Shown in pieces: positions 1 to 64,000 of a stretch of DNA of 64,000 bases. The position numbers and the translations under genes are program-made. The DNA lies in contig NW_005434612.1 in the NCBI RefSeq assembly GCF_000315625.1, positions 62,001 to 126,000 on the forward strand. The letters run 5' to 3'. Numbering within the stretch: position 1 is the stretch's first letter; each line of letters opens with the position of its first letter. The notes under the pieces are model-generated. The model worked only from the letters and a program-made list of their open reading frames with translations. It ran no database searches and was not told the DNA's origin. This stretch comes from Guillardia theta CCMP2712 (Eukaryota > Protista > Cryptophyta).

Positions 1-27
1 GTCAAGAACTGATGTGATCATTGGCAG

Positions 28-3000
28 ACACCCTCTCTACCTTCAAGTGTGTCACAGTGGAAGATACCACACCTGATAAAGGGCGCATGTTAGAAAGTTC
101 GATCAGTAATTACTCTTTCTTGACAGCGATCGGGGAGCTTTTTGATAACTCGATACAACATGTACTCTGCAACCAATATGACAAGAACAAAACTATCAAA
201 GTTACACTCGACTTCCAAAGGGGCACTTTTCATCTTGTGGACAATGGAATAGGCTGCTCAGACCCCAAGGAAATGCTTCAGTATGGGTCAAAGCGCGCAT
301 CTACGCAGGAGCTGTACGACGAGGGTTGCACATCGTTCAGGAGATATCTGAGCGGTACCTTCTCTCGATATGGCGTGGGGGCCAAAAATGCTTGTAATGC
401 CCTTGGGACAAGACATGTTGTGAGCAGTAAGACGCGAGACAGCAGAACTGTGCAAGTAGTGGAAGACTCAACCTTATCGGCTTGGAAAGCAATTAGATGC
501 ATCAGGTCTCTCCAGGAGGGCGAAGACGTCGCGTCGAGCTTCTGCAAGATCGACATAGAAGGCTTCAAGATTGATTTCTTTATCAGCGATGGAGCTTTCT
601 CTGCGGCAGCTCTCAGGCACTGCCTGAGCAACATCCGAGCGATGTACTACATGTACCTTGAAGGAGAGCAGGCAGGCGCGAAGAGGTTTGTAGACCAGGT
701 GCTGAGGCTGATAGATCAGCCAAATGCAGAGATGAGACGACGCGGACGGATCGCAAACGCAAAAAAATTTTATCAACACGACCTGAGCTGCTTGAGGACG
801 ATGCTGAACAAATATCTTGTTGAGTCTGGCTCTATGTCGGAGCAGATTGACCTGGAGTTCGAGGTGATCCATCAAGACTCTGCTAGCTCGGCCCCTCCGC
901 ATCGACTAGCAGACTCGATGTGCTGCCTTGACCGAGTGCTGAGCGACGACGCCAGGGACTGCTTCCCCATCTACGTCGAGATCCCCGACCATGCAGACCC
1001 CACCAAGCGCTCGATCGCTACGGGGGCGATATTCTACTTTCCGAACCAGGGCAACAAGGACACAGTCCCGTACGTTGACGAGCTGCATGGGCACTCAAGC
1101 TCATTGGATCGCCGCTTCATGGTGTTCTGGATGGGACGATGGCTTCCTGAAGAAGATTTCGTACCAGGTTTCATGAGATACCGTGAGGGGGATAAGCCGC
1201 TTGCCCCGCAGCGATGCTATGCAAGGACTTTCGGCATTCTTTTTGTAGACCGAGGGATCGAGCCAGAGGCAAACAAGCTGGCCCTGAGCAAGTCTGCTCC
1301 AAATGTAAAGAAGATGAAGGAGGCGATTGACTCGAAGGACCTTGCAAAAGCATATGATTACTGGCTCAAAGAATGTCACCTCAAGTTTGATGCAGAGGTC
1401 TCCTTCGAAGACGAAAACCCAAAGTACATAGATGCTGAAGGAATGTCTCAGCACGACAAGATCATATTCTGCGACAATGTGTATAAGGTGGGTGAATTCG
1501 TCGAGCTGTACAAAGAGTCAAAGGAGAAAGCAAAGATTGAAAGTCATATAGGAAGGATCGAGAGGTTCTTGCAAGATAAGCACTTTGACCTGCACTTGCC
1601 AACAGGGGAGGTCGAGCTTCTTCTATTGGCTTCAGACAACAGCATGACGAAGCATAATCGCTTCAGAATACAAAACTATTCCATGAGGCCCCTCAGCAAC
1701 AAAGAGTTCGAGGCTACCAGAGCAAAGAATGAGAAGCAGATAGTCAGATCAGTCGCTATCGAGTTCCGCAACCACATCGTGAAGGCTGGCATGTTACCGC
1801 TTACAAGGGTTGTCTGCAAGAACTCAAACAACGAAGTCATTCAGACAAACATCCCGATCTTCAAGGTCACAGTGGCGTCACAAGATTGCTTGGAAAGCTT
1901 CGAAGTGTCTAATGGGCTTCTGTCTTCTCCTGAAAAGATAGTGCCCAATGGGCATCTGTCTTTTCCTGACAAGATAGTGAAGAAGCTCGCGACTGTCGCA
2001 GGCCGGTATACGATTTCCCTTGAGCCAGCTGCAGGTCAGACGCCGTTCACGTGCGAGCCCGCGACGTTCTACATCACCCCAGCAGAGATGCACAAGGTAT
2101 CGCTCAGACCAAACACTCCGAGCATCCATTGTGAGCTCGGGCAAACGACCTCCTTAGAAGTACAGGTGCACGACAAATACAACAATAGCATCGATCTCCA
2201 ACTCGGCGTCCACACGCTTGACATTCTGGTAGACGAGGCTCGGGCTCTAGATGTCTCGCTATCCTTCACGCCTGAGTACGCTGGGAGCATCAGGATCCAA
2301 GACCTCTGCGTGCTTCATGGGGGCGTCGGGACGTATCCTGCTCGCATAGTCATCACAGACATTCATCAGCAGAAGGTCGTTGAGCACAAAATCTCGATCA
2401 AAGTCCAGCATGGGCAGCCATCGTCCATACAGTGCGACGCTGACTGGGAGGAGTATATCAACTACCAACAGCTCGGGCCAGTCGACGTCAGCATTCAAGA
2501 CGCGAGCGGGAACATGTGCGACGGAAACCAAGGCAAGCTCGTGGTGATGAGCCCGGACCTCCTGCTTCACGGCGAGAGCCAGCGGAATGAAAACAAGATA
2601 AGGAAAGGGAGATGTCGCCTGACCTGCTCGTGTGCGAGCTCTTTGTTCTCGAATGGTACGGCAACAGCTCAGACGGTAGTCAGTGAAGCAGAAATGGGTC
2701 GATGGAGAGAAATGATACTCAAGCAAGTCGCTCCGGTCGGGGTATTTCACAGGGAGCATGGCTTCTTTCAAACAGGGGATTGTGTATTGCTCATCACGGA
2801 GCAAGAATTGGGCGTTGGAGCACGTCGTAAGACAAGGCCTAAGGTTCGGTTGTTTGGACAGATCAAGTCTATTTTCAATGATGAGCAATCTTCGGAGACT
2901 GGAATCTATGTTGAGTACTTCTCGGAGAGCAGTGATCATCCTCGCTTACTCTTACACAACGAAGCGCCAGATGCTGAAAGGCTCAATCCAGAAGCCATCT

Positions 3001-6000
3001 CGAGTCGTTGCCTTGTGTTTCACGATTCCCTCCGGCACACTTTGGATCTTGATGTGATGGCAGACAATGTGTTCTTCTGCAACTCCGACGAGTTTCCCCG
3101 GAGCCTTCAAGCGACTTTAGATGTCATCCACGAGACCGAGACGACGATCTTGCATCAGAGGTTCTCACGTCCCCTGAAGCCGAGCGGAACTCCGAGGCGC
3201 ATGAAGCTCTTCCAATCAGGAGTCGAGTTGGCTCTCAACAATGCAGCAGTGTCGTTCAACGCACGGCACAACGACAAGATATCAGACTTGTACCTTGTGG
3301 CTGCTGACGAGACAAACCAGCCCTGCCAGCACTTTGCGGACGGCAGGTCAAACTTGAAAGTAGAAATGAGCTGGATGAATGCACAGCTGCCAGTCTATGA
3401 AGCCGGTCGGGATCAAGTCTTTGCACTGCCTCCGTTGCACGTACGATCTAATTCCAAGCAGACCATCTCGGTCTTCTCCTGTGCAGGCTCGAAGCAGACG
3501 AAGACAGAGGAGACGCGACTGTTTCAGTACCAACTTGACGTCCTGGTGACCCCCGGAGAGCCTGAGAAGCTGAAGATTTCTCTACCACAAGACATCTCTG
3601 GTATCAAAGCAGGAGACTTGTTCACGTTGGAAGGAGTCATAGTGGATCGAGATGGATACGACATCGAACCGATAACTAACCAACATCCTGACGAAATATC
3701 TTCGTTCAGTTTCACGTGCGAAGATGGGTTTGAGGTTCCGGTCACTTTATATGACAACTACCACAATGTGGTAGAAGGCAAAGATGCCCTTGGGAACATC
3801 ACGATCAAAGGCTCTAAGATCACTGTAAGGAATGCTTTCATTCGCTGTAAACCCTCCAAGGGCACGCTCAAGCTTGGGCTGAAGCTCAACGTGAAAACAG
3901 GTATAGGTGGCACAAAGTCTTACAACTTGAAGCCCATCGAGCTGGACTTGGACCTGAAAGCTGGTGATCCGTGCAAGATATGCGTACAGCCAGACTGCCA
4001 AGCGTTCGTCAACCTCTCGGTCCCCAGCATGGCGGAGTACGAATGTGACATCAGGTTCATCGTTACAGACAGTGTGGACAACAACTTGTCAGCCGCATGG
4101 GATCAGCCGCTGATGCTGCAGGTAGGCAAACAGAGCAGGAGGCTTGAAAAAGTATCAGATGAATCAAGGGGAGATGCTTTCAAGCTCAGCACAATTCCAG
4201 CCCTTCCAGCAGGAGAGTATTTTCCTAAAATCATTTCGCGGAGTATATCGAGTTTCACCTTCAATGTCATCGCCACTGCTAGGAACTCCGTCATTCAGAT
4301 CGCGATGACGGTGAAAGACCGACAGAAACATCTTGAGTACGCACAAGGCTCAGCGCTTGCAGCAGCAGACTTCGAAGCTTTGATCCAACTCCACACCGAA
4401 GACCAAAGAAAGCTCGACGACTGGTCTACGAGTACCATGCCGGATGTGAGGCTGTACTGTGAAAAGCAGAGGATACCCATGTCGTACAAGACCTTCGACG
4501 GCAACTGCGTACACGTCATCTTCTCTCTCAGCGAGATCGGGAGTCATCAGGTCTCGGCTGAGTTTGTCGACTCGAGACCCTCGTATGCAGGACCTCCGAT
4601 CGCTTCCAAGCCTTGTAACGTGGTGGTGAAGTCAGGTAAGAGACGCTGTCTGCTTGACATGATTGTCCGCTTGTATCTCACGCCATTGCTACAGGACCTG
4701 TAGAGCAGCTGGACTTGCAGCTTCATGCTCCTGCGACTGACGACCCTCTTCAGTGTGGCTTCACGCTCGCTGCATGTGACCGGGCGTCTCGAAAGACAAA
4801 CTATCATCCCACGAGCGAGTGGGAGGCTACAGTGGTGGCACGGGTGCTGGAGGACCATCTCGTCCGGATAGAGACCAATGCTGTAACCCTCAACGCTCTT
4901 CATCCCACGGTCAATGGAACCTTCACGCTCGTGCCTCAGCGACAAGAGCAGCAAGAGTCATGCGCTTGTACGCTTGTGTTTAACGTGCAGAGCAACATTG
5001 CCATAAGGTCGTTGGATCAGCGAACGATGAACGTGACGCTTCCTGCTGCATCTGCTGGCGTGCACGATGACACTGCAATCAATGACAACGAGAACGAGGA
5101 GGTGCAGGAGGCGAGCAGAGCCAACATCGCCTTCGAGGAACAGCCGGTGATTATCGAAGACGACACAGAAGAAGAGGAGAAGCTCAGGGTCGAGGTACAA
5201 ACATCCATGTGCCATCAAAACATCGAGAACGCTATTGCAAGGCTCCTCAAGCGACAGGATGTCTCTCCTGCTATCCAATCTTACTACGTCGATATCGCAG
5301 CAACTTCGGACTTGGGGAAGCTGAAGCGAGACTGTGAGAGGTTTCAAACAGGCATCAGGAATCACAATGCAGAGCTGACCGAGCGGTTCAAGGACTTCAA
5401 GAACAAGTATGATGATCTTCCACACAAGATGGAGTTGACAGATGTCGAAATTCCTGCGAGCTGCAAGGACGCTTTAGGGTGTATTTCCTCCTTGTTCTCC
5501 ATCGACCATCCTCGGGCAGCAGACATTCAGACGGCCTTGTCGACAGCTTTCGGCGAGGACCTCAACTCCGTCATCTTCCAGAGCGACGGAGACTTGGATG
5601 AGCAGATGGACGGCATCTGCTGTCAGTCCAAGTGTCGAGTCAAGAGCGCTTGCCTGGTAGAGCAGGACAGGTTGCCCGAGGACGTCGAGGAGTCTCGCGG
5701 GGCCCTGGGACGAGCCGACAGCTTCATCGTCCTCAACAAGTCTCGTGATGCAGAGACAGACAGGAAGCTGCTCTCCTTCGCCGAGCGATTCTTCAGGAGG
5801 CTCGTCGTCTTCGAGCAGTCGGATGATGCCATCCGCTACCGCACACGCTCCATGCTTCGAGGCGAGATGGTGGTGGGACTGGACCGACCGAACAAGGTCA
5901 TTTCATGGGACGGGAGCCAGACGCTGCTGGACAAGCAAGTGAGGTGTGCAAGGATGGGCATCGTCGAGTACTGGAGAGCCAAAGCATACAAGGAGCTGCA

Positions 6001-6298
6001 ACGGCAGAGAGATGAGCTTGACTCCATCGACAAGGAGCTCAAGGTAGGCCTCCTAACCTCCTGCTACCTCGTAGTCACGAGTGTGCCTTTGGCAGGAGAT
6101 CATCAAGAACTGCAATGATGTGGAGAACAACGAGATGAGTCAGAGCGCCAGGTTGACCGGAAAGAAGCGGGTGAACACAGATCAGGAGGTGAGACTGGAG
6201 TTCATAGTCGAGAGATTTGACGGTCATGCCAGCAGCCACAGGAAGACGGGGAGGACGAGTTGAGGCCTCGCAAGCTCTTTCGTGAGAGTAGAGATTGA
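28..6298 (+). CDS. SMCHD1/GMI1-like protein (GHKL ATPase, transducer, BAH-like/Ig-like linker, SMC hinge); 5' exons lie outside the window
   Basis: GHKL motifs AIGELFDNS, DNGIG and SRYGVGAKNA. Transducer-like VFWMGRWL...EANKL. Intron 4636-4694 (GTAAGA...CTACAG) joins ORF 21..4703 in frame to ORF 4715..6118, which has coiled coil plus hinge-like LGCISSLFSID...ALSTAFGEDLNSVIFQS. Further introns at 6044-6095 and about 6189-6241 give a stop at 6296-6298. An acceptor TTGGCAG at 21-27 shows the gene starts upstream. Confidence 0.85.
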
Positions 6299-6501
6299 AT
6301 TCAGCAGTATCTATGAATCGACTTACATCCAGGGCATCACCCGACCAGGTTAGGGAAAGTCATCGGGATTCGTCTTTCTTGTACAAGATATACAAGATGG
6401 TCGTGGGTTTGAATTTACTCTATTAAAATACAAACAAAAACTTTCAACATCCTCACTCAGTTTCACGCCTTTGTTGTGCGTGAGAAATAAACCATCGCAT
6501 T

Positions 6502-7402
6502 CTACTGTTTGCTTCTGTCTTCCCTCAGCCATTTGTCTAGCACTCGTGCTCTTGCAACATCCTGACCCCTCGTTTTACCTGCCCTATTCGCAGCTCCTCC
6601 TTTCATCTGCTGTCTGCGATGCCTCGTCCTCGTGGCGAGCCATGTCCGTGTGCTCGCTAGCTTGCCTCGTAAGGAGCCCTCAAGGATTCTCAGTTGAGCC
6701 ATCTTGGAGCTGATGAGGACCTCTGCCTCCTCGGCAGTGCGGAACACGATCGGTTCCATGCTGCAGTTGCGAAGGCAGGTATCAACTTCCTCAGAGCTGT
6801 TGTGAGACCCGAAGCTCGCGCTGCCGTTGGAGAAGGTAAGTTCATAGTCAAGCTCGAACGAGCCGTTGCCAGCGAAGGCGGACGACTGGTTGGCTGTACA
6901 GTTTGCTGCACACTTGAGCTGTCTCTCCAACTCATCAAGTTGTTTCACAACATCTTGAAACTGTTCGATCATGTCCATGATCTCCTTATTGGGGTCTACC
7001 ATTGGATTGTACATGGCCGGGATGTACAAACTCTGTCCAGCCTTAGGCGTCTTGATCTTTGCGTACGAAAGCAATGCTTCATGTTTGGTCGCAGATGTGA
7101 GAAGGTCAGTCGGGTACTTGTACCTGCCATGCATGTCAAGGTCACCGAGAACTCTCGAAGATATCCACTCACGTGGGAAACACGGTCTCTTCGTATCGCC
7201 TGTCCATAGAGTCGTTCTCAGTTCCTTGGTTCTGCAAAACCGAAGGGAAGCCAGCTCGTGTGGCCATCAGAGCTACAAGCAACATCGATAGGAGCACAGT
7301 GACCACGGCCAGAGTTTGCTTGCTCTTTGCCCGCTGTTCGTCATGCCGGTGACATTCTTCCATCTTTCCTGTCAAGAAGAACATTCTCACTGGAGAAAAC
7401 AT
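6502..7402 (-). CDS. Hypothetical spliced protein with N-terminal hydrophobic segment; ends approximate
   Basis: ORFs 7169..7402 (hydrophobic LAVVTVLLSMLLVALMA) and 6502..7134 (short coiled coil) are adjacent on the same strand with a plausible intron between them. No family recognised. Confidence 0.45.
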
Positions 7403-7521
7403 CCATCAATATCCCTTCCCAACAAATCTTTCCCAGCTCACCATGTCTCACTTCTGCATATCATACCTCTCCTCACATCGTATCCCGTGGTCTACACGTT
7501 TTCATTTCCTCCCTTTTCCCT

Positions 7522-7734
7522 TCTCCTCTCCTCTCCTCTCCTCTCCTCTCCTCTCCTCTCCTCTCCTCTCCTCTCCTCTCCTCTCCTCTCCTCTCCTCTC
7601 CTCTCCTCTCCTCTCCTCTCCTCTCCTCTCCTCTCCTCCTTGTTCCTGCTTCCCTTCTCCTCTCCTCTCCTCTCCTCTCCTCTCCTCTCCTCCTTGTTCC
7701 TGCTTCTCCTCTCCTCTCCTCTCCTCTCCTCTCT
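7522..7734. repeat. (CTCCT)n pyrimidine microsatellite
   Basis: Directly visible pentamer run with two short interruptions (TTGTTCCTGCTT). Confidence 0.97.
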
Positions 7735-7974
7735 TCGGAATGTTCCGTCTGTCAGGTCATCTTTCGCCAGCCTCGTTGGCCTGCATGTTCCTATTTGTGG
7801 ACTGCTGGTATGTGGGCCAGGAGGTGATAGAATATCGCATACGATACTTTGCTGCCTTTCAAAATAATTATTTTTATTTTCTGAGGCGAACTTGAAAGAA
7901 GAGTTTGATCAGTTGAGTAAAACTCCTCAGGGTCTTTGCGAGCCTCAACAAGTGGGGGACAGGAGGAGACAGAA

Positions 7975-8186
7975 GAAGAGAGAGAGAGAGAGAGACGGGA
8001 GGAGCGAGTAGAGGGAAGGAGAGAGTAGAGGGAAGGAGAGAGTAGAGGGAAGGAGAGAGTAGAGGGAAGGAGAGAGTAGAGGGAAGGAGAGAGTAGAGGG
8101 AAGGAGAGAGTAGAGGGAAGGGGAGAGTAGAGGGAAGGAGAGAGTAGAGGGAGGGAGAGAGTAGAGGGAGGGAGAGAGTAGAGGGA

Positions 8187-8240
<54 letters not shown>

Positions 8241-8332
8241 GGAGAGAGTAGAGGGAGGGAGGGAGGAGAGAGAGAGAGAGAGAGAGAGAGACGGGAGGAG
8301 AGAGTAGAGGGAAGGGAATAGTGACGGAGAGA
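7975..8332. repeat. Polypurine tract: (GA)n plus 15-bp minisatellite GAGTAGAGGGAAGGA
   Basis: About a dozen 15-mers between GA dinucleotide runs. Confidence 0.95.
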
Positions 8333-8376
8333 GATAAGACAAGGCTGGAGTGGCGAGGGTCCTGCAGCTGCTAGAC

Positions 8377-10871
8377 ATGCTTGCGAAGCGCGACATACTC
8401 AGGCACATGAGAGTGTTTTCATCTCTCGTGTCCTCGCGCGGGTTGTCCAGCTCCAAGGATACTCGCTCTTTGCTGTCACCGCCAGAAGAAGGAACCGTGT
8501 CCGGCAGTACCAGGCAGCGCAACCCTCTAGACGCGTCTTCCTGGGACGTGGTCGTGATAGGAGGAGGGCACGCAGGCTGCGAGGCAGCCGCAGCCGCTGC
8601 AAGACTGGGCGTGAGGACTCTCTTGCTCACCCACAAGCTGCAGGACCTTGGGACGATGTCGTGCAACCCGTCGATTGGAGGGGTGGGAAAGGGACACCTT
8701 GTGCGGGAGATCGACGCCTTAGGGGGGGTGATGGGACGGATGGCGGACATCGGCGGGATACAGTTTCGTATCCTGAACGCGTCCAAGGGCCCGGCAGTGC
8801 AGGGGCCCCGAGCTCAGATCGATCGGACGCTGTACAGGAAGGCGATGATCGATGAAATGCAGCAGTACCAAAACCTGCAGATCGCGTGCGGGAGCGTCGA
8901 AGACATTGTCGTGTCTGGGGAGGGGTCGGTTAGCGGTCTGACCCTCAGTGCCGACAGCCAGTGGGAGGGGTGGAGGGTGAACACGAGCAAGGTGGTGGTG
9001 ACGACAGGGACGTTCTTGCGGGGAGTGATACACGTCGGCTCTGAACAGATTCCCGCCGGGCGCGCGGGGGACAAACCAGCGACGGCGCTTGCAGAGACTT
9101 TTCGGAGGATCGGGTTCAAGATGGGCAGGCTCAAGACCGGGACGCCTCCTCGGATCGCAGCGAAATCCATCGATTACAGCAACCTTGAGGTGCAGGAGGG
9201 AGATGCGAACCCCAGGCCATTCAGCTTCCTCAACCAGAAGCCCGTTCTCGGCAACCAGGTCGTGTGCTGGGTGACCCAGACGATCCAGCGGACGCACGAC
9301 ATCGTGCAAGAGCACGGACATCTCTCGCCGATCTTTCAGTCTGCGGGAGGAAAGGGCAACGGGCCCAGGTACTGCCCCTCCCTCGACACTAAGATCCAGA
9401 GGTTCCCAGGTCGGTTCCACCTGGTGTGGCTGGAGCCGGAGGGGATCGACTCAGACGTCATCTACCCCAACGGAATATCGATGGGCTTCCCCCGGGACGT
9501 TCAGCAGGAGATCATCCGCTCCATCCCTGGGCTAGAGGGCGCTGACATTCTGCATCCAGCATACTCGATCGAGTACGACATGATCGACCCAACGCAGCTC
9601 AAGCCGACGCTCGAGACTCGCCCCTTGCCCGGCCTCTACCTTGCTGGGCAGATCAACGGCAGCACTGGGTACGAGGAGGCGGCAGCGCAAGGGATCGTCG
9701 CTGGAATCAACGCTGCTCTGTCAGTGAAGGACGAACCCTCCTTCGTCCTCTCCAGATCTGAGGCGTACATCGGAGTCCTAGTCGACGACCTGCTCAAGGG
9801 GGTCACGGAACCGTACAGAATGTTCACGTCGAGAGCTGAATATCGACTTCTTTTGCGAAGCGATAATGCCGATCTGAGGCTGACGCCGTTGGCCATGAAG
9901 CTGGGACTTGCTTGCGAGGAGAGGAAGGAAACGTTTCTGAGAAAGAAGAGGGAACTTGAAAACGGCCGCGCGCTTCTCTCGTCCGTCACCTTCAAGCCTC
10001 AGGTAATTTGAGCTTTATGCTGTGGATTTAACATCTCGGATCAAAACACATTTTCCTTGTTCATTATCCACATTTGGACATCATCATCATCGCCACTACT
10101 AACAGAACATACTGACAAAATTTCATCATCGTTGGCATCGACTTGTTTCAATCCATTCACGTGTCCAGAAGACTGACACTCCTGCTTGAAGGAATGGCAG
10201 AGTGCAGGAGTGGACGTCTGCTTGGACGGATTGAAACGAAGTCCGCAGACAGTCCTTGGATATCCCGGAGTAAAATGGTCGCACTTGACATCCCTCCTCC
10301 CCGAGCTGGGGTCGACCACACCCGAGGTGACACGTCCTCAGGTCATTCTTTCTTGCTCATGCACTTTCCAATCAGGTCGTGGAGATTCTGACGATCGAGG
10401 CGATGTACCATGAGTTCATCACAGCGCAGAAGAGAGACATTGAGGCGATCAAGAGAGAAGAGAACCTAGTCCTGCCTGAGAACTTTGACTACAGGCATGT
10501 CTTGCTATCACCTGTTGCTTGCCGACCTTCCATCCCTGCCGTCTACGTCACGATCTGCAGTCCGCTGAGCCTGACCCATTGATCACAGGAAGGTCAACGC
10601 CTTGTCAAATGAAGAAGTAGAGATCCTCAACTCCTTGCAACCGACAACGCTCGGTCAAGTCCCAAGTCTTGATGTCTCCTCCTGCTGAATCTGTGAGATT
10701 CAGGTAGAGCGTCAAGAATTCCAGGGATCCGGCCGTCCTCCTTGCTTCCTCTTCTCCAGGTTGAGCTTCTTCGTTGCCGTCTCTGCCCTGAACGCTCTGC
10801 AGCTTGCTAAGAGGTTCAACCAGAAGAGCAGGAGCGACGAGGTGCCGCAGGCTGCTGAGCAGATGTCGTGA
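8377..10871 (+). CDS. MTO1: tRNA U34 modification flavoprotein MTO1/GidA (MnmG), probably mitochondrial
   Basis: Motifs [60 protein letters not shown] and [22 protein letters not shown]. Small 3' exons ([19 protein letters not shown]) end at TGA 10869-10871. Arg/Ser-rich N-terminal extension. Confidence 0.96.
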
Positions 10872-11318
10872 GAGAGGAAGTAGGGTACAGTCGGGAGATG
10901 TACATGAACTACGTGAGTACATTCCGGTAGCTTTCTACCCCAGCTTTCCAACTCGATGGTCATCCTCACGAACAAAATTGTGGCCCACGGCAGAATCGCG
11001 AGATGAAGTGATCAAGCATTTGCATCTTCATCCTTGTCCATCTGAACTAATCTCGCTGCTGAAATCACTGCTCAATCAATCCCAGGGCATGCGGGAGGCA
11101 GATGAATTGAGAGTGATGGACTTGTCAGATTGCCCACAAGGGTCAGAAGGCCTTAAGGAGACTGAAGCTCTAGCCTTGGAAGCATGACAATGGACAACCC
11201 AAGTCTTGGTCGGAGGGGCTACAGGCAGCAATCAAAGTTCAGGGCCCTGCCGCGAAGCTCCGGCTGCAGTCATGTAGATGAAGAGGGGAAGCAGCAGACA
11301 TTAGTTTAATTCTTAGTT

Positions 11319-12900
11319 TCACACACCCTTGAGCTCAAAGACTAACTCGCCCGTCACACTCGCATCGTCACAACGGTGGTAGTTTGCTACAAACCGTCTC
11401 GCAGCCTCTACTGATGGAGCTTCAGCCTGCCTGGCTCGTATCGTGAAGTACAGAACGCCACGAGGCAAGGGACCTGAACCTCTGTCAAACATGTAGGAGC
11501 CTCTACCAACATTGGAATGCACACAATGTTGAAGGGAGAAGAATCCTCGGGTTCGACGCGGACGGTGTAGGAGCCTCCATCGCTCAGCGGCAGGTCGATG
11601 TCAACGACCTGCCCCACCACCATCGGACGCTCTCGGCCCACATAGGAGGAGCAGAGGTACCTCGTTTGTCTTGCTGTCAATCAAGTAGATCAGCTTGCCC
11701 TTGGGGTTCGCCCCTCCTCGGAGAGGGATCCCAAACGCTTTCGAGATCTGGGACAAGTCATGACACTGGCTGCGAAAGCTTCCCTATACGATATGCAGCA
11801 GCGAAGCTCCTCCTTGCGGGCCCTTCCACTGCAGGCACCTGCGCGGATAGTGAAGGGAAGGAGGGAGTGAGGGAGGAGGGGGAGGGGGACGGGGAGGAGG
11901 AGGAGGAGGAGGAGGAGGATGCTCACTTGCTGATTCCCTTGTAGGTGAAATCTGCTTGCAGCCTGAAGAGAGCAAAGGAGGAGCCGCAACATAATAAGAT
12001 GAGCAAGTCGCAAGCGAGTGAAGCTTTGTTACACACAATCTCGGTGATCCCTGGGTAAAGCCGTCAATAATGCAGTCTNNNNNNNNNNNNNNNNNNNNNN
12101 NNNNNNNNNNNNNNNNNNNNNNNNNNNNNNNNNNNNNNNNNNNNNNNNNNNNNNNNNNNNNNNNNNNNNNNNNNNNNNGCCCCTCCCCACCCCTGTTGCA
12201 ACTCTTTCACTCCCCCCCCCCCTCCCTCCTGCCTCCCTACTTCTTCCATGTCCTTCCCTCCGTAAACCTCACTCTTCCTCCCCTAAACCTCATCCTTCCC
12301 CCTCCTCCTCCCTCACGTACCTCGCAAGCAGCATCCGCATCATGGAGTTGGTTCTGGGCATCAAAGCTTATCACCGGCAGCTCTCCCGCTCTCTCGTACC
12401 TCAAGCCTGTCGTGCTCTGGCAGAAGTTTCACACTGCATGGCCATGGCCTGAGGTTCGCCTTAGACCCCACCCCCCCCGCCCGCCGCCACTTCACAGGTC
12501 GCCGGTCAATTCGCTCATGGTGCACACTTGCGACACTTCGCTCAAGTCTTCATCTGCGTTTCCCGTCAGGTGGTGAGAACAAGGAAAGAATTGCAATGAT
12601 GATTCGCAATCCATAATCCACAGAGGGAGAGAGGTATGAACAACAAGAGGCTCGTTCATGCGCGTTCATGAGCGTTTCAATGCTCTTCCACCATCCAACC
12701 ATCCAACCCTCTCTCCTCGTAGTTCAAGACACACGTCACCCGTCTACCCACATGCGATGCTCTACCCCTTACGCTCAGCCTCGTCACCTCCACGTACCTT
12801 CTTGCCTCCTGCCCCCGCCCTCCATCTCGACTTCCTGCGCATGGTGCGCCATACCCCTTCACTGACCAGGTACAGATCTATCTGCCCGAGCTGCCCTGGC
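11319..12900 (-). CDS. Probable multi-exon hypothetical gene spanning a gap; boundaries uncertain
   Basis: Coding-looking minus-strand segments (VVGQVVDIDLPLSDGGSYTVRVEP; LYFTIRARQAEAPS) are separated by intron-like low-complexity tracts. No family recognised. Confidence 0.3.
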
Positions 12901-13244
12901 TGAAGGGTAAAAAAAAGCACTCATCGCTTTCTGCCATCAATATCTTTCTGAGGCGGACCTGTCCACATATTTCCGCACACTGCCAGGCACGGTGTGGCCC
13001 GCACTTTCGAGTCTCAGTTGTTATTTAGTAGTAGACCGCTGTCTTGGGTGATCCTAGCTGCTTCATTCACTTTCTTTACTAAGGTATGCGAGTAAAATCT
13101 CCTCCTCCTTGTCTGCTCCGTGCTCTCTTACTACTGTGACCAGTTCTATGTCAGCGTTTGCCGCTAGCACAAGATTGCATTATAATTTTGTTTCAAGTTT
13201 CAAGTCAAACGTTTCTCAATTACAAGTAACCGAGGACTGCTCTA

Positions 13245-16200
13245 CTACACTGTGCTTTCACAATTCAGCGATCCAGCGCTGTGGAGCTCATATCGATCAT
13301 AAGAAAACGCCTGTCCAAACAGGGTTACAAGAAGACTCTAGAACGCACGCACAAGCGTCTACCTGAGTGAGAGTGAAAACTGTTTGGATCTGCCGGAGCC
13401 TGCTCTCTCCGAGTGAGACGATGACAGGAAGGCCGGTCTTCGGAAGGAAGTGCGCACTCCCTGGTTTGCTGAAAAGCAGTTAGCGATAACACATCTCCAT
13501 CCAAAAGCCATCTCACCAAATGACGGCTGAATCCGACAGCCAACTACTGTTTTCGCAGGCCGTTCCGCCAATTCTTATCATGTCCGTGAATGCAGCTGAA
13601 TTGAAAGATCAGAACCGTCTCTACATGTTCATGCCGTCAGTTACCTTCTCCATAATTCTTTCCATACACTGTAATTAACGTTGTTTCGGAAAACACCACA
13701 TTCGGAGTTTGCACGGAGCTCAGGGTAGGAATGTCGTAGAAGTAAAACTTGGAGGTCGTTCCAACTTTTTCACCTGCTGTCACGATGATTTCGTTGTGAG
13801 AAGCAATGCTAGATGCAACGCGACAAAACAACGAGGTGTCCGAAGTCCAGTCACTCAACTCACAATTGGTGTATCCCAGTCGAGTAGCTAAGCTCGAGTC
13901 AACCGTAACGTAAGACCTTCCTGTCACTGTGACCAGCCCATCCATTCTCACACTCTTGTCTAACGGAGGTCGTATGTAGGTGATCAACACAGGTGAATCA
14001 TAACTCAAGAAGTTGGTGATTGACTGCCAACTTGTACATGGAGCGTGATTTGCACTTTACGAGAAGTCTGATAACCGACTTGTACTTTGCAGAAGAATGA
14101 AGTTTCGGACGCCCAGTCCGTGCTTTCTGCACTGGAATCACCGCACAACACCTTGCCAGTAGTCGCTAGGATTCCAAACTTCGAACCGTAGAGCTGAACC
14201 CGAGTAGACAAGGCTGGTTGATAATTTCGACGGCTCACATCACTAGTTTGGGCAACATCAGTTGAGAATATTGACGTGCTGCTACCAGCAAGCTCGGAAG
14301 AAGTGATGACGAGGATGCGCGAGGAGGTCGAACTGAGAGAACATCTCACAATGAGGCTTGTGTCCGAATCCCACACGGTGCTCAACATGGCAGTCGAATG
14401 AATGCGAGCTCTTTGAGATATTTGACGACTGAAGTACGAACCCATGACTGTGAAGAGTGTTGATCCTGTGGAAGGCGAGTTTGCATTGGATGGCACAGAT
14501 ATGCTTGGTGCTTCCATTGAGACAAGCCTGGTTGTCGTTGAGGTTTGTAAATCGACGGAGAGCATCACTTTTGCACTAGACTTGCAATATGTACTTGACT
14601 TTGCTTGAATTGCGCTGTCAGAATTCCAAGCAGTCGCTTCAGAAGTGCTGTGGAGAAGGCGCAATGTGACAGTAGAATCGAATATTGCAAAATGTGATCC
14701 TGCAATTGACAGACTGATGGAGCCTGTACGAGGTGTGTTGGACCTTACAGATGCAGAGAGAGCAGAGCGATCAAAGGAATAGATCTGAGTCAAAGTTCCT
14801 GGAACGATTGATGTTGTAAGTTGAAGTATCGCCGATCGTGTTACAGACGAAGGGATGATGCAAAGCATAGAAGTTGCGGAAGTCCAACGACTGCCTTCAG
14901 CTGCAGTCGAAAACATCCTTCCACGCTGAGTTTGAGAAGCGCTTCCAAATCCATTTCCAGTCACCGAGAACATGATGTTGCCTGTCGTAGGAGAATTCCT
15001 GGCCTGTGAATCCGAGATGAAGAGAGCGTCGAATGTCACGCCTTTGGTGGTTGAACTGACAAGCGAGCTAGCAGTAAGAACAACCCCAAGAGAACGAGAC
15101 GAGTGCCAGCTTGATCGGCATGTGACGGACGAGGCCGATAGCCACGATGACGATTCTGCAGATGAACCGCCAACCCTCAAAACAAGACATAAAGGATAAA
15201 GACCAGTTGCTTCAATTGACAAGGAAACTGGAACCCTAGGTTGGCCGGAGTTTGACGATCCAGCACCAAGAATCAAACGATCGAAGCTGAAAGCTTCTGA
15301 GAGAGAAGAAGATGAAAAGACAGACAAGATGACGGAGGATGAGCCAAACGACCCTGACGAGTGAGCTACTCGACATCGAATGCTTGACAACGAAACCCAA
15401 CTTGATGATTCACAAACGGAAAACCCAACCCTGGATACAGCCGAACGAGACTCAAACGATAAATAAATTCCATCTACGAAGAGTACGCCAGACCCAGTAC
15501 CCGCCGCGTTCCCGCTCCTAGTCTCTCTCNNNNNNNNNNNNNNNNNNNNNNNNNNNNNNNNNNNNNNNNNNNNNNNNNNNNNNNNNNNNNNNNNNNNNNN
15601 NNNNNNNNNNNNNNNNNNNNNNNNNNNNNCGTACGTCCCGGCCTCCGACCTCGTCCCGACTTGCTCCGACACCGTCACCGCTGCCCTCAAGCTCCCCCCG
15701 GCCCCGGCCCCTACCTTGCACGCTACCGACGTCTCCGACTCCCACCGGCTCCCCTCGCACCCGGTCTCTCCTACCCGCCCCTCCCCGCTGTACCCTGCTG
15801 CCCCTAGCCCTGCCCCGATCACCGTCACGCTCCTCGCCCCCGTCCCCGCCGCGTTCCCGCTCCCGATCTCCGACGCCCCTCCCCTGTCGTACGTCCCGGC
15901 CTCCGACCTCGTCCCGACTTGCTCCGACACCGTCACCGCTGCCCTCAAGCTCCCCCCGGCCCCGGCCCCTACCTTGCACGCTACCGACGTCTCCGACTCC
16001 CACCGGCTCCCCTCGCACCCGGTCTCTCCTACCCGCCCCTCCCCGCTGTNNNNNNNNNNNNNNNNNNNNNNNNNNNNNNNNNNNNNNNNNNNNNNNNNNN
16101 NNNNNNNNNNNNNNNNNNNNNNNNNNNNNNNNNNNNNNNNNNNNNNNNNCCTCCCCTGTCGTACGTCCCGGCCTCCGACCTCGTCCCGACTTGCTCCGAC

Positions 16201-18119
16201 ACCGTCACCGCTGCCCTCAAGCTCCCCCCGGCCCCGGCCCCTACCTTGCACGCTACCGACGTCTCCGACTCCCACCGGCTNNNNNNNNNNNNNNNNNNNN
16301 NNNNNNNNNNNNNNNNNNNNNNNNNNNNNNNNNNNNNNNNNNNNNNNNNNNNNNNNNNNNNNNNNNNNNNNNNNNNNNNNGCCCCTCCCCGCTGTACCCT
16401 GCCTGCCCCTAGCCCCTGCCCCGACTCCACCGTCACCGCTCCCGTCGGCCCCGTCCCCGCCGCGTTCCCGCTCCCGATCTCCGACGCCCCTCCCCTGTCG
16501 TACGTCCCGGCCTCCGACCTCGTCCCGACTTGCTCCGACACCGTCACCGCTGCCCTCAAGCTCCCCCCGGCCCCGGCCCCTACCTTGCACGCTACCGACG
16601 TCTCCGACTCCCACCGGCTCCCCTCGCACCCGGTCTCTCCTACCCGCCCCTCCCCGCTGTACTCCGCTGCCCCTAGCCCTGCCCCGATCACCGTCACGCT
16701 CCTCGCCCCCGTCCCCGCCGCGTTCCCGCTCCCGATCTCCGACGCCCCTCCCCTGTCGTACGTCCCGGCCTCCGACCTCGTCCCGACTTGCTCCGACACC
16801 GTCACCGCTGCCCTCAAGCTCCCCCCGGCCCCGGCCCCTACCTTGCACGCTACCGACGTCTCCGACTCCCACCGGCTCCCCTCGCACCCGGTCTCTCCTA
16901 CCCGCCCCTCCCCGCTGTACCCCGTTGTTTGTGTCATTTGACCAATTAGTGTTATCAAGGTGTTCATTTTGTATGGGGTGTTTTTGTATGACATTGATGA
17001 TGTTTCAGGGGCATCATAGGATGCAATGCCTGTCACGGTTCCCTTATGGGTCAGGATTGTCACCAGTGTTGTTAATCCGCTCTCTGTTCCCTCCGCAATT
17101 CTGCACAATACCGACGTCTCCGACGCCCACCGGCTCCCTTCGCATGCCGTGTCCCCTATCCTTGCCTGCCCACTGTATTCTGTGCTTCCAAGGGCAGACC
17201 CTATTATGGTCACAATAGTTGAGCCCGTCCCTGGATGGTTTCCTTCTAACAAGGAAGCAGGAAAGGGATAACATTCGGTAGGGTCGTTCACGCCACCGGT
17301 ACATTTGTTGCATGTTGCATCGTTGGTATTACTGCATACGGTCAGGTACTCACTTGCTCCACATGACAGCGTTGAACAATTAGTACAGTAATTCATGTCT
17401 GCAGTCCGATAAGTTCCTGACGGACAGGTTACACAGGACCCTGAATCAAGTTCGAAGCCAGCCGGACAGGGGCTCGAACAATTATCAATCGATGTAGAAC
17501 CTGTGCTCTTGGTGGTATTCAGCTTGGTCGGACAACTAGTACAACCGTCTATCGCAATTTCAGCCCAGTTCAGACTATCAATGCTGGCATCTTTATACGT
17601 CCAAAGATATCGCCCTTTCAAGGTACACGAAATGTTGTGCACGTCATCTATGCTAGTGAACACACCCGTTGTTCCACATAGAGAATTGTTTAGGGCATCA
17701 TAACTGTCGTCTCCTATATAGATCGAGACATTGTCATCTCGATATGTCAGCGCCGCATCCCTATTCGGCCAGATAGCCACTGCCTGTATATCTTTCGATT
17801 CGCCCAGATCAATTCTCCACCATCGAATCTGTTCTGAGCCTGTTAAAATGAAATCGTATATATTGTTGTCGTATCCGTTCGTGCAAGGATACAGAGTAGA
17901 ATTGTAGTAGCTAGATTGAGTGCACGAGCACAAACTTGTTCCATCAGTTGAACCACAATCTTCGAGTGAGATCATGTATCCAGTACTACTGTAGAAACCA
18001 ATCGGACAATCAGCCAGAGAATGGCCAGGTTGGGATTGTGACAAGGAAGTCAAGGCAGCAAACACCAGGATGAACAAGCAAGACGAAATTTTGGATCGCA
18101 TGGCCAGGAATGCTTGCAT
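13245..18119 (-). CDS. Large secreted/surface protein: signal peptide, F5/8C-fucolectin-like domain, Cys-rich segment, many ~86-aa TIG/IPT-like repeats
   Basis: Signal peptide (SCLFILVFAALTSLSQS). Lectin-like WWRIDLGE...VAIWPNRD...CTLKGRYL. CPAG/CPSGTY motifs. Repeats of VTVIG...RVGETGCEGSRWESETSVACKV...YD. Interrupted by three N gaps and an apparent frameshift near 14025. The 3' end is approximate. Confidence 0.8.
15495..16923 (-). repeat. Near-identical 258-bp coding tandem repeat (86 aa), partly in gaps
   Basis: The same TACGTCCCGGCCTCC anchor occurs at 15632 and 15890 and at 16501 and 16759 (period 258). Confidence 0.93.
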
Positions 18120-19691
18120 ATCAACAGTTATCGACTCTAGCTTGTTTGATGTGATATTACGCTCACAATAGCGAATACTCGGATCGCCAAATCAGTCCGA
18201 GCATTCTTCTATCTCTCCTAGACGGATCTTTTCACTTGTGGGAATCGAGATTTGCTGTTCCCTCCCGGAATAACCCCGCGGTCCACCGATCCCCTGCCAT
18301 CATGCTCTGAGAGCGCTTCGCTCGCACAAGCTCTCCTGCCCCACCCCCTCATTCAACCCCCATCCCTCACATGTCTACAGGGGTACATAAATGACTATCC
18401 CAGTCAATCTCGGATCCTGACTGGCTGTAACGCACGGACGAATTCTTGTAACGGTTGCCATGATCATCGTATTTGACTGCTGGCTGTGCGACAGTGTCAC
18501 AACATTGTCCTCTTTCTGATTTTTTTAACCTACTTGTTGAAACATGAGTAAATTCAATGCTGGTCTCCCGGGCCCGGCCGTGCCGCTGAGTCGGACTCTA
18601 AGCTCAGGCCCGCTGCAGCCAGAGCCCGCGTGCCACTATGACACTGGCTGTCACTGTGTGACCGGACTGGGACAGGCCGGGCTGAGCGGTGCCGAGTCCC
18701 CCCCGCCCCGGATACTCGGGAGGGGATAACTCGATCAGACCACGGCGCCCGGTCCTGTCCGTAACCGGCGTCACGTAGTACAGGCCGGGCCCGGCCGCCG
18801 CCGGGGGCCGGCCCCCGGGAGTGGCGGCTGTAAGAACTTGGGTTCTGACAAACCTCTCAGAAGTTCTTTCAGACGCGATAAGTTCAAGGCGTGCGTCTAA
18901 TCAGGTTGTGAACCAAGTGAAGCCTGCAGGTCCAAGCTAGTGGGGGCGGCGCCGGAGGAATCAAGAGGCGCCGGCGGTCGAAGAGGCATCTACTCGTACA
19001 GTGGTGGAAGTAAGGCGGGGGTGAGCGAAGGGAAGCTGTTTGGTTGGTCTTGCTGCTACGAGTGTTGGGAATAAAGTGCTGGAGATTGTTGGGAAGTTGA
19101 TCTGAGTTATCTGAGGTGTTTGGTTGGCTTGGTGTCTTCGTGCGCACATCATCTGTGAGTCTTGGTCTTTGGCTTATCAGTCAGCTGTTGAGCTGTTCTA
19201 CTAGTCATTTATCTGTGCACAGACTCTAGAGGAGTCTCGAATTGATTCCAATAGCGGCCTCAACTCAGTCACTGAGTGTTGATGGCCCCCCGGCCGGGCG
19301 GACTCGGGACCGGGACGCCGGCCCCCCGGGCCCGGAAGTTTCAGCCACTTCGAGAAGGTCCTAAGACCACCCCAGTACCCTATCCAACCACCCCTACCAC
19401 CCCTCTCTCGTGATCCCACGGGGTTCTCCCTCTTCACGTACAACATCGCACCGACCCCTTCGCTACTACCCCTGGTTTCTCCATATTACTGACCCTCGGC
19501 AAAGCACCTCATGGCCCCATACAGTTTCTGGGGGATGACCCCTACAACAAAATTTTACCGTCATGCACATACCCCTAGTTTCCTCGTTGTTGAACCTACC
19601 CTCTTTACAAAAAGTACCCACCCCTTTTTAATATTTTGATGACCCACCCTACCTGTCTCGCTATTCTTCGCTGTGCAATGCACATAGCGCC

Positions 19692-21714
19692 ATGACGACA
19701 TCAAGGAAGAGGATGAGAGGAGAAGGGCCTTGTGGGGCTCTCATGCAGTTAGCATCCATGAGCATGGCCGATCATCAGCTTACTGATCAGCATGTTGAAG
19801 ATGTTGCGCTCGCCATCATCCTTCAGGCGGCATCCAATCGGTTGGATTCTTCTGGTGAACTCTTCCTCAAGATGTGTGCCACCTTCAACCTTGAGAGTCC
19901 GACCATTCTAGCGGCACAGGAGCATTACGCTTCCGTCATGCAGGCTCTTAGTGATTACACACCTGCGCCTGAACAAATTGAGAATGGTATCAATGGTTCA
20001 GAAAAGGAAGTTAATGGCGCGACCCAAGGTGGTTGTTGTTGTGAGGAAATTGTTCAACCTGCTGGAAAGAGTGCGTGTAGCGATGGCCCGTCTACATATC
20101 GGACTATGTCAACATGCTGTCAAGAAGTCGTAAAGCTTCGGTCGAAAAAGAGAGATTCGGCTTTCATAGAGGTCGGAGAACTTGTACAGAGGCTGAGTAA
20201 GGTTTGTATGTCCCAGTTTATGGCCAACATTCGAAAGAGAGTGCGCGAAACAGTGCCCAATCTTGTCGGTGTGCAGCAACCAGCCCCACAAAAGTGGAAG
20301 CTAGGTCGAATTCTCGGTTCTGGGGCATTTGGAGAGTGTAGATTGGCTATTTGTCAAGACACAGGAATGTTGTTTGCTGTGAAATCTGTAGCGCTCAAAG
20401 GTTCACACAAAGAGATCTCGAGTACATTGACGTCCCTTCAAAGAGAGGTAAATCAAATATGTGCTGCTTACAGCCCAATACCCTATTTCCTCTTAATTCC
20501 ATTTATAAGAGCACTCCTGTAAACATTTTCCTAACCCTTGCTTTTTAATAGATTGGGGTTTTGCGTGGAATGGCTCATCCTCATGTGGTGGAAGTTTATG
20601 GAGTCTCGTTGGACCTTGGTTCAGGAAATATTGATGCCACAGAGTTACAGGATCTGAAAGACAACTGCAATCCTTGTCACGCGAGGATAAATATTTCTAT
20701 GGAATTCATGGAAGGTGGATCGCTGGCCAAGTTGGTGGAAGAGTTTGGACCCCTCTCAGAAGGCTTGGCTGCATTCTATGCTAAGCAAATTGTTAGTTTA
20801 TTGTTTTCTTGCCGTTCTGTCGTTGACTTCTTCTTACACGTGGTTGTTTACAGATTATTGGCCTTGAATACTTGCACGTTCATGGCATCATCCATGGCGA
20901 CATAAAGCCAGCAAACTGCCTCTTAGACAAGAACGGGGTCTTGAAATTGTCCGACTTCGGATGTGCGCAGATTGTGGGATGTGACAGGGTTGGAGGACGT
21001 TTCCTCGAGGCTCAAAGTGGAACTTCCGATGTCCTGGAACTAATCCGCAACAGCAGCTATGGACAGCAATTCTGTTCGAACCTGGAGAGTGCAGAGTCTC
21101 ATTCCAATGATCATGGCAGAGTGAAGAATCTAGAGGGCACACCCAGTTACATGGCACCTGAAGTCATTCGGAAGAAGGCATACAGTCCGAAGGCAGATAT
21201 TTGGGCCCTGGGGTTGACGGTGTTGGAAATCATGACGGGGGTTGCGAGTTATGACGCATCCAACCCATTCACCGTCATGTTCCTCGTCGGTCGTGGCGTT
21301 GAGCCGAAGGTTCCTGATACGCTTGGTAAGGAGGCCCAAAATTTTGTTTCGGATTGCTGCCGTGCTTCAGCTATACTTCGACCAACAGCATCGCAACTCT
21401 TGTCAAACCCATTCATTCTGCATGCAAACCAGGATGCCGCTGAGAAGTATCGCAATACGGAAAAAATCCTGAATGTTGCCATGCTTCGTCTCATGGCGTC
21501 GATCTGTGGAAGTGAACCTGCCAGTCATAACAGGGCAATTTTACCTCCTCCGCGAAATGTGGAACTGATAACTGCAGTCGAAGACGTTGAAATCGAAAAC
21601 AGTGATCTTCCGATGAGTGTTACCACCAGAGTGGCATTGAGCTCTCTGCTTAACCAGGGTCAGGTTGTTCAGTTAGAATCAGACTCTCCGAAAGGTCAAG
21701 ATCAAACAACATGA
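19692..21714 (+). CDS. STE11/MEKK-like MAP kinase kinase kinase
   Basis: [52 protein letters not shown]. Introns 20448-20551 and 20792-20853 join the three ORFs. Confidence 0.92.
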
Positions 21715-22031
21715 TTGAGGCCACTTCCGAGTTGTTTATTTAGTAAAGTAGCACTTGTTCTCAGACTTTGGTCGCAGGGCTGTTGGATGTTCAGGCGGCC
21801 TCGGCCCGGACGGACTCATGGCTGATTCAATCCGATCGGATCATGTCACAACTCGTTTATTTTTCAGTTGACGCTGGTTGGCCGGGCAGAGTCCCGGCGG
21901 AGTTCCCGGTGACTGCCGCTGTGCCGCCTGAGTGCGGCGCGGCAGCCCGGGACTCCGGGACCACTCCGATCACCGAGCCGTTTCAGGATCCATTGCAGCC
22001 GTTAGTAAAAAACTCGTCAGTGCATGGCGTG

Positions 22032-23183
22032 ATGGCAGCGGGGGGCCGAAGGAGCGTGGCTGCGGCGATGCTACTGGTAGGCCATGCGAAGGAGACAAAG
22101 AGCGGGGGATATGTATATCAATGTAGAACCAAGATGAAACTTGACCTTGCCAAGATCAAAGTTCGTCTTGATGTCAGAGCATGCGATGCTTGTTCTTGCG
22201 GGATCCATTGGTCCAATCAGATTTCTGTGTTTCCCTGCATGCATACCATTAATTACAATCATTCCATGGCTGAGAGAGGAGGGAAAATGTGCAATGCTTC
22301 GGTATGGATGCTGACGCTTGTTCTTTTAGGCAATGAGCGTGTCTCATGTAGCAGCTTTCTCGCACTCGTTTCTTCCCCTACGGAGCGGAATCTCGCACAT
22401 GTCTAGCATCAAATCGAATGAGCACCAGATTATTCATCAAAGCAAGAACACGAGACAGTGCGTGACTACCAGTCACAGGGACTCTGTAAAACTTTACTCT
22501 AGCCATGGTGAATCTGAAGCCAAAGTGAGGATTGTTGGTGCTATCGTAGAAAGAAACGGCAAGTTTCTCATGGTGGAGAGATTGAGACGCTCAAGGGGCT
22601 ATTTCGAGTTTCCAGGTATTAAGAGCATTCTTTCGGCCAACCCCTTGACTCACCTGATGTTCTCCAAGGTGGAAAAGTAGAGGAGGGCGAGTCGGACGAG
22701 CACGCGCTGGTGCGGGAGCTCAAGGAGGAATTGTCCGTCGAAGGAAAGGTAGGAGGGAATAAGGAGTAGGTGTCAGAGGTGCTGAATTGAGTTGCAAGCT
22801 TATCAACGCCGATCCGTTCGCTAGAGGAGAAGATGGTCCTGTACAGGTAGCTATGGTGACGAGAGCCTATGGTGATGTGACGCTGAACCTACAGCTCACT
22901 TGCTATCGAGTTGAGATCTTCGGGGAGCCAAAACCAGATTCCGACACGCTTAACCTCAAGTGCGTTCTAATTTCGCCTGACCTGGTAGCGATCGACAATT
23001 GATCGTGTCTTCCGCAGGTGGTTCAGTGCTGACGAGCTCAATTCTATCGCCATTCCTCCTGCAGACAGGCAAGTCGTGAGCAGTTGATGGGATCTTTGGG
23101 ACTCAACTTCTGACAGGGCCGTGGTCAGTGGACTACTGAAACAGTCACAATCTAATGCCTCAAAGAATCAACAGTCGGGATAA
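22032..23183 (+). CDS. Nudix (MutT-like) hydrolase, multi-exon; start approximate
   Basis: VGAIVERNGKFLMV...FEFPG|GKVEEGESDEHALVRELKEELSV is a complete Nudix box once the intron after 22615 is removed. Confidence 0.85.
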
Positions 23184-23260
23184 GAAAACATTTCAGACTT
23201 CGCCTCAAATTTATTTCAATACACAATCTTGTACTTGTAACGAATGTGCACCAGGATGGA

Positions 23261-24794
23261 TCAGTCGAGGCAGTATGCTAAACTTCCATCGTCGCCCTTC
23301 CTAATCAGCATAACTCTCCCTTCTCCAAGTACTCGGGTGTGCAGAAGATGTTCAAACTCTTCCATTACGTCTTGTGGCAATTCCCTACTGTGATAGCGAG
23401 TAGTTTTGACGATGGAGGCATCCTCCAATTTCAGTCTTAGTGTTTCCATTTCCTTGTCTTTGCTCGCGACAATTTGTTGGTGCAAGGCTCTCTCAGATTC
23501 TAGAAGCTTGTTCAGTCTGTCAATCTCAGACCGCAAAGATTGATCCGACTGAAAGATCCTCATGGGCGATGTTGGTTGTTCATCAGCGTTGAACAAGACT
23601 CTCCGGATTGGAAATCTTTCCCTCAAATCTGGCGACGAGTCATCTGTGCATGACGACAGAGGAGACGAAAGATCCTCTTTGTCTGCATGGTTTGAGAGTG
23701 AACACAACAAGAGAAAAATCCTAACCCTGCATGCTATTCGTGAAACTGTTCACGAAGATCATCGCTCGCTGCTCCTCTAGCATTCGACGATAGTTGAGCA
23801 CGCTTTCAACATCCTCAAGCTCTACAGTGCGCAAGCAGACCAATTCGACTATCACCTGTCATCCAGGTTCACGTGCCCGCATGTCCTCTGCACTGACTTG
23901 ACCTCTCTCTCCAATCCGTTCCTCAACCTCATCAGCCTGAGGACAACCCTTTCACCCTCGTCTCGCGTCAAATGATCCTCACGGCTGACGTCCCTGACCG
24001 TGCTGTGTCAAACCGCAAGAAGGCCAGGAGCAAGCAAGAGAACACGTTGAGAGATAAAGCACGCTCTGATCGTCTATCGAGATGATTCGGTCGCCTTTGA
24101 AGATCTGCATCAAGGTCATCACACGTTGACCTCAGACTCCTGACACCTTCTGGCTGAAGTATGCCGACGATCCTGGAAGAATTCGATCTACCGTCCATGA
24201 AACATCTTTCAACTCATCGCATCCCTCCAGAACGATGCCTGTCGACACCCTCAATCCTTGTTCTTCAACCCTTTGACTAGAGGGGAAGATCTCTTCCGCA
24301 ACATGAAGCAACGTCGTGTTCCTTCTGGTCCTGTCGAAGGCTTCAAAGGTGATTTCAAACGCTTTTCCTGGAGTCCCACTCAGCAATCTCTGCGTCTGCA
24401 AGGAGTCAGGTGATCCCATCGTGACAACAAGGAGGGAGAGCTCACTGTTTCTTGAATGATTCCTTCCTTGCCTGCTGAGATAAGCTCTCCATTGATCGCT
24501 ACAATCGAATCGCCCAGTGCTATGCTGCCACTACAGAAGGCAGGCAGTCTACCAAATCTTTCACGTCGAGCGATCAAAGCTCGATATTTTCTCACCCCAC
24601 CCTCATGCTTTTCACCATGGCCTGCAGAATGCACACGGTCAGTGGGACGAAGTGAAGGAGCGAAGACACTGAGATGAAGTGAAGGAGCGAAGACACTGAG
24701 ATGAACAGCTCTCCAGCTGATCTTCAGCAACAAGACTCACTCGGCCTCTAGATTCCACGAGCGAAATGCCGAAACCGACGATGCTTCTTGACAT
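23261..24794 (-). CDS. PDZ-like domain plus coiled-coil protein, multi-exon
   Basis: N-terminal GFGISL and PAFCSGSIALGDSIVAING (PDZ signature). C-terminal coiled coil LRSEIDRLNKLLESER. A 27-bp tandem duplication lies in the first intron (about 24648-24703). Confidence 0.65.
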
Positions 24795-25098
24795 CTTCGG
24801 ACACGAAATGAGTCAGTGCCGCCCCTGACATAGTGGGATCTTTCCTGCTCTTGATCCTCCGAACCATCCTCCTTGTCAACCTCCTCCTCCAATCCTACAT
24901 GCTGACCCTCCTAGTCCTCCTCACTCTGACCTGCATCTTCTGCGATTCGCTTTCAAAACCCCATAATCTCGAAAAAGTCTACACTCCCAACCCCCTACCC
25001 CCCATCCCAGCCCACCCTACCCCCCCTTCTACACACTCTTCCCTTGTCAAATCTTGTCACAGTCAGTTATCTCATGGCCCAGCGCGACCAGCCAAGGT

Positions 25099-25302
25099 GA
25101 TGCGAAGCGATGGTGGTGGTGATGATGATGATGGTGATGATGATGATGGTGATGATGATGATGATGATGATGGTGATGGTGATGATGGAGATGGAGATGG
25201 TGATGGTGATGGTGATGGTGATGGTGATGGTGATGGTGATGGTGATGGTGATGGTGATGGTGATGGTGATGGTGATGGTGATGGTGATGATATGGAGGAG
25301 AA

Positions 25303-25333
<31 letters not shown>

Positions 25334-28300
25334 GGAGTAGGAAGAGGAGAAGGAGGGAGCAGGAGCAGGAGCAGGAGCAGGAACAGTACGAGGAAAGGGA
25401 AGCCCATGAACAGGTGGAGATGAAATTGACGATGAGTATCTGCAGGAGCTTGCTGGAGAAGATCAAGAGGAGAAACAGTGATGTCACAAGCTTCAGAAAA
25501 GATATAGAGCGGAGCAAGACGCTCCTACATATCAGGAGTGCGTTGAGAGATCTGCCAGCAGAGGTTGAGGAGCAAAGAGACCAACTGCGATGGAGAAGAA
25601 TACAGGTCAGATCTTGGTTCCTGCCTTCTTGAAACTAATGAATGAACTCCGCAGATGCACTCAAGGGAGGAGGAAGCAAAAGATGAGACGAATGCAAACT
25701 TGCAGGAGATTGAGAACCAAGCCAAGTACATTCATCGAAAGAATACATATCATTATCGAACTGTGGAAACTTTGAAGGAGATTGAATCGAAGCTAGAGGT
25801 CGAATTGCAGCGAGTTCAAGCTGAAAACCTCGGGCGACATGGCGTATTGCGAGCGACAAGGAGCGTGCAAAATAGCCTTCTTGTCCGGCAGACACCCGTG
25901 AGCTGCCTTGAAGGTGGCGAATTGAAGAAGGGCAATGGACAAAACCTGTTGGAATCGAAACTTCGTGTCCCTTTGGACCAAGTTCAAGCTTTTTATTCGG
26001 GAGAGGTTTTGAAAATGTCGAAATCTAAGTTGTACAACCACGTTGTAGCAAACAAGAAGATCTGGGCCAGCGTAGAAGTGGGAGAGACTTCAAATGTAAG
26101 CTCCTTTGCAGTCTCATTACAATTTCATGAACCTGACAAGATGCAGATGGAGGGAGATGAAATTTTTCTGCCTCACGGGAGCGGGTTGCTGGAGTTTGAC
26201 ATCAAGCATGCCGAGTCGAAATCTTTCTTCTCTGGAAGGTTTTGGAAAGGAGCACGTATCGCACTGATTTGTTCCTCCTGCCGCTCTTGAGTTTTTGTCC
26301 TCAGGCCGCGGGCTCGGGGTGCAGCTCTGTGCAGATGGTGTTGAGCTTGCTGGGAGTTGGAAAGACGAAACGCTGGAAGGAGGATGCGTGATCTCGTATC
26401 AAAAGAGTACATTTGCTGGGCAGCTAAGGAGCAACGTGTGTCATGGGATCCTTTCACTGGACGGGGGTCAAGACTTCGAGGACTTCTGCAGGTTTGAGAT
26501 GCACTGTTGGTATTGAGACATGGTGACTTGTCGTGCCAACAGATGTACAAAGTTGGAAGAAAATTTTGAGACGGCTACAATCATCCATGGTAACTTCCAG
26601 ATGGTCTGGGAGAGTGGGAGAGGGCTGTCTTTCAAGGAGGATGAGACGGCTGAGGATGGGCGATCAGAGTTGTCTGCGGGCAGTCAGCCGTTAGAGCTAC
26701 CGTTTCAGCATGAGGAGGAAGCAGAAGAGACTGTCTCTGGTCATCACTTTGGGAGCGGAGAGATGAAATCAGACGAGGCGACTCCTGGCAATGAGGAAGG
26801 CAGGGAACTGGAAGCGAGTCAGGACGCTAGACCACCAGGGGAAGATGTCGGTGAAGGCGAAGGAAGCACTTCATCTTCAACATGCACTGACGACATCGAG
26901 ACGATTCTTGAGGTGTCAACAATCACCAGCCCCATCATGTCATCTCCTGTCGTCGAGCGCCGAGACGTCATGTCGGAATCCTATGCAGCCTCCTTCATTC
27001 GACAAGTGCGCAATCTCGGAGAACAAGTCTGCGACGAATGTATGGTGGACGCTAGCGGGACAGTCCAGTCGATTCTCCACCTGCTGAGAAGCGAAGAGGA
27101 CTTGAACTTTGACAACTTACTTCTTTTTCTTTCGGACAAGATTGACAGGAGTGAGATCTCCCTTGTTGAGCTCAGCGACGAGGTGCATGAAGCCTTTGAG
27201 CAGCTCAAGACGATCCTGACGGCTCCTCATCATCGAGACCTGTGGGAGGAATTTGCGGGTGGAGGAGAAGGAACGATAGAAAGCGAACAGGTTGCGCATA
27301 GATCCTCCAGTTTTGATGAGCTCGACGAGCTTCCTTCGGGTAGACCAGCCAGTGAGGCAGGAGAGACTAGAGGAACTTCAGCATCGTCCTATGCTGCTTT
27401 CTCGGATGTGAACTACAAGCAGGATGTAGGGAAGGCGCTGCTGTTCACTTTGAGAGATGGGAGGAGACACAACAGGAAGTTTGAGAGCTCCGACCAGACG
27501 GTTGTCAAATGGCAGAGGTACAAAGAGATTGCGAGGAAAGCTTTCGATGTTGCAAGCGACGCCAACTTTGAAAGCGAGAGAGGGAGGGTCAGGGCAAGGG
27601 CAAGCTTCAAACTGGTATGCGGCTGTTCTCCTCTCCTTGCCTCATCTGATTGTTGTTGTCAATTAGAATGAAGCTCTCAAGAAGAAGACATTGTTCGTCC
27701 ACGATGCTTGCAGAGAGAGGTTGAATGCTTTCACAATCTGCGTTGAGACTATCAAAGGTCTGCCCTTCTTGAAGAACTTTGGAACAGTTTTCTGGTTGCG
27801 AGTGGATGTCTACTTTGAAGAGGAGAACAGGAGGAGGCTGGTGCATCAATGCGACGAGATACTTGTCAAATCTTCGAGTGAGATCTTACTCAACTCCAGC
27901 TTCTCACTGCCCTCGTCATGTTTCGGCGACAGTGACCTTCTCGCGGTGCTGCTCGTGCGGACTTCGGAACCTTCGGGATGGAAAGTCGTTGGAGAGAGCA
28001 GGCTGAGTATTCCCGCAGACAACTGCATGCAGGAAGAAGTCGTCAGCAGGATTATGTTGAGCTACGAGGAGTTACAAGACAACAACAGAACGACAGGGAG
28101 TGAAAGGGAAAGTTTACCATCGACACCAAGTGCGATGTCGCAGATGCTGACTTCCTCTCTTGAGAAATGGCTCAAATTAGTCTATCTGTCGATCGAAGAC
28201 TACATGGTTGAGATCGGAACCGTTGCCGTGGTGTTCCTGTTGTGGAGGAGTCAGGTGAAACAGGCCCGAGACGCGTTCTTGGCCTCCCAAGGAATCTTCT

Positions 28301-31300
28301 GTGGGGTCAAGCGCGAGGAGAGCGTCAGAGACAAGACTCGATTCATGGGTAGTTACTTGACCTGTAGCCTGCGAAGAGGGAGACGAGAGGCGACGGGGTT
28401 GTCAAAGTCACGGCAAGTTCAGTTTGCAAAGGAGGGAGCTCAGCTGGAGTCGTACGTTGAGAGCTCCTTCACAGTGATGTTCGATGTGTTGGAGATGTTG
28501 AAGCATCTGCAGACGTTTTTCCTCCGCCTATCCTCTCGCGCCGACAAGAACTCATCCATCCCGCTGCGCACGGAGGAGAAGCACGTCAAACACGCCATGA
28601 TGTTCAGTTACAAACTCTGCATTGACAACCTCGAGGTCATCGGATCGAACCCACTCTATGAGCGAACTCTGCTGTGTGCGTGTCTGGCCAATAGGAAGAT
28701 TGTCGAACAAGTCACACTGACAAGTGTTCCTGGCCATTCGAGAAACTTTTCTGTGAAGATCGAGATTTTCTCCTTGTTCGAAGGAATACATATCAGACGT
28801 CAGTTGTCGTCACCAGAAATCCGATTGCAAGCTGTGCAGGGCAAAGAGAAAGAGAGAATTTATCTTCCCGTGTTCGACGATGATAGTCTGATTGACGTCA
28901 CAATCATCATCGAGGGAATTTCCTTCCCTTCTTTTGCTGTCCCCTCAAACATGTCGAAAGTTGTCTCATGCAAACTCTCACGGTCGGACAACCTTTTGTT
29001 TTCTGCAAGGGAATTTTCTGCATGCTCAGACGAACTCTGGAATGAGACATTTACAGAGACAGTGAGCTGGAAGACGTGCAGAGAAAAGCTCGATCTTTCT
29101 TTGTCGATGAAAGATGAGAAGTCAGGCGAGGACTCATCACCACAAGTGATTGGAGGGGCTTCTTTCACCCTGCATGATATTCCCATCGGAGAACATTTCA
29201 GCCGAATGTTGAAGGTGCAGGCGACGACAGGGGAGAATCTTTCTCAGATCTCCACTTGCCTCCTCCACCTCTCCATCTTGCTCTCTCCGAAGCCTCTGGA
29301 CTGCATGGGATTCCTTGAGATTTCGCCTCACCATATCAGCCCCAAGGCGCCCTCGAGAAGCAAGAAGGCTGGTGGGTTTGGAGACACTCGACATTCTCGC
29401 CAACAGACGCCGACGGCTCGAAATTTCTCTGTGATGGTACACGAGGTTGTGAAGGCAAACCAGCAGGTGCTTACAGACAGACAACCTTGCGCCGTCAGTG
29501 TCATCGACCTTGCAGGGAGATTGCTATCTCAAACGAGAATGTCAGAAGATAAGTGGGATGAAAATCTCTCTCTGCCGCATCAACTTCCGTCGACTCTGTT
29601 TCTTGTCCTTCATCATTCCACTCAGGTTGGTGAAGATGCTAGTTTGCTGCTCACAATCTACATCAACCAGCTTTCATTGCCTGCATCTATTTCCCAGAAA
29701 CAAACATTCTTCTTCCTGACCGCAGAGCTCGACGGAGCTGAGTTGGGAAGGAGCAGAAGTCGACTGATGACTTCACAAATGATCGATGAAACTTTCAAGG
29801 TGATGATTCAAAGAAAGGATCTTGACTTGAACAAACTCACTGTCTCCGCCACTCTGGTCGTCGAGGGGCTGAAGTTCTCTGGTTCGTCAGACCTGCCGGT
29901 GTCAATCGGGATGTTTGCCGACCAACAAATCCGTTTCACTTGTCAAAGTCAGCCGCACGATGGAGAAGCTCCAACGGACGTCATGGGCGTGTCAACCGTC
30001 GAGACCATCTTGCAAGTGAGCGTCTCTCTCTTCAAGGACGTGAAGACTTCGAAAGATTTCTGGAGGACTGCCGTCGGAACTTCGTCGTTACATCTCGGCC
30101 GCTACCAGCAGATCGTCCAGTCCCCACAGAAAGACAACACTGAAATAGCTACCCTCCTCCTCCCCCTCTCAACTCATCACCTCCCTCCTCGCTCCCCCCT
30201 CGTCCTCTCAATATTCCTTCACAGGGCGATCGGGCTGCGGGCAGCCGATCGCAACGGGCTGTCGGACCCCTACGTTACGATCTCCCTTGTCGACGCGCGA
30301 GACCCGAAGCTCGTTCTCGTCGGGCCGGAGAGAACGAGGACGGTGATGAAGAGTCTGTGCCCAATCTGGGAGCAGCTGATTGAGCTCCCTCTCAAATCCT
30401 TGGATGCCGACCTCGTCATAGAGGTCTACGACCATGACGTTGGCCCATTGAATGACGACTTGATCGGCAAGCTTGTCATTCCTGCGTTCGCACTCGACGA
30501 CTTGGTTCATGACAGGTTCGGCGGAGCGATTGCTCGACATGGTGTGTTCACAACAAGACGAGTCCTCCAGCAGACAATTGACGTCCAACGAGATGTAACT
30601 GTTAAGAGCAAGAAAGTCTTCTCAGAGGCATACGATCCCAGGTGAGCAGCTAGAGTCTCTTGTCAAATTTTTTTCTCTTGTCAAATCTTTGCCTTCTGTC
30701 CAATCTTGTCCATTTTCCACTCCGTGTTGACTGGCGATTGCAGGATAAGGAGGTATAGGATCACTTCGTCAGAGGTGAAGACGGAAAGAAATTTGCAGTC
30801 ACCATCGGTCAAAGTGGCGCCTCCAGATCAGCGACCGTCGAGCTCGGGCAAGTGTGTAACTGAGCGAGAGAGGATCTCGATCGACGACTTGACGTCCCTT
30901 GACCACGACGATCTCTGCTTCTATCCCATCGAGACGTTCCAGACTCGAGAGCCGCGAGAGGCGTTCATGACCTCCGGCAACTTCACCCTCCAGGTCTGCA
31001 AAGCAGAGCACCTGCCAAAGATGGACACGTTTGGGAGCTGCGATCCATACTGTGTCATTCAGTATGGAGGGCAAACCAAGAAAACAAGTGTCAAACACGG
31101 CCAGTACGACCCAGTGTGGATGGAGAACTTCAGGTTGTGGTATCAGGAGAAGGTGGAACTAGTTGTCAAGGTGTATGATCATGATCTCGTGGGCTCACAT
31201 GACGAGATTGGAGAAGCTGTGATATCAGCGAGTCTGTTGTCTCAGATCCTGACCAAGACAGAAAGCAGACAGCTGGAGATGAAAGTGATGAAGAAGAAGA

Positions 31301-34300
31301 AGATTGTGGTGGGGCACGATTCTGATCACTCAATGATCACGCTCATGTTTGCAAACAAGCGCTTCCCAGCCTTGGACGAGATCTTCAGCAGCAGCAGAGA
31401 CTTTGACCTCCACCATTTGCACAACGACACTCTAGTCCCTGCCGGAAGAATCCAGATGACCGTCAATATCAGAGCCGAAGATTCGGACCTGTCGTTCGAT
31501 CGAACAACCTCTGCAATCCCATCGCTCCGGTTGAGTTTGCGCAACCTGAGCTCTGCTGACGTGGAGGAGCCTTTGGCGAGGACGGCGGTAGATGACAACT
31601 CGAGTGACAACTCGGGAGTCTACGAACTGCAACTTGTCCAGCTGAAGAGTCTTGTCAACTTTACTCACAATTATTCGCTTGTCAAACTTGTGCTGTCCAC
31701 TGAGAGCGAAAGACCAGCAGGTTCCCAGCATCAGCTATCACAAACTTTCACTGTATCCGTGACGGGTCAAATTCTTGCCGACTCCCAGCCATTTGCTTTC
31801 ATCGCTTCCGTCAGGACAGCGGAGGGTCAGAGCAGTCAAACTCTCAACACCCGCATGCTCGGAGATCGCTCCTTCGTCTCCACCGCATCGTTCGCCGCAG
31901 CTGCCGACGACTCTGCGATCACCCTGCACGTGTACGATCACAAGACACAAGTTCAAATCGCTGACTTCTCCCTCGACCTTGAGTCAGGAACGGCCCCTCA
32001 GATGCTGGACCGACTTGTCTCCTTTGACTCGTTCCCTCCCACCTCGGATCAGTCGAGACACACGCTAAGAGTGGAGGTGACGGCAGGGAGTGACTCTTCC
32101 TCTAAAGAGATCACGATCGCATCCGATCGCCTCGGGCTGATCCTTGAGGAGACGCAGAAGCTTCGAGCAGGCCTCTCCTCTAGGTTCCTTCATCTCAGGC
32201 TCATCGCAGTGCAACGGACGGAGAGGAGAAGCTTTCTCAACATGCTGCAGGAGAGCTCTCAAGAGATCACACTTGCAAGTGCGAGGTTGGACCTCAGCAG
32301 GGTCCCCCTGAGGCAGACAGTGCATGGATGGCTGCAGCTTCACAGGAACGGAGTCTTTCAAGAGTCGGACGTGTCGGTACGGCTGCTGTCCTGCCGGGGG
32401 CTGAAGCAGCAACGGTCGAGTCCCCCGCAGACCCGATGTATCGTCCGTCTTATCCTCTCCTCTCCCTCCCTCACCTCCTCCCAAGAGTTCCAGACGTGTG
32501 AAGTGAAGGGGAACAACCCTCAGTTCGATCAGAGCTTCGTCTTCCACAACGTCCGTCACGTCTCCAGACAAGAGCTGCTCGACGACACGGCTCACTGTCA
32601 TGGTCTGGACGCCTTCTTGCACGTCATGGTGTTCCACTCGGGCAAGCGGAGGATGATCAGCACAGGAAGGAGGGGAGGAAGGTGAGGAAGAGGAGGAGGA
32701 GGAGGAGGAGGAGGAGGAGAAGGAGGAGGAGGAGAGACAAGGCCTAACAACAGCACTGCAGGTTCATGGGCCAGACTTTCATCCCGTTGGGGAAGATGGA
32801 GAGTTTCAGAGACGAGGAGTCGCAAGGAGGAGGGTCAAACGTCAAACAAGTCGTCGGGGTGCGAGAGCGATGGTACCCGCTCTTCGGAAGGGGCAAGACG
32901 TCTGATCGCATGGAGACGTCAACGAGCAAGAGGGTAGAGAGTGAGCCTCATGGAGCTGTTCGCCTTGTAAGCGCTCGGGTGAGAGGTGTGAAGTTCTCTC
33001 ACCTCGTCTCTTGACAGGCTGTGAGTCTTCCCGAGCGATCATGGCTGGACCCTTCCCTCCTTGTCAACCTTGTTTGTCAATCGCGGTCTCTCGCTGAGCG
33101 ACACGTGGCCAACTCTGCGCTGGTTGAGGAGTGCAGCATGCTCAATATGAGTCTGCTCAACCTCAACGTCGTTGCCTGCTCGGAGCTCAAGGTGGAGGCG
33201 AAGCAGGTTCAGACGAGCTTGTTGTGTGTGTGTCACGTGGGGATGAAGGAGATCGCAACAAAGAAGATCAAGACTGACAGGGATGTGATTTGGAACGACA
33301 AATTCTCTCTCCCCATCGAGAGAGGAGCAAGTCATGTGGTCAGGGTCGACCTGGTCCAAGAGACCAACAGAGGGCAGCAGGAGATCATCGGCTCGACCAT
33401 TGTCAACCTGAGATCCTTCGATCCTTTCAAGTGGCATGACCAATGGTTCGCGCTGGAGGGAGAGCGAGAGTCTGTCTGCTCCGTCCTAAGGGTACAAGTC
33501 CGGCAGGCCTGCCACCTCCCTGCCATGGATCGCAACGGCAAGTCAGATCCCTACTGTATCCTTCAAGTGGTGGACGGGGACTCACCGCTGCAGAAGGGCT
33601 CAATGCTAGCGAGTCTTTTCAGCGACAGCGACAGTCAGAAGACCAAGATCGTCTCGAGTTGCCTTGATCCAGTATGGAACGAGTCCTTCCTGTTCAGAGT
33701 CTCGAGGTCTGTGGGCATCGCCCTGCTGACCTTCAGCTGACCCTCTCGCAGCCCGTCCGCGAAGTTGCAGCTATTGTGCTACGATCATGACACGGTCGGC
33801 AGACACGATCTGATCGGTGAGAGCGTAATCGACATTGCAAGCCTGCAGCCTTTCGAAGATGTGTCGAGATGGGTACAACTGTACACGCCTGATGGCGAGA
33901 AGCTTCACGGAGAGAGCGAGGAGGTGAGAGACAAGAAGGAGACCAGAAATTGATTTCCTCATCGTTGTCTTTAGGAGAGCAAGGTGTACCTGCAGTTCTA
34001 TCTTTCCAAGGCAAACAAAGATTACTTCTCCATGGGCTATCTCAGACTTGCCTTTGAGGTTGTGTCATTCCGTCCTGTGTGGCTGACTCGACTTGACACT
34101 GTCCAGTTGACACCCGCGTCAAGCGCTGAGGACGTGGAGGACGAGGGGAAGGAGGAGCAGGTTCAGAGCTTGCATGCGATGGAAGAAAAGATCGAGACGA
34201 GAGTGAGTTGATATGATTTCCTTCATCGTTGTCATTCACATCCTTGGCAGCTGTCAGAGTTCGGTTCGGACGATCGACAAGTAAAGGAGAACCTTCACTC

Positions 34301-34352
34301 CTCTCAAGCGTATCTGTCCTGGGCGAGACGAGCTCTTAGCAACTACTTTTGA
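25099..34352 (+). CDS. Very large multi-C2-domain protein with possible MORN-like repeats near the N-terminus; start and exon structure approximate
   Basis: Consecutive + strand ORFs separated by short introns. At least three Ca-binding-type C2 domains (LRAADRNGLSDPYV...VYDHDVGPLNDDLIG; LPKMDTFGSCDPYC...VYDHDLVGSHDEIG; LPAMDRNGKSDPYC...CYDHDTVGRHDLIG). PHGSG/GRG/CHG spacing near 26.2-26.5 kb is MORN-like. It could be more than one gene. Confidence 0.75.
25108..25382. repeat. Compound microsatellite (GAT)n/(GATGGT)n/(CAG)n/(GGAGCA)n
   Basis: Directly visible. Confidence 0.95.
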
Positions 34353-34397
34353 TTTCAAACCCTGTACCCGAATGTATGCAAAGCGCTGCTCAGATTT

Positions 34398-36293
34398 TTA
34401 ATTTCTTACAAGAGAGGGGATTCAGATTGTTCGAATAGTTCGTGAGCGCGAAAATATAACTTTCTTACAGCCGACTTCAATCTTGATAATACGAGCATTT
34501 ATGAATGTTAACAATACAACAAAGACGAAAACCACGTTGTCTCAACGCGATCAAAGATCAAAGTTTACGACTTCTTGCAATGATTGCGTTCTCCGAGGTT
34601 CGTCGCCGTGAAGTATCGCAGACATGCGACGATCGCTGTAAAACATGTACAATCAAAATGACAAACTCGTCCATAAGATTCCAAGAGACCTGTCGATTGC
34701 GATCCAATCACAGGCAAATTCTTCATGACTCTCTGAAATGCTTCCTTCACAACTTGCTGTCTCAATAAAATCTGCTGCTGGGTTCGACGACTCTTGCATT
34801 TCTGCAGAGAGATCTGGTTGAAACTTTGTCAGAAATATCTCTCATCTTCATGTAGATCTACAAACCTGGTTGGTTTGTTGCAGCATTGTGTGCGCAACTT
34901 GGACTTCTAGAACAACATATTGTTGTCATTGCAATCCCGAGAAAACAAAAACAAAAACAAAAACAAAAACAACTCACTCCGCTGCTTCTGATGTGTGTAC
35001 AGGATGCACAACCTTCACCTCAATCGAGAAATTTTCTGAGTTTTGCTGTCGACTGCTGACAAGTTGCTGAGGAAGACATGAGGGAGCTTAGTAATGGTTG
35101 CAGCTTATCTTACGTCACGGTTCTCGATGCTCTCAAGATGCCCAGGCTGGCGGAGTGGAGCAGAGGAGCTTCTCAAGATTGGAGCACACTGTCGTAGGTA
35201 GACCCGCTCTCTCAGAGAACAAGTTCCAAACCTGAATGAAAGCAGGAACCATCACAAACAGACGAGGACGAGACTTAGAATTGCCATTGGGCTTTAGTTC
35301 TATTCGTCTGCCTCCCCCCTATCGATCGTCCCTGTAGTGATCGTAAGTTACAACTTTCGCTTGCAGAGAGAGAACAGACCTCCCAGGCTTGAAAGTTTCC
35401 TGACGAGTCTTGTCTTCCGATGATCTTCTGCTCGAGCAATTGAATTGCGTTCACGTTGGAAACGATACTCACTCGGCTTGTTGAATGATTCTGTCGCGCG
35501 GAATTTTCTCGCAAGAGGATTTGGCTGTCGTGACTGACTTGTGGGAGAATGTTTTTCGATGACAGACGCTTTCAAGATGACAACATTCAGGGAATTCACT
35601 AGGATCATTCGAGCATGATCATACCTTCTCTTCCCCTCCGTCTGCTTGCTTGCTTTGTTGTTTCTTGAACTCTCGGATGTATCTGGTGAAAGTATCGACC
35701 ATCTCAACACCTGACATAAACAAGCAAAGCAGGAAAGAACCTCTTCAGAGAGACATCTGTTCTTTCAATCTGCCTCTGACAAACAGCATCTCTCTCACGA
35801 TGAGAAGAGCCGATAAGAATCTTGTCGATGCTGCCCTTGAACAGCTTGGCAAACCTCTCCGAATTCTTTTCTGCTGCTCTCATGGAGTCGTAGGTCTGCT
35901 TTCCTATCAGCTGATGGCCGCTGGATTGAGAGATTGCCACTGCATTCCCAAACGCTGTTGATAAGTTGAACTCCACATGCTTGTAAAACGTCAGACAAGG
36001 CAAACTGAACGACCGGCTACCTCCAGGCCGTAGAGTTGAGACCTTAGTCTGTCAAACTTGTCTTGGTGTTCGATGGGCTCTAGGCGTTTCATGGAGCTTC
36101 TTAGTATCATCTCGCTTGTTCTCTGCCTGAGTCCAATCGAAACCTTTCAAAGTAAAATATCAACAAAAATGGCTGGCATGAACCTTACACAAGTTATGAG
36201 CAATGGACAAGGATATTGCACAACCGCAGTGTTGCTCTTCAAACTTCTCTCTCTCCTCTGTGATGTCCTACTTCTCATCTTCTCTTCCAACAT
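34398..36293 (-). CDS. Hypothetical multi-exon protein; its 5' half is duplicated at 45987-47326
   Basis: A series of short minus-strand coding-like segments with intron-like spacers. No family recognised, boundaries approximate. Confidence 0.45.
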
Positions 36294-36556
36294 TCTCACG
36301 CTTCTGTTTCAACACCCTCTCTGAAATAACCTTTATTTGACTGAAAAAGAAGGACAAAATGAACAACTGCCTCAAAAAAACCAAACAACGGAAAAAAAAG
36401 GTCAAATTGCGGATGTGATGATGCTTTAGTTGTCTTTTTTATCTTTTACAGTGACTCAGTCTATCGGACTTGTACTAGGGTAACAGGAGACTCGTGCTCC
36501 TTGAATTCCTCGTACTTCTACTATGCGGTTGAGTAAAGCTTCTCCCTTTCTTGCCC
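35256..36556. repeat. 1.3-kb direct repeat, copy A
   Basis: Near-identical to 45987-47326 from AAACAGA.GAGGACGAGACTTAG to TTCTCCCTTTCTTGCCC. The same ORF set appears twice in the track. Confidence 0.95.
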
Positions 36557-36862
36557 AGCCGAAAGTCACTCTTCTTCTCTCAATGAGAATCAGCAAGACG
36601 GGTCCGGAATGATTTAAGTACGAGAGTATTAGTGTCGAGTAGTTGTTTACTCATTGGTGTCTCTGCAAAACAGTTGATAAACCCACTGCTTTGCCCTTAT
36701 TCTCCGTTACAGGCTGCTTCGTTTGTGTTGACATCTTACGTCCAACCTGATCTGCTCTGATTATTTTTGGAAGTTCTACTCTGATTATTTTTGTAAGTTC
36801 GTGCGGCACAGCCAAGTCACACATTCGACTATCATGTTGATTTCCTGAGATTGCTTGAAGGT

Positions 36863-39800
36863 TTACTTTTTGTTCCTGCCTGTGCCATCCATTTTCTTCT
36901 TCTTTGTGACTTGCGTCTCTTTGTCCTAATGAAATACCATCACATCGCGTCAGTCATCGGACTTTCTAACCTCATCGTCTCCTCGCTTTCGACTTCTTGA
37001 TGTTTGCTGCTGTGGCTGATGTTTTTCTTCCTTTGCTGCAGTGGCGTGAGATACAAGCGGACAATCATGTCAAGCAGAAAGTGTCTCTTACCTGACTTCA
37101 CCAGCACGTCACAAGGCTTGGAAGCGATCGGAGGTCCTGCATACGAGGGTCTCGAGTCGACAAACTCAGCCGAGACCTGATGACTCCCGATCTCGCTGAG
37201 AGAGAAGGTGACGTGTACGCAGTTGCCGTCGAAGGTCTTGTACGACATGGGTATCCTCTGCTTTTCACAGTACAGCCTCACATCCGGCATGGTACTCGTA
37301 GACCAGTCGTCGAGCTTTCTTTGGTCTTCGGTGTGGAGTTGGATCAAAGCTTCGAAGTCTGCTGCTGCAAGAGCTGAGCCTTGTGCGTACTCAAGATGTT
37401 TCTGTCGGTCTTTCACCGTCATCGCGATCTGAATGACGGAGTTCCTAGCAGTGACGATGACATTGAAGGTGAACATCTGTACTCGTTTTGACAAGATTTT
37501 AGGGAAATACTCTCCAGCTGGAAGGGCTGGAATCGTGCTGAGCTTGAAAGCATCTCCCCTTGACTCATCTGATACTTTCTCAAGCTCCCTGCTCTGTTTG
37601 CCTACCTGCAGTATCAGCGGCTGATCCCATGCGGCTGACAAGTTGTTGTCCACACTGTCTGTAACGATGAACCTGATGTCACATTCGTACTCCGCCATGC
37701 TGGGGACCGAGAGGTTGACGAACGCTTGGCAGTCTGGCTGTACGCATATCTTGTACGGATCACCAGCTTTCAGGTCCAAGTCCAGCTCGATGGGCTTCAA
37801 GTTGTAACACTTTGTGCCACCTATACCTGTTTTCACGTTGAGCTTCAGCCCAAGCTTGAGCGTGCCCTTGGAGGGTTTACAGCGAATGAAAGCATTCCTT
37901 ACAGTGATCTTAGAGCCTTTGATCGTGATGTTCCTAAGGGCATCTTTGCCTTCTACCACTTTGCGGAAGTCGTCAGATAAAGTGACCGGGACCTCAAACC
38001 CATCTTCGCACGTGAAAGTGAACGAAGATATTTCGTCAGGATGTTGGTTAGTTATCGGTTCGATGTCGTATCCATCTCGATCCACTATGACTCCTTCCAA
38101 CGTGAACAAGTCTCCTGCTTTGATGCAAGAGGTGTTTCGTGGTAGAGAAATCTTCAGCTTCTCAGGCTCTCCGGGGGTTACCAGGACGTCAAGTTGGTAC
38201 TGAAACAGTCGCGTCTCCTCTGTCTTCGTCTGCTTCGAGCCTGCACAGGAGAAGACCGAGATGGTCTGCTTGGAATTAGATCGTACGTGCAACGGAGGCA
38301 GTGCAAAGACTTGTTCCTGACCGGCTTCATAGACTGGCAGCTGTGCATTCATCCAGCTCATTTCTACTTTCAAGTTTGACCTGCCGTCCGCAAAGTGCTG
38401 GCAGGGCTGGTTTGTCTCGTCAGCAGCCACAAGGTACAAATCTGATATCTTGTCGTTGTGCCGTGCGTTGAACGACACTGCTGCATTGTTGAGAGCCAAC
38501 TCGACTCCTGATCGGAAGAGCTTCATGCGCCTGGGAGTTCCGCTCGGCTTCAGGGGACGTGAGAACCTCTGATGCAAGATCGTCGTCTCGGTCTCGTGGA
38601 TGACATCTAAAGTCGCTTGAAGGCTCCGGGGAAACTCGTCGGAGTTGCAGAAGAACACATTGTCTGCCATCACATCAAGATCCAAAGTGTGCCGGAGGGA
38701 ATCGTGAAACACAAGGCAACGACCCGAGATGGCTTCTGGATTGAGCCTTTCAGCATCAGGTGCTTCGTTGTGTAAGAGTAAGCGAGGATGATCACTGCTC
38801 TCCGAGAAGTATTCAACATAGATTTCAGTCTCCGAAGATTGCTCGAAAATAGACTTGATCTGTCCAAACAACCGAACCTTAGGCCTTGTCTTACGACGTG
38901 CTCCAACGCCCAATTCTTGCTCCGCGATGAGCAATACACAATCCCCTGTTTGAAAGAAGCCATGCTCCCTGTGAAATACCCCGACCGGAGCGACTTGCTT
39001 GAGTATCATTTCTCTCCATCGACCCACGTCTGCCACGTCTGCTTCACTGACTACCGTCTGAGCTGTTGCCGTACCATTCGAGAACAAAGAGCTCGCACAC
39101 GAGCAGGTCAGGCGACATCTCCCTTTCCTTATCTTGTTTTCATTCCGCTGGCTCTCGCCGTGAAGCAGGAGGTCCGGGCTCATCACCACGAGCTTGCCTT
39201 GGTTTCCGTCGCACATGTTCCCGCTCGCGTCTTGAATGCTGACGTCGACTGGCCCGAGCTGTTGGTAGTTGATATACTCCTCCCAGTCAGCGTCGCACTG
39301 TATGGACGATGGCTGCCCATGCTGGACTTTGATCGAGACATTGAGCTCAACGACCTTCTGCTGATGAATGTCTGTGATGACTATGCGAGCAGGATACGTC
39401 CCGACGCCCCCATGAAGCACGCAGAGGTCTTGGATCCTTATGCTCCCAGCGTACTCAGGCGTGAAGGATAGCGAGACATCTTGAGCCCGAGCCTTGTCTA
39501 CCAGAATGTCAAGCGTGTGGACGCCGAGCTGGAGATCGATGCTATTGTTGTATTTGTCGTGCACCTGTACTTCTAAGGAGGTCGTTTGCCCGAGCTCACA
39601 ATGGATGCTCGGAGTGTCTGGTCTGAGCGATACCTTGTGCATCTCTGCTGGGGTGATGTAGAACGTCTCGGGCTCGCACGTGAACGGCGTCTGACCTGCA
39701 GCTGGCTCGAGGGACATCGTATACTGGCCTGCGACAGTCGCGAGCTTCTTCACTATCTTGTCAGGAAAAGACAGATGCCCATTGGACACTTCGAAGCTTT

Positions 39801-42800
39801 CCGAGCAATCTTGTGACGCCACTGTGACCTTGATCGGGATGTTTGTTTGAATAACTTCGCTATTTGAGTTCTTGCAGATAAACCTTGTAGTCGGTAACAA
39901 GCCAGCCTTCATGATGTGGTTGCGGAACTCGATAGCGACTGATCTGACTATCTGCTTCTCGTTCTTTGCTCTGGTAGCCTCGAACTCTTTGTTGCTGAGA
40001 GGCCTCATGGAATAGTTTTGTATTCTGAAGCGATTTGTTTTCGTCATGCTGTTGTCTGAAGCCAATAGAAGAAGCTCGACCTCCCCTGTTGGCAAGTTCA
40101 AGTCAAAGTGCTTATCTTGCAAGAACCTCTCGATCCTTCCAACGTGACTTTGAATCCTTGCTTTCTCCTTTGATTCTTTGTACAGCTCGACAATATCTCC
40201 GACTTGATATACATCATTCAAGAATATAATTCTGTCGTGCTGAGACATTCCTTCAGCATCTATGTACCTTGGGTTTTCGTCTTCGAAGGAGACCTCTGCG
40301 TCAAACTTGAGGTGACATTGTTTGAGCCAGTAATCGTATGCTTTTGCGAGGTCCTTCGAGTCAAGTGCATCTTGTAATTTCCTCATTTTGGTTTTGCCCA
40401 TGTTGAATGACCATTTGCTTGCCTCTGGCTCGATCCCTCGGTCTACAAAAAGAAGGCCGAAAGTCCTTGCATAGCATCGCTGCGGGGCAAGCGTCTTATC
40501 CCCCTCACGGTATCTCATGAAGCCAGGAACATAATGCTCCCCTGGAAGCCATCGTCCCATCCAGAACACCATGAAGCGGCGATCCAACGAGGTTGAGTGC
40601 CCATGCAGCTCGTCAACGTACGGGACTGTGTCCTTGTTGCCCTGGTTCGGAAAGTAGAATATCGCCCCCGTCGCGATCGAGCGCTTGGTGGGGTCAGAAT
40701 CGTCGGGGATCTCGACGTAGATGGGGAAGCAGTCCTTGGCGTCGTCGCTCAGCACTCGGTCAAGGCAGCACGTCGAGTCTGCAAGTCGATGCGGAGGGGC
40801 CGAGCTAGCAGAGCCTTGATGGATCCACTCGAACTCCAGGTCAATCTGCTCCGACATAGAGCCAGACTGGTCTCTACATTGCTTCAGCATCGTCTTCAAG
40901 CGGCTCATATCTTCATGAAACCTGTGTTCCCTTTGTGGTTTACGACCCGTTCGCTTCCCATCTACACTCGGCTGGTCTATCAGCCTCAGCACCTGGTCCA
41001 CAAACCTCTTCGCGCCTGCCTGCTCTCCTTCAAGGTACATGTAGTACATCGCTCGGATGTTGCTCAGGCAGAGCTTGAGAGCTGCCGCAGAGAAAGCTCC
41101 ATCGCTGGTAAAGAAATCAACCTTGAAGCCTTCTATGTCGATCTTGCAGAAGCTCGACGCGACGTCTTCGCCTTCCTGGAGAGACCTGATGCATCTAATT
41201 GCTTTCCAAGCCGATAAGGTTGAGTCTTCCACTACTTGCACAGTTCTGCTGTCTCGCGTCTTACTGCTCACAACATGTCTTGTTCCAAGGGCATTGCAAG
41301 CATTTTTCGCCCCCACGCCATATCGAGAAAAGGTACCGCTCAAATATCTCCTGAACGATGTGCAACCCTCGTCGTACAGCTCCTGCGTAGATGCGCGCTT
41401 TGACCCACATTGAAGCATTTCCTTGGGGTCTGAGCAGCCTATTCCATTGTCCACAAGATGAAAAGTGCCCCTTTGGAAGTTGAGTGTAACTTTGATAGTT
41501 TTGTTCTTGTCATATTGGTTGCAGAGTACACGTTGTATCGAGTTATCAAAAAGCTCCCCGATCGCTGTCAAGAAAGAGTAATTACTGATCAAACTTTCTA
41601 AAAAACGCATCCTGTCAAGTTTGATGTTGATGGTTGGCCTGTCTTTGAGATCACGGCAGAGGTCTGTTGGCTGAACGTCAGTTTTTGTTTTCGCAATGAA
41701 TCTTGTCTACAACACTTGCCTTCAGAAACCAGCACAAACTTTTTTCCTTCTTCATCGTCCATATCGAAGTCCGGTGAAGTAGCCTCCGAAAGGTCAGGTG
41801 ATGTTCGCAGCCTCCGTCCCTGATTGAGATTAAATCACGCCCGTCGTGGAGATCATTACGTACTGAAGTAGACTCATGTAGATTCATCTGTTCTTTCAAA
41901 TGCCCAATGAGTTGCTGGACGTCTTTGAATCGCCTCATCTCATCCAGACTCAGTCGGATGGGAGTACTGCAAATGAAACGATGAGAATACAATAAAATTG
42001 GAAGCAACAACCTCAAAAGTTTGTCCGTTTTGACCGCTTTGATAATGTTGTCATCAATCTGAGCCTCGATCACGGCCTTTTTTATGTCTGTCTCTGTATC
42101 GATCATTTCCGTTTTGACCACTTGCAACTTCATCTCAAGATCTAAGGCCGCAATATCATTTTTGTCACGAAAGATGATCAAAATGCCAATTGTACGACTG
42201 GAAGTCTCGAAACTTTCATTTATGCGAATGAGTTGAATTTTGCTATCATAAACATCTTTTGGCAGGGCAAGAGGCTTATCCTCATCGCCTACTGCATGCT
42301 CCAGAAAAGATACGGTCCCATCTTTGAAGCATCTCTGCCAGTCTCCACGACGATGGAGTGCATCATCTACTTCTGCGACATCGTAGATTCTCCTCTTCGC
42401 ACATGATAAGAGTTGCTTACAGCTTTCATCCATGAGGTCAGGATTCAAAACACCCTTCATTTTCAATTTAGATGAAATTGAAACATAATTGATGTAATCG
42501 CCAAGATCTGGCAAGTTTCCATCAATTGCCATCCTCTCTGCTGTTCGGATACATTCATAGAAATGATCAGGCATTGAAGATGATATTGATTCTATGAGAG
42601 TCGGGAATACTCCAACATCAAACATTATGCTTTCCCGAGTAATCTGATCTGCACCACACTCTTCCAACTTTGCCTCCGCAAATAATTGAAATATTCGAAC
42701 TGTTGAGTTCAAACTATTACTCACTCGTTCGAAGTATTTTGACTTTTTTTCGTGGAACCGCCCCAAAATCGCGATTCCTCTGTATTTCATCGACATTGCT

Positions 42801-42811
42801 TCATGATAGTC
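36863..42811 (-). CDS. Hinge-less SMCHD1-like GHKL ATPase paralog with extended N-terminus
   Basis: 37038-41600 is a high-identity inverted copy of 90-4689. ORF 41678..42841 splices in frame through introns 41820-41863 (GT-AG) and 41664-41719 (GC-AG). 3' introns 37036-37091 and 36926-36970 give a short basic tail ending KKKKMDGTGRNKK*. Confidence 0.8.
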
Positions 42812-43351
42812 CTGGAGAGATATGTTAAAAAAGAAGCCCACTCAAAACATTCTACCCTTATCTACATGATCTTTATCATTCTAAAATTCTTTTCGATCGT
42901 CACTCCGAAGAAACCTTGAAATCTTTGGGAAAGTCTATCTAATTTGACGTGTCAAAAGCCAATGCATTTCTTGTTGAACGTATGCAAAACATTCTCAAGC
43001 ATAGAAGCTGCAAAGAGGTGCATGCGCTCAAATCTTTCGTCCAATCTTGACACACCTGGTCTTCCAATTTCATCTTGAAAGTCTCTTTGTAGTCCTGAAG
43101 TCACTATGAGAGAAGAGACTAATTGATTGGGAAGTTATACCAGCTTGTTCTCCATTAGTGTAGTTGAGTATGGAAAAGAACTAAGGCTTTCCGGACAAAA
43201 AATAGATTCAATTATGCGACACAGTTGTAAACTTTAGATCATCAAACACTAACCTTTCGACTTCAGGGTTTTCTTGCTTGATGGTAATAGACATATATTT
43301 TGTAAAATCTTGCGTGCTATCTGCAATAACAATTATCACAAAGAATAAGTT

Positions 43352-45103
43352 TCACTTTATCACACCTAGAGTGATCAATTGTTGCCATGGAACAAACCTA
43401 AATTCTGGACAATCAAGAGCATTCTGTAGCTGTTCATTCATTTTCTTGACCCAACTCTGTTTCGACTTCCGCCAGTCATAATCATATTCTCGTTGTCCAA
43501 TCGTCCACCCCATATTGCTAACCCACGTATCAAAACTGAGAGGGGAAGCTTCTATTTTGAAGTCAGTCTTAGTTTTGACAATGAGACTGCCTTGTAGCTG
43601 TTGATTGTATAAGAAAGCTTCAAAGAAAATGCTGCTGATCTTTGTCATTCTAAACAAGACCACATAGCTTCCCGATTCCAAAGCTTTTTCCAAGATCCTG
43701 AAGGAGAGTAAAGGATGACCAGATTCTGAAGAGCCTAAGAGGCGAAATTTGTTAAGGAAAGCTTCAGCTTCATCGAGAATCTGTGCTTTTGACTTCTCCC
43801 TTTTATGAGGATAGCTCATTATTGTGTCCCAATATTCCATCAATGTGCTTTGAGATTCAATGTTTTGTTGCCCGATCTCCTTTTTAACTGTGTAATTCAC
43901 TATATTGATTATCAGACATCTTTCTACATTTTCATCCGACAAGTCGCAGTCGTTTTCTTCTTGCCACTTGCGAAAGGATACAGAGGAAATCTTTCTTGCT
44001 TTGAAATGTTTCTCGACCAGGCTAAAGAGACTCTCACCGAGATGTCCACCGAACGAAGCAACGTAATTCCGTACCATATCATCTAAGTACTCTGTGTCAT
44101 CGTATCTCAAAAACAAGAGCAGGAATAGTGAACAAATCCTCCATTTACAATTGGCACCATCAGCCAATGAGTGAGAGGATTTCATAAATTCTTCGATAAT
44201 GTTCTTCAAGTCCTTTTGGAAATGTTCAATGTGGTTTGAGGAATGACCAACTACAATCGCCTCTGCAATTTTTCCTGTTGCCTCAGTTGCTTGAAACCTG
44301 GATAGTTCTTGATTTGAAATGTTTTTTTCCAGAGCGGTGCTGATGCAATTCAAGAGCTGGGGTGTTCTGCCATTCTCAACGATACGCAGATCACTAGCAA
44401 TCTTATAACGATTGAATTCAGAAACATTTTCGCAATGGTTTGCAGCATGATCCAGCACTTCCTTCAATTCATTATTGATTCCAAAAACTCCTTTTATGTC
44501 ATGCATCAAGTATTTCATGAACTCTGAATCATCAAAAGTCTTTGAACCACTCGGGCATGTCATGTACAACGCCCATTGTTTCAGCTGAATATCCTCTGTG
44601 GGTTTACTGGGTTGTTCGACATTGTAGCCAGCCTTCACTGGAAAGTTCTCTATGATTTTCCTACAAGCATCGAAGATGATCAGCAGCCTTGCTTTGGAAT
44701 CCTTCTTGAAGGCTTCAGACCAAAATCTCAGAGCACTGCTGATGGAAAGTGCGCAAATATCTATAGAACCCAAGGAACTTAGATCGTCATTGCTGCAGTC
44801 TCCAGGAATCATGTAGACCTCTCCCGTTGGAAGTTGGGCGCCATGCCCAGCATAGAACAAAATGACTTGCTGTGGTGAATCTCTACTGAGATCTTTGAAA
44901 CCAGATCGCAGAAATCGTCCTAAATCAGCTGTATTCTGCACGTCAAGGTTCAACATTGATCTACAACGCTCAGCTTTGGATAACCTCTCATGGAATTCCC
45001 GAGCATCTCTGGCCGCACTCCTCAGCTTATCAAACTGTTTGTACTTGTCGATTCCTATGCACAATGCACCGACCTTCAATCGATCAGGCTGACTGTTCTG
45101 CAT
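43352..45103 (-). CDS. Caspase-like (peptidase C14) protease domain plus helical region; probably the 5' part of a longer spliced gene
   Basis: ALCIGIDKY...LRSAARDA, ILFYAGHG (catalytic His) and IIFDACR (catalytic Cys). Intron 43321-43365 removes the ORF stop and continues DSTQDFTKY... Confidence 0.85.
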   Translation of the reverse strand: MQNSQPDRLKVGALCIGIDKYKQFDKLRSAARDAREFHERLSKAERCRSMLNLDVQNTADLGRFLRSGFKDLSRDSPQQVILFYAGHGAQLPTGEVYMIPGDCSNDDLSSLGSIDICALSISSALRFWSEAFKKDSKARLLIIFDACRKIIENFPVKAGYNVEQPSKPTEDIQLKQWALYMTCPSGSKTFDDSEFMKYLMHDIKGVFGINNELKEVLDHAANHCENVSEFNRYKIASDLRIVENGRTPQLLNCISTALEKNISNQELSRFQATEATGKIAEAIVVGHSSNHIEHFQKDLKNIIEEFMKSSHSLADGANCKWRICSLFLLLFLRYDDTEYLDDMVRNYVASFGGHLGESLFSLVEKHFKARKISSVSFRKWQEENDCDLSDENVERCLIINIVNYTVKKEIGQQNIESQSTLMEYWDTIMSYPHKREKSKAQILDEAEAFLNKFRLLGSSESGHPLLSFRILEKALESGSYVVLFRMTKISSIFFEAFLYNQQLQGSLIVKTKTDFKIEASPLSFDTWVSNMGWTIGQREYDYDWRKSKQSWVKKMNEQLQNALDCPEFRFVPWQQLITLGVIK

Positions 45104-45306
45104 ACTCTCTTGAACTATGCCTGGTTGGAGGCTCTCATGACACCATGTGCCCAGCCCCGGGCATGGCTCTTACTGTCACAGCTGGGGAAAAAATAAGAAG
45201 AGCAGTGTGGTAAATATAAAACCAAGCCCACCTCAGGTATGTAAGTAATGAACATGACAAGACATCTACATACCCTATCTGATGCCTGACCTATTTACAC
45301 GTTGAT

Positions 45307-45906
45307 ATGGAGCCGATCACCCGTCGCCATCTTCGACCCGCTCATCGCTCGCCAACCACAACCAGGCTGGTCATCGATCCTGTCTTCCTCTCCAAGGTCA
45401 AGTCCTTGGCTGAGGCCTCCGATGGCCTCTTCCTTGCACAATCGGAGGCTGGTGACCCACAGTATGTACGCTGGCGAGATGCGATGGCAGACCCGACGCT
45501 GGAGAGCACGATCTGCTGGGCGAAGATCAAGAACGCCACCCGAGCTATCGAGAAGCTCGTGCGGTCCTACGACTTCTGCGTCTACAAGCTCTTAGATGTG
45601 GTACGACAGTCTATCATCTTCAAGGACCTCGACCATCTGTGCGACTGCCTGGACAAGATTGCCAGGGACCCGGAGATCGAAGTTGTACGAATCAAGAACA
45701 GGCTGGATCCAGACTTCGACAGCAAGATATCGGGGGGCTACCGAGACATTGGGATAAACCTGCGCATCGTCAGCACCCAGACGAAGAAGGAGGGAGTGGA
45801 GGGGCATATCTGCGAGCTCCAGCTTCTGCTTGAAGACTTCCACAAGCTCAAAACCCTCGAAGGGCACAAACGGCACGTGCAGTTCCGAAACCTCCGATGC
45901 GAGTGA
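45307..45906 (+). CDS. Stand-alone RelA/SpoT-like nucleotidyltransferase ORF (199 aa), chimeric copy of the 3' domain of the 47833-51617 gene
   Basis: Motifs KIKNATRAIEK, LLDVVR, VRIKNR, GGYRDIGIN and HICELQL are intact. The ATG comes from unrelated upstream DNA. It could be an unexpressed fragment. Confidence 0.6.
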   Translation: MEPITRRHLRPAHRSPTTTRLVIDPVFLSKVKSLAEASDGLFLAQSEAGDPQYVRWRDAMADPTLESTICWAKIKNATRAIEKLVRSYDFCVYKLLDVVRQSIIFKDLDHLCDCLDKIARDPEIEVVRIKNRLDPDFDSKISGGYRDIGINLRIVSTQTKKEGVEGHICELQLLLEDFHKLKTLEGHKRHVQFRNLRCE

Positions 45907-45986
45907 TGCCTTAAACATCCGTAATTCGTAACCGTAGACTACTTCGTAAGAATTTCGTATGATTTGCGGGAGAGGTGGTTATGAAA

Positions 45987-47326
45987 AAACAGAGGAGGAC
46001 GAGACTTAGAATTGCCATTGGGCTTTAGTTCTATTCGTCTGCCTCCCCCCTATCGATCGTCCCTGTAGTGATCGTAAGTTACAACTTTCGCTTGCAGAGA
46101 GAGAACAGACCTCCCAGGCTTGAAAGTTTCCTGACGAGTCTTGTCTTCCGATGATCTTCTGCTCGAGCAATGGAATTGCGTTCACGTTGGAAACGATACT
46201 CACTCGGCTTGTTGAATGATTCTGTTGCGCGGAATTTTCTCGCAAGAGGATTTGGCTGTCGTGACTGAATTGTGGGAGAATTTTTCTCGATGACAGACGC
46301 TTTCAAGATGACAACATTCAGGGAATTCACTAGGATCATTCGAGCATGATCATACCTTCTCTTCCCCTCCGTCTGCATGCTTGCTTTGTTGTTTCTTGAA
46401 CTCTCGGATGTATCTGGTGAAAGTATCAACCATCTCAACACCTAACATAAACAAGCAAAGCAGGAAAGAACCTCTTCAGAGAGACATCTGTTCTTTCAAT
46501 CTGCCTCTGACAAACAGCGTCTCTCTCACGATGAGAAGAGCCGATAAGAATCTTGTCGATGCTGCCCTTGAACAGCTTGGCAAACCTCTCCGAATTCTTT
46601 TCTGCTGCTCTCATGGAGTCGTAGGTCTGCTTTCCTATCAGCTGATGGCCGCTGGATTGAGAGATTGCCACTGCATTCCCAAACGCTGTTGATAAGTTGA
46701 ACTCCACATGCTTGTAAAACGTCAGACAAGGCAAACTGAACGACCGGCTACCTCCAGGCCGTAGAGTTGAGACCTGAGTCTGTCAAACTTGTCTTGGTGT
46801 TCGATGGGCTCTAGGCGTTTCATGGAGCTTCTTAGTATCATCTCGCTTGTTCTCTGCCTGAGTCCAATCGAAACCTTTCAAAGTAAAATGTCAACAAAAA
46901 TGGCTGGCATGAACCTTACACAAGTTATGAGCAATGGACAAGGATGCTGCACAACCGCTGTGTTGCTTTTCAAACTTCTCTCTCTCCTCTGTGATGTCCT
47001 ACTTCTCATCTTCTCTTCCAACATTCTCACGCTTCTGTTTCAACCACCCGCTGTGAAATGAAAAACTGCCTCAAAAACCAACCAAACAAGGGAAAAAAAA
47101 AGGTCAAATTGCTGGTTGTCTTTTTTATCTTTTACAGTGACTCAGTGTCTATCGGACCAGCTATCGGACAGTTATAGTCTCGGCCCTTACTCAGTCTATC
47201 GGACCAGCTATCGGACAGTTAGTCTCGGCCCTTACTCAGTCTATTGGTCTATACAGTGACAGTGTGCCTCTTGAATTCCTCGTACTTCTACTATGAGGTT
47301 GAGTAAAGGTTCTCCCTTTCTTGCCC
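45987..47326. repeat. 1.3-kb direct repeat, copy B (3'-truncated duplicate of the 34398-36293 gene plus its upstream region)
   Basis: Matches 35256-36556. It also carries a ~46-bp tandem repeat (ACTCAGTCTATCGGACCAGCTATCGGACAGTTAGTCTCGGCCCTT) at about 47140-47245 that is absent from copy A. Confidence 0.93.
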
Positions 47327-47832
47327 TGGAGGCTTTCCTCCCGCACGTTTGAATCCGCGTAATTCCGTATCCTTTCATTTAAGTACTCTAGACAAACATC
47401 TATTTTAAATTGCCCCTTCTATTTGATATACGGCGCAAATGGGACTTGACTGTAAAACTATTATTCAGAGTTATTGCATTGTACCACAAAGTACCCACCC
47501 ACTTTAGATCAAATTGTGGTGTTCACACCCCTTCACTTTGGGTTTAAAATTTCGAAAATAAGATTTACACAAAAAAAAATCTGGTCATGAGAAAATTTAC
47601 GTCCCTTGAGTTTTTGCAACCTATCATTGGTTGCCCACCCCCTCTTTTCCCATTCTTTGCTCTGATATAGCATAGGGTCCGAACGAATCTAGAGTTGCAG
47701 GAGTATGCTATATGTCCTAGGAACGGTCCTAGAAAGCTCCTAGGGATCACTACACGCAGCCAGTCAATAAGATTATAAACGCAGCCATCATGCTGGGGAA
47801 GGGGATTTGAGGTATGTGAAACGAGCGTCAGC

Positions 47833-50800
47833 ATGTCTGCAAGGGACGGGGCTCACAAGATTGAGATCGAGGCTGAAGATGCTCAGACCGAGCCCATCCT
47901 GCTTCTGACTCCAAGGAGAATGGATTTCAAGCCAGGCTTCTCACATTTCTACATGCATGTATGCGGTGACTTCCTTCAGAGAAGCACTGCGGAGAGAAAA
48001 GTATACAAGCTCAATCCGTGGCTCATTTTGTTCTCCCATGAGCCTCTTTCTGCCGTACTCACCTTGCTTCCTGTACAAATCATCTTCATCATAGTTGGCA
48101 TGCTGTGGATCATCTTCGAGTCGATATCTCTCAGGCACATTGAATCTACAGGCTACTTCTCTCTGTCTGTTGAGCAGGGAAAAATAGTATCGGAGTTTCT
48201 ATTCCAAGATTATCTTCCAAAGAGCCATCTTGCCTGCACTTGGGAGTTGTCCCTTCAATTAGCAACCAGATACATCATTGGGGCTTCTTTGATGATTTCC
48301 GGCTTCCTGGCGATCAGGAACAAGTTTCATCGATCAAAGCTGGTAGATCCCTCGGTCTGACTCTCATACTGCCAAGTAACGCACATGTGCAGGTCTTGAT
48401 CTTTGCAGGCTTGCTCGATGCGCTGCTGAACTTGCTCATCTTCTTCCGAATGTCGTCCGAGGGCTATGAAGAGACTGCGTTGGGGGGAACACGACACCAG
48501 TTCATGATCTATGCCATCACGGTAGTTCGTGAGATCTGCTAATAGTCAACCGTTGACTCCGTGTATTATCAGGATCTCTTCTTCTTTCCAGCTCCAATGC
48601 TCTTCAGCGAAATGTACGTGGTCGAGCAAGTCAGCCTAGCGCACATCACCATCTTTGGTTCTGCGTTGGGAGCAGGAGTCGTGAGATATGAGAGCATTGT
48701 CATGTTGGCGGTCACTATTCTCTTTCTGGTCTATCGCGAGCTCACAAGATCGAGAACTTTGAGCGAAGCTTTGCACAGTTCTGGTGTGTTTGAGGAGGAA
48801 TGGAATGAGGTGAAGGGCAGCCATGCCATGTTTCGTTTGACCAACGCTCTACGAAATGTACGGGGATGGGGGCCCTACGGACCAACCTTCATCTTGCCTT
48901 CCTCGGATCCCAGGCTTGTCCCTGGCGAATCTGAAGTAGACAAGGAAATTGACGACGAGAAACTTCGAAGAAGCAACCTTGATCAGCTGTACGCCCAGGC
49001 TCTGGTCATCGATCCTGTCTTCCTCTCCAAGGTCAAGTCCTTGGCCGAGGCCTCCGATGGCTTCTTCCTCGCGCAATCGGAGGCTGGTGAGCCACAGTAT
49101 GTACGCTGGCGAGATGCGATGGCAGACCCGACGCTGGAGAGCACGATCTGCTGGGCGAAGATCAAGAACGCCACCCGAGCTATCGAGAAAGTCTTGTTGC
49201 TCTGCGACACTCAAGTGTCCCGCCTTACAGATGTGGTACGACAGAGCATCATCTTCAAGGACCTCGACCATCTGTGCGACTGCCTGGACAAGATTGCCAG
49301 GGACCCGGAGATCGAAGTTGTGCGAATCAAGAACAGGCTGGATCCAGACTTCGACAGCAAGATATCGGGGGGCTACCGAGACATTGGGATAAACCTGCGC
49401 ATCGTCAGCACCCAGACGAAGAAGAAGGGAGTGGAGGGGCATATCTGCGAGCTGAGGCTGGCTTTGATGTCGCTTCATCGGAAGACTAGTACAGGCATGT
49501 TTCAGAGGTACCAACGGGTGAAGCAGGTTCTTCGCTTCCGCACAGGGACGTCTCAGCTGGCGAGAAAGTATGCGGATGCTCCGTTGAGGACGCGGCTGTG
49601 GCGCTTGATGTTTCCGATAGCTCCAATACAAGCCGTATCGCCTTCTGATGTCTGGACGTCGCTCCTGCTGTGTAAGGCATCCACGGACAAGTCGGATGAT
49701 GCTCTCACAATCTTCAAGGGGCTGTTCCCAGGGAACATTCTCGATGATTATCTCTTCACCAGCGCACATGGTGTAGTCGATGCGGCCACATCTACCATCA
49801 TGTACTCGTCGACGCCGCTCAGAAGCGCTTCCTACAAGCCCTTCTTCCAGGTGTTGCTCTTTGTTATTTCGGGCGCCTTTGCATACTCAATCGCCAGTAA
49901 TTCATGGTTGAGTGCGCGTGGAGTGATAGCGAATGGGAAGTTCAGCGCTAGGCACTATCGTCTAGATGTGAATGCCGATCCGTCGATTGCTGTTTCTGCA
50001 CAATCACAATCCTTCCCGAATCGCTCGTTTGCGATGACAAGGGATTCTTGTCGGCGATTCTATCCATCCGCCATCTCGGTGGCAAACTCTTCTATATACT
50101 ACACCTTCGACGAGGACATAGTCGCGAATGGATGGCAGATTGACCTCAGCGCGACTCTCTCTGCTCTTGCCTTCCATCCTTACAATTTTTCTTTATTTCG
50201 TTTTGAGGGGGGCTCAGACCCGCAGCACAGCTTGCGCGAGGACTGGGTCTTGGTAAATAATTTTACGTGCGCAGAGCATCCTGAAATCTCCTTCTGCGAA
50301 GCAAATGGAACAGTAGCTGACGGGCAAACCATCTCCTTCGACCTCCGAGCATCTTGGAAGGACAACCTTTTTTTTTCCTTCTCTACCGTTCAGGCTTCAT
50401 CTTGTTTTCTTGGGGGTGTATTTTCTGTTCTCCGAAAACCCAATCTAGTCAAATTCTGTATCGGGTCCCCGTTCCATGTTGTCGGTGTAGCGGAAATCGC
50501 AGTGGCATTTCCTTTATCTCTCAAGGACAACAGCCTGATGACTCTTTCTTGGGGAATAGCCGATTTCAGCCTTGGGATGTTAATGCAATTCAGAGAGCGA
50601 TACTCGCTACAGTATCTGCCTCTCTATGTGATCTTCACTACTTTCTTCAACATCGCTTTTTCGACCTCTTGGTTTGAAGATCCTTTTGATGCATCGTATT
50701 TTCCGTTTACAAGCTATGTCCTAAGTGGCCTCTGGCTCTACTTTCGGTTCAAGAGGGATTATCTCTACCGCAAGGCTGTGAAGCAAGTCGAGCCCGACCG

Positions 50801-51617
50801 GTTGAAGTACGACGAGTGCTGGAGCAGGTACATCTCGAATGAGCCCTGCAGGAAGCGACTCGAGAAGATCAGTGCGCTGTGTCGTCCTCACCTTTCAACC
50901 CGCAAAGTACAGCAGAAGTGTCGCAGAGATCCTCAACTCCTGCGCCGAGACATCGCCATCTTCGACCCGCTCATCGCTCGCTATAGCAACGCAGGTGGCA
51001 GTATCTTCGCTCCCGTCAAGTGCGGCGGCATCGAGTACGGTCCCTTGTACTCTCTCGACCAGCTGTACGCCCAGGCTCTGGTCATCGATCCCGTCTTCCT
51101 CTCCAAGGTCAAGTCCTTGGCCGAGGCCTCCGATGGCTTCTTCCTCGCGCAATCGGAGGCTGGCGAGCCACAGTATGTACGCTGGCGAGATGCGATGGCA
51201 GACCCGACGCTGGAGAGCACGATCTGCTGGGCGAAGATCAAGAACGCCACCCGAGCTATCGAGAAGCTCGTGCGGTCCTACGACTTCTGCGTCTACAAGC
51301 TCACAGATGTGGTACGACAGTGCATCATCTTCAAGGACCTCGACCATCTGTGCGACTGCCTGGACAAGATTGCCAGGGACCCGGAGATCGAAGTTGTGCG
51401 AATCAAGAACAGGCTGGATCCAGACTTCGACAGCAAGATATCGGGGGGCTACCGAGACATTGGGATAAACCTGCGCATCGTCAGCACCCAGACGAAGAAG
51501 AAGGGAGTGGAGGGGCATATCTGCGAGCTCCAGCTTCTGCTTGAAGACTTCCACAAGCTCAAAACCCTCGAAGGGCACAAACGGCACGTGCAGTTCCGAA
51601 ACCTCCGATGCGAGTGA
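47833..51617 (+). CDS. Multipass membrane protein with two RelA/SpoT-like synthetase domains (~1227 aa)
   Basis: Exons 47833-48342, 48393-48521 and 48573-51617 (both introns GT-AG, phase 0). Hydrophobic block, domain 1 (about 48978-49480), TM plus a loop with five N-x-S/T sequons, second hydrophobic block, domain 2 (about 51054-51614). Confidence 0.8.
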
Positions 51618-51791
51618 TGCCTTAAACATCCGTAGTTCGTAACCGTAGACTACTTCGTAAGAATCTCGTATCATTTGCGCATAAGTGTGACCTGCCGCGG
51701 TCGCACTCGGCGGGCCGCAGTGCGGGCCCCGCCGGGCCCAGTCCTCACTCCCCCAAGGGGTACTACGCACTCCTCAGCTCATGAAACTGTT

Positions 51792-51973
51792 ACTTGTCGA
51801 TTCCTATGCACAATGCACCCCAGGCTTCAATAGATTAGTTAGCCTGTTTGACTGTTCTGCATATTCTCTAACCAAGTCCACCTCAGGTATATAAGTAATG
51901 AACATGACAAGACATCTACATACCCTATCTGATGGCTGACCTATTCGTACGTTGATATGGAGCCGATCACCCG
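51792..51973 (-). pseudogene. Decayed remnant of the caspase-like gene 5' end and its upstream region
   Basis: TACTTGTCGATTCCTATGCACAATGCACC...TGACTGTTCTGCATA matches 45042-45104. ACCAAG.CCACCTCAGGTAT...GGAGCCGATCACCCG matches 45221-45323. Confidence 0.85.
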
Positions 51974-52261
51974 AAGACGCGTTACAAAACAGTTACTAAG
52001 GAATGGAGAGGAACAAATGGTGAATGGTGAAGGGCGCGAAGAAAGCAATCAGGCAGAGAGTTGTCGTGCAGCCACAGAGAGAGCAGAATGAAAGGCGTGT
52101 GAAGGCAGAAACAATACATATCGAGATGGAGGATTGGAGGACAGATTGGAGGATGGTTGGGAGTGTAAAGACTAATCCTTGCCTACCGTCGGCAAAAACC
52201 GGAGTGTGGTGATGATTGTTCTGACTTCTTTATCTTCCAGGTATTTCACTTGGCTGGAAGG

Positions 52262-55200
52262 ATGAGCTTCCTGACCGGGGGCTCTACGCCTGTCAAAGCC
52301 GGTGAAGTCGGCGTGGGATGCGCTCTGGGGCAGAACGAAGCAGGAGAGGTGGTTGTGAAAGGCCTGGCGCATGGTGGCCCTTGCCACCTCTGCTGTCAAG
52401 TAGCGATAGGAGACGTTGTCGTGAGTGTGGATGGATCTCTCATCAATGGGGATGTCAGGCTAGCAAAGGCACTCTTCCTCGGGGAGGACGGGACGGGCGT
52501 CACGCTGACTCTCAGGAGGAACGGCATAGCAAGGAATGTTCACCTGCTGCGAGGGAAACCGATCGAGCATCGCCCTGTCAAGGAAGGAGAGCTCTGCGGC
52601 ATCGGAGTGACTCTCAACTCTGTACGGGGAGGACTTGCGATATCCAAGATCGCGCCTGGAAGTCCGGCGCAGCTCTCAGGAGAGTTGCAGACCATGGACG
52701 TGATCATGAGCGTGAACGGAACGGACGTGCAGGGCAAGTCAGTCCAGGACGTGGTGCCGATGATGGTCGGTCAACCTGGAACTCGTTTGACATTGAGCAT
52801 CATCAGAGGTTGCGACTCCTTGGTCTCGATCGTCCGTGGCTGTTGACGTCTGTACTTTGACCAGGCCGCGGAGCGAAACGACAGATTGATATGGTACGAG
52901 CTCACAACCTGGAGCAGGCGGCTATCCCAAAAGCCTCACAATACCGCTACAATGCATTGGTGATAGAGAAACATCTTGTGCTGCTAGTTGCTCACTGGTG
53001 GGCTCGTAGGTGGAGCAACAGGCTCTGTCGTATACCTGGCTTCGCCGAATGCATCGCAAGATCTCCAAGTCGGTTCATGGAGGGCAGGTTGGAAGGAAGA
53101 TGTCGCAATTTTCATGCAGTGCGTCTGATAGTTTGTCAGGGCACTGTCAATGAAGTGACCTTTGACGGGATCGCCAGTCCTATTCGAATTGCGTTGAAGG
53201 TGGGCAGTTTTGGTTCCATCAGTGCAATCTAATGTTGTGATGCATACAATTTCTTGCAGGTTGTGTATCAGAGAGGTTCAAGCTTCAAATCAGCGGAAAG
53301 ATCGCTCTGGTTGAATGTGGACAACCATCCCCACATCTTGCCTCTACTTTTTACCGCGGGGCCGAACATGTACAACATTTGTTCATTGAGCATCAAGTGT
53401 TTGATCAAGCACCTCCAGGCTCTTTATGCCTTTCATGGAGCTTGCTTCAGTCACCGACTGGCTGTCGCAGTCATCGGGTAATCTCTTTCCTTGCAGCCTC
53501 GCCCTGCTTAAGAGGCTCTGCAGAATCAAAATCCTTGCCGTCAGAGGACTTGCGGCAAGTTCACCAGATGATCGGACTTCAGGTAACTCAAGAATTCAAG
53601 TTCGTCCGACCCATGCAATCCTTTGACTTCACTTGTGCAGGTCTCATGGGCCTTAGAGCACATGCATAAAGTGGGTTTTCGGCTCTAGACCGCTCAGTTA
53701 ACCTGACTTTGCTGCACAGGTCGGAACGCTACATCTGGACATGAAGCCCAACAATATCCTTGTGCGGCTCCGCGGTGATGGACGGATGAGTCTCTGGAAG
53801 CGGCTGCATTGCTTGGGTATACAGAATGAAGGAACGCTAGAAGCTGTGACCTTGCTCCCGTAGTTTGCGATTTCGGGCTGGCAGCTGTCAACATTGAAGG
53901 CTCGGCAACAGGAAGAGGAGGAACGCCAGGTGAAGATCAGACAATCACCTCAAATTCTCACCCGTTTCTCTCCCCCATCGCCACTTTGACACTTTGACAC
54001 TTCTCCCTGTAGGGTTTTGGGCTCCTGAACTGATCCCCTTGGATGGAAGCGGCGTCCCCGTGCCTTACTGGACGGAGGCCTGCTCAGATCCCCCTCCTCA
54101 CTGCAGAGCCAACATTACTGACAAGGCAGACACTTGGATGTGGGCCACCACAATGCTGGCGATCATGGATCGTCTGGAGAGGATGAGGGGCCAGGGGTAT
54201 GCTGCTTTCACTGCCCAGCTTGCAAGGGGAGATGGATTGGATCGGTTGATCTCCAACTGTTTGAAACCTCAGCCTCAAGATCGGCTCCCCATTTCTATCG
54301 TCTCTTTGACGATGCAGAGGTTGATGAGAGACAAAGGGCTCGATGTGTTCAAGCCGATGGACGAGGATAAGTCGGTCATTGAGTACGCCCGCGCCGGCTA
54401 CACTCTTTGCATGAGCCTGATGGGGCAAGACGATCCGCAGACCTGGGCTGCGACGGAGAGGCTGGTTCGCGTGCTGCGGACTCATGGAGACTACAAGGAG
54501 GCTGAGATGCTCTGCAGCAATGTCCTCGAGCGAAAGATCAAATGTGAGGCAGAACCCTCCTCCATTGCTCGGACTCAGCGCCAGCTGGGGGGTATCTTGG
54601 ACGATCTCGGGCGATATGACAGTGCCTCCAAGTGCTATCGCGGAGCTCTGGAGGTCCAAGTGCGGTCACTTGGCTCGAACCACATCGACGTGGCGAGCAC
54701 GAAGGACAGTCTTGGAGTGACGCTTTGGCGACAAGGCAAGTTTGATGAAGCACTCAAGCTCTATGACGAGGCTCTTGTCGTGCGAGAGTCGGTCCTGGGC
54801 AGCGAGCATGTTCTGGTCGCTAAGACGATTGTGAACAGAGCTAACGTTTACTTCCGACAAGGACAGTTCATGCGAGCCTTGGCTGACTACAGTCGGGCGC
54901 TGGAGATCGAGAAGCGAACACTGGGCGAGGAGCACGTATTGGTGGCAAAGACAAAGAACAACATGGGCGAGGCCCTTCGAGTTGAAGGCAAGTATGAAGA
55001 AGCGCTTCAGCTCTATCAAGAGAGCCTCGTGGTCTTGTCCAAGGTGCTCGGAAACTCGCACGTGCTGGTAGCCAACACCAAGAACAACATCGCGGGTATC
55101 TTTTTGAAGCAGGACAAGTGCGACGAAGCTTTGCAGTACTACATGGAGTCGTTGGACACCAAGTTGAAGGTGTTGGGCCCCGGTCACGCTGACGTCGCAA

Positions 55201-55603
55201 ACACGATCGAGAACATCGGAGTCATCTTCGCACAGCAGGGAAGGCATGATCACGCGCTGGAGAAGTTCAACGAAGCTCTCTCCATCCGCAGCATTGCCCT
55301 CGGCCCCGATCATCTCGACGTGAGCTCGACACAGTACAAGATGGCTCTGGTGTATGAGGAGAAGCATGAGTATAAGACTGCCCTCCCGCTCTGCGAGCAG
55401 GTCTGAGAAGTTCCTTCCCTCCTGAAAAGTTCCTTCTTTTGCTGACAGACTTTCAGGCCCTCCAGAAAGCGATGAAGGCCATGGGGGCGGAGCACCCTGA
55501 AGTGCAGAAGAGGAAGCTGGTGCGAGATCGCCTGATGGTATTGTGTTATGCTGAGATATCCGTGTGGACTAACATGCCATGGCAGCACAAAGCTGTAGGA
55601 TGA
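52262..55603 (+). CDS. PDZ-PDZ-protein kinase-TPR protein, multi-exon
   Basis: Two PDZ domains (GVGCAL...IGDVVVSVDG; GIGVTL...SPAQLSGELQTMDVIMSVNG). Kinase motifs IALK, HLDMKPNNILV, CDFGLA and GTP|GFWAPE on small exons. About seven 42-aa kinesin-light-chain-type TPR repeats (LG.EH..VA.T.NN.G). Confidence 0.85.
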
Positions 55604-55704
55604 GAATGGAGCGGGAAGCTTCACTTCAAGTCTCTTTAAATCTGAGTAGACAGATACTGATTGCATTGATTCATTAAACACACAAGCTGAAGGGAACCTT
55701 GCCC

Positions 55705-56234
55705 TCAAGCATAATGAGGGTTCCATTCTCCTCCATGCATCTTCTGTATGTTCTCGAGCACACTTTTCATCACCGAGGCTTGCTGTATCATAGTGCAAAC
55801 TTCCACGTTGAGCGTCTGTGCTATGGTAGAAGCTGTTGAAAGCATCAGGTCAGGAGTTCAACCACGGCATAATTAGCTGAAAGCTCACCGTCATGAGGAA
55901 GGTTCGGAAGGATTTCTTTCTTTGCTGGAGCTGCAATCTTCGGTGCTGGTTGAACCCAACCTGCAGCTGGAACAGGAGCTACTGCTGCGTTGGTAGCGGC
56001 TGCGCTCATGGATGCCGCATGTTGATTTGCAGGAGATACCCTACCTGAAGAGAAAGGGATGGGGTGGAAGGAGGAAACCATAGGATTCTGTCCACTCAGG
56101 ACGAAGTAGGAGGCACCGGTAGGAGAGGAGGAGGGGGGGGGAGGACGAGCGTCAGATACCATGGGCATCGCATGGAGCATCAGCGGAGGCCCGCCGAAGC
56201 CATGGCCATGCTGCCCCACCCGCGCCGCCTGCAT
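55705..56234 (-). CDS. Small Pro/Ala-rich hypothetical protein, two exons
   Basis: ORF 55845..56234 plus a probable last exon (...STIAQTLNVEVCTMIQQASVMKSVLENIQKMHGGEWNPHYA*). Confidence 0.5.
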
Positions 56235-56370
56235 GACTTTGAAAAGCTATCGAAGCAACTTGGTTTTTAGTCAATTCTTCCAGTATCCTCAAGGATACAT
56301 ATGATATCTGTTTCCACCCCAGCACAGAAAGGGACTGAATCTGTTTTGGTGCAACAAAGGTGCTGGGGAA

Positions 56371-58494
56371 ATGGGCGGAGGAGCGAAAGGAGGAAGGGGG
56401 AAGGCGATAGAGGAGGAGATAAGGGAAGAGGAGGCCACGAAGAAGGAGAAAAGAAAAGAGAAGGGGAGGAAGGAGGAGAAGGGGAAAGAGGAGAAGGGGA
56501 AAGAGGAGAAGGGGAAAGAGGAGGCAACGACGAAGAAGAAGACGACAACACAGAAGGGGAGGAAAGAGGGAAGGAAAAGCGACGTGGCGGACATCAAGTA
56601 CATCTTTGAACAATATCTTAGTCAATCCTACGAGAGGGTTCAGTCGCTGAATTATGAATGCAAGTGGTTGACAGAAAACTTGCATTTCTTCGAGTTCCCC
56701 ATGTTGCCACCCTTACATTGTTGGGCAAAGATAAATGAAGACGACGAGGAGATTTATGTTGTCATGAAGCATTCTAGATCACCTTGCGACATCAAGATCT
56801 TCACGTTCATGGGGGCAAAGAATCTGGGCTATGTCGTTTTAGAATCCTACGATGGAGTGAACTTTCGGAACTTGTACAGCTATGCAAGGACTAGGAAAGA
56901 AGTGTTCGTTCAGCGCAGAAAGCAACGTTTTTCAATCGAGCACACAGGAGAGGCGGCTCGAGTCTCCAAGGAATGCTTCATCTTCGGCCATTGCATCGAC
57001 TTTGCCGACACACCAACTCCAGCCGGCATTGTAGAAGCGAGCCAACTATCCTGCAATCATCCGGCAAACATCATTCTTGAACCACGCTGCAGTTGGGCTC
57101 AAGTTCGTGGCGCGGCCGTTTCACAATGCCGTTCGGAGGGAGCCTCCTACTCTCAGCTTGTCTTGTACGATGAAGACCCGCCAATCTCTTACGAATGTGG
57201 GGGATACCCTGTGTCAAACGGTGTCGTGCTGTTTCGATTCCACGACAACCGTGGAAAAGGTGTTTTGCAGGGCTGGCAGGTACCCTGGACTGATTTTCAA
57301 CATGACGAATTGTTCCAAAATCTCAAGAGATTGAAAGGAATCTTCACCAAATTAAGGCGATACCTCATCATACCTCCTGTAGATAGCAAGATTGGAAATT
57401 CCATACATCTTGCGTATGAGTTCCAAAAAATCCCTGAATGGATGAAATATATGCATACAGAGCTGACTGATTTGTTAAAGGATCAACCGGTCAGAGCTTT
57501 GAACCCAATGCAACGTTACTATCTTCAATTGTTGGCTGACAGTGAAGCAACCCCGTCCTATGCACTTTCTCTCATACTGTGTGATCTACATGAACAGCGT
57601 ATCAAGAATGCCAAAGCATGGATAGACAGGTCGATCGATTACTGCCAATTCTTGTCTGAAAACCATCGCACCGTCATCTGCATAGGCTCTGGATTCCTTG
57701 AAAACCTAACAAAGTTTCAAAACGATATATCCGATTTTCAAAAGGTCTTTCAGATCTTGACGACCCTTGCAAAAGTTGAAATCCCCAAAACCAAGTGGCA
57801 GAAGAAGCAATTCTTGGTCATTCTGGAGGAAGCATGCAGCGGAAATAATGATCAGAAAGCAGCGGGTCTCAACACCGAAGAGCTTATCTTTGAATTTCCG
57901 GGCAGATACAGGAAAGCAGACAAATTGATATTGGGACCCGAGCATGTTGGTTGTCCAATAACGATAATCATCCACAATTCTACCCAATCGCATAGACAGA
58001 ATCGAAAGAAACTGAAAATGAAAGTAACGAAGTGGTTCCGCAACAACTTTAAAACCTATCCAAACCATGAATTTCTGACTTACAACTTGTCCAAGTGCCC
58101 AAAGTTGTCAGTTTTCAACGAGAATGCCTTGATCTCTGATTCTCTGGCAAAAGATCTTGAAACTCTCGAAGCTGATGGAGGCTTCTCAGCGCCATCGGAA
58201 CAGTCAGAAGGAAAGGTCGTCTTTCAAAAAACGCTGCATGTCGGTAAGATGGCAAGTTTGATAGAGCGAGATCAAACAGGATCCAACAGAGTCCTCGGGC
58301 ACATTTATATCGAAAAACAGAGCAAAGGAGATATCGAAGATGAAGTCCTTTACAAGTCGCAGAAGCTTCTTACTAAACACAAGGACCAGCGCCTACTAGA
58401 AGCCTTCACCCGAGGATCCATTGAGATCGATCAAAGTGTGTTCTCCAGCACGCTACCAGCTCCCCGTGAATGTGATGCCGACAGCAATTTATAA
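56371..58494 (+). CDS. Hypothetical 707-aa protein with Lys/Glu-rich N-terminus
   Basis: Long uninterrupted ORF. 15-bp repeat GAGAAGGGGAAAGAG x3 at 56476-56520. No family recognised. Confidence 0.7.
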   Translation: MGGGAKGGRGKAIEEEIREEEATKKEKRKEKGRKEEKGKEEKGKEEKGKEEATTKKKTTTQKGRKEGRKSDVADIKYIFEQYLSQSYERVQSLNYECKWLTENLHFFEFPMLPPLHCWAKINEDDEEIYVVMKHSRSPCDIKIFTFMGAKNLGYVVLESYDGVNFRNLYSYARTRKEVFVQRRKQRFSIEHTGEAARVSKECFIFGHCIDFADTPTPAGIVEASQLSCNHPANIILEPRCSWAQVRGAAVSQCRSEGASYSQLVLYDEDPPISYECGGYPVSNGVVLFRFHDNRGKGVLQGWQVPWTDFQHDELFQNLKRLKGIFTKLRRYLIIPPVDSKIGNSIHLAYEFQKIPEWMKYMHTELTDLLKDQPVRALNPMQRYYLQLLADSEATPSYALSLILCDLHEQRIKNAKAWIDRSIDYCQFLSENHRTVICIGSGFLENLTKFQNDISDFQKVFQILTTLAKVEIPKTKWQKKQFLVILEEACSGNNDQKAAGLNTEELIFEFPGRYRKADKLILGPEHVGCPITIIIHNSTQSHRQNRKKLKMKVTKWFRNNFKTYPNHEFLTYNLSKCPKLSVFNENALISDSLAKDLETLEADGGFSAPSEQSEGKVVFQKTLHVGKMASLIERDQTGSNRVLGHIYIEKQSKGDIEDEVLYKSQKLLTKHKDQRLLEAFTRGSIEIDQSVFSSTLPAPRECDADSNL

Positions 58495-58568
58495 TGTGAG
58501 ATAACACAAGCTCTTTGCAATGTTGACAAACATCGAAAACTTCATGGACTTTATTGCGATGGATCAAT

Positions 58569-60160
58569 CTACAATCGTCCTCCGAACCCCTGAACAAAGG
58601 AAAGTTACAAGGATCTTGGCGTACCATCGTAGAGCACGGACCTTAGCGTATCGGTCGTTGAAGATTGAGAACTGCTGGAAGCTGTACTCCCGGACAACCT
58701 TGCTGACCTGTATCATACAGTCAGAGATTCTAGGGTCAAGGGATATACGTACTTCTCTCAGCAGAGGTCTCTTGTTGTATGTCGCAACGCACTCCACCGT
58801 GCCGTCCGGCTTCTCCACAAGAGCCTGAGAGGAGTCACTGAGATGTGGAGGATAGACTGCCTCAAGCACCTGCCATGGACCAGGATACTGCCGAAACACC
58901 CATCCCTTGCTGATCCTCTTGAGGTAATAAACTTGTTCAACGCCCTTCGTGCTGCCGTCACGCTGCGCAAAGCTCTCTCTGCCTCAACTTGCCTCGATGG
59001 GTCCCGCAAGCTCGTACGTCCACCCACCTGAAGCACTGGGGCGGACTCAGAGGCTCGAGCTGCAAGGAGGAGGAGCGACCTGTTGAGGAAGATGAGAGGG
59101 CTGCTGGGCCCTGAGTAGGAGAGCGCCTTCTTCCACTGCGACACGTCACCCGGGTTGACGACGATGGACTGAGGAGCAAGTGAGATCACAGAGCAGAGGC
59201 ATCCGCATCCTCCATGTCATCTCACAAGCTCTTGCCTCTCCGTCAACGTGCGGGGAATGGTTTCTAGTCGCCCGATCCAGACGTTCTCACCCGGGGAGTT
59301 TGCATTTTTCTTACTGGTTTGGTCGCAGTACTGCACGTACACTGGCTGACCCCCCGCAACGGCCGCAAGAGCTCTCGACCAGTAGAGGTTGGCGAAGTCG
59401 ATGAGAGATCTCCTCACCTCTATCTTGTACTTCTGATCCTCCATCCCCAGCACATCGCGGATCTCGATGGCGAACTGCTGATTCAAGGCAGTCCCGAAGT
59501 CCACCTCCTCCAGGTTGGGAACGGGAGGAAAGTTGACCTCCATCCTTGTCAGCCCGTCTGCCAGTGCCTGTCCTACCGCCTTGAGCATCTGGTCTCTTAC
59601 TTCCCCGGTCCCTTCAATACATCTCTCGGCTCCGTCTGAGCCAGGGTACTTGTACGTTCCACAAAACCACCCGTTATAGAGTGTCGGCATCGGATACTCA
59701 AGGGACGACGCCTGCATGTTTGTCTCACTCAGCTGTCCTCCTGGCTGCTGCTCGTTCCCTCCACCTCCCGCCGCGTCCCTTGTTTGCGGCTTCTCCCAAG
59801 TCGTCTCACCGGTGACCTGTCACACGAATGAGGCGAGTCAACGGCAGCCATGACCGTCACCTTGTTCCAGTAGTACGGGGATCCAGAGGCATCGTCGAAG
59901 AGCTCCTCCCACACCTGCTCCCTCGCCACGCTTCCCTCCTCCTGCTTCTCTGCCCTCTTGAAGATGGTATCGAAGAAGTTCGCCTGGAGGGAGATCATGG
60001 ACCATGGACGGGATCGCACGAGAGACAGCTCTCCTCGTGTGCTGATCGATGTGTCCTTGCGGAGGAGGAGGCAGGAAGGAACCACTCCTCCCTGGAAGCA
60101 GGAGGCGGAGCCCCACATGAGACTCGTCAGGAGCACCGGCACCAGCGCCTTGACCAGCAT
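58569..60160 (-). CDS. Plastid-targeted WW-domain plus DUF1995-like protein, multi-exon
   Basis: Signal peptide ending ASC|F followed by a transit-like region. WW: WEELFDDASGSPYYWNK|VTGETTWEKP. DUF1995-like RMEVNFPPVPNLEEVDFGT...YPGPWQ...YNKRP. Confidence 0.75.
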
Positions 60161-60814
60161 GGCAGTGCCTGGCACCCGAAGCACTGGCCCGCCTCAGTCT
60201 TCTTGTGGGTTGCGACAAAAGGAGGACATGCTAGGAAGCGTGCAGGAACGCATGCGGGGCAGGAGGGAGGAGGGAGGAGGGAGGAGGGAGGAGGGAGGGG
60301 AGGGAGGAAGAAGGAGGCTAAGCAGGGCGTGGATCAGAGAAGTGAGGAGCCAGGAGGAAGCTGAGCAAGGCTGACAGCTGGTGTAGGAGGGAGTTGGGAG
60401 TAGATTTCGACTGGTGGCTTAGAGCACCATACAAGCATCATAAGAGGTGTGCGAGAGGGTTCCGTTTGCATCTGACGGCTCACCTCGTCTTCCTTTGATC
60501 TGATCTTAAGGCATGACAGGAGCTTTCGAGTGAAGTTTGTTCCTATCCTAGCACCCTCCGTGTCCCCGCCATGCAAATCATTTGAAATGGTGTATTCTTG
60601 CCACCACCCCGTTGCTCTCGTCTACCTGATCCTCCTCCCCCTTTCTCCTCTCCTCCTCTCCTCCTGTCAACCGTCCCCAACTCTGACATCCCCTAACCTC
60701 TTCGCTCTCCGCCCTTCCTTCTCTTCGTCCTGAGCTCGCTATCCTTGCCTACCCCTCACCCCTTGCATAGCCCATTCCCACACACCCCTGCCCTCCCTCC
60801 CTGCTTCGTTGTTC

Positions 60815-64000: not shown

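What the first reader, a model, noticed from the sequence alone, without database searches (positions are those of the whole stretch)
36863..45103. Probable caspase-GHKL fusion: SMCHD1-like ATPase that lost its hinge and gained a protease
Seen: ORF 41678..42841 splices cleanly into the GHKL exon. The last intron is phase 1 and sits at the same position as the acceptor at base 27 of copy 1. The caspase ORF has an intron removing its stop and continues toward it on the same strand. Identity to copy 1 ends inside the intron before the hinge exon, which is replaced by two small exons with a basic NLS-like tail. I could not find a complete in-frame splice path across about 42812-43100, so the fusion is unproven. 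Known: GHKL domains dimerise on ATP binding and caspase-family proteases are often activated by dimerisation. Inference: an ATP- or ligand-gated nuclear protease.
Basis: partly seen in the sequence, partly recalled or inferred. Interest (0 to 1): 0.75.

Follow-up and report, generated by a model that had tools for sequence, protein, structure and literature searches.

The report
Expressed caspase–SMCHD1-like ATPase fusion gene
In the alga Guillardia theta, spliced RNA joins a caspase-like protease and an SMCHD1-type chromatin ATPase that lacks its hinge into one reading frame of about 2,500 codons, a combination I found nowhere else and whose function is untested.

Summary
RNA-derived contigs from two separate studies remove seven introns (six GT-AG, one GC-AG) on the minus strand. 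They link the caspase ORF (43352-45103), three micro-exons, the 'middle' ORF and the GHKL ORF. With those introns removed, the frame from ATG 45103 stays open for 2,538 codons.

The head is a caspase fold closest to MALT1 (Z 21.4), with the His/Cys dyad present. The body is SMCHD1-type (profile hit to 6mw7, E 5.5e-39). It has no hinge, which the unfused paralogs do have.

- The fusion junction lies inside exon 5 (about 42071-42124), not at 41601. Exons 6-7 are the SMCHD1-like gene's own N-terminal exons.
- The 94% identity block 41601-37038 is a gene-conversion tract.

The caspase half is a paralog of a caspase-headed GREB1-like gene (GUITHDRAFT_146844), which this scan noted earlier elsewhere in the same genome.

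I found no caspase-plus-GHKL protein among 150 caspase relatives or 8 SMCHD1-like relatives. The public gene model here is a 216-aa fragment. The ATP-gated protease mechanism and the two small 3' exons remain untested.

The parts
43366..45103 (-). Exon 1 coding part (aa 1-580), starting at ATG 45103: caspase-like domain plus an alpha/beta 'helical' domain shared by about 30 paralogs
   Evidence: ORF. Pfam C14. The X1 RNA contig reaches 45149 with no upstream ATG in frame. About 30 paralogs in the genome. AF2 model pLDDT 84.4.
44375..45094 (-). Caspase fold proper (aa 4-243). Catalytic His87 is at 44843-44845 (AGHG) and Cys147 at 44663-44665 (DACR).
   Evidence: VIA-align Z 21.4, rmsd 2.9, 207 residues aligned to MALT1 3v4o; caspase-9 Z 18.5. 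Foldseek MALT1 E 2.8e-8. His87 is invariant and Cys147 is present in 8 of 9 paralogs.
43321..43365 (-). Intron 1 (45 nt, GT-AG). It removes the stop codon of the caspase ORF (43352-43354).
   Evidence: Joint 43320/43366 in X1 and X2. Splice ends.
43056..43320 (-). Three micro-exons (43254-43320, 43141-43186, 43056-43094) separated by introns 43187-43253 and 43095-43140
   Evidence: Joints in X1 and X2. GT-AG ends. In frame.
42812..43055 (-).
   Evidence: Joint 42810/43055 (cut +1) in X1 and X2. Splice ends.
42012..42811 (-). Exon 5 (800 nt, aa 631-897). The middle domain (42125-42661) is homologous to aa 681-845 of the caspase-GREB1-like protein GUITHDRAFT_146844. The last ~20-25 codons are the start of the SMCHD1-like N-terminus.
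   Evidence: tblastn and BLASTP. Homology to Hanusia phi P0005 starts at window 42070. AF2 model of the exon is poor (pLDDT 59.6) and has no fold match.
42071..42124 (-). Interval that holds the inferred fusion junction (aa ~860-878). It lies between the end of the middle-domain homology and the start of the SMCHD1-like N-terminal homology.
   Evidence: P0005 begins with Met at the aligned position.
41664..42011 (-). Exons 6 (41864-41966) and 7 (41720-41819) with introns 41967-42011, 41820-41863 and 41664-41719 (GC-AG, phase 1). These are the SMCHD1-like gene's own N-terminal exons.
   Evidence: Joints in X1 and X2. Homologous exons lie upstream of copy 1 (L019 5731-5829, 5864-5978), copy 3 and the C54 paralog. 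Donor and acceptor are homologous to copy 1.
37092..41663 (-). Exon 8: GHKL ATPase (41227-41580), S5 transducer (40309-40746) and about 1,100 further residues with no Pfam family
   Evidence: Pfam. Family profile hits SMCHD1 6mw7 at E 5.5e-39. Bergerat motif residues E19/N23, D54-G58 and G98/G100 are conserved.
37038..41601 (-). Gene-conversion tract shared with copies 1 and 3 (94% DNA identity, mosaic dS)
   Evidence: blastn. dS varies from 0.02 to 0.32 between 200-codon blocks. Flanking N-terminal exons are only 33-42% identical in protein.
36864..37091 (-). 3' end, not tested with reads. A conserved donor at 37091 and an acceptor ending at 37036 would give a short basic tail. A possible second 45-nt intron (36927-36973) would move the stop to about 36864. 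Without splicing, the stop is at 36940-36942. No version has a hinge.
   Evidence: Alignment of the three copies. Frame calculation. The hinge ORF of copy 1 has no match elsewhere in the window.

Best explanation
Window 45149 to about 36864 (minus strand) is one gene of at least 8 exons. Its mRNA encodes a chimeric protein of about 2,520-2,540 residues. In order, the protein has: a caspase-fold protease domain with the His/Cys dyad; a family-specific alpha/beta domain; a linker from three micro-exons; a middle domain shared with the caspase-headed GREB1-like gene; and then a complete SMCHD1-like N-terminal region, GHKL ATPase, S5 transducer and long C-terminal body. It has no SMC hinge.

Origin (inferred): a caspase-headed gene was joined, inside what is now exon 5, to the first coding exon of a neighbouring SMCHD1-like paralog. 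The large exon was later homogenised with two unfused neighbours by gene conversion.

Mechanism (inferred, not shown): the hinge normally holds SMCHD1 as a dimer, so without it the protein would be monomeric until ATP and probably DNA drive the GHKL heads together. That would bring two N-terminal caspase-like domains together and switch them on by proximity, as in MALT1 and initiator caspases. I put the gene structure at about 0.9 and this mechanism at about 0.3. The stated confidence is a blend of the two.
For: Shown:
- One 3,700-nt contig of run X1 covers 40903-45149 with seven introns removed and no other differences. Run X2, from another study, shows the same seven joints. Run X6 keeps the introns, so it is DNA.
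- All seven introns have GT/GC..AG ends on the minus strand.
- The joined frame is open from ATG 45103 for 2,538 codons.
- The caspase fold matches MALT1 at Z 21.4, and the dyad is conserved.
- The body is SMCHD1-type, with ATP-binding motif residues conserved.
- The hinge region is present in paralogs (C54 at 24.5 bits, above the cut-off; copy 1 weak at E 0.034; present in P0001-P0004) but absent here.
- dN/dS is 0.20 for the caspase half against an environmental relative. It is 0.45-0.50 for the ATPase half, the same as between the two unfused copies.

From the literature: DNA binding next to the ATPase stimulates SMCHD1 ATP hydrolysis, and the N-terminal region forms dimers (bioRxiv 10.64898/2026.02.05.704097).
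Against: - Contigs cannot prove that one RNA molecule spans the whole gene. No read covered the 3' 2.7 kb specifically, because its k-mers are shared with paralogs.
- The only raw-read RNA run laid (X11) gave 4 reads.
- No protein evidence exists.
- Only one species shows the fusion. A 95%-identical environmental contig carries a frameshift and a gap of about 0.9 kb at this locus.
- Protease activity, ATPase activity, dimerisation and localisation are all untested.
- Gene conversion confounds the dN/dS of the ATPase half.
Confidence: 0.6

Rival explanations
1. A young chimeric gene with no selected function of its own. It would be an accident of deletion between two tandem genes, transcribed and still open, but neutral or on its way to decay.
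For: - The fusion appears in one species only. Four Hanusia phi SMCHD1-like proteins and two G. theta paralogs lack C14.
- Hanusia P0005 starts with Met at the junction.
- An environmental relative (L029, 95% nt identity) has a frameshift after aa ~473 and lacks about 0.9 kb between 43433 and 42532.
- The intactness of the ATPase half could be maintained by gene conversion from functional neighbours.
Against: - The frame is open for 2,538 codons across seven splice junctions.
- It is expressed in two studies.
- dN/dS is 0.20 over 460 codons of the caspase half.
- The catalytic dyad and ATP-binding motifs are intact.
- L029 is a single metagenome contig and may be misassembled.
Confidence: 0.2
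2. Two proteins in practice. The main products would be a stand-alone caspase-headed protein and a stand-alone SMCHD1-like ATPase made from an internal start. The fused contig would then be a minor read-through isoform or an assembly join.
For: - Contigs do not show single molecules (caveat).
- ATG 41610 opens a 1,556-codon ORF.
- The public annotation has only a 216-aa caspase model here.
Against: - The introns that link the parts are removed in both RNA runs, and no unspliced RNA contig was seen.
- The caspase ORF's stop lies inside an intron.
- Exons 5-7 have no stop in frame and are themselves SMCHD1-like coding sequence, so a start at 41610 would drop conserved N-terminal exons.
- X2 contig depths are similar across the parts, 11.5 to 15.6.
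Confidence: 0.1
3. The caspase-like domain acts in cis or as a scaffold rather than as a gated effector. It might cut its own linker to release the SMCHD1-like part, or only mediate protein contacts, as MALT1 does when scaffolding.
For: - A long, low-complexity, micro-exon-encoded linker follows the head.
- Caspase-family zymogens commonly self-process (general knowledge).
- One paralog of the family has lost the catalytic Cys (L005), which shows the module can persist without catalysis.
Against: The dyad is intact in this copy. No cleavage site or processed product is known. Nothing was tested.
Confidence: 0.1

Closest known systems
SMCHD1 (animals) and GMI1-type SMCHD1-like GHKL ATPases
   Same: It has the GHKL ATPase plus the SMCHD1-type S5 transducer (PF22899). 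The family profile hits human SMCHD1 6mw7 at E 5.5e-39. A long body follows the ATPase. Unfused paralogs in the same genome carry an SMC-hinge-like C-terminus.
   Different: This copy has no hinge. About 880 residues of caspase-headed sequence precede the N-terminus. BAH and Ig-like domains were not detected by Pfam.
MALT1 paracaspase and initiator caspases (caspase-9, CED-3), which are proteases activated by dimerisation
   Same: MALT1 is the best structural match over the whole catalytic domain (Z 21.4). Caspase-9 scores 18.5 and CED-3 17.2. The His/Cys dyad sits in the usual strands.
   Different: Sequence identity is only 13-20%. There is no death domain, CARD or Ig3 domain. The nearest predicted structures are bacterial caspase-family proteins. 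Specificity and activation mode are unknown.
GUITHDRAFT_146844, the caspase-headed GREB1-like protein of G. theta (2,974 aa)
   Same: It has the same head (25% identity over 550 residues) and the same middle domain at the same distance from the head (aa 681-845). It is annotated as a single protein.
   Different: Its body is a circularly permuted SF2 helicase plus a TAGT glycosyltransferase, not a GHKL ATPase. No trace of that body remains in this window.
Metacaspase-like proteases / orthocaspases of phytoplankton and bacteria (Choi and Berges 2013, PMC3734836)
   Same: The p20-type Pfam match covers only profile positions 4-131. No recognisable p10 sequence motif was found. That paper reports this class in G. 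theta.
   Different: The predicted fold here covers a complete caspase domain. The protein is about 2,500 residues long with an ATPase body. The passages I searched in that paper describe no such architecture.

Membership tests
Peptidase C14 (caspase/paracaspase/metacaspase superfamily) | Sequence match to the family profile above the curated cut-off | tested here: met
   PF00656 at 41.3 bits against a cut-off of 21.4, residues 13-157. PADLOC caspase model E 2.5e-10.
Peptidase C14 (caspase/paracaspase/metacaspase superfamily) | Caspase-haemoglobinase fold | tested here: met
   AF2 model pLDDT 84.4. Z 21.4 to MALT1 and 18.5 to caspase-9 over residues 4-243.
Peptidase C14 (caspase/paracaspase/metacaspase superfamily) | Catalytic His and Cys after strands 3 and 4 | tested here: met
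   His87 (AGHG) is invariant. Cys147 (DACR) is present here and in 8 of 9 paralogs. The strand positions fit the model.
Peptidase C14 (caspase/paracaspase/metacaspase superfamily) | Proteolytic activity and P1 specificity | not testable with these tools
   Needs enzyme assays.
SMCHD1 family | GHKL (Bergerat-fold) ATPase with motif I Glu/Asn, DxGxG and the Gly-rich lid | tested here: met
   PF13589 at 27.4 bits against a cut-off of 25. E19, N23, D54, G56, G58, G98 and G100 are invariant or nearly invariant in the family alignment.
SMCHD1 family | SMCHD1-type S5 transducer domain and closest solved relative | tested here: met
   PF22899 at 51 bits against a cut-off of 27. Profile hit to 6mw7 at E 5.5e-39, with the next hit (HtpG) at 1.8e-4.
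SMCHD1 family | C-terminal SMC hinge domain | tested here: not met
   No hinge follows exon 8 and there is no match in the window outside copy 1. Paralogs have it: C54 at 24.5 bits, above the cut-off; copy 1 weak at E 0.034; the homologous region is present in P0001-P0004. I therefore file this copy as SMCHD1-like, not as a full member.
SMCHD1 family | N-terminal ubiquitin-like domain before the ATPase | tested here: inconclusive
   The N-terminal exons are homologous to those of unfused paralogs.
SMCHD1 family | BAH and Ig-like DNA-binding domains after the transducer | tested here: inconclusive
   No Pfam family matched residues 470-1556 even at E 10. No structure was predicted.
GREB1-like (cpSF2 helicase + TAGT) | Circularly permuted SF2 helicase and TAGT glycosyltransferase | tested here: not met
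   Both are present in the sister gene. tblastn of that body against the whole window finds only the middle domain.
MACPF / pore-forming domain (lead for the middle exon) | MACPF/CDC fold | tested here: not met
   The lead came from language-model features only (score 0.95, low recognition). The AF2 model has pLDDT 59.6. The best Foldseek match is E 0.03 and the best VIA Z is 4.3, neither to a MACPF protein. The model is weak, so this is not a firm exclusion.
HisKin-conflict (PF22561), weak hit after the caspase domain | Profile match above the cut-off, shared by family members | tested here: not met
   18.7 bits against a cut-off of 27, in only 1 of 9 paralogs.

The most novel reading that the evidence does not exclude
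G. theta carries a repertoire of 'caspase-headed' proteins. In these, one protease-plus-adaptor module (about 30 copies) is wired to interchangeable sensor or enzyme bodies. The bodies include an SMCHD1-like DNA clamp here and a GREB1-like helicase/glycosyltransferase. Neighbouring ORFs suggest protein kinase/ARM, ADP-ribosyltransferase/ankyrin and NACHT/WD40 bodies as well. Under this reading, the locus is a nucleic-acid-sensing immune or cell-death switch in which chromatin-type ATPases act as the receptors for a caspase-like executioner.
Probability: 0.2. Interest if true: 0.85.

Novelty: new variant of a known kind. Interest (0 to 1): 0.6.

Why it matters
SMCHD1 and MORC-type GHKL ATPases are known as chromatin silencers and DNA clamps. 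Caspase-fold proteases are known as switches activated by proximity. A natural protein that hard-wires the two, and at the same time lacks the hinge that normally dimerises SMCHD1, would be a ready-made test of two questions. Can ATP-driven GHKL dimerisation serve as a signalling switch? Do algae use caspase-like domains as effectors downstream of nucleic-acid sensing? It also shows a concrete route by which such architectures arise: a tandem-gene join inside an exon, followed by gene conversion from unfused neighbours. Finally, it corrects a public annotation that records only a 216-aa fragment here.

Tried and rejected
- **Fusion breakpoint at 41601.** I first took the 41601 identity boundary for the fusion breakpoint. 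Searches rejected this, because exons 6-7 and the end of exon 5 are SMCHD1-like N-terminal coding sequence.
- **HisKin-conflict domain after the caspase.** The hit is below threshold and occurs in 1 of 9 paralogs.
- **MACPF-like middle domain.** No structural support, although the model is poor.
- **Word search with the caspase exon.** It found nothing. The word search with GUITHDRAFT_146844 residues 590-1000 found only that protein itself.
- **Language-model search of residues 270-579.** Scores were 0.83 or lower, so it is uninformative. That domain remains unassigned.
- **Literature.** Searches for a caspase/GHKL or caspase/SMCHD1 architecture found no description.
- **Hinge status of Hanusia P0005 and P0006.** It could not be judged, because their C-termini look like read-through into the retained intron.
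- **PADLOC.** It gave nothing for the middle exon or the ATPase body.
Full report
**What is there**

The window is contig C62:62001-126000 of an 87-Mb eukaryotic assembly. Paralogs and the local public model carry Guillardia theta CCMP2712 names.

Three long ORFs lie head to tail on the minus strand:
- 43352-45103 (583 aa): Peptidase_C14, 41.3 bits against a cut-off of 21.4.
- 41678-42841 (387 aa): no Pfam family.
- 36940-41610 (1,556 aa): HATPase_c_3 plus SMCHD1_S5.

A 91%-identical paralog, 'copy 1', starts at window 21. A third copy lies about 15 kb upstream of the window on the other strand.

**Transcript evidence**

- Run X1 holds a 3,700-nt contig that covers 40903-45149 with no base differences and seven segments skipped.
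- Run X2, from a different study, shows the same seven joints.
- Run X6 covers 41561-43742 unbroken, so it is genomic DNA.
- Every skipped segment has GT..AG ends on the minus strand, or GC..AG in one case.

The introns are 43321-43365, 43187-43253, 43095-43140, 42812-43055, 41967-42011, 41820-41863 and 41664-41719.

With these removed, the frame that starts at ATG 45103 runs 2,538 codons to the stop at 36940-36942. 45103 is the first ATG in the contig, and stop codons lie in frame upstream of it. The first intron removes the caspase ORF's stop codon.

Contigs cannot prove single molecules. Even so, seven canonical junctions that all keep one frame open, seen in two studies, make a single coding transcript by far the simplest reading.

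The joined model was never handed to a database search tool. Pfam, PADLOC, PDB, atlas, word, representative and structure searches were all done exon by exon, by reference. Inside my own scripts I used the joined translation to test the frame. I also used it for local BLAST against proteins and loci already fetched.

**The head**

An AlphaFold model of exon 1, built on 49 aligned sequences, has pLDDT 84.4 and pTM 0.83.
- Residues 4-243 match MALT1 paracaspase at Z 21.4 (rmsd 2.9, 207 residues), then caspase-9, caspase-4 and CED-3. Foldseek agrees.
- The nearest predicted structures are bacterial caspase-family proteins.
- His87 (AGHG) is invariant in nine paralogs. Cys147 (DACR) is present here.
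- Residues 270-579 form a mixed alpha/beta domain that I could not assign.

**The body**

A profile of ten family members hits the solved N-terminal region of human SMCHD1 (6mw7) at E 5.5e-39. The next hit, HtpG, is at 1.8e-4. The ATP-binding motif residues are conserved.

The hinge is missing here.
- The ORF that follows the large exon in copy 1 has no counterpart elsewhere in the window.
- The same region is present in four relatives.
- It reaches the SMC_hinge cut-off in the C54 paralog and gives a weak hit in copy 1.

**Where the two halves meet**

DNA identity to copies 1 and 3 covers only 41601-37038. That is not the junction.
- Exons 6 and 7 and the last 20-25 codons of exon 5 are homologous to the N-terminal exons found upstream of copy 1, copy 3 and the C54 paralog.
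- They are also homologous to the first 110 residues of Hanusia phi P0005, which begins with Met at the aligned position.
- The middle-domain homology to GUITHDRAFT_146844 ends near aa 860.

So the join lies at about 42071-42124, inside exon 5.

The 94% block is a conversion tract. dS swings from 0.02 to 0.32 between 200-codon blocks in all three pairwise comparisons. The flanking exons are only 33-42% identical in protein.

**Family context**

The head plus its second domain occurs about 30 times in the genome and in Hanusia phi.
- On contig C136 it precedes the middle domain, a circularly permuted SF2 helicase and a TAGT glycosyltransferase. This is publicly annotated as one 2,974-aa protein.
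- Elsewhere, same-strand neighbours encode protein kinase/ARM, ADP-ribosyltransferase/ankyrin, and ART in a tandem array.
- The second domain also sits in ORFs with NACHT/WD40 and CHAT/ankyrin.
- Apart from C136, I did not test whether these neighbours are spliced to the head.

**Is the combination found elsewhere?**

- None of the 150 best representatives of the caspase family, out of 1.84 billion proteins searched, contains an SMCHD1-like ATPase.
- None of the eight SMCHD1-like relatives from the word search carries C14.
- Of the eight full-length SMCHD1-like paralogs, this is the only one with a caspase-family match beside it; the sole other shared contig, C52, holds the two about 250 kb apart.
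- I found no paper describing it.
- These searches are limited: only the top 150 of 11,894 hits were inspected.
- The public model at this locus is a 216-aa fragment, GUITHDRAFT_112792.

**Constraint**

Over 460 codons of the head, dN/dS against a 95%-identical environmental contig is 0.20. That contig also has a frameshift after about residue 473. It lacks about 0.9 kb between 43433 and 42532. It is either a decayed allele or a misassembly.

The ATPase half shows dN/dS of 0.45-0.50, the same as between the two unfused copies. Conversion confounds this figure.

**How it most likely works**

Shown: one expressed open frame; an intact dyad on a caspase fold closest to proteases activated by dimerisation; intact ATP-binding motifs; and no hinge.

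From the literature: DNA binding next to the ATPase stimulates SMCHD1 ATP hydrolysis, and the N-terminal region forms dimers.

Inferred: without the hinge, dimerisation would depend on ATP and DNA at the GHKL heads. It would bring the two protease domains together and switch them on. I rate this at about 0.3.

The rivals are a neutral young chimera (0.2), two proteins in practice (0.1), and a cis-acting or scaffold head (0.1).

**Not tested**

- The two small 3' exons and the basic tail. Only the conserved donor at 37091 and the frames are known.
- The fold of the SMCHD1-like N-terminus and of the 1,100-residue body.
- Any biochemical activity.

Noticed in passing
L029 (ENA metagenome contig, 2,333 nt), matching window 45258-43584, 43493-43433 and 42532-41952: This is an environmental relative, 95% identical in DNA. 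It links the caspase ORF and the middle exon, but has a frameshift after aa ~473 and lacks about 0.9 kb (micro-exons and the start of exon 5). It keeps intron 41967-42011, so it is DNA. It is either a decayed allele or a misassembly.
   Followed up: partly
G000 C97:155000-232000 (L004, L005, L007-L010, L022, L023): A tandem array of about ten caspase-headed ORFs spaced 12-13 kb apart. In L022, the one copy examined, the caspase ORF is followed on the same strand by a 434-aa ORF and an ADP-ribosyltransferase (ART) ORF. One copy (L005) has Gly in place of the catalytic Cys.
   Followed up: partly
G000 C51 (L024), C64 (L026), C4 (L027), C118 (L028): Other family members sit next to, or inside, ORFs with protein kinase + LRRK2-type ARM, ART + ankyrin, CHAT + ankyrin, and NACHT + pentapeptide + WD40. 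Splicing between them was not tested.
   Followed up: partly
window 21-4703, 36940-41610 and L020 387-5027: The three SMCHD1-like copies on this contig show block-wise dS from 0.02 to 0.35. Different blocks are most similar in different pairs, which is the signature of repeated gene conversion.
   Followed up: partly
window 41601: In runs X2 and X6, a contig matches up to 41601 and then continues for 255 unrelated letters. This is as expected for a paralog contig that diverges at the conversion boundary.
   Followed up: no
window 41664-43365: Four of the seven introns are 44-46 nt long, and one uses a GC donor. The same GC/GT donor position is conserved in copy 1 as GT.
   Followed up: partly
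window 45297-45500: A separate RNA-run contig (X1 record 5, depth 164) covers the start of the head-to-head neighbour ORF 45307-45906. That gene is therefore expressed, from a shared promoter region of about 200 nt.
   Followed up: no
L018 (G000 C280:26497-29586): A third homologue of the middle domain opens a 1,030-aa ORF with no caspase-family match on that contig; I did not look at what lies upstream.
   Followed up: no

What the first reader, a model, noticed from the sequence alone, without database searches (positions are those of the whole stretch)
43352..45906. Head-to-head caspase-like protease and newly built stand-alone alarmone-synthetase-like ORF
Seen: the caspase-like ORF (ATG at 45103, minus) and a 199-aa RelA/SpoT-like ORF (ATG at 45307, plus) diverge from a 203-bp spacer. 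The small ORF is a chimera. Its ATG and first codons come from the caspase upstream DNA, then 29 bp from 50953-50981 read in a shifted frame, then a ~90-bp deletion with filler and a 2-bp loss that land in frame with the catalytic domain. All motifs are intact and all TM segments are gone. Known: ~200 aa is the size of bacterial small alarmone synthetases, and bacterial defence systems pair nucleotide-signal synthases with protease effectors. Inference: this is a synthase-effector pair on a shared bidirectional promoter.
Basis: partly seen in the sequence, partly recalled or inferred. Interest (0 to 1): 0.85.

Follow-up and report, generated by a model that had tools for sequence, protein, structure and literature searches.

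The report
Young chimeric alarmone-synthetase-like gene beside caspase
A recent local DNA rearrangement in this alga fused a copied promoter and start codon to one catalytic domain of a neighbouring two-domain membrane protein. The result is a transcribed 199-residue soluble alarmone-synthetase-like gene, and its position next to a caspase-like gene looks like an accident of that rearrangement, not a conserved enzyme-effector pair.

Summary
A caspase-like ORF (ATG 45103, minus) and a 199-aa ORF (45307-45906, plus) diverge from a 203-bp spacer.

The small ORF is a mosaic:
- duplicated upstream DNA that carries the ATG
- 29 bp identical to 50953-50981, read in another frame
- 9 bp of filler where the parent has 89 bp
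- a 2-bp loss
- a 97% copy of the C-terminal domain of the neighbouring 1018-aa ORF

The domain is a very divergent RelA/SpoT-type synthetase. Pfam PF04607 misses it. A family profile hits Tas1 and YwaC, and a pLDDT-93 model matches small alarmone synthetases at Z 12. All catalytic residues are kept.

RNA-derived contigs from two studies cover 45297-45904 without a mismatch, so the ORF is transcribed. The caspase transcript ends near 45149.

Substitutions give dN/dS of about 0.25-0.3 (p 0.01-0.04). This is weak evidence of constraint.

The synthase-effector reading is not supported. The genome has about 45 synthetase-like genes and about 25 caspase-like genes. No other pair lies closer than 62 kb. 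The shared promoter is one of two copies, and the other sits in front of a PDZ/TPR gene.

Best reading: a young, expressed chimeric gene. Its function is unproven.

The parts
43366..45103 (-). Caspase-like gene, first coding exon. The unspliced ORF would run to 43352. Peptidase C14 domain at residues 13-157, with the His87/Cys147 dyad in YAGHG and FDACR.
   Evidence: ORF. Pfam PF00656: 41.3 bits against a cut-off of 21.4. Dyad positions. RNA-type contigs X1 and X2 cover it and end at 45147/45149.
43321..43365 (-). 45-nt GT..AG intron that removes the stop codon of the 583-aa ORF. The reading frame continues to a stop at about 43210 if there is no further intron, and the X2 contig runs about 1.9 kb further.
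   Evidence: Joint 43320/43366 is seen in X1 and X2 but not in the DNA run X12. Translation of the spliced form.
45104..45306 (.). 203-bp divergent spacer. RNA contigs leave about 45150-45296 uncovered, so this is a candidate bidirectional promoter.
45220..45323 (+). Duplicated upstream block U (94% identical to 51870-51973). It supplies the promoter-proximal DNA, the ATG at 45307 and the first 17 nt of the ORF.
   Evidence: Only two copies exist in the genome.
45307..45906 (+). 199-aa chimeric ORF. Residues 1-18 are novel and residues 19-199 form the RelA/SpoT-fold synthetase-like domain. Conserved residues: K75, R79, K83, D97, R100, D121, R146, E170, H187, R194.
   Evidence: An identical 199-aa protein is in the public protein sets (P0001).
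45324..45352 (+). 29-bp piece identical to 50953-50981 of the parent gene, read here in a shifted frame.
45353..45361 (+). 9-bp filler that takes the place of 89 bp of the parent (50982-51070).
45362..45968 (+). 97% copy of the parent's C-terminal domain plus 62 bp of its 3' flank, with a 2-bp loss near its start.
45987..47326 (+). A further duplicated block, 94% identical to 35256-36556, that abuts the small gene.
47833..51617 (+). Parent gene. It encodes a membrane protein with two synthetase-like domains, starting at residues 140 and 832 of the 1018-aa ORF 48561-51617. A probable upstream exon lies at 47833-48360.
   Evidence: The C21 paralogue has the same upstream-exon layout.
51766..51973 (.). 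Second copy of the caspase 5' fragment (51766-51869, 80%, decayed) plus block U (51870-51973). The same ATG at 51957 opens a 44-codon ORF upstream of the PDZ/TPR ORFs.

Best explanation
The 199-aa ORF is a young, lineage-specific chimeric gene made by a complex local segmental duplication.

Origin (shown). A copy of a short promoter block was joined to a partial copy of the 3' end of the neighbouring gene. That block carries a start codon and 17 coding bases, and its other copy sits in front of a PDZ/TPR gene. The neighbouring gene encodes a membrane protein with two RelA/SpoT-fold domains. Deletions at the joint (89 bp replaced by 9 bp, plus a 2-bp loss) put the borrowed ATG in frame with the C-terminal catalytic domain and removed every membrane segment.

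Expression (shown). The gene is transcribed.

Product and mechanism (inferred). The product is a soluble single-domain pyrophosphokinase of the RelA/SpoT type. The basic residues K75, R79 and K83 would hold the ATP phosphates. D97 and E170 would hold Mg2+. The beta-gamma pyrophosphate would be transferred to the 3'-OH of an acceptor, which could be a purine nucleotide or an RNA end. The acceptor is unknown.

The caspase neighbour (inferred). The head-to-head position with the caspase-like gene is a by-product: the duplicated promoter block is the caspase gene's own upstream region. The two genes may be co-expressed, but nothing shows that they work together.

Whether the new protein has a selected function is open, at roughly even odds.
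For: Mosaic structure and its sources.

The two-domain, roughly 1000-1100-aa architecture is the ancestral one. There are 87 domain matches in the genome, mostly paired inside open frames of 1019-1134 aa. Two-domain relatives are also common in public data.

Fold and motifs:
- The family profile hits Tas1 (6ox6, E 1.2e-3) and YwaC (6fgk, E 3.8e-3), with the D, YR, E and H motifs aligned.
- The AF2 model has pLDDT 92.8.
- The 50 Foldseek hits listed are all RSH synthetase domains.
- VIA-align gives Z 12.2 against SAS1/SAS2, with unrelated nucleotidyltransferases at Z 7.8 or below.
- Invariant residues are retained.

Transcription:
- X2 contig covers 45297-45874 at depth 164 with 0 mismatches.
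- X1 contigs cover 45308-45734 and 45705-45904 with 0 mismatches.
- The same runs carry the spliced caspase form that the DNA run lacks, so they are RNA-derived.

Constraint: 6 nonsynonymous against 7 synonymous differences from the parent, dN/dS 0.25, p 0.014. With the C40 paralogue as outgroup, 12 of 13 changes fall on the small-gene branch, 6 synonymous and 6 nonsynonymous, p 0.035.

Pairing is unique to this locus.
Against: - The strand and the exact 5' end of the transcript are not shown. Contigs carry no strand, and the raw-read RNA run gave only 8 reads.
- No evidence of translation.
- The selection signal rests on 13 substitutions and may be distorted by gene conversion in the parent. 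The parent's N and C domains are 94.7% identical.
- The ORF lacks the family-wide (S)LDQLYxQA start of helix 1, which could impair folding or activity.
- An in-frame, stop-free joint would arise by chance roughly one time in eight. This is my own estimate, not a tool result.
- The order of the rearrangement events is not resolved.
Confidence: 0.72

Rival explanations
1. Expressed relic. The ORF is a functionless by-product of segmental duplication. It is transcribed only because it landed behind a copied promoter, and it is on its way to decay.
For: - The region is full of duplications about 94% identical: 90-4689 with inverted 37038-41601, 35256-36556 with 45987-47326, and block U.
- The conserved start of helix 1 is lost.
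- Nearly all substitutions since the duplication lie on the small-gene branch.
- Other truncated or fragmentary copies of the domain exist in the genome, at C13:133057-133591, C72, C255 and C49.
Against: - The 199-codon frame is intact.
- All catalytic residues are retained.
- dN/dS is 0.25-0.29, below the neutral expectation (p 0.014-0.035).
- Contig depth is higher than that of the neighbouring caspase gene in two RNA data sets.
Confidence: 0.35
2. The small synthetase makes a nucleotide signal that activates the neighbouring caspase-like protease. The pair would be a eukaryotic analogue of bacterial signal-synthase/protease defence systems, co-regulated from one bidirectional promoter.
For: - Head-to-head layout with both genes transcribed and contig ends about 147 bp apart.
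- The caspase dyad is intact.
- The synthetase motifs are intact.
- Both genes belong to lineage-expanded families, as immune-type genes often do.
Against: - No other caspase-family gene lies within 62 kb of a synthetase-like gene.
- The adjacency is only as old as the rearrangement, at about 3-6% divergence.
- The promoter block's other copy serves a different gene.
- No SAVED, CARF or other nucleotide-sensor domain was found in the caspase-like protein.
- No protein among the ten long relatives scanned carries a caspase or any other Pfam domain.
Confidence: 0.05
3. Modulator of the membrane paralogues. The freed domain pairs with the catalytic domains of the two-domain membrane proteins, as a soluble partner or a dominant-negative subunit. 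It would not act as an autonomous enzyme.
For: - The parent has two homologous domains in one chain, a layout in which domains often pair.
I did not test this.
- The small protein is 97% identical to the parent's C-terminal domain.
Against: - No evidence that the domains dimerise.
- In the two RNA data sets the parent gene's 5' half had no contigs while the small gene did. A gap in contigs proves nothing.
- No complex prediction was run.
Confidence: 0.08

Closest known systems
Bacterial small alarmone synthetases (SAS1/YjbM, SAS2/YwaC, RelP; PF04607)
   Same: A single-domain protein of about 200 aa with the RSH synthetase fold (Z 11-12, rmsd 2.5-3.1 Å over 139-145 residues). The ATP-binding basic residues, the catalytic Asp and Glu, and the YR and H motifs align.
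   Different: - Sequence identity is only 12-17%, and PF04607 does not detect it.
- It is eukaryotic and nuclear-encoded.
- It is not ancestrally stand-alone. It was cut out of a two-domain multi-pass membrane protein a short time ago.
- Product and oligomeric state are unknown.
Toxic RSH relatives: Tas1 ((p)ppApp synthetase, type VI effector), FaRel2 and CapRel (tRNA pyrophosphokinases)
   Same: Tas1 is the best sequence-profile hit (E 1.2e-3) and has the highest identity among the VIA-align matches (21%, Z 10.8). CapRel scores Z 10.7. These enzymes show that the fold can use acceptors other than GDP/GTP.
   Different: There is no secretion, immunity or antitoxin context here. No C-terminal sensor like CapRel's is present. 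Substrate was not tested.
The two-domain membrane RelA/SpoT-fold family of this genome and other protists
   Same: The small ORF's domain is a 97% copy of the C-terminal domain of one member, the 48561-51617 ORF. The family has about 45 genes here and more than 1600 representative clusters in public data, mostly eukaryotic. Earlier notes of this scan describe it.
   Different: All membrane segments, the N-terminal domain and the first turns of helix 1 are lost. A new 18-residue N-terminus and a foreign promoter are gained.
Young chimeric genes made by partial duplication and promoter capture (for example Drosophila jingwei; from my own knowledge)
   Same: A partial copy of a parental gene is fused to unrelated 5' sequence that supplies the promoter and start codon. 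It is transcribed and diverges faster than the parent.
   Different: Here the donor pieces all lie within about 10 kb. The joint includes filler and micro-deletions typical of error-prone repair or template switching. No retroposition is involved.
Bacterial signal-synthase plus protease-effector defence systems (CBASS, and type III CRISPR with SAVED/CHAT or Lon-type proteases)
   Same: A nucleotidyltransferase-type gene sits next to a caspase-fold protease gene.
   Different: Co-occurrence is not conserved. No sensor domain was found on the protease. The synthase belongs to a different superfamily from CD-NTases and Cas10. The setting is a eukaryotic nuclear genome.

Membership tests
RelA/SpoT homologue (RSH) synthetase superfamily | Significant match to Pfam PF04607 (RelA_SpoT) | tested here: not met
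   No hit at E <= 0.1 for the ORF. Only 4 of 43 family members hit, best E 2.8e-4.
RelA/SpoT homologue (RSH) synthetase superfamily | RSH synthetase fold | tested here: met
   AF2 model with pLDDT 92.8. Foldseek's 50 listed hits are all RSH synthetases, best E 2.7e-5. VIA-align Z 12.2, clearly above other nucleotidyltransferases at Z 7.8 or below.
RelA/SpoT homologue (RSH) synthetase superfamily | Catalytic and ATP-binding motifs: basic residues of Syn1, Asp of Syn2, YR of Syn3, Glu of Syn4, His of Syn5 | tested here: met
   Family-invariant K, R, K, D, R, R, E, H align with the YwaC motifs. They are present in the ORF as K75, R79, K83, D97, R100, R146, E170 and H187.
RelA/SpoT homologue (RSH) synthetase superfamily | ATP-dependent pyrophosphate transfer to a 3'-OH acceptor | not testable with these tools
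   Needs an enzyme assay.
Bacterial-type small alarmone synthetase (stand-alone SAS) | Soluble single-domain protein of about 200 aa | tested here: met
   199 aa with no hydrophobic segment.
Bacterial-type small alarmone synthetase (stand-alone SAS) | Descent from stand-alone SAS lineages | tested here: not met
   It derives from the C-terminal domain of a two-domain membrane protein (97% DNA identity).
Signal-synthase plus protease-effector pair (defence-system logic) | Recurrent co-occurrence of the two gene families | tested here: not met
   87 domain matches and 31 caspase-family matches in the genome. The only adjacent pair is this one, and the next closest is 62 kb apart on C136. No related genomes were available.
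Signal-synthase plus protease-effector pair (defence-system logic) | Effector carries a nucleotide-sensing domain | tested here: inconclusive
   No SAVED, CARF or similar match in Pfam, PADLOC or NCBIfam. The atlas search of residues 160-583 was uninformative. The C-terminal 400 residues remain uncharacterised.
Signal-synthase plus protease-effector pair (defence-system logic) | Co-expression from a shared divergent promoter | tested here: inconclusive
   Both genes are covered by RNA-type contigs in the same two runs, with ends at 45147/45149 and 45297/45308. Strand and co-regulation are not shown.
Peptidase C14 (caspase/metacaspase) | Pfam PF00656 above the gathering score, and a His-Cys dyad | tested here: met
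   41.3 bits against a cut-off of 21.4. H87 lies in YAGHG and C147 in FDACR.
Young chimeric gene | Identified parent, read-supported joint, transcription | tested here: met
Young chimeric gene | Purifying selection on the new copy | tested here: inconclusive
   dN/dS 0.25-0.29, p 0.014-0.035, from 13 substitutions.

The most novel reading that the evidence does not exclude
The freed soluble synthetase makes a nucleotide (or modifies an RNA) that switches on the divergently transcribed caspase-like protease. This would be a newly assembled eukaryotic signal-synthase/protease module, analogous to bacterial cyclic-nucleotide defence systems and caught at its birth.
Probability: 0.05. Interest if true: 0.85.

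Novelty: new variant of a known kind. Interest (0 to 1): 0.5.

Why it matters
This alga carries dozens of membrane proteins with two very divergent alarmone-synthetase-like domains. Pfam does not cover the family, and my searches found no paper on it. The 199-aa gene is a natural experiment in which one catalytic domain has been freed of all membrane parts and is expressed. That makes it the easiest entry point for asking what these eukaryotic enzymes produce: (p)ppGpp- or (p)ppApp-like nucleotides, modified RNA, or something else. It is also a clean, datable example of gene birth by partial duplication plus promoter capture in a protist. The more exciting claim, a synthase-protease signalling pair, is not supported by the comparative evidence.

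Tried and rejected
- Direct Pfam, NCBIfam and PADLOC scans of the 199-aa ORF gave no meaningful hit.
- phmmer of the ORF against PDB sequences found nothing. Only the family profile worked.
- The single-sequence AF2 model was useless, with pLDDT 38. The alignment-based model was good.
- The look-up of encoding contigs for P0001 returned nothing, because records of this genome are withheld. I could not see the public gene models of the neighbours.
The bacterial distribution was therefore not examined.
- Pfam scan of ten long single-domain relatives, to look for informative fusions, found no domain at all.
- The atlas search of the caspase C-terminal part was uninformative.
- Three literature searches found papers on canonical plastid RSH enzymes and bacterial toxSAS/Tas1, but nothing on this protist family. 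One further search was rejected for its syntax.
- The raw-read RNA run X19 gave only 8 reads, so it could not give strand or ends.
- A 2289-nt X1 contig shares only 45875-45906 and then diverges. I considered it as a possible splice and rejected that, because the same loose end stands in the DNA run X12. It is a paralogue.
- I did not run complex prediction. I do not claim that the two proteins bind.
Full report
**Setting**

The window is C62:62001-126000 of an 87-Mb, 669-contig assembly. Several features mark it as a eukaryote:
- very long ORFs
- short GT..AG introns
- an SMCHD1-like ORF and PDZ/TPR ORFs
- no tRNA genes in the window

Earlier notes of this scan name the organism as the cryptophyte Guillardia theta. 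That fits what I remember of that assembly's size, but I did not test it.

**The observation**

The ORFs, the ATG codons and the 203-bp spacer are as stated.

- 45362-45968 is a 97% copy of 51071-51679. That source is the C-terminal domain, plus 62 bp of 3' flank, of the 1018-aa ORF 48561-51617.
- Just upstream lie 29 bp identical to 50953-50981.
- The parent's intervening 89 bp are replaced by 9 bp (45353-45361).
- A CT dinucleotide is missing just before the domain.
- The 29-bp piece is read in a different phase from the parent.

The ATG and the first 17 nt lie in a block (45220-45323) that has exactly one other copy in the genome, at 51870-51973 with 94% identity. There it is preceded by a decayed 104-bp copy of the caspase gene's 5' coding end (51766-51869, 80%). 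The same ATG (51957) opens a 44-codon ORF upstream of PDZ- and TPR-containing ORFs.

Downstream, 45987-47326 is a 94% copy of 35256-36556.

So the small gene is a patchwork of at least three nearby sources. It sits in a region with several duplications of similar age, including an inverted 4.6-kb duplication of the SMCHD1-like gene. The most economical history is as follows.
- The ancestral state was a head-to-head caspase/PDZ-gene pair.
- The shared upstream block was duplicated when a segment carrying the synthetase-like gene and a truncated extra copy of its 3' end came to lie between them.

I could not resolve the order of events.

**What the domain is**

Pfam does not recognise it in the ORF or in the parent. 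An exhaustive phmmer search found 1641 cluster representatives at E <= 0.001. Many are 1000-1700-aa proteins with two matching stretches. The atlas clusters are eukaryotic, with ciliates and diatoms among the few labelled members.

A 43-sequence alignment (A2) has ten invariant residues. Its profile hits only two PDB sequences:
- the (p)ppApp synthetase Tas1 (E 1.2e-3)
- the small alarmone synthetase YwaC (E 3.8e-3)

The RSH motifs align between family and YwaC: DvvRqsivF with DIAGVRIIC, GYRd with GYRS, cEvQL with AEIQI, and gHkrY with EHKIY.

With that alignment AlphaFold gives a confident model, pLDDT 92.8 and pTM 0.87. The 50 hits Foldseek lists are all RSH synthetase domains. VIA-align gives these scores:

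| Match | Z |
|---|---|
| SAS1 / SAS2 | 12.2 |
| exported SAS | 11.2 |
| Tas1 | 10.8 |
| CapRel | 10.7 |
| nearest unrelated nucleotidyltransferases (TdT, pol mu) | 7.8 or lower |

By the Pfam definition the protein is not a detectable member.

The small ORF retains every invariant residue and has no membrane segment. It lacks the widely conserved (S)LDQLYxQA start of the first helix.

**Family context**

The genome holds 87 matches to the domain. Most are paired within open frames of about 1020-1130 aa, which implies roughly 45 two-domain genes. The two-domain membrane architecture is therefore ancestral and the 199-aa form is derived.

A second, independent derivative exists on C21. It has an N-terminal membrane part plus a single hybrid domain, N-domain-like at its start and C-domain-like at its end. 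It looks like a deletion between the two internal repeats.

**Expression and the joint**

I laid four runs on 43301-49300 at 99% or greater identity.

X1 and X2 come from different studies. Both carry a 45-nt GT..AG (minus-strand) splice at 43321-43365 that the 2011 run X12 lacks. X1 and X2 are therefore RNA-derived, and X12 is DNA.
- In X2 one contig covers 45297-45874, at depth 164 with no mismatch.
- In X1 two contigs cover 45308-45734 and 45705-45904, with no mismatch.

The parent differs at about 16 positions and lacks the joint, so these contigs come from the small gene. The transcript is colinear with the genome.

The caspase contigs end at 45147 and 45149, which leaves about 147 bp uncovered between the two genes. 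This fits a divergent promoter. Contigs give no strand, however, and the one raw-read RNA run was too thin.

X12 record 9 (45255-45396) bridges the 45323/45324 joint in DNA. It may come from the sample that was assembled, so it is not independent.

The splice also shows that the caspase-like gene does not end at 43352. The frame continues, and the X2 contig runs about 1.9 kb further, towards the 387-aa ORF 41678-42841.

**Is the new gene constrained?**

Over 178 aligned codons the small gene and the parent's C-terminal domain differ at 13 sites, 6 nonsynonymous and 7 synonymous. That gives dN 0.015, dS 0.058 and a ratio of 0.25 (binomial p 0.014).

With the C40 paralogue as outgroup, 12 of the 13 changes map to the small gene's branch. 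They split 6:6 against a neutral expectation of about 3.4:1 (p 0.035).

Synonymous divergence (5.8%) matches the divergence of the flanking non-coding duplicates (5-6%).

This is modest evidence for purifying selection on the new copy. It rests on few sites. It could also be distorted by gene conversion: the parent's own N and C domains are 94.7% identical over 476 bp.

**Is it a synthase-effector pair?**

The caspase-like protein is a credible protease:
- PF00656 scores 41.3 bits against a cut-off of 21.4.
- The dyad is H87 and C147.
- It belongs to a family with 31 matches in the genome, including a tandem array on C97.

Against the pair model:
- Comparing coordinates of the two families, the only adjacent pair is the one in this window. 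The next closest is 62 kb apart (C136).
- The adjacency is no older than the rearrangement.
- No nucleotide-sensor domain is detectable in the caspase-like protein.
- Ten long relatives of the synthetase-like domain carry no Pfam domain, so there is no informative fusion.

I therefore rate the functional pairing as unsupported, at about 5%, but not excluded. Co-expression from the shared spacer is plausible.

**Verdict**

- Observation: confirmed.
- The RelA/SpoT-like nature, the chimeric origin and transcription: supported.
- The synthase-effector inference: not supported.

The most likely account is a young, expressed chimeric gene encoding a soluble RSH-fold pyrophosphokinase domain. I put its having acquired a function at about even odds.

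Its main value is practical. It offers a naturally soluble, single-domain representative of a large, unstudied eukaryotic branch of the alarmone-synthetase superfamily. 

Noticed in passing
window 90-4689 (+) and 37038-41601 (-): A 4.6-kb inverted duplication, 94% identical, of a gene of about 1560 aa with a GHKL ATPase plus an SMCHD1 S5-like domain (PF13589, PF22899). Both copies keep long open frames.
   Followed up: partly
window 48978-49453 and 51054-51529: The N- and C-terminal synthetase-like domains of the parent gene are 94.7% identical at the DNA level. In most paralogues the two domains match the query at clearly different identities (for example 61% against 54% at C13). This suggests intragenic gene conversion or a recent internal duplication.
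   Followed up: partly
L004 1498-3141 (-) = G000:C21, about 37.8-39.5 kb: A paralogue with the N-terminal membrane part and a single hybrid domain, N-domain-like at its start and C-domain-like at its end, 80% identical to the query. It looks like a deletion between the two internal repeats, and so a second, independent route to a one-domain protein. P0151 (an ENA fragment, 81% identical to the query) resembles this copy.
   Followed up: partly
window 43321-43365 (-) and 41678-43320: A 45-nt intron removes the stop codon of the 583-aa caspase-like ORF. The RNA contig continues about 1.9 kb further, so the real protein is longer and may include the 387-aa ORF 41678-42841, which has no Pfam match.
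   Followed up: partly
G000:C97:155000-232500: A tandem array of about ten caspase-like paralogues, each about 625 aa and 28-30% identical to the window's copy. This is a lineage-specific expansion.
   Followed up: no
window 15630-17180: Perfect or near-perfect (95-100%) tandem repeats of 120-420 bp inside long overlapping ORFs on both strands (14005-18119).
   Followed up: no
window 47800-49300: The parent gene's 5' half had no contigs in the two RNA-type runs that covered the small gene well, although the DNA run covered it. The derived gene may be expressed more strongly than its parent, but a gap in contigs proves nothing.
   Followed up: no
window 52250-52846 and 53994-55406 (+): ORFs with PDZ-like sequence and kinesin-light-chain-type TPR-like repeats, judged by eye and not scanned, lie downstream of the second promoter copy. 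An atlas structure cluster also shows relatives of the synthetase-like domain fused to TPR_10/TPR_12 repeats.
   Followed up: no

Follow-up and report, generated by a model that had tools for sequence, protein, structure and literature searches.

Introduction

Eukaryotic alarmone synthesis is known as a plastid pathway of bacterial origin, and the known eukaryotic alarmone enzymes are soluble proteins with a hydrolase domain. The known eukaryotic members of the RelA/SpoT group are the plant and algal RSH enzymes (RSH1-4 and CRSH), which carry a hydrolase domain, match Pfam above threshold and act in plastids (PMC10107265). RelQ/SAS1 and RelP/SAS2 are soluble bacterial synthetase-only proteins of about 200 aa, without an HD hydrolase domain. 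These small alarmone synthetases form tetramers. The (p)ppApp synthetase toxin Tas1/Apk1 and the exported synthetases (8VX3) are secreted or injected bacterial toxins, or are exported with a signal peptide or a T6SS/T7SS domain, and the paper on exported alarmone synthetases leaves eukaryotes unmentioned (PMC12691689). The tRNA pyrophosphokinases CapRel and toxSAS are synthetase-only enzymes under sensor control; they are bacterial and phage-defence proteins that lack a membrane module and either carry a pseudo-antitoxin at the C-terminus or are paired with a partner antitoxin. In the class III transmembrane adenylyl cyclases (6TM-C1-6TM-C2), each of the two homologous halves combines six helices with a nucleotide-converting domain in the cytosol, and of the two catalytic copies the first has diverged more; the active site lies at the C1-C2 interface, whereas that of a RelA/SpoT synthetase lies within one domain. 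Finally, Atkinson 2011 listed unplaced synthetase-only 'divRel' proteins in diatoms, Dictyostelium and fungi, outside the named subfamilies, and gave neither a membrane architecture nor a tandem layout for them, the word 'transmembrane' not occurring in the paper (PMC3153485).

Here we describe a three-exon gene of the cryptophyte Guillardia theta at 47833-51617 (+), whose 1227-aa product has the predicted layout 6TM - SYN1 - 6TM (with a 153-aa beta-rich loop) - SYN2. All coordinates are positions in the analysed stretch of 64,000 nt (the window), and all gene parts lie on the + strand. The protein shares with RelQ and RelP the synthetase-only composition, but it is eukaryotic and has two copies fused behind six-helix membrane blocks. 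Unlike Tas1 and the exported synthetases, its SYN domains are arranged in tandem and anchored to a polytopic protein, on the side predicted to face the cytosol; unlike the plant and algal RSH enzymes, it lacks both an HD domain and a leader and has twelve membrane helices by prediction. Its overall layout matches that of the adenylyl cyclases by prediction, including the two homologous halves, the six helices and cytosolic catalytic domain in each, and the greater divergence of the first copy. The catalytic folds, however, are unrelated, and no cyclase was found among the structure matches listed. The cyclase analogy drawn in the initial annotation thus fits as a layout only (6TM-cat-6TM-cat predicted; block homology E 2e-32). 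With 'divRel' the present family has in common that both are divergent synthetase-only RSH relatives in protists, the two being set side by side by description only.

Gene structure and coding frame

The region 47833-51617 had been taken as a single open frame. This did not stand, since two short GT..AG introns need to be removed, and the following parts were assigned.

47833 to 48342, + strand: exon 1, residues 1-170; an open reading frame whose product aligns with paralogs P0152, P0153 and P0001; acidic N-terminus (predicted cytosolic), TM1, a short predicted outside loop with a conserved Cys-x-Trp, and TM2
48343 to 48392, + strand: intron 1, 50 nt, GT..AG, shifts the reading frame; from paralog comparison
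48393 to 48521, + strand: exon 2, 43 residues with TM3 and the start of TM4
48522 to 48572, + strand: intron 2, 51 nt, GT..AG; splicing takes out the in-frame TAA and TAG at 48540-48545
48573 to 51617, + strand: exon 3, 1014 residues and stop, open frame; end of TM block 1, SYN1, TM block 2 with its outside loop, SYN2

The GT donor of intron 1 at 48343 falls on a codon boundary, and the 43 residues of exon 2 are conserved in P0152, P0153 and the C40 paralog. Once spliced, the 1227 codons are free of stops and their product can be aligned end to end with annotated paralogs, and the exon structure is the same in the nearest paralog (C40). No RNA reads supporting the splicing of intron 1 were found in one run, of which about 6% was read; the intron calls therefore come from paralog comparison. 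Full-length proteins are listed in the database for the paralogs and not for this locus.

Membrane blocks and topology

Each SYN domain is preceded by a block of several TM helices, as the initial annotation had proposed; hydropathy, paralog alignment and AlphaFold agree on this point.

48022 to 48749, + strand: TM block 1, residues about 64-272, six predicted helices, spanning both introns
49839 to 49895, + strand: TM block 2, helix 1, residues 636-654; AlphaFold helix 423-441 in model numbering, hydropathy 1.79
49896 to 50354, + strand: residues 655-807, beta-rich domain predicted to lie outside (in the lumen or extracellularly); contains three Cys and five N-x-S/T sequons
50355 to 50777, + strand: TM block 2, helices 2-6, residues 808-948; from AlphaFold
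50778 to 51044, + strand: juxtamembrane helix and linker, residues 949-1037, with a conserved D...YD..W motif

TM block 1 was delimited by hydropathy, paralog alignment and profile homology to block 2, its last two helices being also present in the AlphaFold model. That model, made for the exon 3 stretch, has a mean pLDDT of 77.9 and places helices 2-6 of block 2 at 595-619, 623-645, 654-673, 675-700 and 712-755 (model numbering). In the model the juxtamembrane helix is continuous with TM6, and the D...YD..W motif is conserved after both TM blocks. The two blocks are homologous to each other (hhalign probability 99.9%, E 2e-32).

The long sequon-bearing loop with cysteines reported for the second block corresponds to the predicted outside domain. 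It contains five of the seven sequons of the whole protein (NRS, NSS, NFS, NFT and NGT), forms beta strands at model positions 457-590, and has conserved Cys, Trp and Arg columns in the alignment. Since block 2 has six helices by prediction and is homologous to block 1, both SYN domains are expected on the same side of the membrane, opposite this loop. Among the short loops, those predicted to lie inside carry basic residues (LRK, R) and the ones assigned to the outside are acidic; these charges fit a cytosolic position of the SYN domains, the topology being predicted from a shallow alignment of 28 sequences (pTM 0.61) together with simple charge and sequon counts. The orientation expected in the initial annotation is thus borne out at the level of prediction. 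The same applies to two absences that it had listed: the first 60 or so residues are acidic and hydrophilic and resemble neither a signal nor a plastid leader, and the protein has no HD or HD_4 match in Pfam.

A wide VIA search with the helix bundle returned TMEM45A (Z 9.9), and rhodopsins and Ste2 (Z about 7). A 7TM fold assignment was rejected and these matches were discounted, because such Z values are common among helical bundles.

Fold and catalytic residues of the SYN domains

48972 to 49526, + strand: SYN1, residues 347-531; family HMM 247.7 bits
51045 to 51614, + strand: SYN2, residues 1038-1227; full family motif set; family HMM 275.7 bits

The motifs K..RAIEK, DVVR, KNR, GGYRD...N and HICEL(R/Q) are each present twice in the translation. 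The presence of two domains is far beyond chance at the sequence level, because the DNA repeats are 95-99% identical and each domain scores more than 245 bits against the family HMM.

Neither SYN domain reaches the Pfam threshold, and PF04607 (RelA_SpoT) gives no match at E up to 1; the homology is therefore remote. A single-sequence search of the PDB with the open reading frame also gave no usable match. The relationship to synthetases was revealed only by a family profile built from 47 sequences, which matched Tas1 (E 6e-4, 22.9 bits) and YwaC/RelP (E 0.013, 18.5 bits). In the alignment with YwaC, K81 and K89 (family numbering, as for all such residues below) stand opposite the ATP-binding lysines, D103 opposite the Mg-binding Asp, the family G-Y-R opposite NGYRS, and E176-x-Q opposite EIQ. 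Residues K81, K89, D103, R106, D127, R152 and E176 are invariant across the 47 domains, and G150, Y151 and Q178 are 96-100% conserved among the C-terminal domains. Matching catalytic residues are thus present in both domains, in line with the earlier reading of the motifs as those of RelA/SpoT synthetases. Two details set the family apart from RelP/YwaC and from the canonical motifs, respectively: the basic residue after the Mg-binding Asp is at +3, as against +5 in RelP/YwaC (HMMER alignment), and K-x3-R-A-x2-K and D-x2-R, which the family shares with Tas1 in the profile alignment, replace the canonical motifs.

Structure comparison gave a consistent picture. The AlphaFold model of SYN2 has a pLDDT of 90.6, and its best 50 Foldseek matches in the PDB are all RelA/SpoT synthetases, among them RelP (6ex0, E 9e-6), RelQ (TM 0.57), CapRel, Tas1 and the exported alarmone synthetase. 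SYN1, taken from the full-length model, matched RelP (6fgk, Z 11.7), RelQ (Z 10.8), Tas1 (Z 10.5), CapRel (Z 10.2) and Rel in VIA, while the next unrelated fold had a Z of about 6.5; Foldseek with the full-length model returned synthetases only. The fold is thus common to the family and to RelQ and RelP (PDB 5DED, 6EWZ, 6FGK; Z 10.8-11.7, TM up to 0.57) at 9-16% identity, to Tas1 (PDB 6OX6; Z 10.5 at 17% identity) and to CapRel/toxSAS (PDB 7ZTB, 8PU4; Foldseek E 4e-5, Z 10.2). Both SYN domains superimpose on the RelA/SpoT synthetase fold, as had been anticipated, and the assignment of both to this fold with matching catalytic residues holds in the models. A predicted complex of SYN1 with SYN2 scored 0.05.

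The structural neighbours include enzymes acting on GDP/GTP, on ATP/ADP and on tRNA. The protein may instead be an immune or conflict effector, whose membrane module detects non-self (a virus, grazer or competitor) and triggers a toxic SYN activity, either ATP depletion via (p)ppApp as with Tas1/Apk1 or tRNA 3'-end pyrophosphorylation as with CapRel and toxSAS; the outcome would be growth arrest or cell death and not ordinary signalling. We regard this explanation as rather unlikely. Tas1 is the best match of the sequence profile and, of the best structure matches, leads in identity (17%) and in rmsd (lowest, 2.8 A), and CapRel is close behind at Z 10.2. The margin of Tas1 over RelP/RelQ is small, however (22.9 vs 18.5 bits), and in Z it is reversed (10.5 vs 11.7).

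Differences between SYN1 and SYN2

A recent duplication of the whole module was considered as the source of the identity between SYN1 and SYN2 and was rejected: the TM blocks are unalignable by BLASTP (E 4.5), while at the DNA level the SYN cores show 98-99% identity. Along the cores the identity is distributed as follows.

48978 to 49184, + strand: conversion tract A of SYN1; SYN2 partner 51054-51260, 98.1% identical
49185 to 49223, + strand: island of 39 nt (13 codons) that escapes homogenisation; partner 51261-51299
49224 to 49451, + strand: conversion tract B of SYN1; SYN2 partner 51300-51527, 99.1% identical

Within the gene the two copies of the island are 51% identical, and by position the island is 82-92% conserved between paralogs. 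Because near-identical tracts flank an island conserved by position in the paralogs, the sequence pattern suggests that gene conversion has acted within the gene and that a difference between SYN1 and SYN2 has been protected from it. The mosaic of conversion may be seen as a natural experiment, and the position-conserved island that it leaves points to the site of the functional difference between the two domains.

Against the nearest paralog (C40), dN/dS is 0.23 overall, 0.15 in SYN1, 0.18 in SYN2 and 0.26 in the outside domain, values which, in this sequence comparison, show the gene to be under purifying selection.

SYN1 departs from SYN2 in several respects. The SYN1 domains of the family have lost strict conservation at eight positions that are elsewhere near-invariant (Y94, R134, R138, Y151, D153, N157, Q178 and H193) and sit on long branches of the domain tree, and SYN1 of the present protein has Cys for the family Tyr94 and Arg for Gln178 and is without the C-terminal GH.RY..FR tail. 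All of this would fit a reading in which one or both SYN domains are nucleotide-binding pseudo-enzymes serving in ligand binding or as a scaffold, with the real activity (transport or a channel) residing in the helix bundle, and the weak likeness of the bundle to 7TM proteins (TMEM45A Z 9.9, rhodopsins Z about 7) can be read in the same direction. That likeness is, however, below the meaningful level for helical bundles. Moreover, the metal- and ATP-binding residues are 96-100% conserved even in the SYN1 domains and 100% in the SYN2 domains, and the SYN dN/dS of 0.15-0.18 is the lowest within the protein. It therefore seems improbable that the SYN domains have lost catalysis.

Transcription

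In one run of raw RNA reads from the species, sampled to about 6%, three reads fell on the gene stretch, and none did in two further runs presumed to be RNA; the sequencing runs that cover the stretch well are DNA-like contigs. A gene almost silent in the sampled RNA run would suit an immune effector. It would also suit a silent or decaying copy, whose intactness would be owed to recent duplication and gene conversion and not to a function of its own. The absence of a full-length database protein, unlike the paralogs, and a truncated solo SYN copy 2 kb upstream add to that suspicion, and conversion can mask decay. Nevertheless, the spliced frame of 1227 codons is intact with correctly placed introns, dN/dS is 0.23 over the full length, unconverted parts included, and the position-specific 39-nt island has been preserved against conversion; the RNA sampling, for its part, amounts to about 6% of one run. 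Decay of this copy is thus very improbable.

The family in Guillardia and beyond

The Guillardia theta genome contains 88 domain matches, about 50 loci and about 29 tandem genes, and the family is partly clustered on contigs. In a clustered protein library 1745 related clusters were found; those that are named come from cryptophytes, and complete transcripts from other cryptophytes are included. Near the present gene lies a stand-alone copy.

45307 to 45906, + strand: stand-alone 199-aa open reading frame (protein P0002), a SYN2 copy, 97% identical, with the SYN2-type island and tail and without a TM block

This frame, and not the 1227-aa protein, has the SAS format of a soluble single domain. 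When Pfam was run on 55 single-unit relatives, one weak RelA_SpoT match and one fusion with ART and LRR domains were obtained; in relative P0014, PF04607 scores 20.2 bits and so stays below its cut-off of 27. In the gene next to the present locus a caspase domain is encoded, together with a 'conflict' GHKL match below threshold.

A search of the genome for HD_4 gave two loci only, on contigs C47 and C24, both ordinary long RSH genes (HD_4 + RelA_SpoT) of the plant and algal kind. No stand-alone hydrolase was found in this search, and no evident degrading partner for a cytosolic messenger, which counts against the messenger reading proposed below.

Several of these features recall immune systems. 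A large, partly clustered and conversion-homogenised family is like many immune receptor families, one relative fuses ART, LRR and SYN domains, a stand-alone hydrolase was not found, and the adjoining caspase-domain gene could be counted as well. Gene neighbourhood carries little meaning in eukaryotes, however, and none of the 17 TIR_2 matches in the genome adjoins a SYN locus. In addition, the outside domain is under purifying and not diversifying selection between the two nearest paralogs (dN/dS 0.26).

The architecture had been thought to be undescribed. In the open-access literature no paper describing a membrane-bound or tandem eukaryotic RSH was found, and to this extent the claim stands; as to the synthetase relationship itself, UniRef automatically names a few paralogs "RelA/SpoT domain-containing", and 'divRel' had been noted by Atkinson 2011 (PMC3153485), so that novelty can be claimed in part.

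Proposed function and significance

Preferably, the gene product is regarded as an integral membrane protein of two homologous modules, each consisting of six helices and a cytosolic small-alarmone-synthetase-like domain, which probably transfers pyrophosphate under the control of the membrane part; for the mechanism we infer the following steps. The SYN domains would bind ATP-Mg and pass the beta,gamma-pyrophosphate on to an acceptor at its 3'-OH. This acceptor is most likely a purine nucleotide, so that a product of the (p)ppGpp or (p)ppApp type would arise in the cytosol. The membrane module would control this activity through the helix bundle and the beta-rich, presumably glycosylated loop domain, and the signal may be relayed by the long helix with which TM6 continues into the juxtamembrane region. 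Canonical catalysis would fall to SYN2. In SYN1 the catalytic core is kept but the positions aligning with the bacterial acceptor side are relaxed, which makes a specialised or regulatory role beside SYN2 probable.

On a more tentative level, cryptophytes, and probably other protists, might possess a receptor-coupled cytosolic second-messenger system that uses 3'-pyrophosphorylated purine nucleotides such as (p)ppGpp or (p)ppApp, with SYN1 as a diverged regulatory partner whose difference is protected from conversion. If this is true, some 50 tandem 6TM-SYN receptors would do what membrane adenylyl cyclases do in animals.

If the tandem synthetase-only domains of this large polytopic family do face the cytosol as predicted, one of two conclusions would follow: magic-spot-type nucleotides or RNA pyrophosphorylation would serve some eukaryotes as cytosolic signals under receptor control, or these eukaryotes would have adopted the toxin chemistry of bacteria to defend themselves. 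RSH biology would be extended in both cases, and the matter can be tested directly, the SYN domains being small, well modelled and equipped with the catalytic residues expected of them.

Structure of the gene

The focal gene (47833-51617, +) was modelled from two open reading frames and two introns placed by paralog comparison:

47833-48360, +, ATG-started ORF, 5' part of the gene
48343-48392, +, intron 1, short, GT..AG
48522-48572, +, intron 2, short, GT..AG
48561-51617, +, long ORF, 3' part of the gene

Splicing out the two introns shifts the reading frame and takes away two in-frame stops, leaving a product of 1227 residues with 0 internal stops. Annotated Guillardia paralogs (1195-1258 aa) align with it over the full length. 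The same three exons are found in the nearest paralog, on contig C40 of the same genome (the C40 paralog), in which the 43-residue middle exon is kept. RNA support for the model was absent, with 3 reads on the stretch in one raw-read RNA run of the species, of which ~6% was read. The runs in which it is well represented consist of DNA-like contigs; their sequence agrees with it, and its repeated part stands at ~2-3x the flanking depth.

Fold and catalytic residues of the SYN domains

The RelA/SpoT motifs reported in the initial annotation were recovered, two copies of each, in the translation, which carries the domains SYN1 (48972-49526) and SYN2 (51045-51614). Pfam gave zero matches on the protein even at E 1, and so did a PDB search with the single sequence. 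With SYN2 as query against 1.84 billion cluster representatives, 1745 related clusters were obtained (172 with E < 1e-30), many of 1000-1700 aa with two domains and many of ~650 aa with one. In an alignment of 47 domains, K81, K89, D103, R106, D127, R152 and E176 are invariant (residue numbers counted on window positions 51000-51614). The profile of these domains matches Tas1, a toxin that synthesises (p)ppApp (6OX6, E 6e-4), and YwaC/RelP of B. subtilis (6FGK, E 0.013). It can be seen that the YwaC alignment spans the core: the family lysines correspond to the ATP-binding lysines, D103 to the Mg-binding Asp, G-Y-R to NGYRS and E176-x-Q to EIQ.

The SYN2 AlphaFold model (pLDDT 90.6) was compared with the PDB by Foldseek, and 50 of the 50 matches listed are RelA/SpoT synthetases, among them RelP (E 9e-6), an exported alarmone synthetase, CapRel, RelQ, Tas1 and Rel/SpoT/RelA. 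For SYN1, taken from the full-length model, the best VIA matches were RelP (Z 11.7), RelQ (Z 10.8), Tas1 (Z 10.5, at 17% identity and 2.8 A rmsd) and CapRel (Z 10.2), followed by unrelated nucleotidyltransferase-like folds at Z ~6.5. These profile and structure matches argue for a RelA/SpoT synthetase, both in the predicted fold and in the set of catalytic residues, though the family falls outside the Pfam model. By HMM score, % identity and rmsd the family is slightly nearer Tas1/Apk1-type enzymes than RelP/RelQ, with small margins. The alternative of a toxic, immune-type effector resembling Tas1 or CapRel would find its footing in this slight nearness, while the highest VIA Z belongs to RelP; we regard such an effector as unlikely.

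Membrane blocks and predicted topology

Six hydrophobic segments precede SYN1 (block 1), as judged from hydropathy and paralog alignment. In the exon 3 model (mean pLDDT 77.9, pTM 0.61), the block before SYN2 (block 2) comprises one helix, a ~150-residue beta-rich domain and five further helices, the last of which is long and continues into the juxtamembrane region. Likeness of the helix bundle to 7TM proteins is weak and non-decisive. Profile-profile comparison relates the two blocks over 318 columns (probability 99.9%, E 2e-32); the aligned part starts at a PG-x-x-L motif ahead of TM1 and ends at a D...(F/Y)...W motif beyond TM6. This homology points to a module, [TM1 - outside loop - TM2-6 - SYN], that was duplicated within the protein; the ~650-aa relatives are single copies of it.

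Six helices in each block would place the N-terminus, SYN1 and SYN2 on one side of the membrane and the loop domain on the other. Short loops predicted to lie inside carry basic residues (LRK, R and, following TM6, a K/R-rich stretch), and those predicted outside carry acidic ones. Of the seven N-x-S/T sequons, five fall in the 153-residue outside loop (residues 655-807); the remaining two are NAT inside the catalytic K-x-x-x-R-A-I-E-K motif. The first ~60 residues are acidic and hydrophilic, with no signal peptide and, as had been proposed, no plastid leader. Loop charges, sequon placement and N-terminus would thus fit cytosolic SYN domains, and the earlier topology, with the sequon loop opposite, holds as a prediction.

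Selection and exchange between SYN1 and SYN2

The whole gene, compared with the C40 paralog, gives a dN/dS of 0.23; the values are 0.15 in SYN1, 0.18 in SYN2 and 0.26 in the outside domain. These ratios indicate purifying selection along the whole gene, with no gross diversifying signal on the loop. Set beside the scarce RNA reads, they bear on whether the gene is a silent copy, which seems very improbable.

At the DNA level SYN1 and SYN2 are 98.1% identical over 207 nt and 99.1% over 228 nt, whereas a 39-nt island between these tracts is only 51% identical; the C-terminal tails also differ. The C40 paralog has the same mosaic (99.5%, 48.7% and 99.1%). Between the two genes the tracts are ~85% identical, and the island is 82-92% conserved by position. 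BLASTP cannot align the TM blocks of the two halves, which rules out recent duplication as the source of the SYN1/SYN2 identity. Near-identical tracts, divergent island and unalignable blocks argue for intragenic gene conversion. When N-terminal, C-terminal and single domains were placed in one tree, the same-gene pair came out as starred sisters in four cases (the focal gene and the related proteins P0004, P0005 and P0006); other N-domains form separate long-branched groups.

In both domains of 23 tandem proteins, residues of the catalytic core are conserved at 96-100%, and N-domains are relaxed at Y94, R134, R138, Y151, D153, N157, Q178 and H193, with Arg at 178 in about half. Focal SYN1 has Cys94 and Arg178 and is without the GH.RY..FR tail. 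The position-conserved island and these N-domain-specific residues suggest that selection holds SYN1 apart from SYN2 at specific sites despite homogenisation. A pseudo-enzyme module could accommodate the relaxed N-domain positions, less readily the conserved core, and appears decidedly improbable.

Genomic neighbours

Three further ORFs flank the gene:

43352-45103, -, 583-aa ORF with a caspase domain (Peptidase_C14, E 1.9e-10)
45307-45906, +, stand-alone 199-aa ORF, a SYN2 copy 97% identical (public protein P0002)
52250-52846, +, PDZ-domain ORF (PDZ_2, E 1.4e-15), just 3' of the focal gene

The 199-aa ORF has the SYN2-type island and tail and is without the first part of helix 1 and the membrane block; it may encode a soluble synthetase or be left over from a duplication. 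The caspase ORF lies head to head with it and has a sub-threshold GHKL 'HisKin-conflict' match. In P0151, the annotated C40 paralog protein, the SYN gene is merged with SH3, PDZ and WW domains; since a PDZ ORF also follows the focal gene, the duplicated segment may include this neighbour, or the P0151 annotation may be a false fusion. Genome-wide there are 17 TIR_2 matches, most in ~1300-aa open frames, a second large family with a possible signalling or immune role; 0 of the 17 adjoin a SYN locus.

The family and its probable function

The genome (87.1 Mb, 669 contigs) has 88 SYN domain matches, grouped by hand count of the match table into ~29 genes with two domains in tandem and ~20 genes or fragments with one. 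Loci are partly clustered (contigs C30, C206, C1, C13 and C49). Local clusters on C30 (477-529 kb), C206 (46-57 kb) and C1 (834-843 kb), with some inverted pairs, suggest expansion by local duplication. Canonical RSH genes (HD_4 plus RelA_SpoT) are limited to two loci, and the genome yielded no HD_4 hydrolase standing alone.

The relatives that carry a name come from cryptophytes (Hanusia, Hemiselmis, Rhodomonas and Cryptomonas, including one entry for Cryptomonas paramecium). Several of them are complete transcripts, which shows expression of the family in related species. In the ESM Atlas, the neighbours are eukaryotic clusters without a name, labelled diatom or ciliate, and after them bacterial PF04607 clusters. 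P0148, a metagenome relative of 1959 aa, has an NAD:arginine ADP-ribosyltransferase and leucine-rich repeats ahead of a single SYN domain.

The architecture had been put forward as undescribed. This stands in that searches of the open-access literature turned up neither a membrane-bound nor a tandem RSH described from a eukaryote: Atkinson 2011 (PMC3153485) goes no further than listing 'divRel' synthetases of diatoms, Dictyostelium and fungi as unplaced, and the 2025 paper on exported alarmone synthetases (PMC12691689) concerns bacteria only and states that every member characterised earlier acts in the bacterial cytoplasm. It does not stand for the domain call, which is already partly in databases, since at least 3 paralogs are auto-labelled 'RelA/SpoT domain-containing protein' in UniRef. 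The best reading, which we consider reasonably probable, is that the SYN protein would be a membrane-regulated, putative cytosolic pyrophosphokinase.
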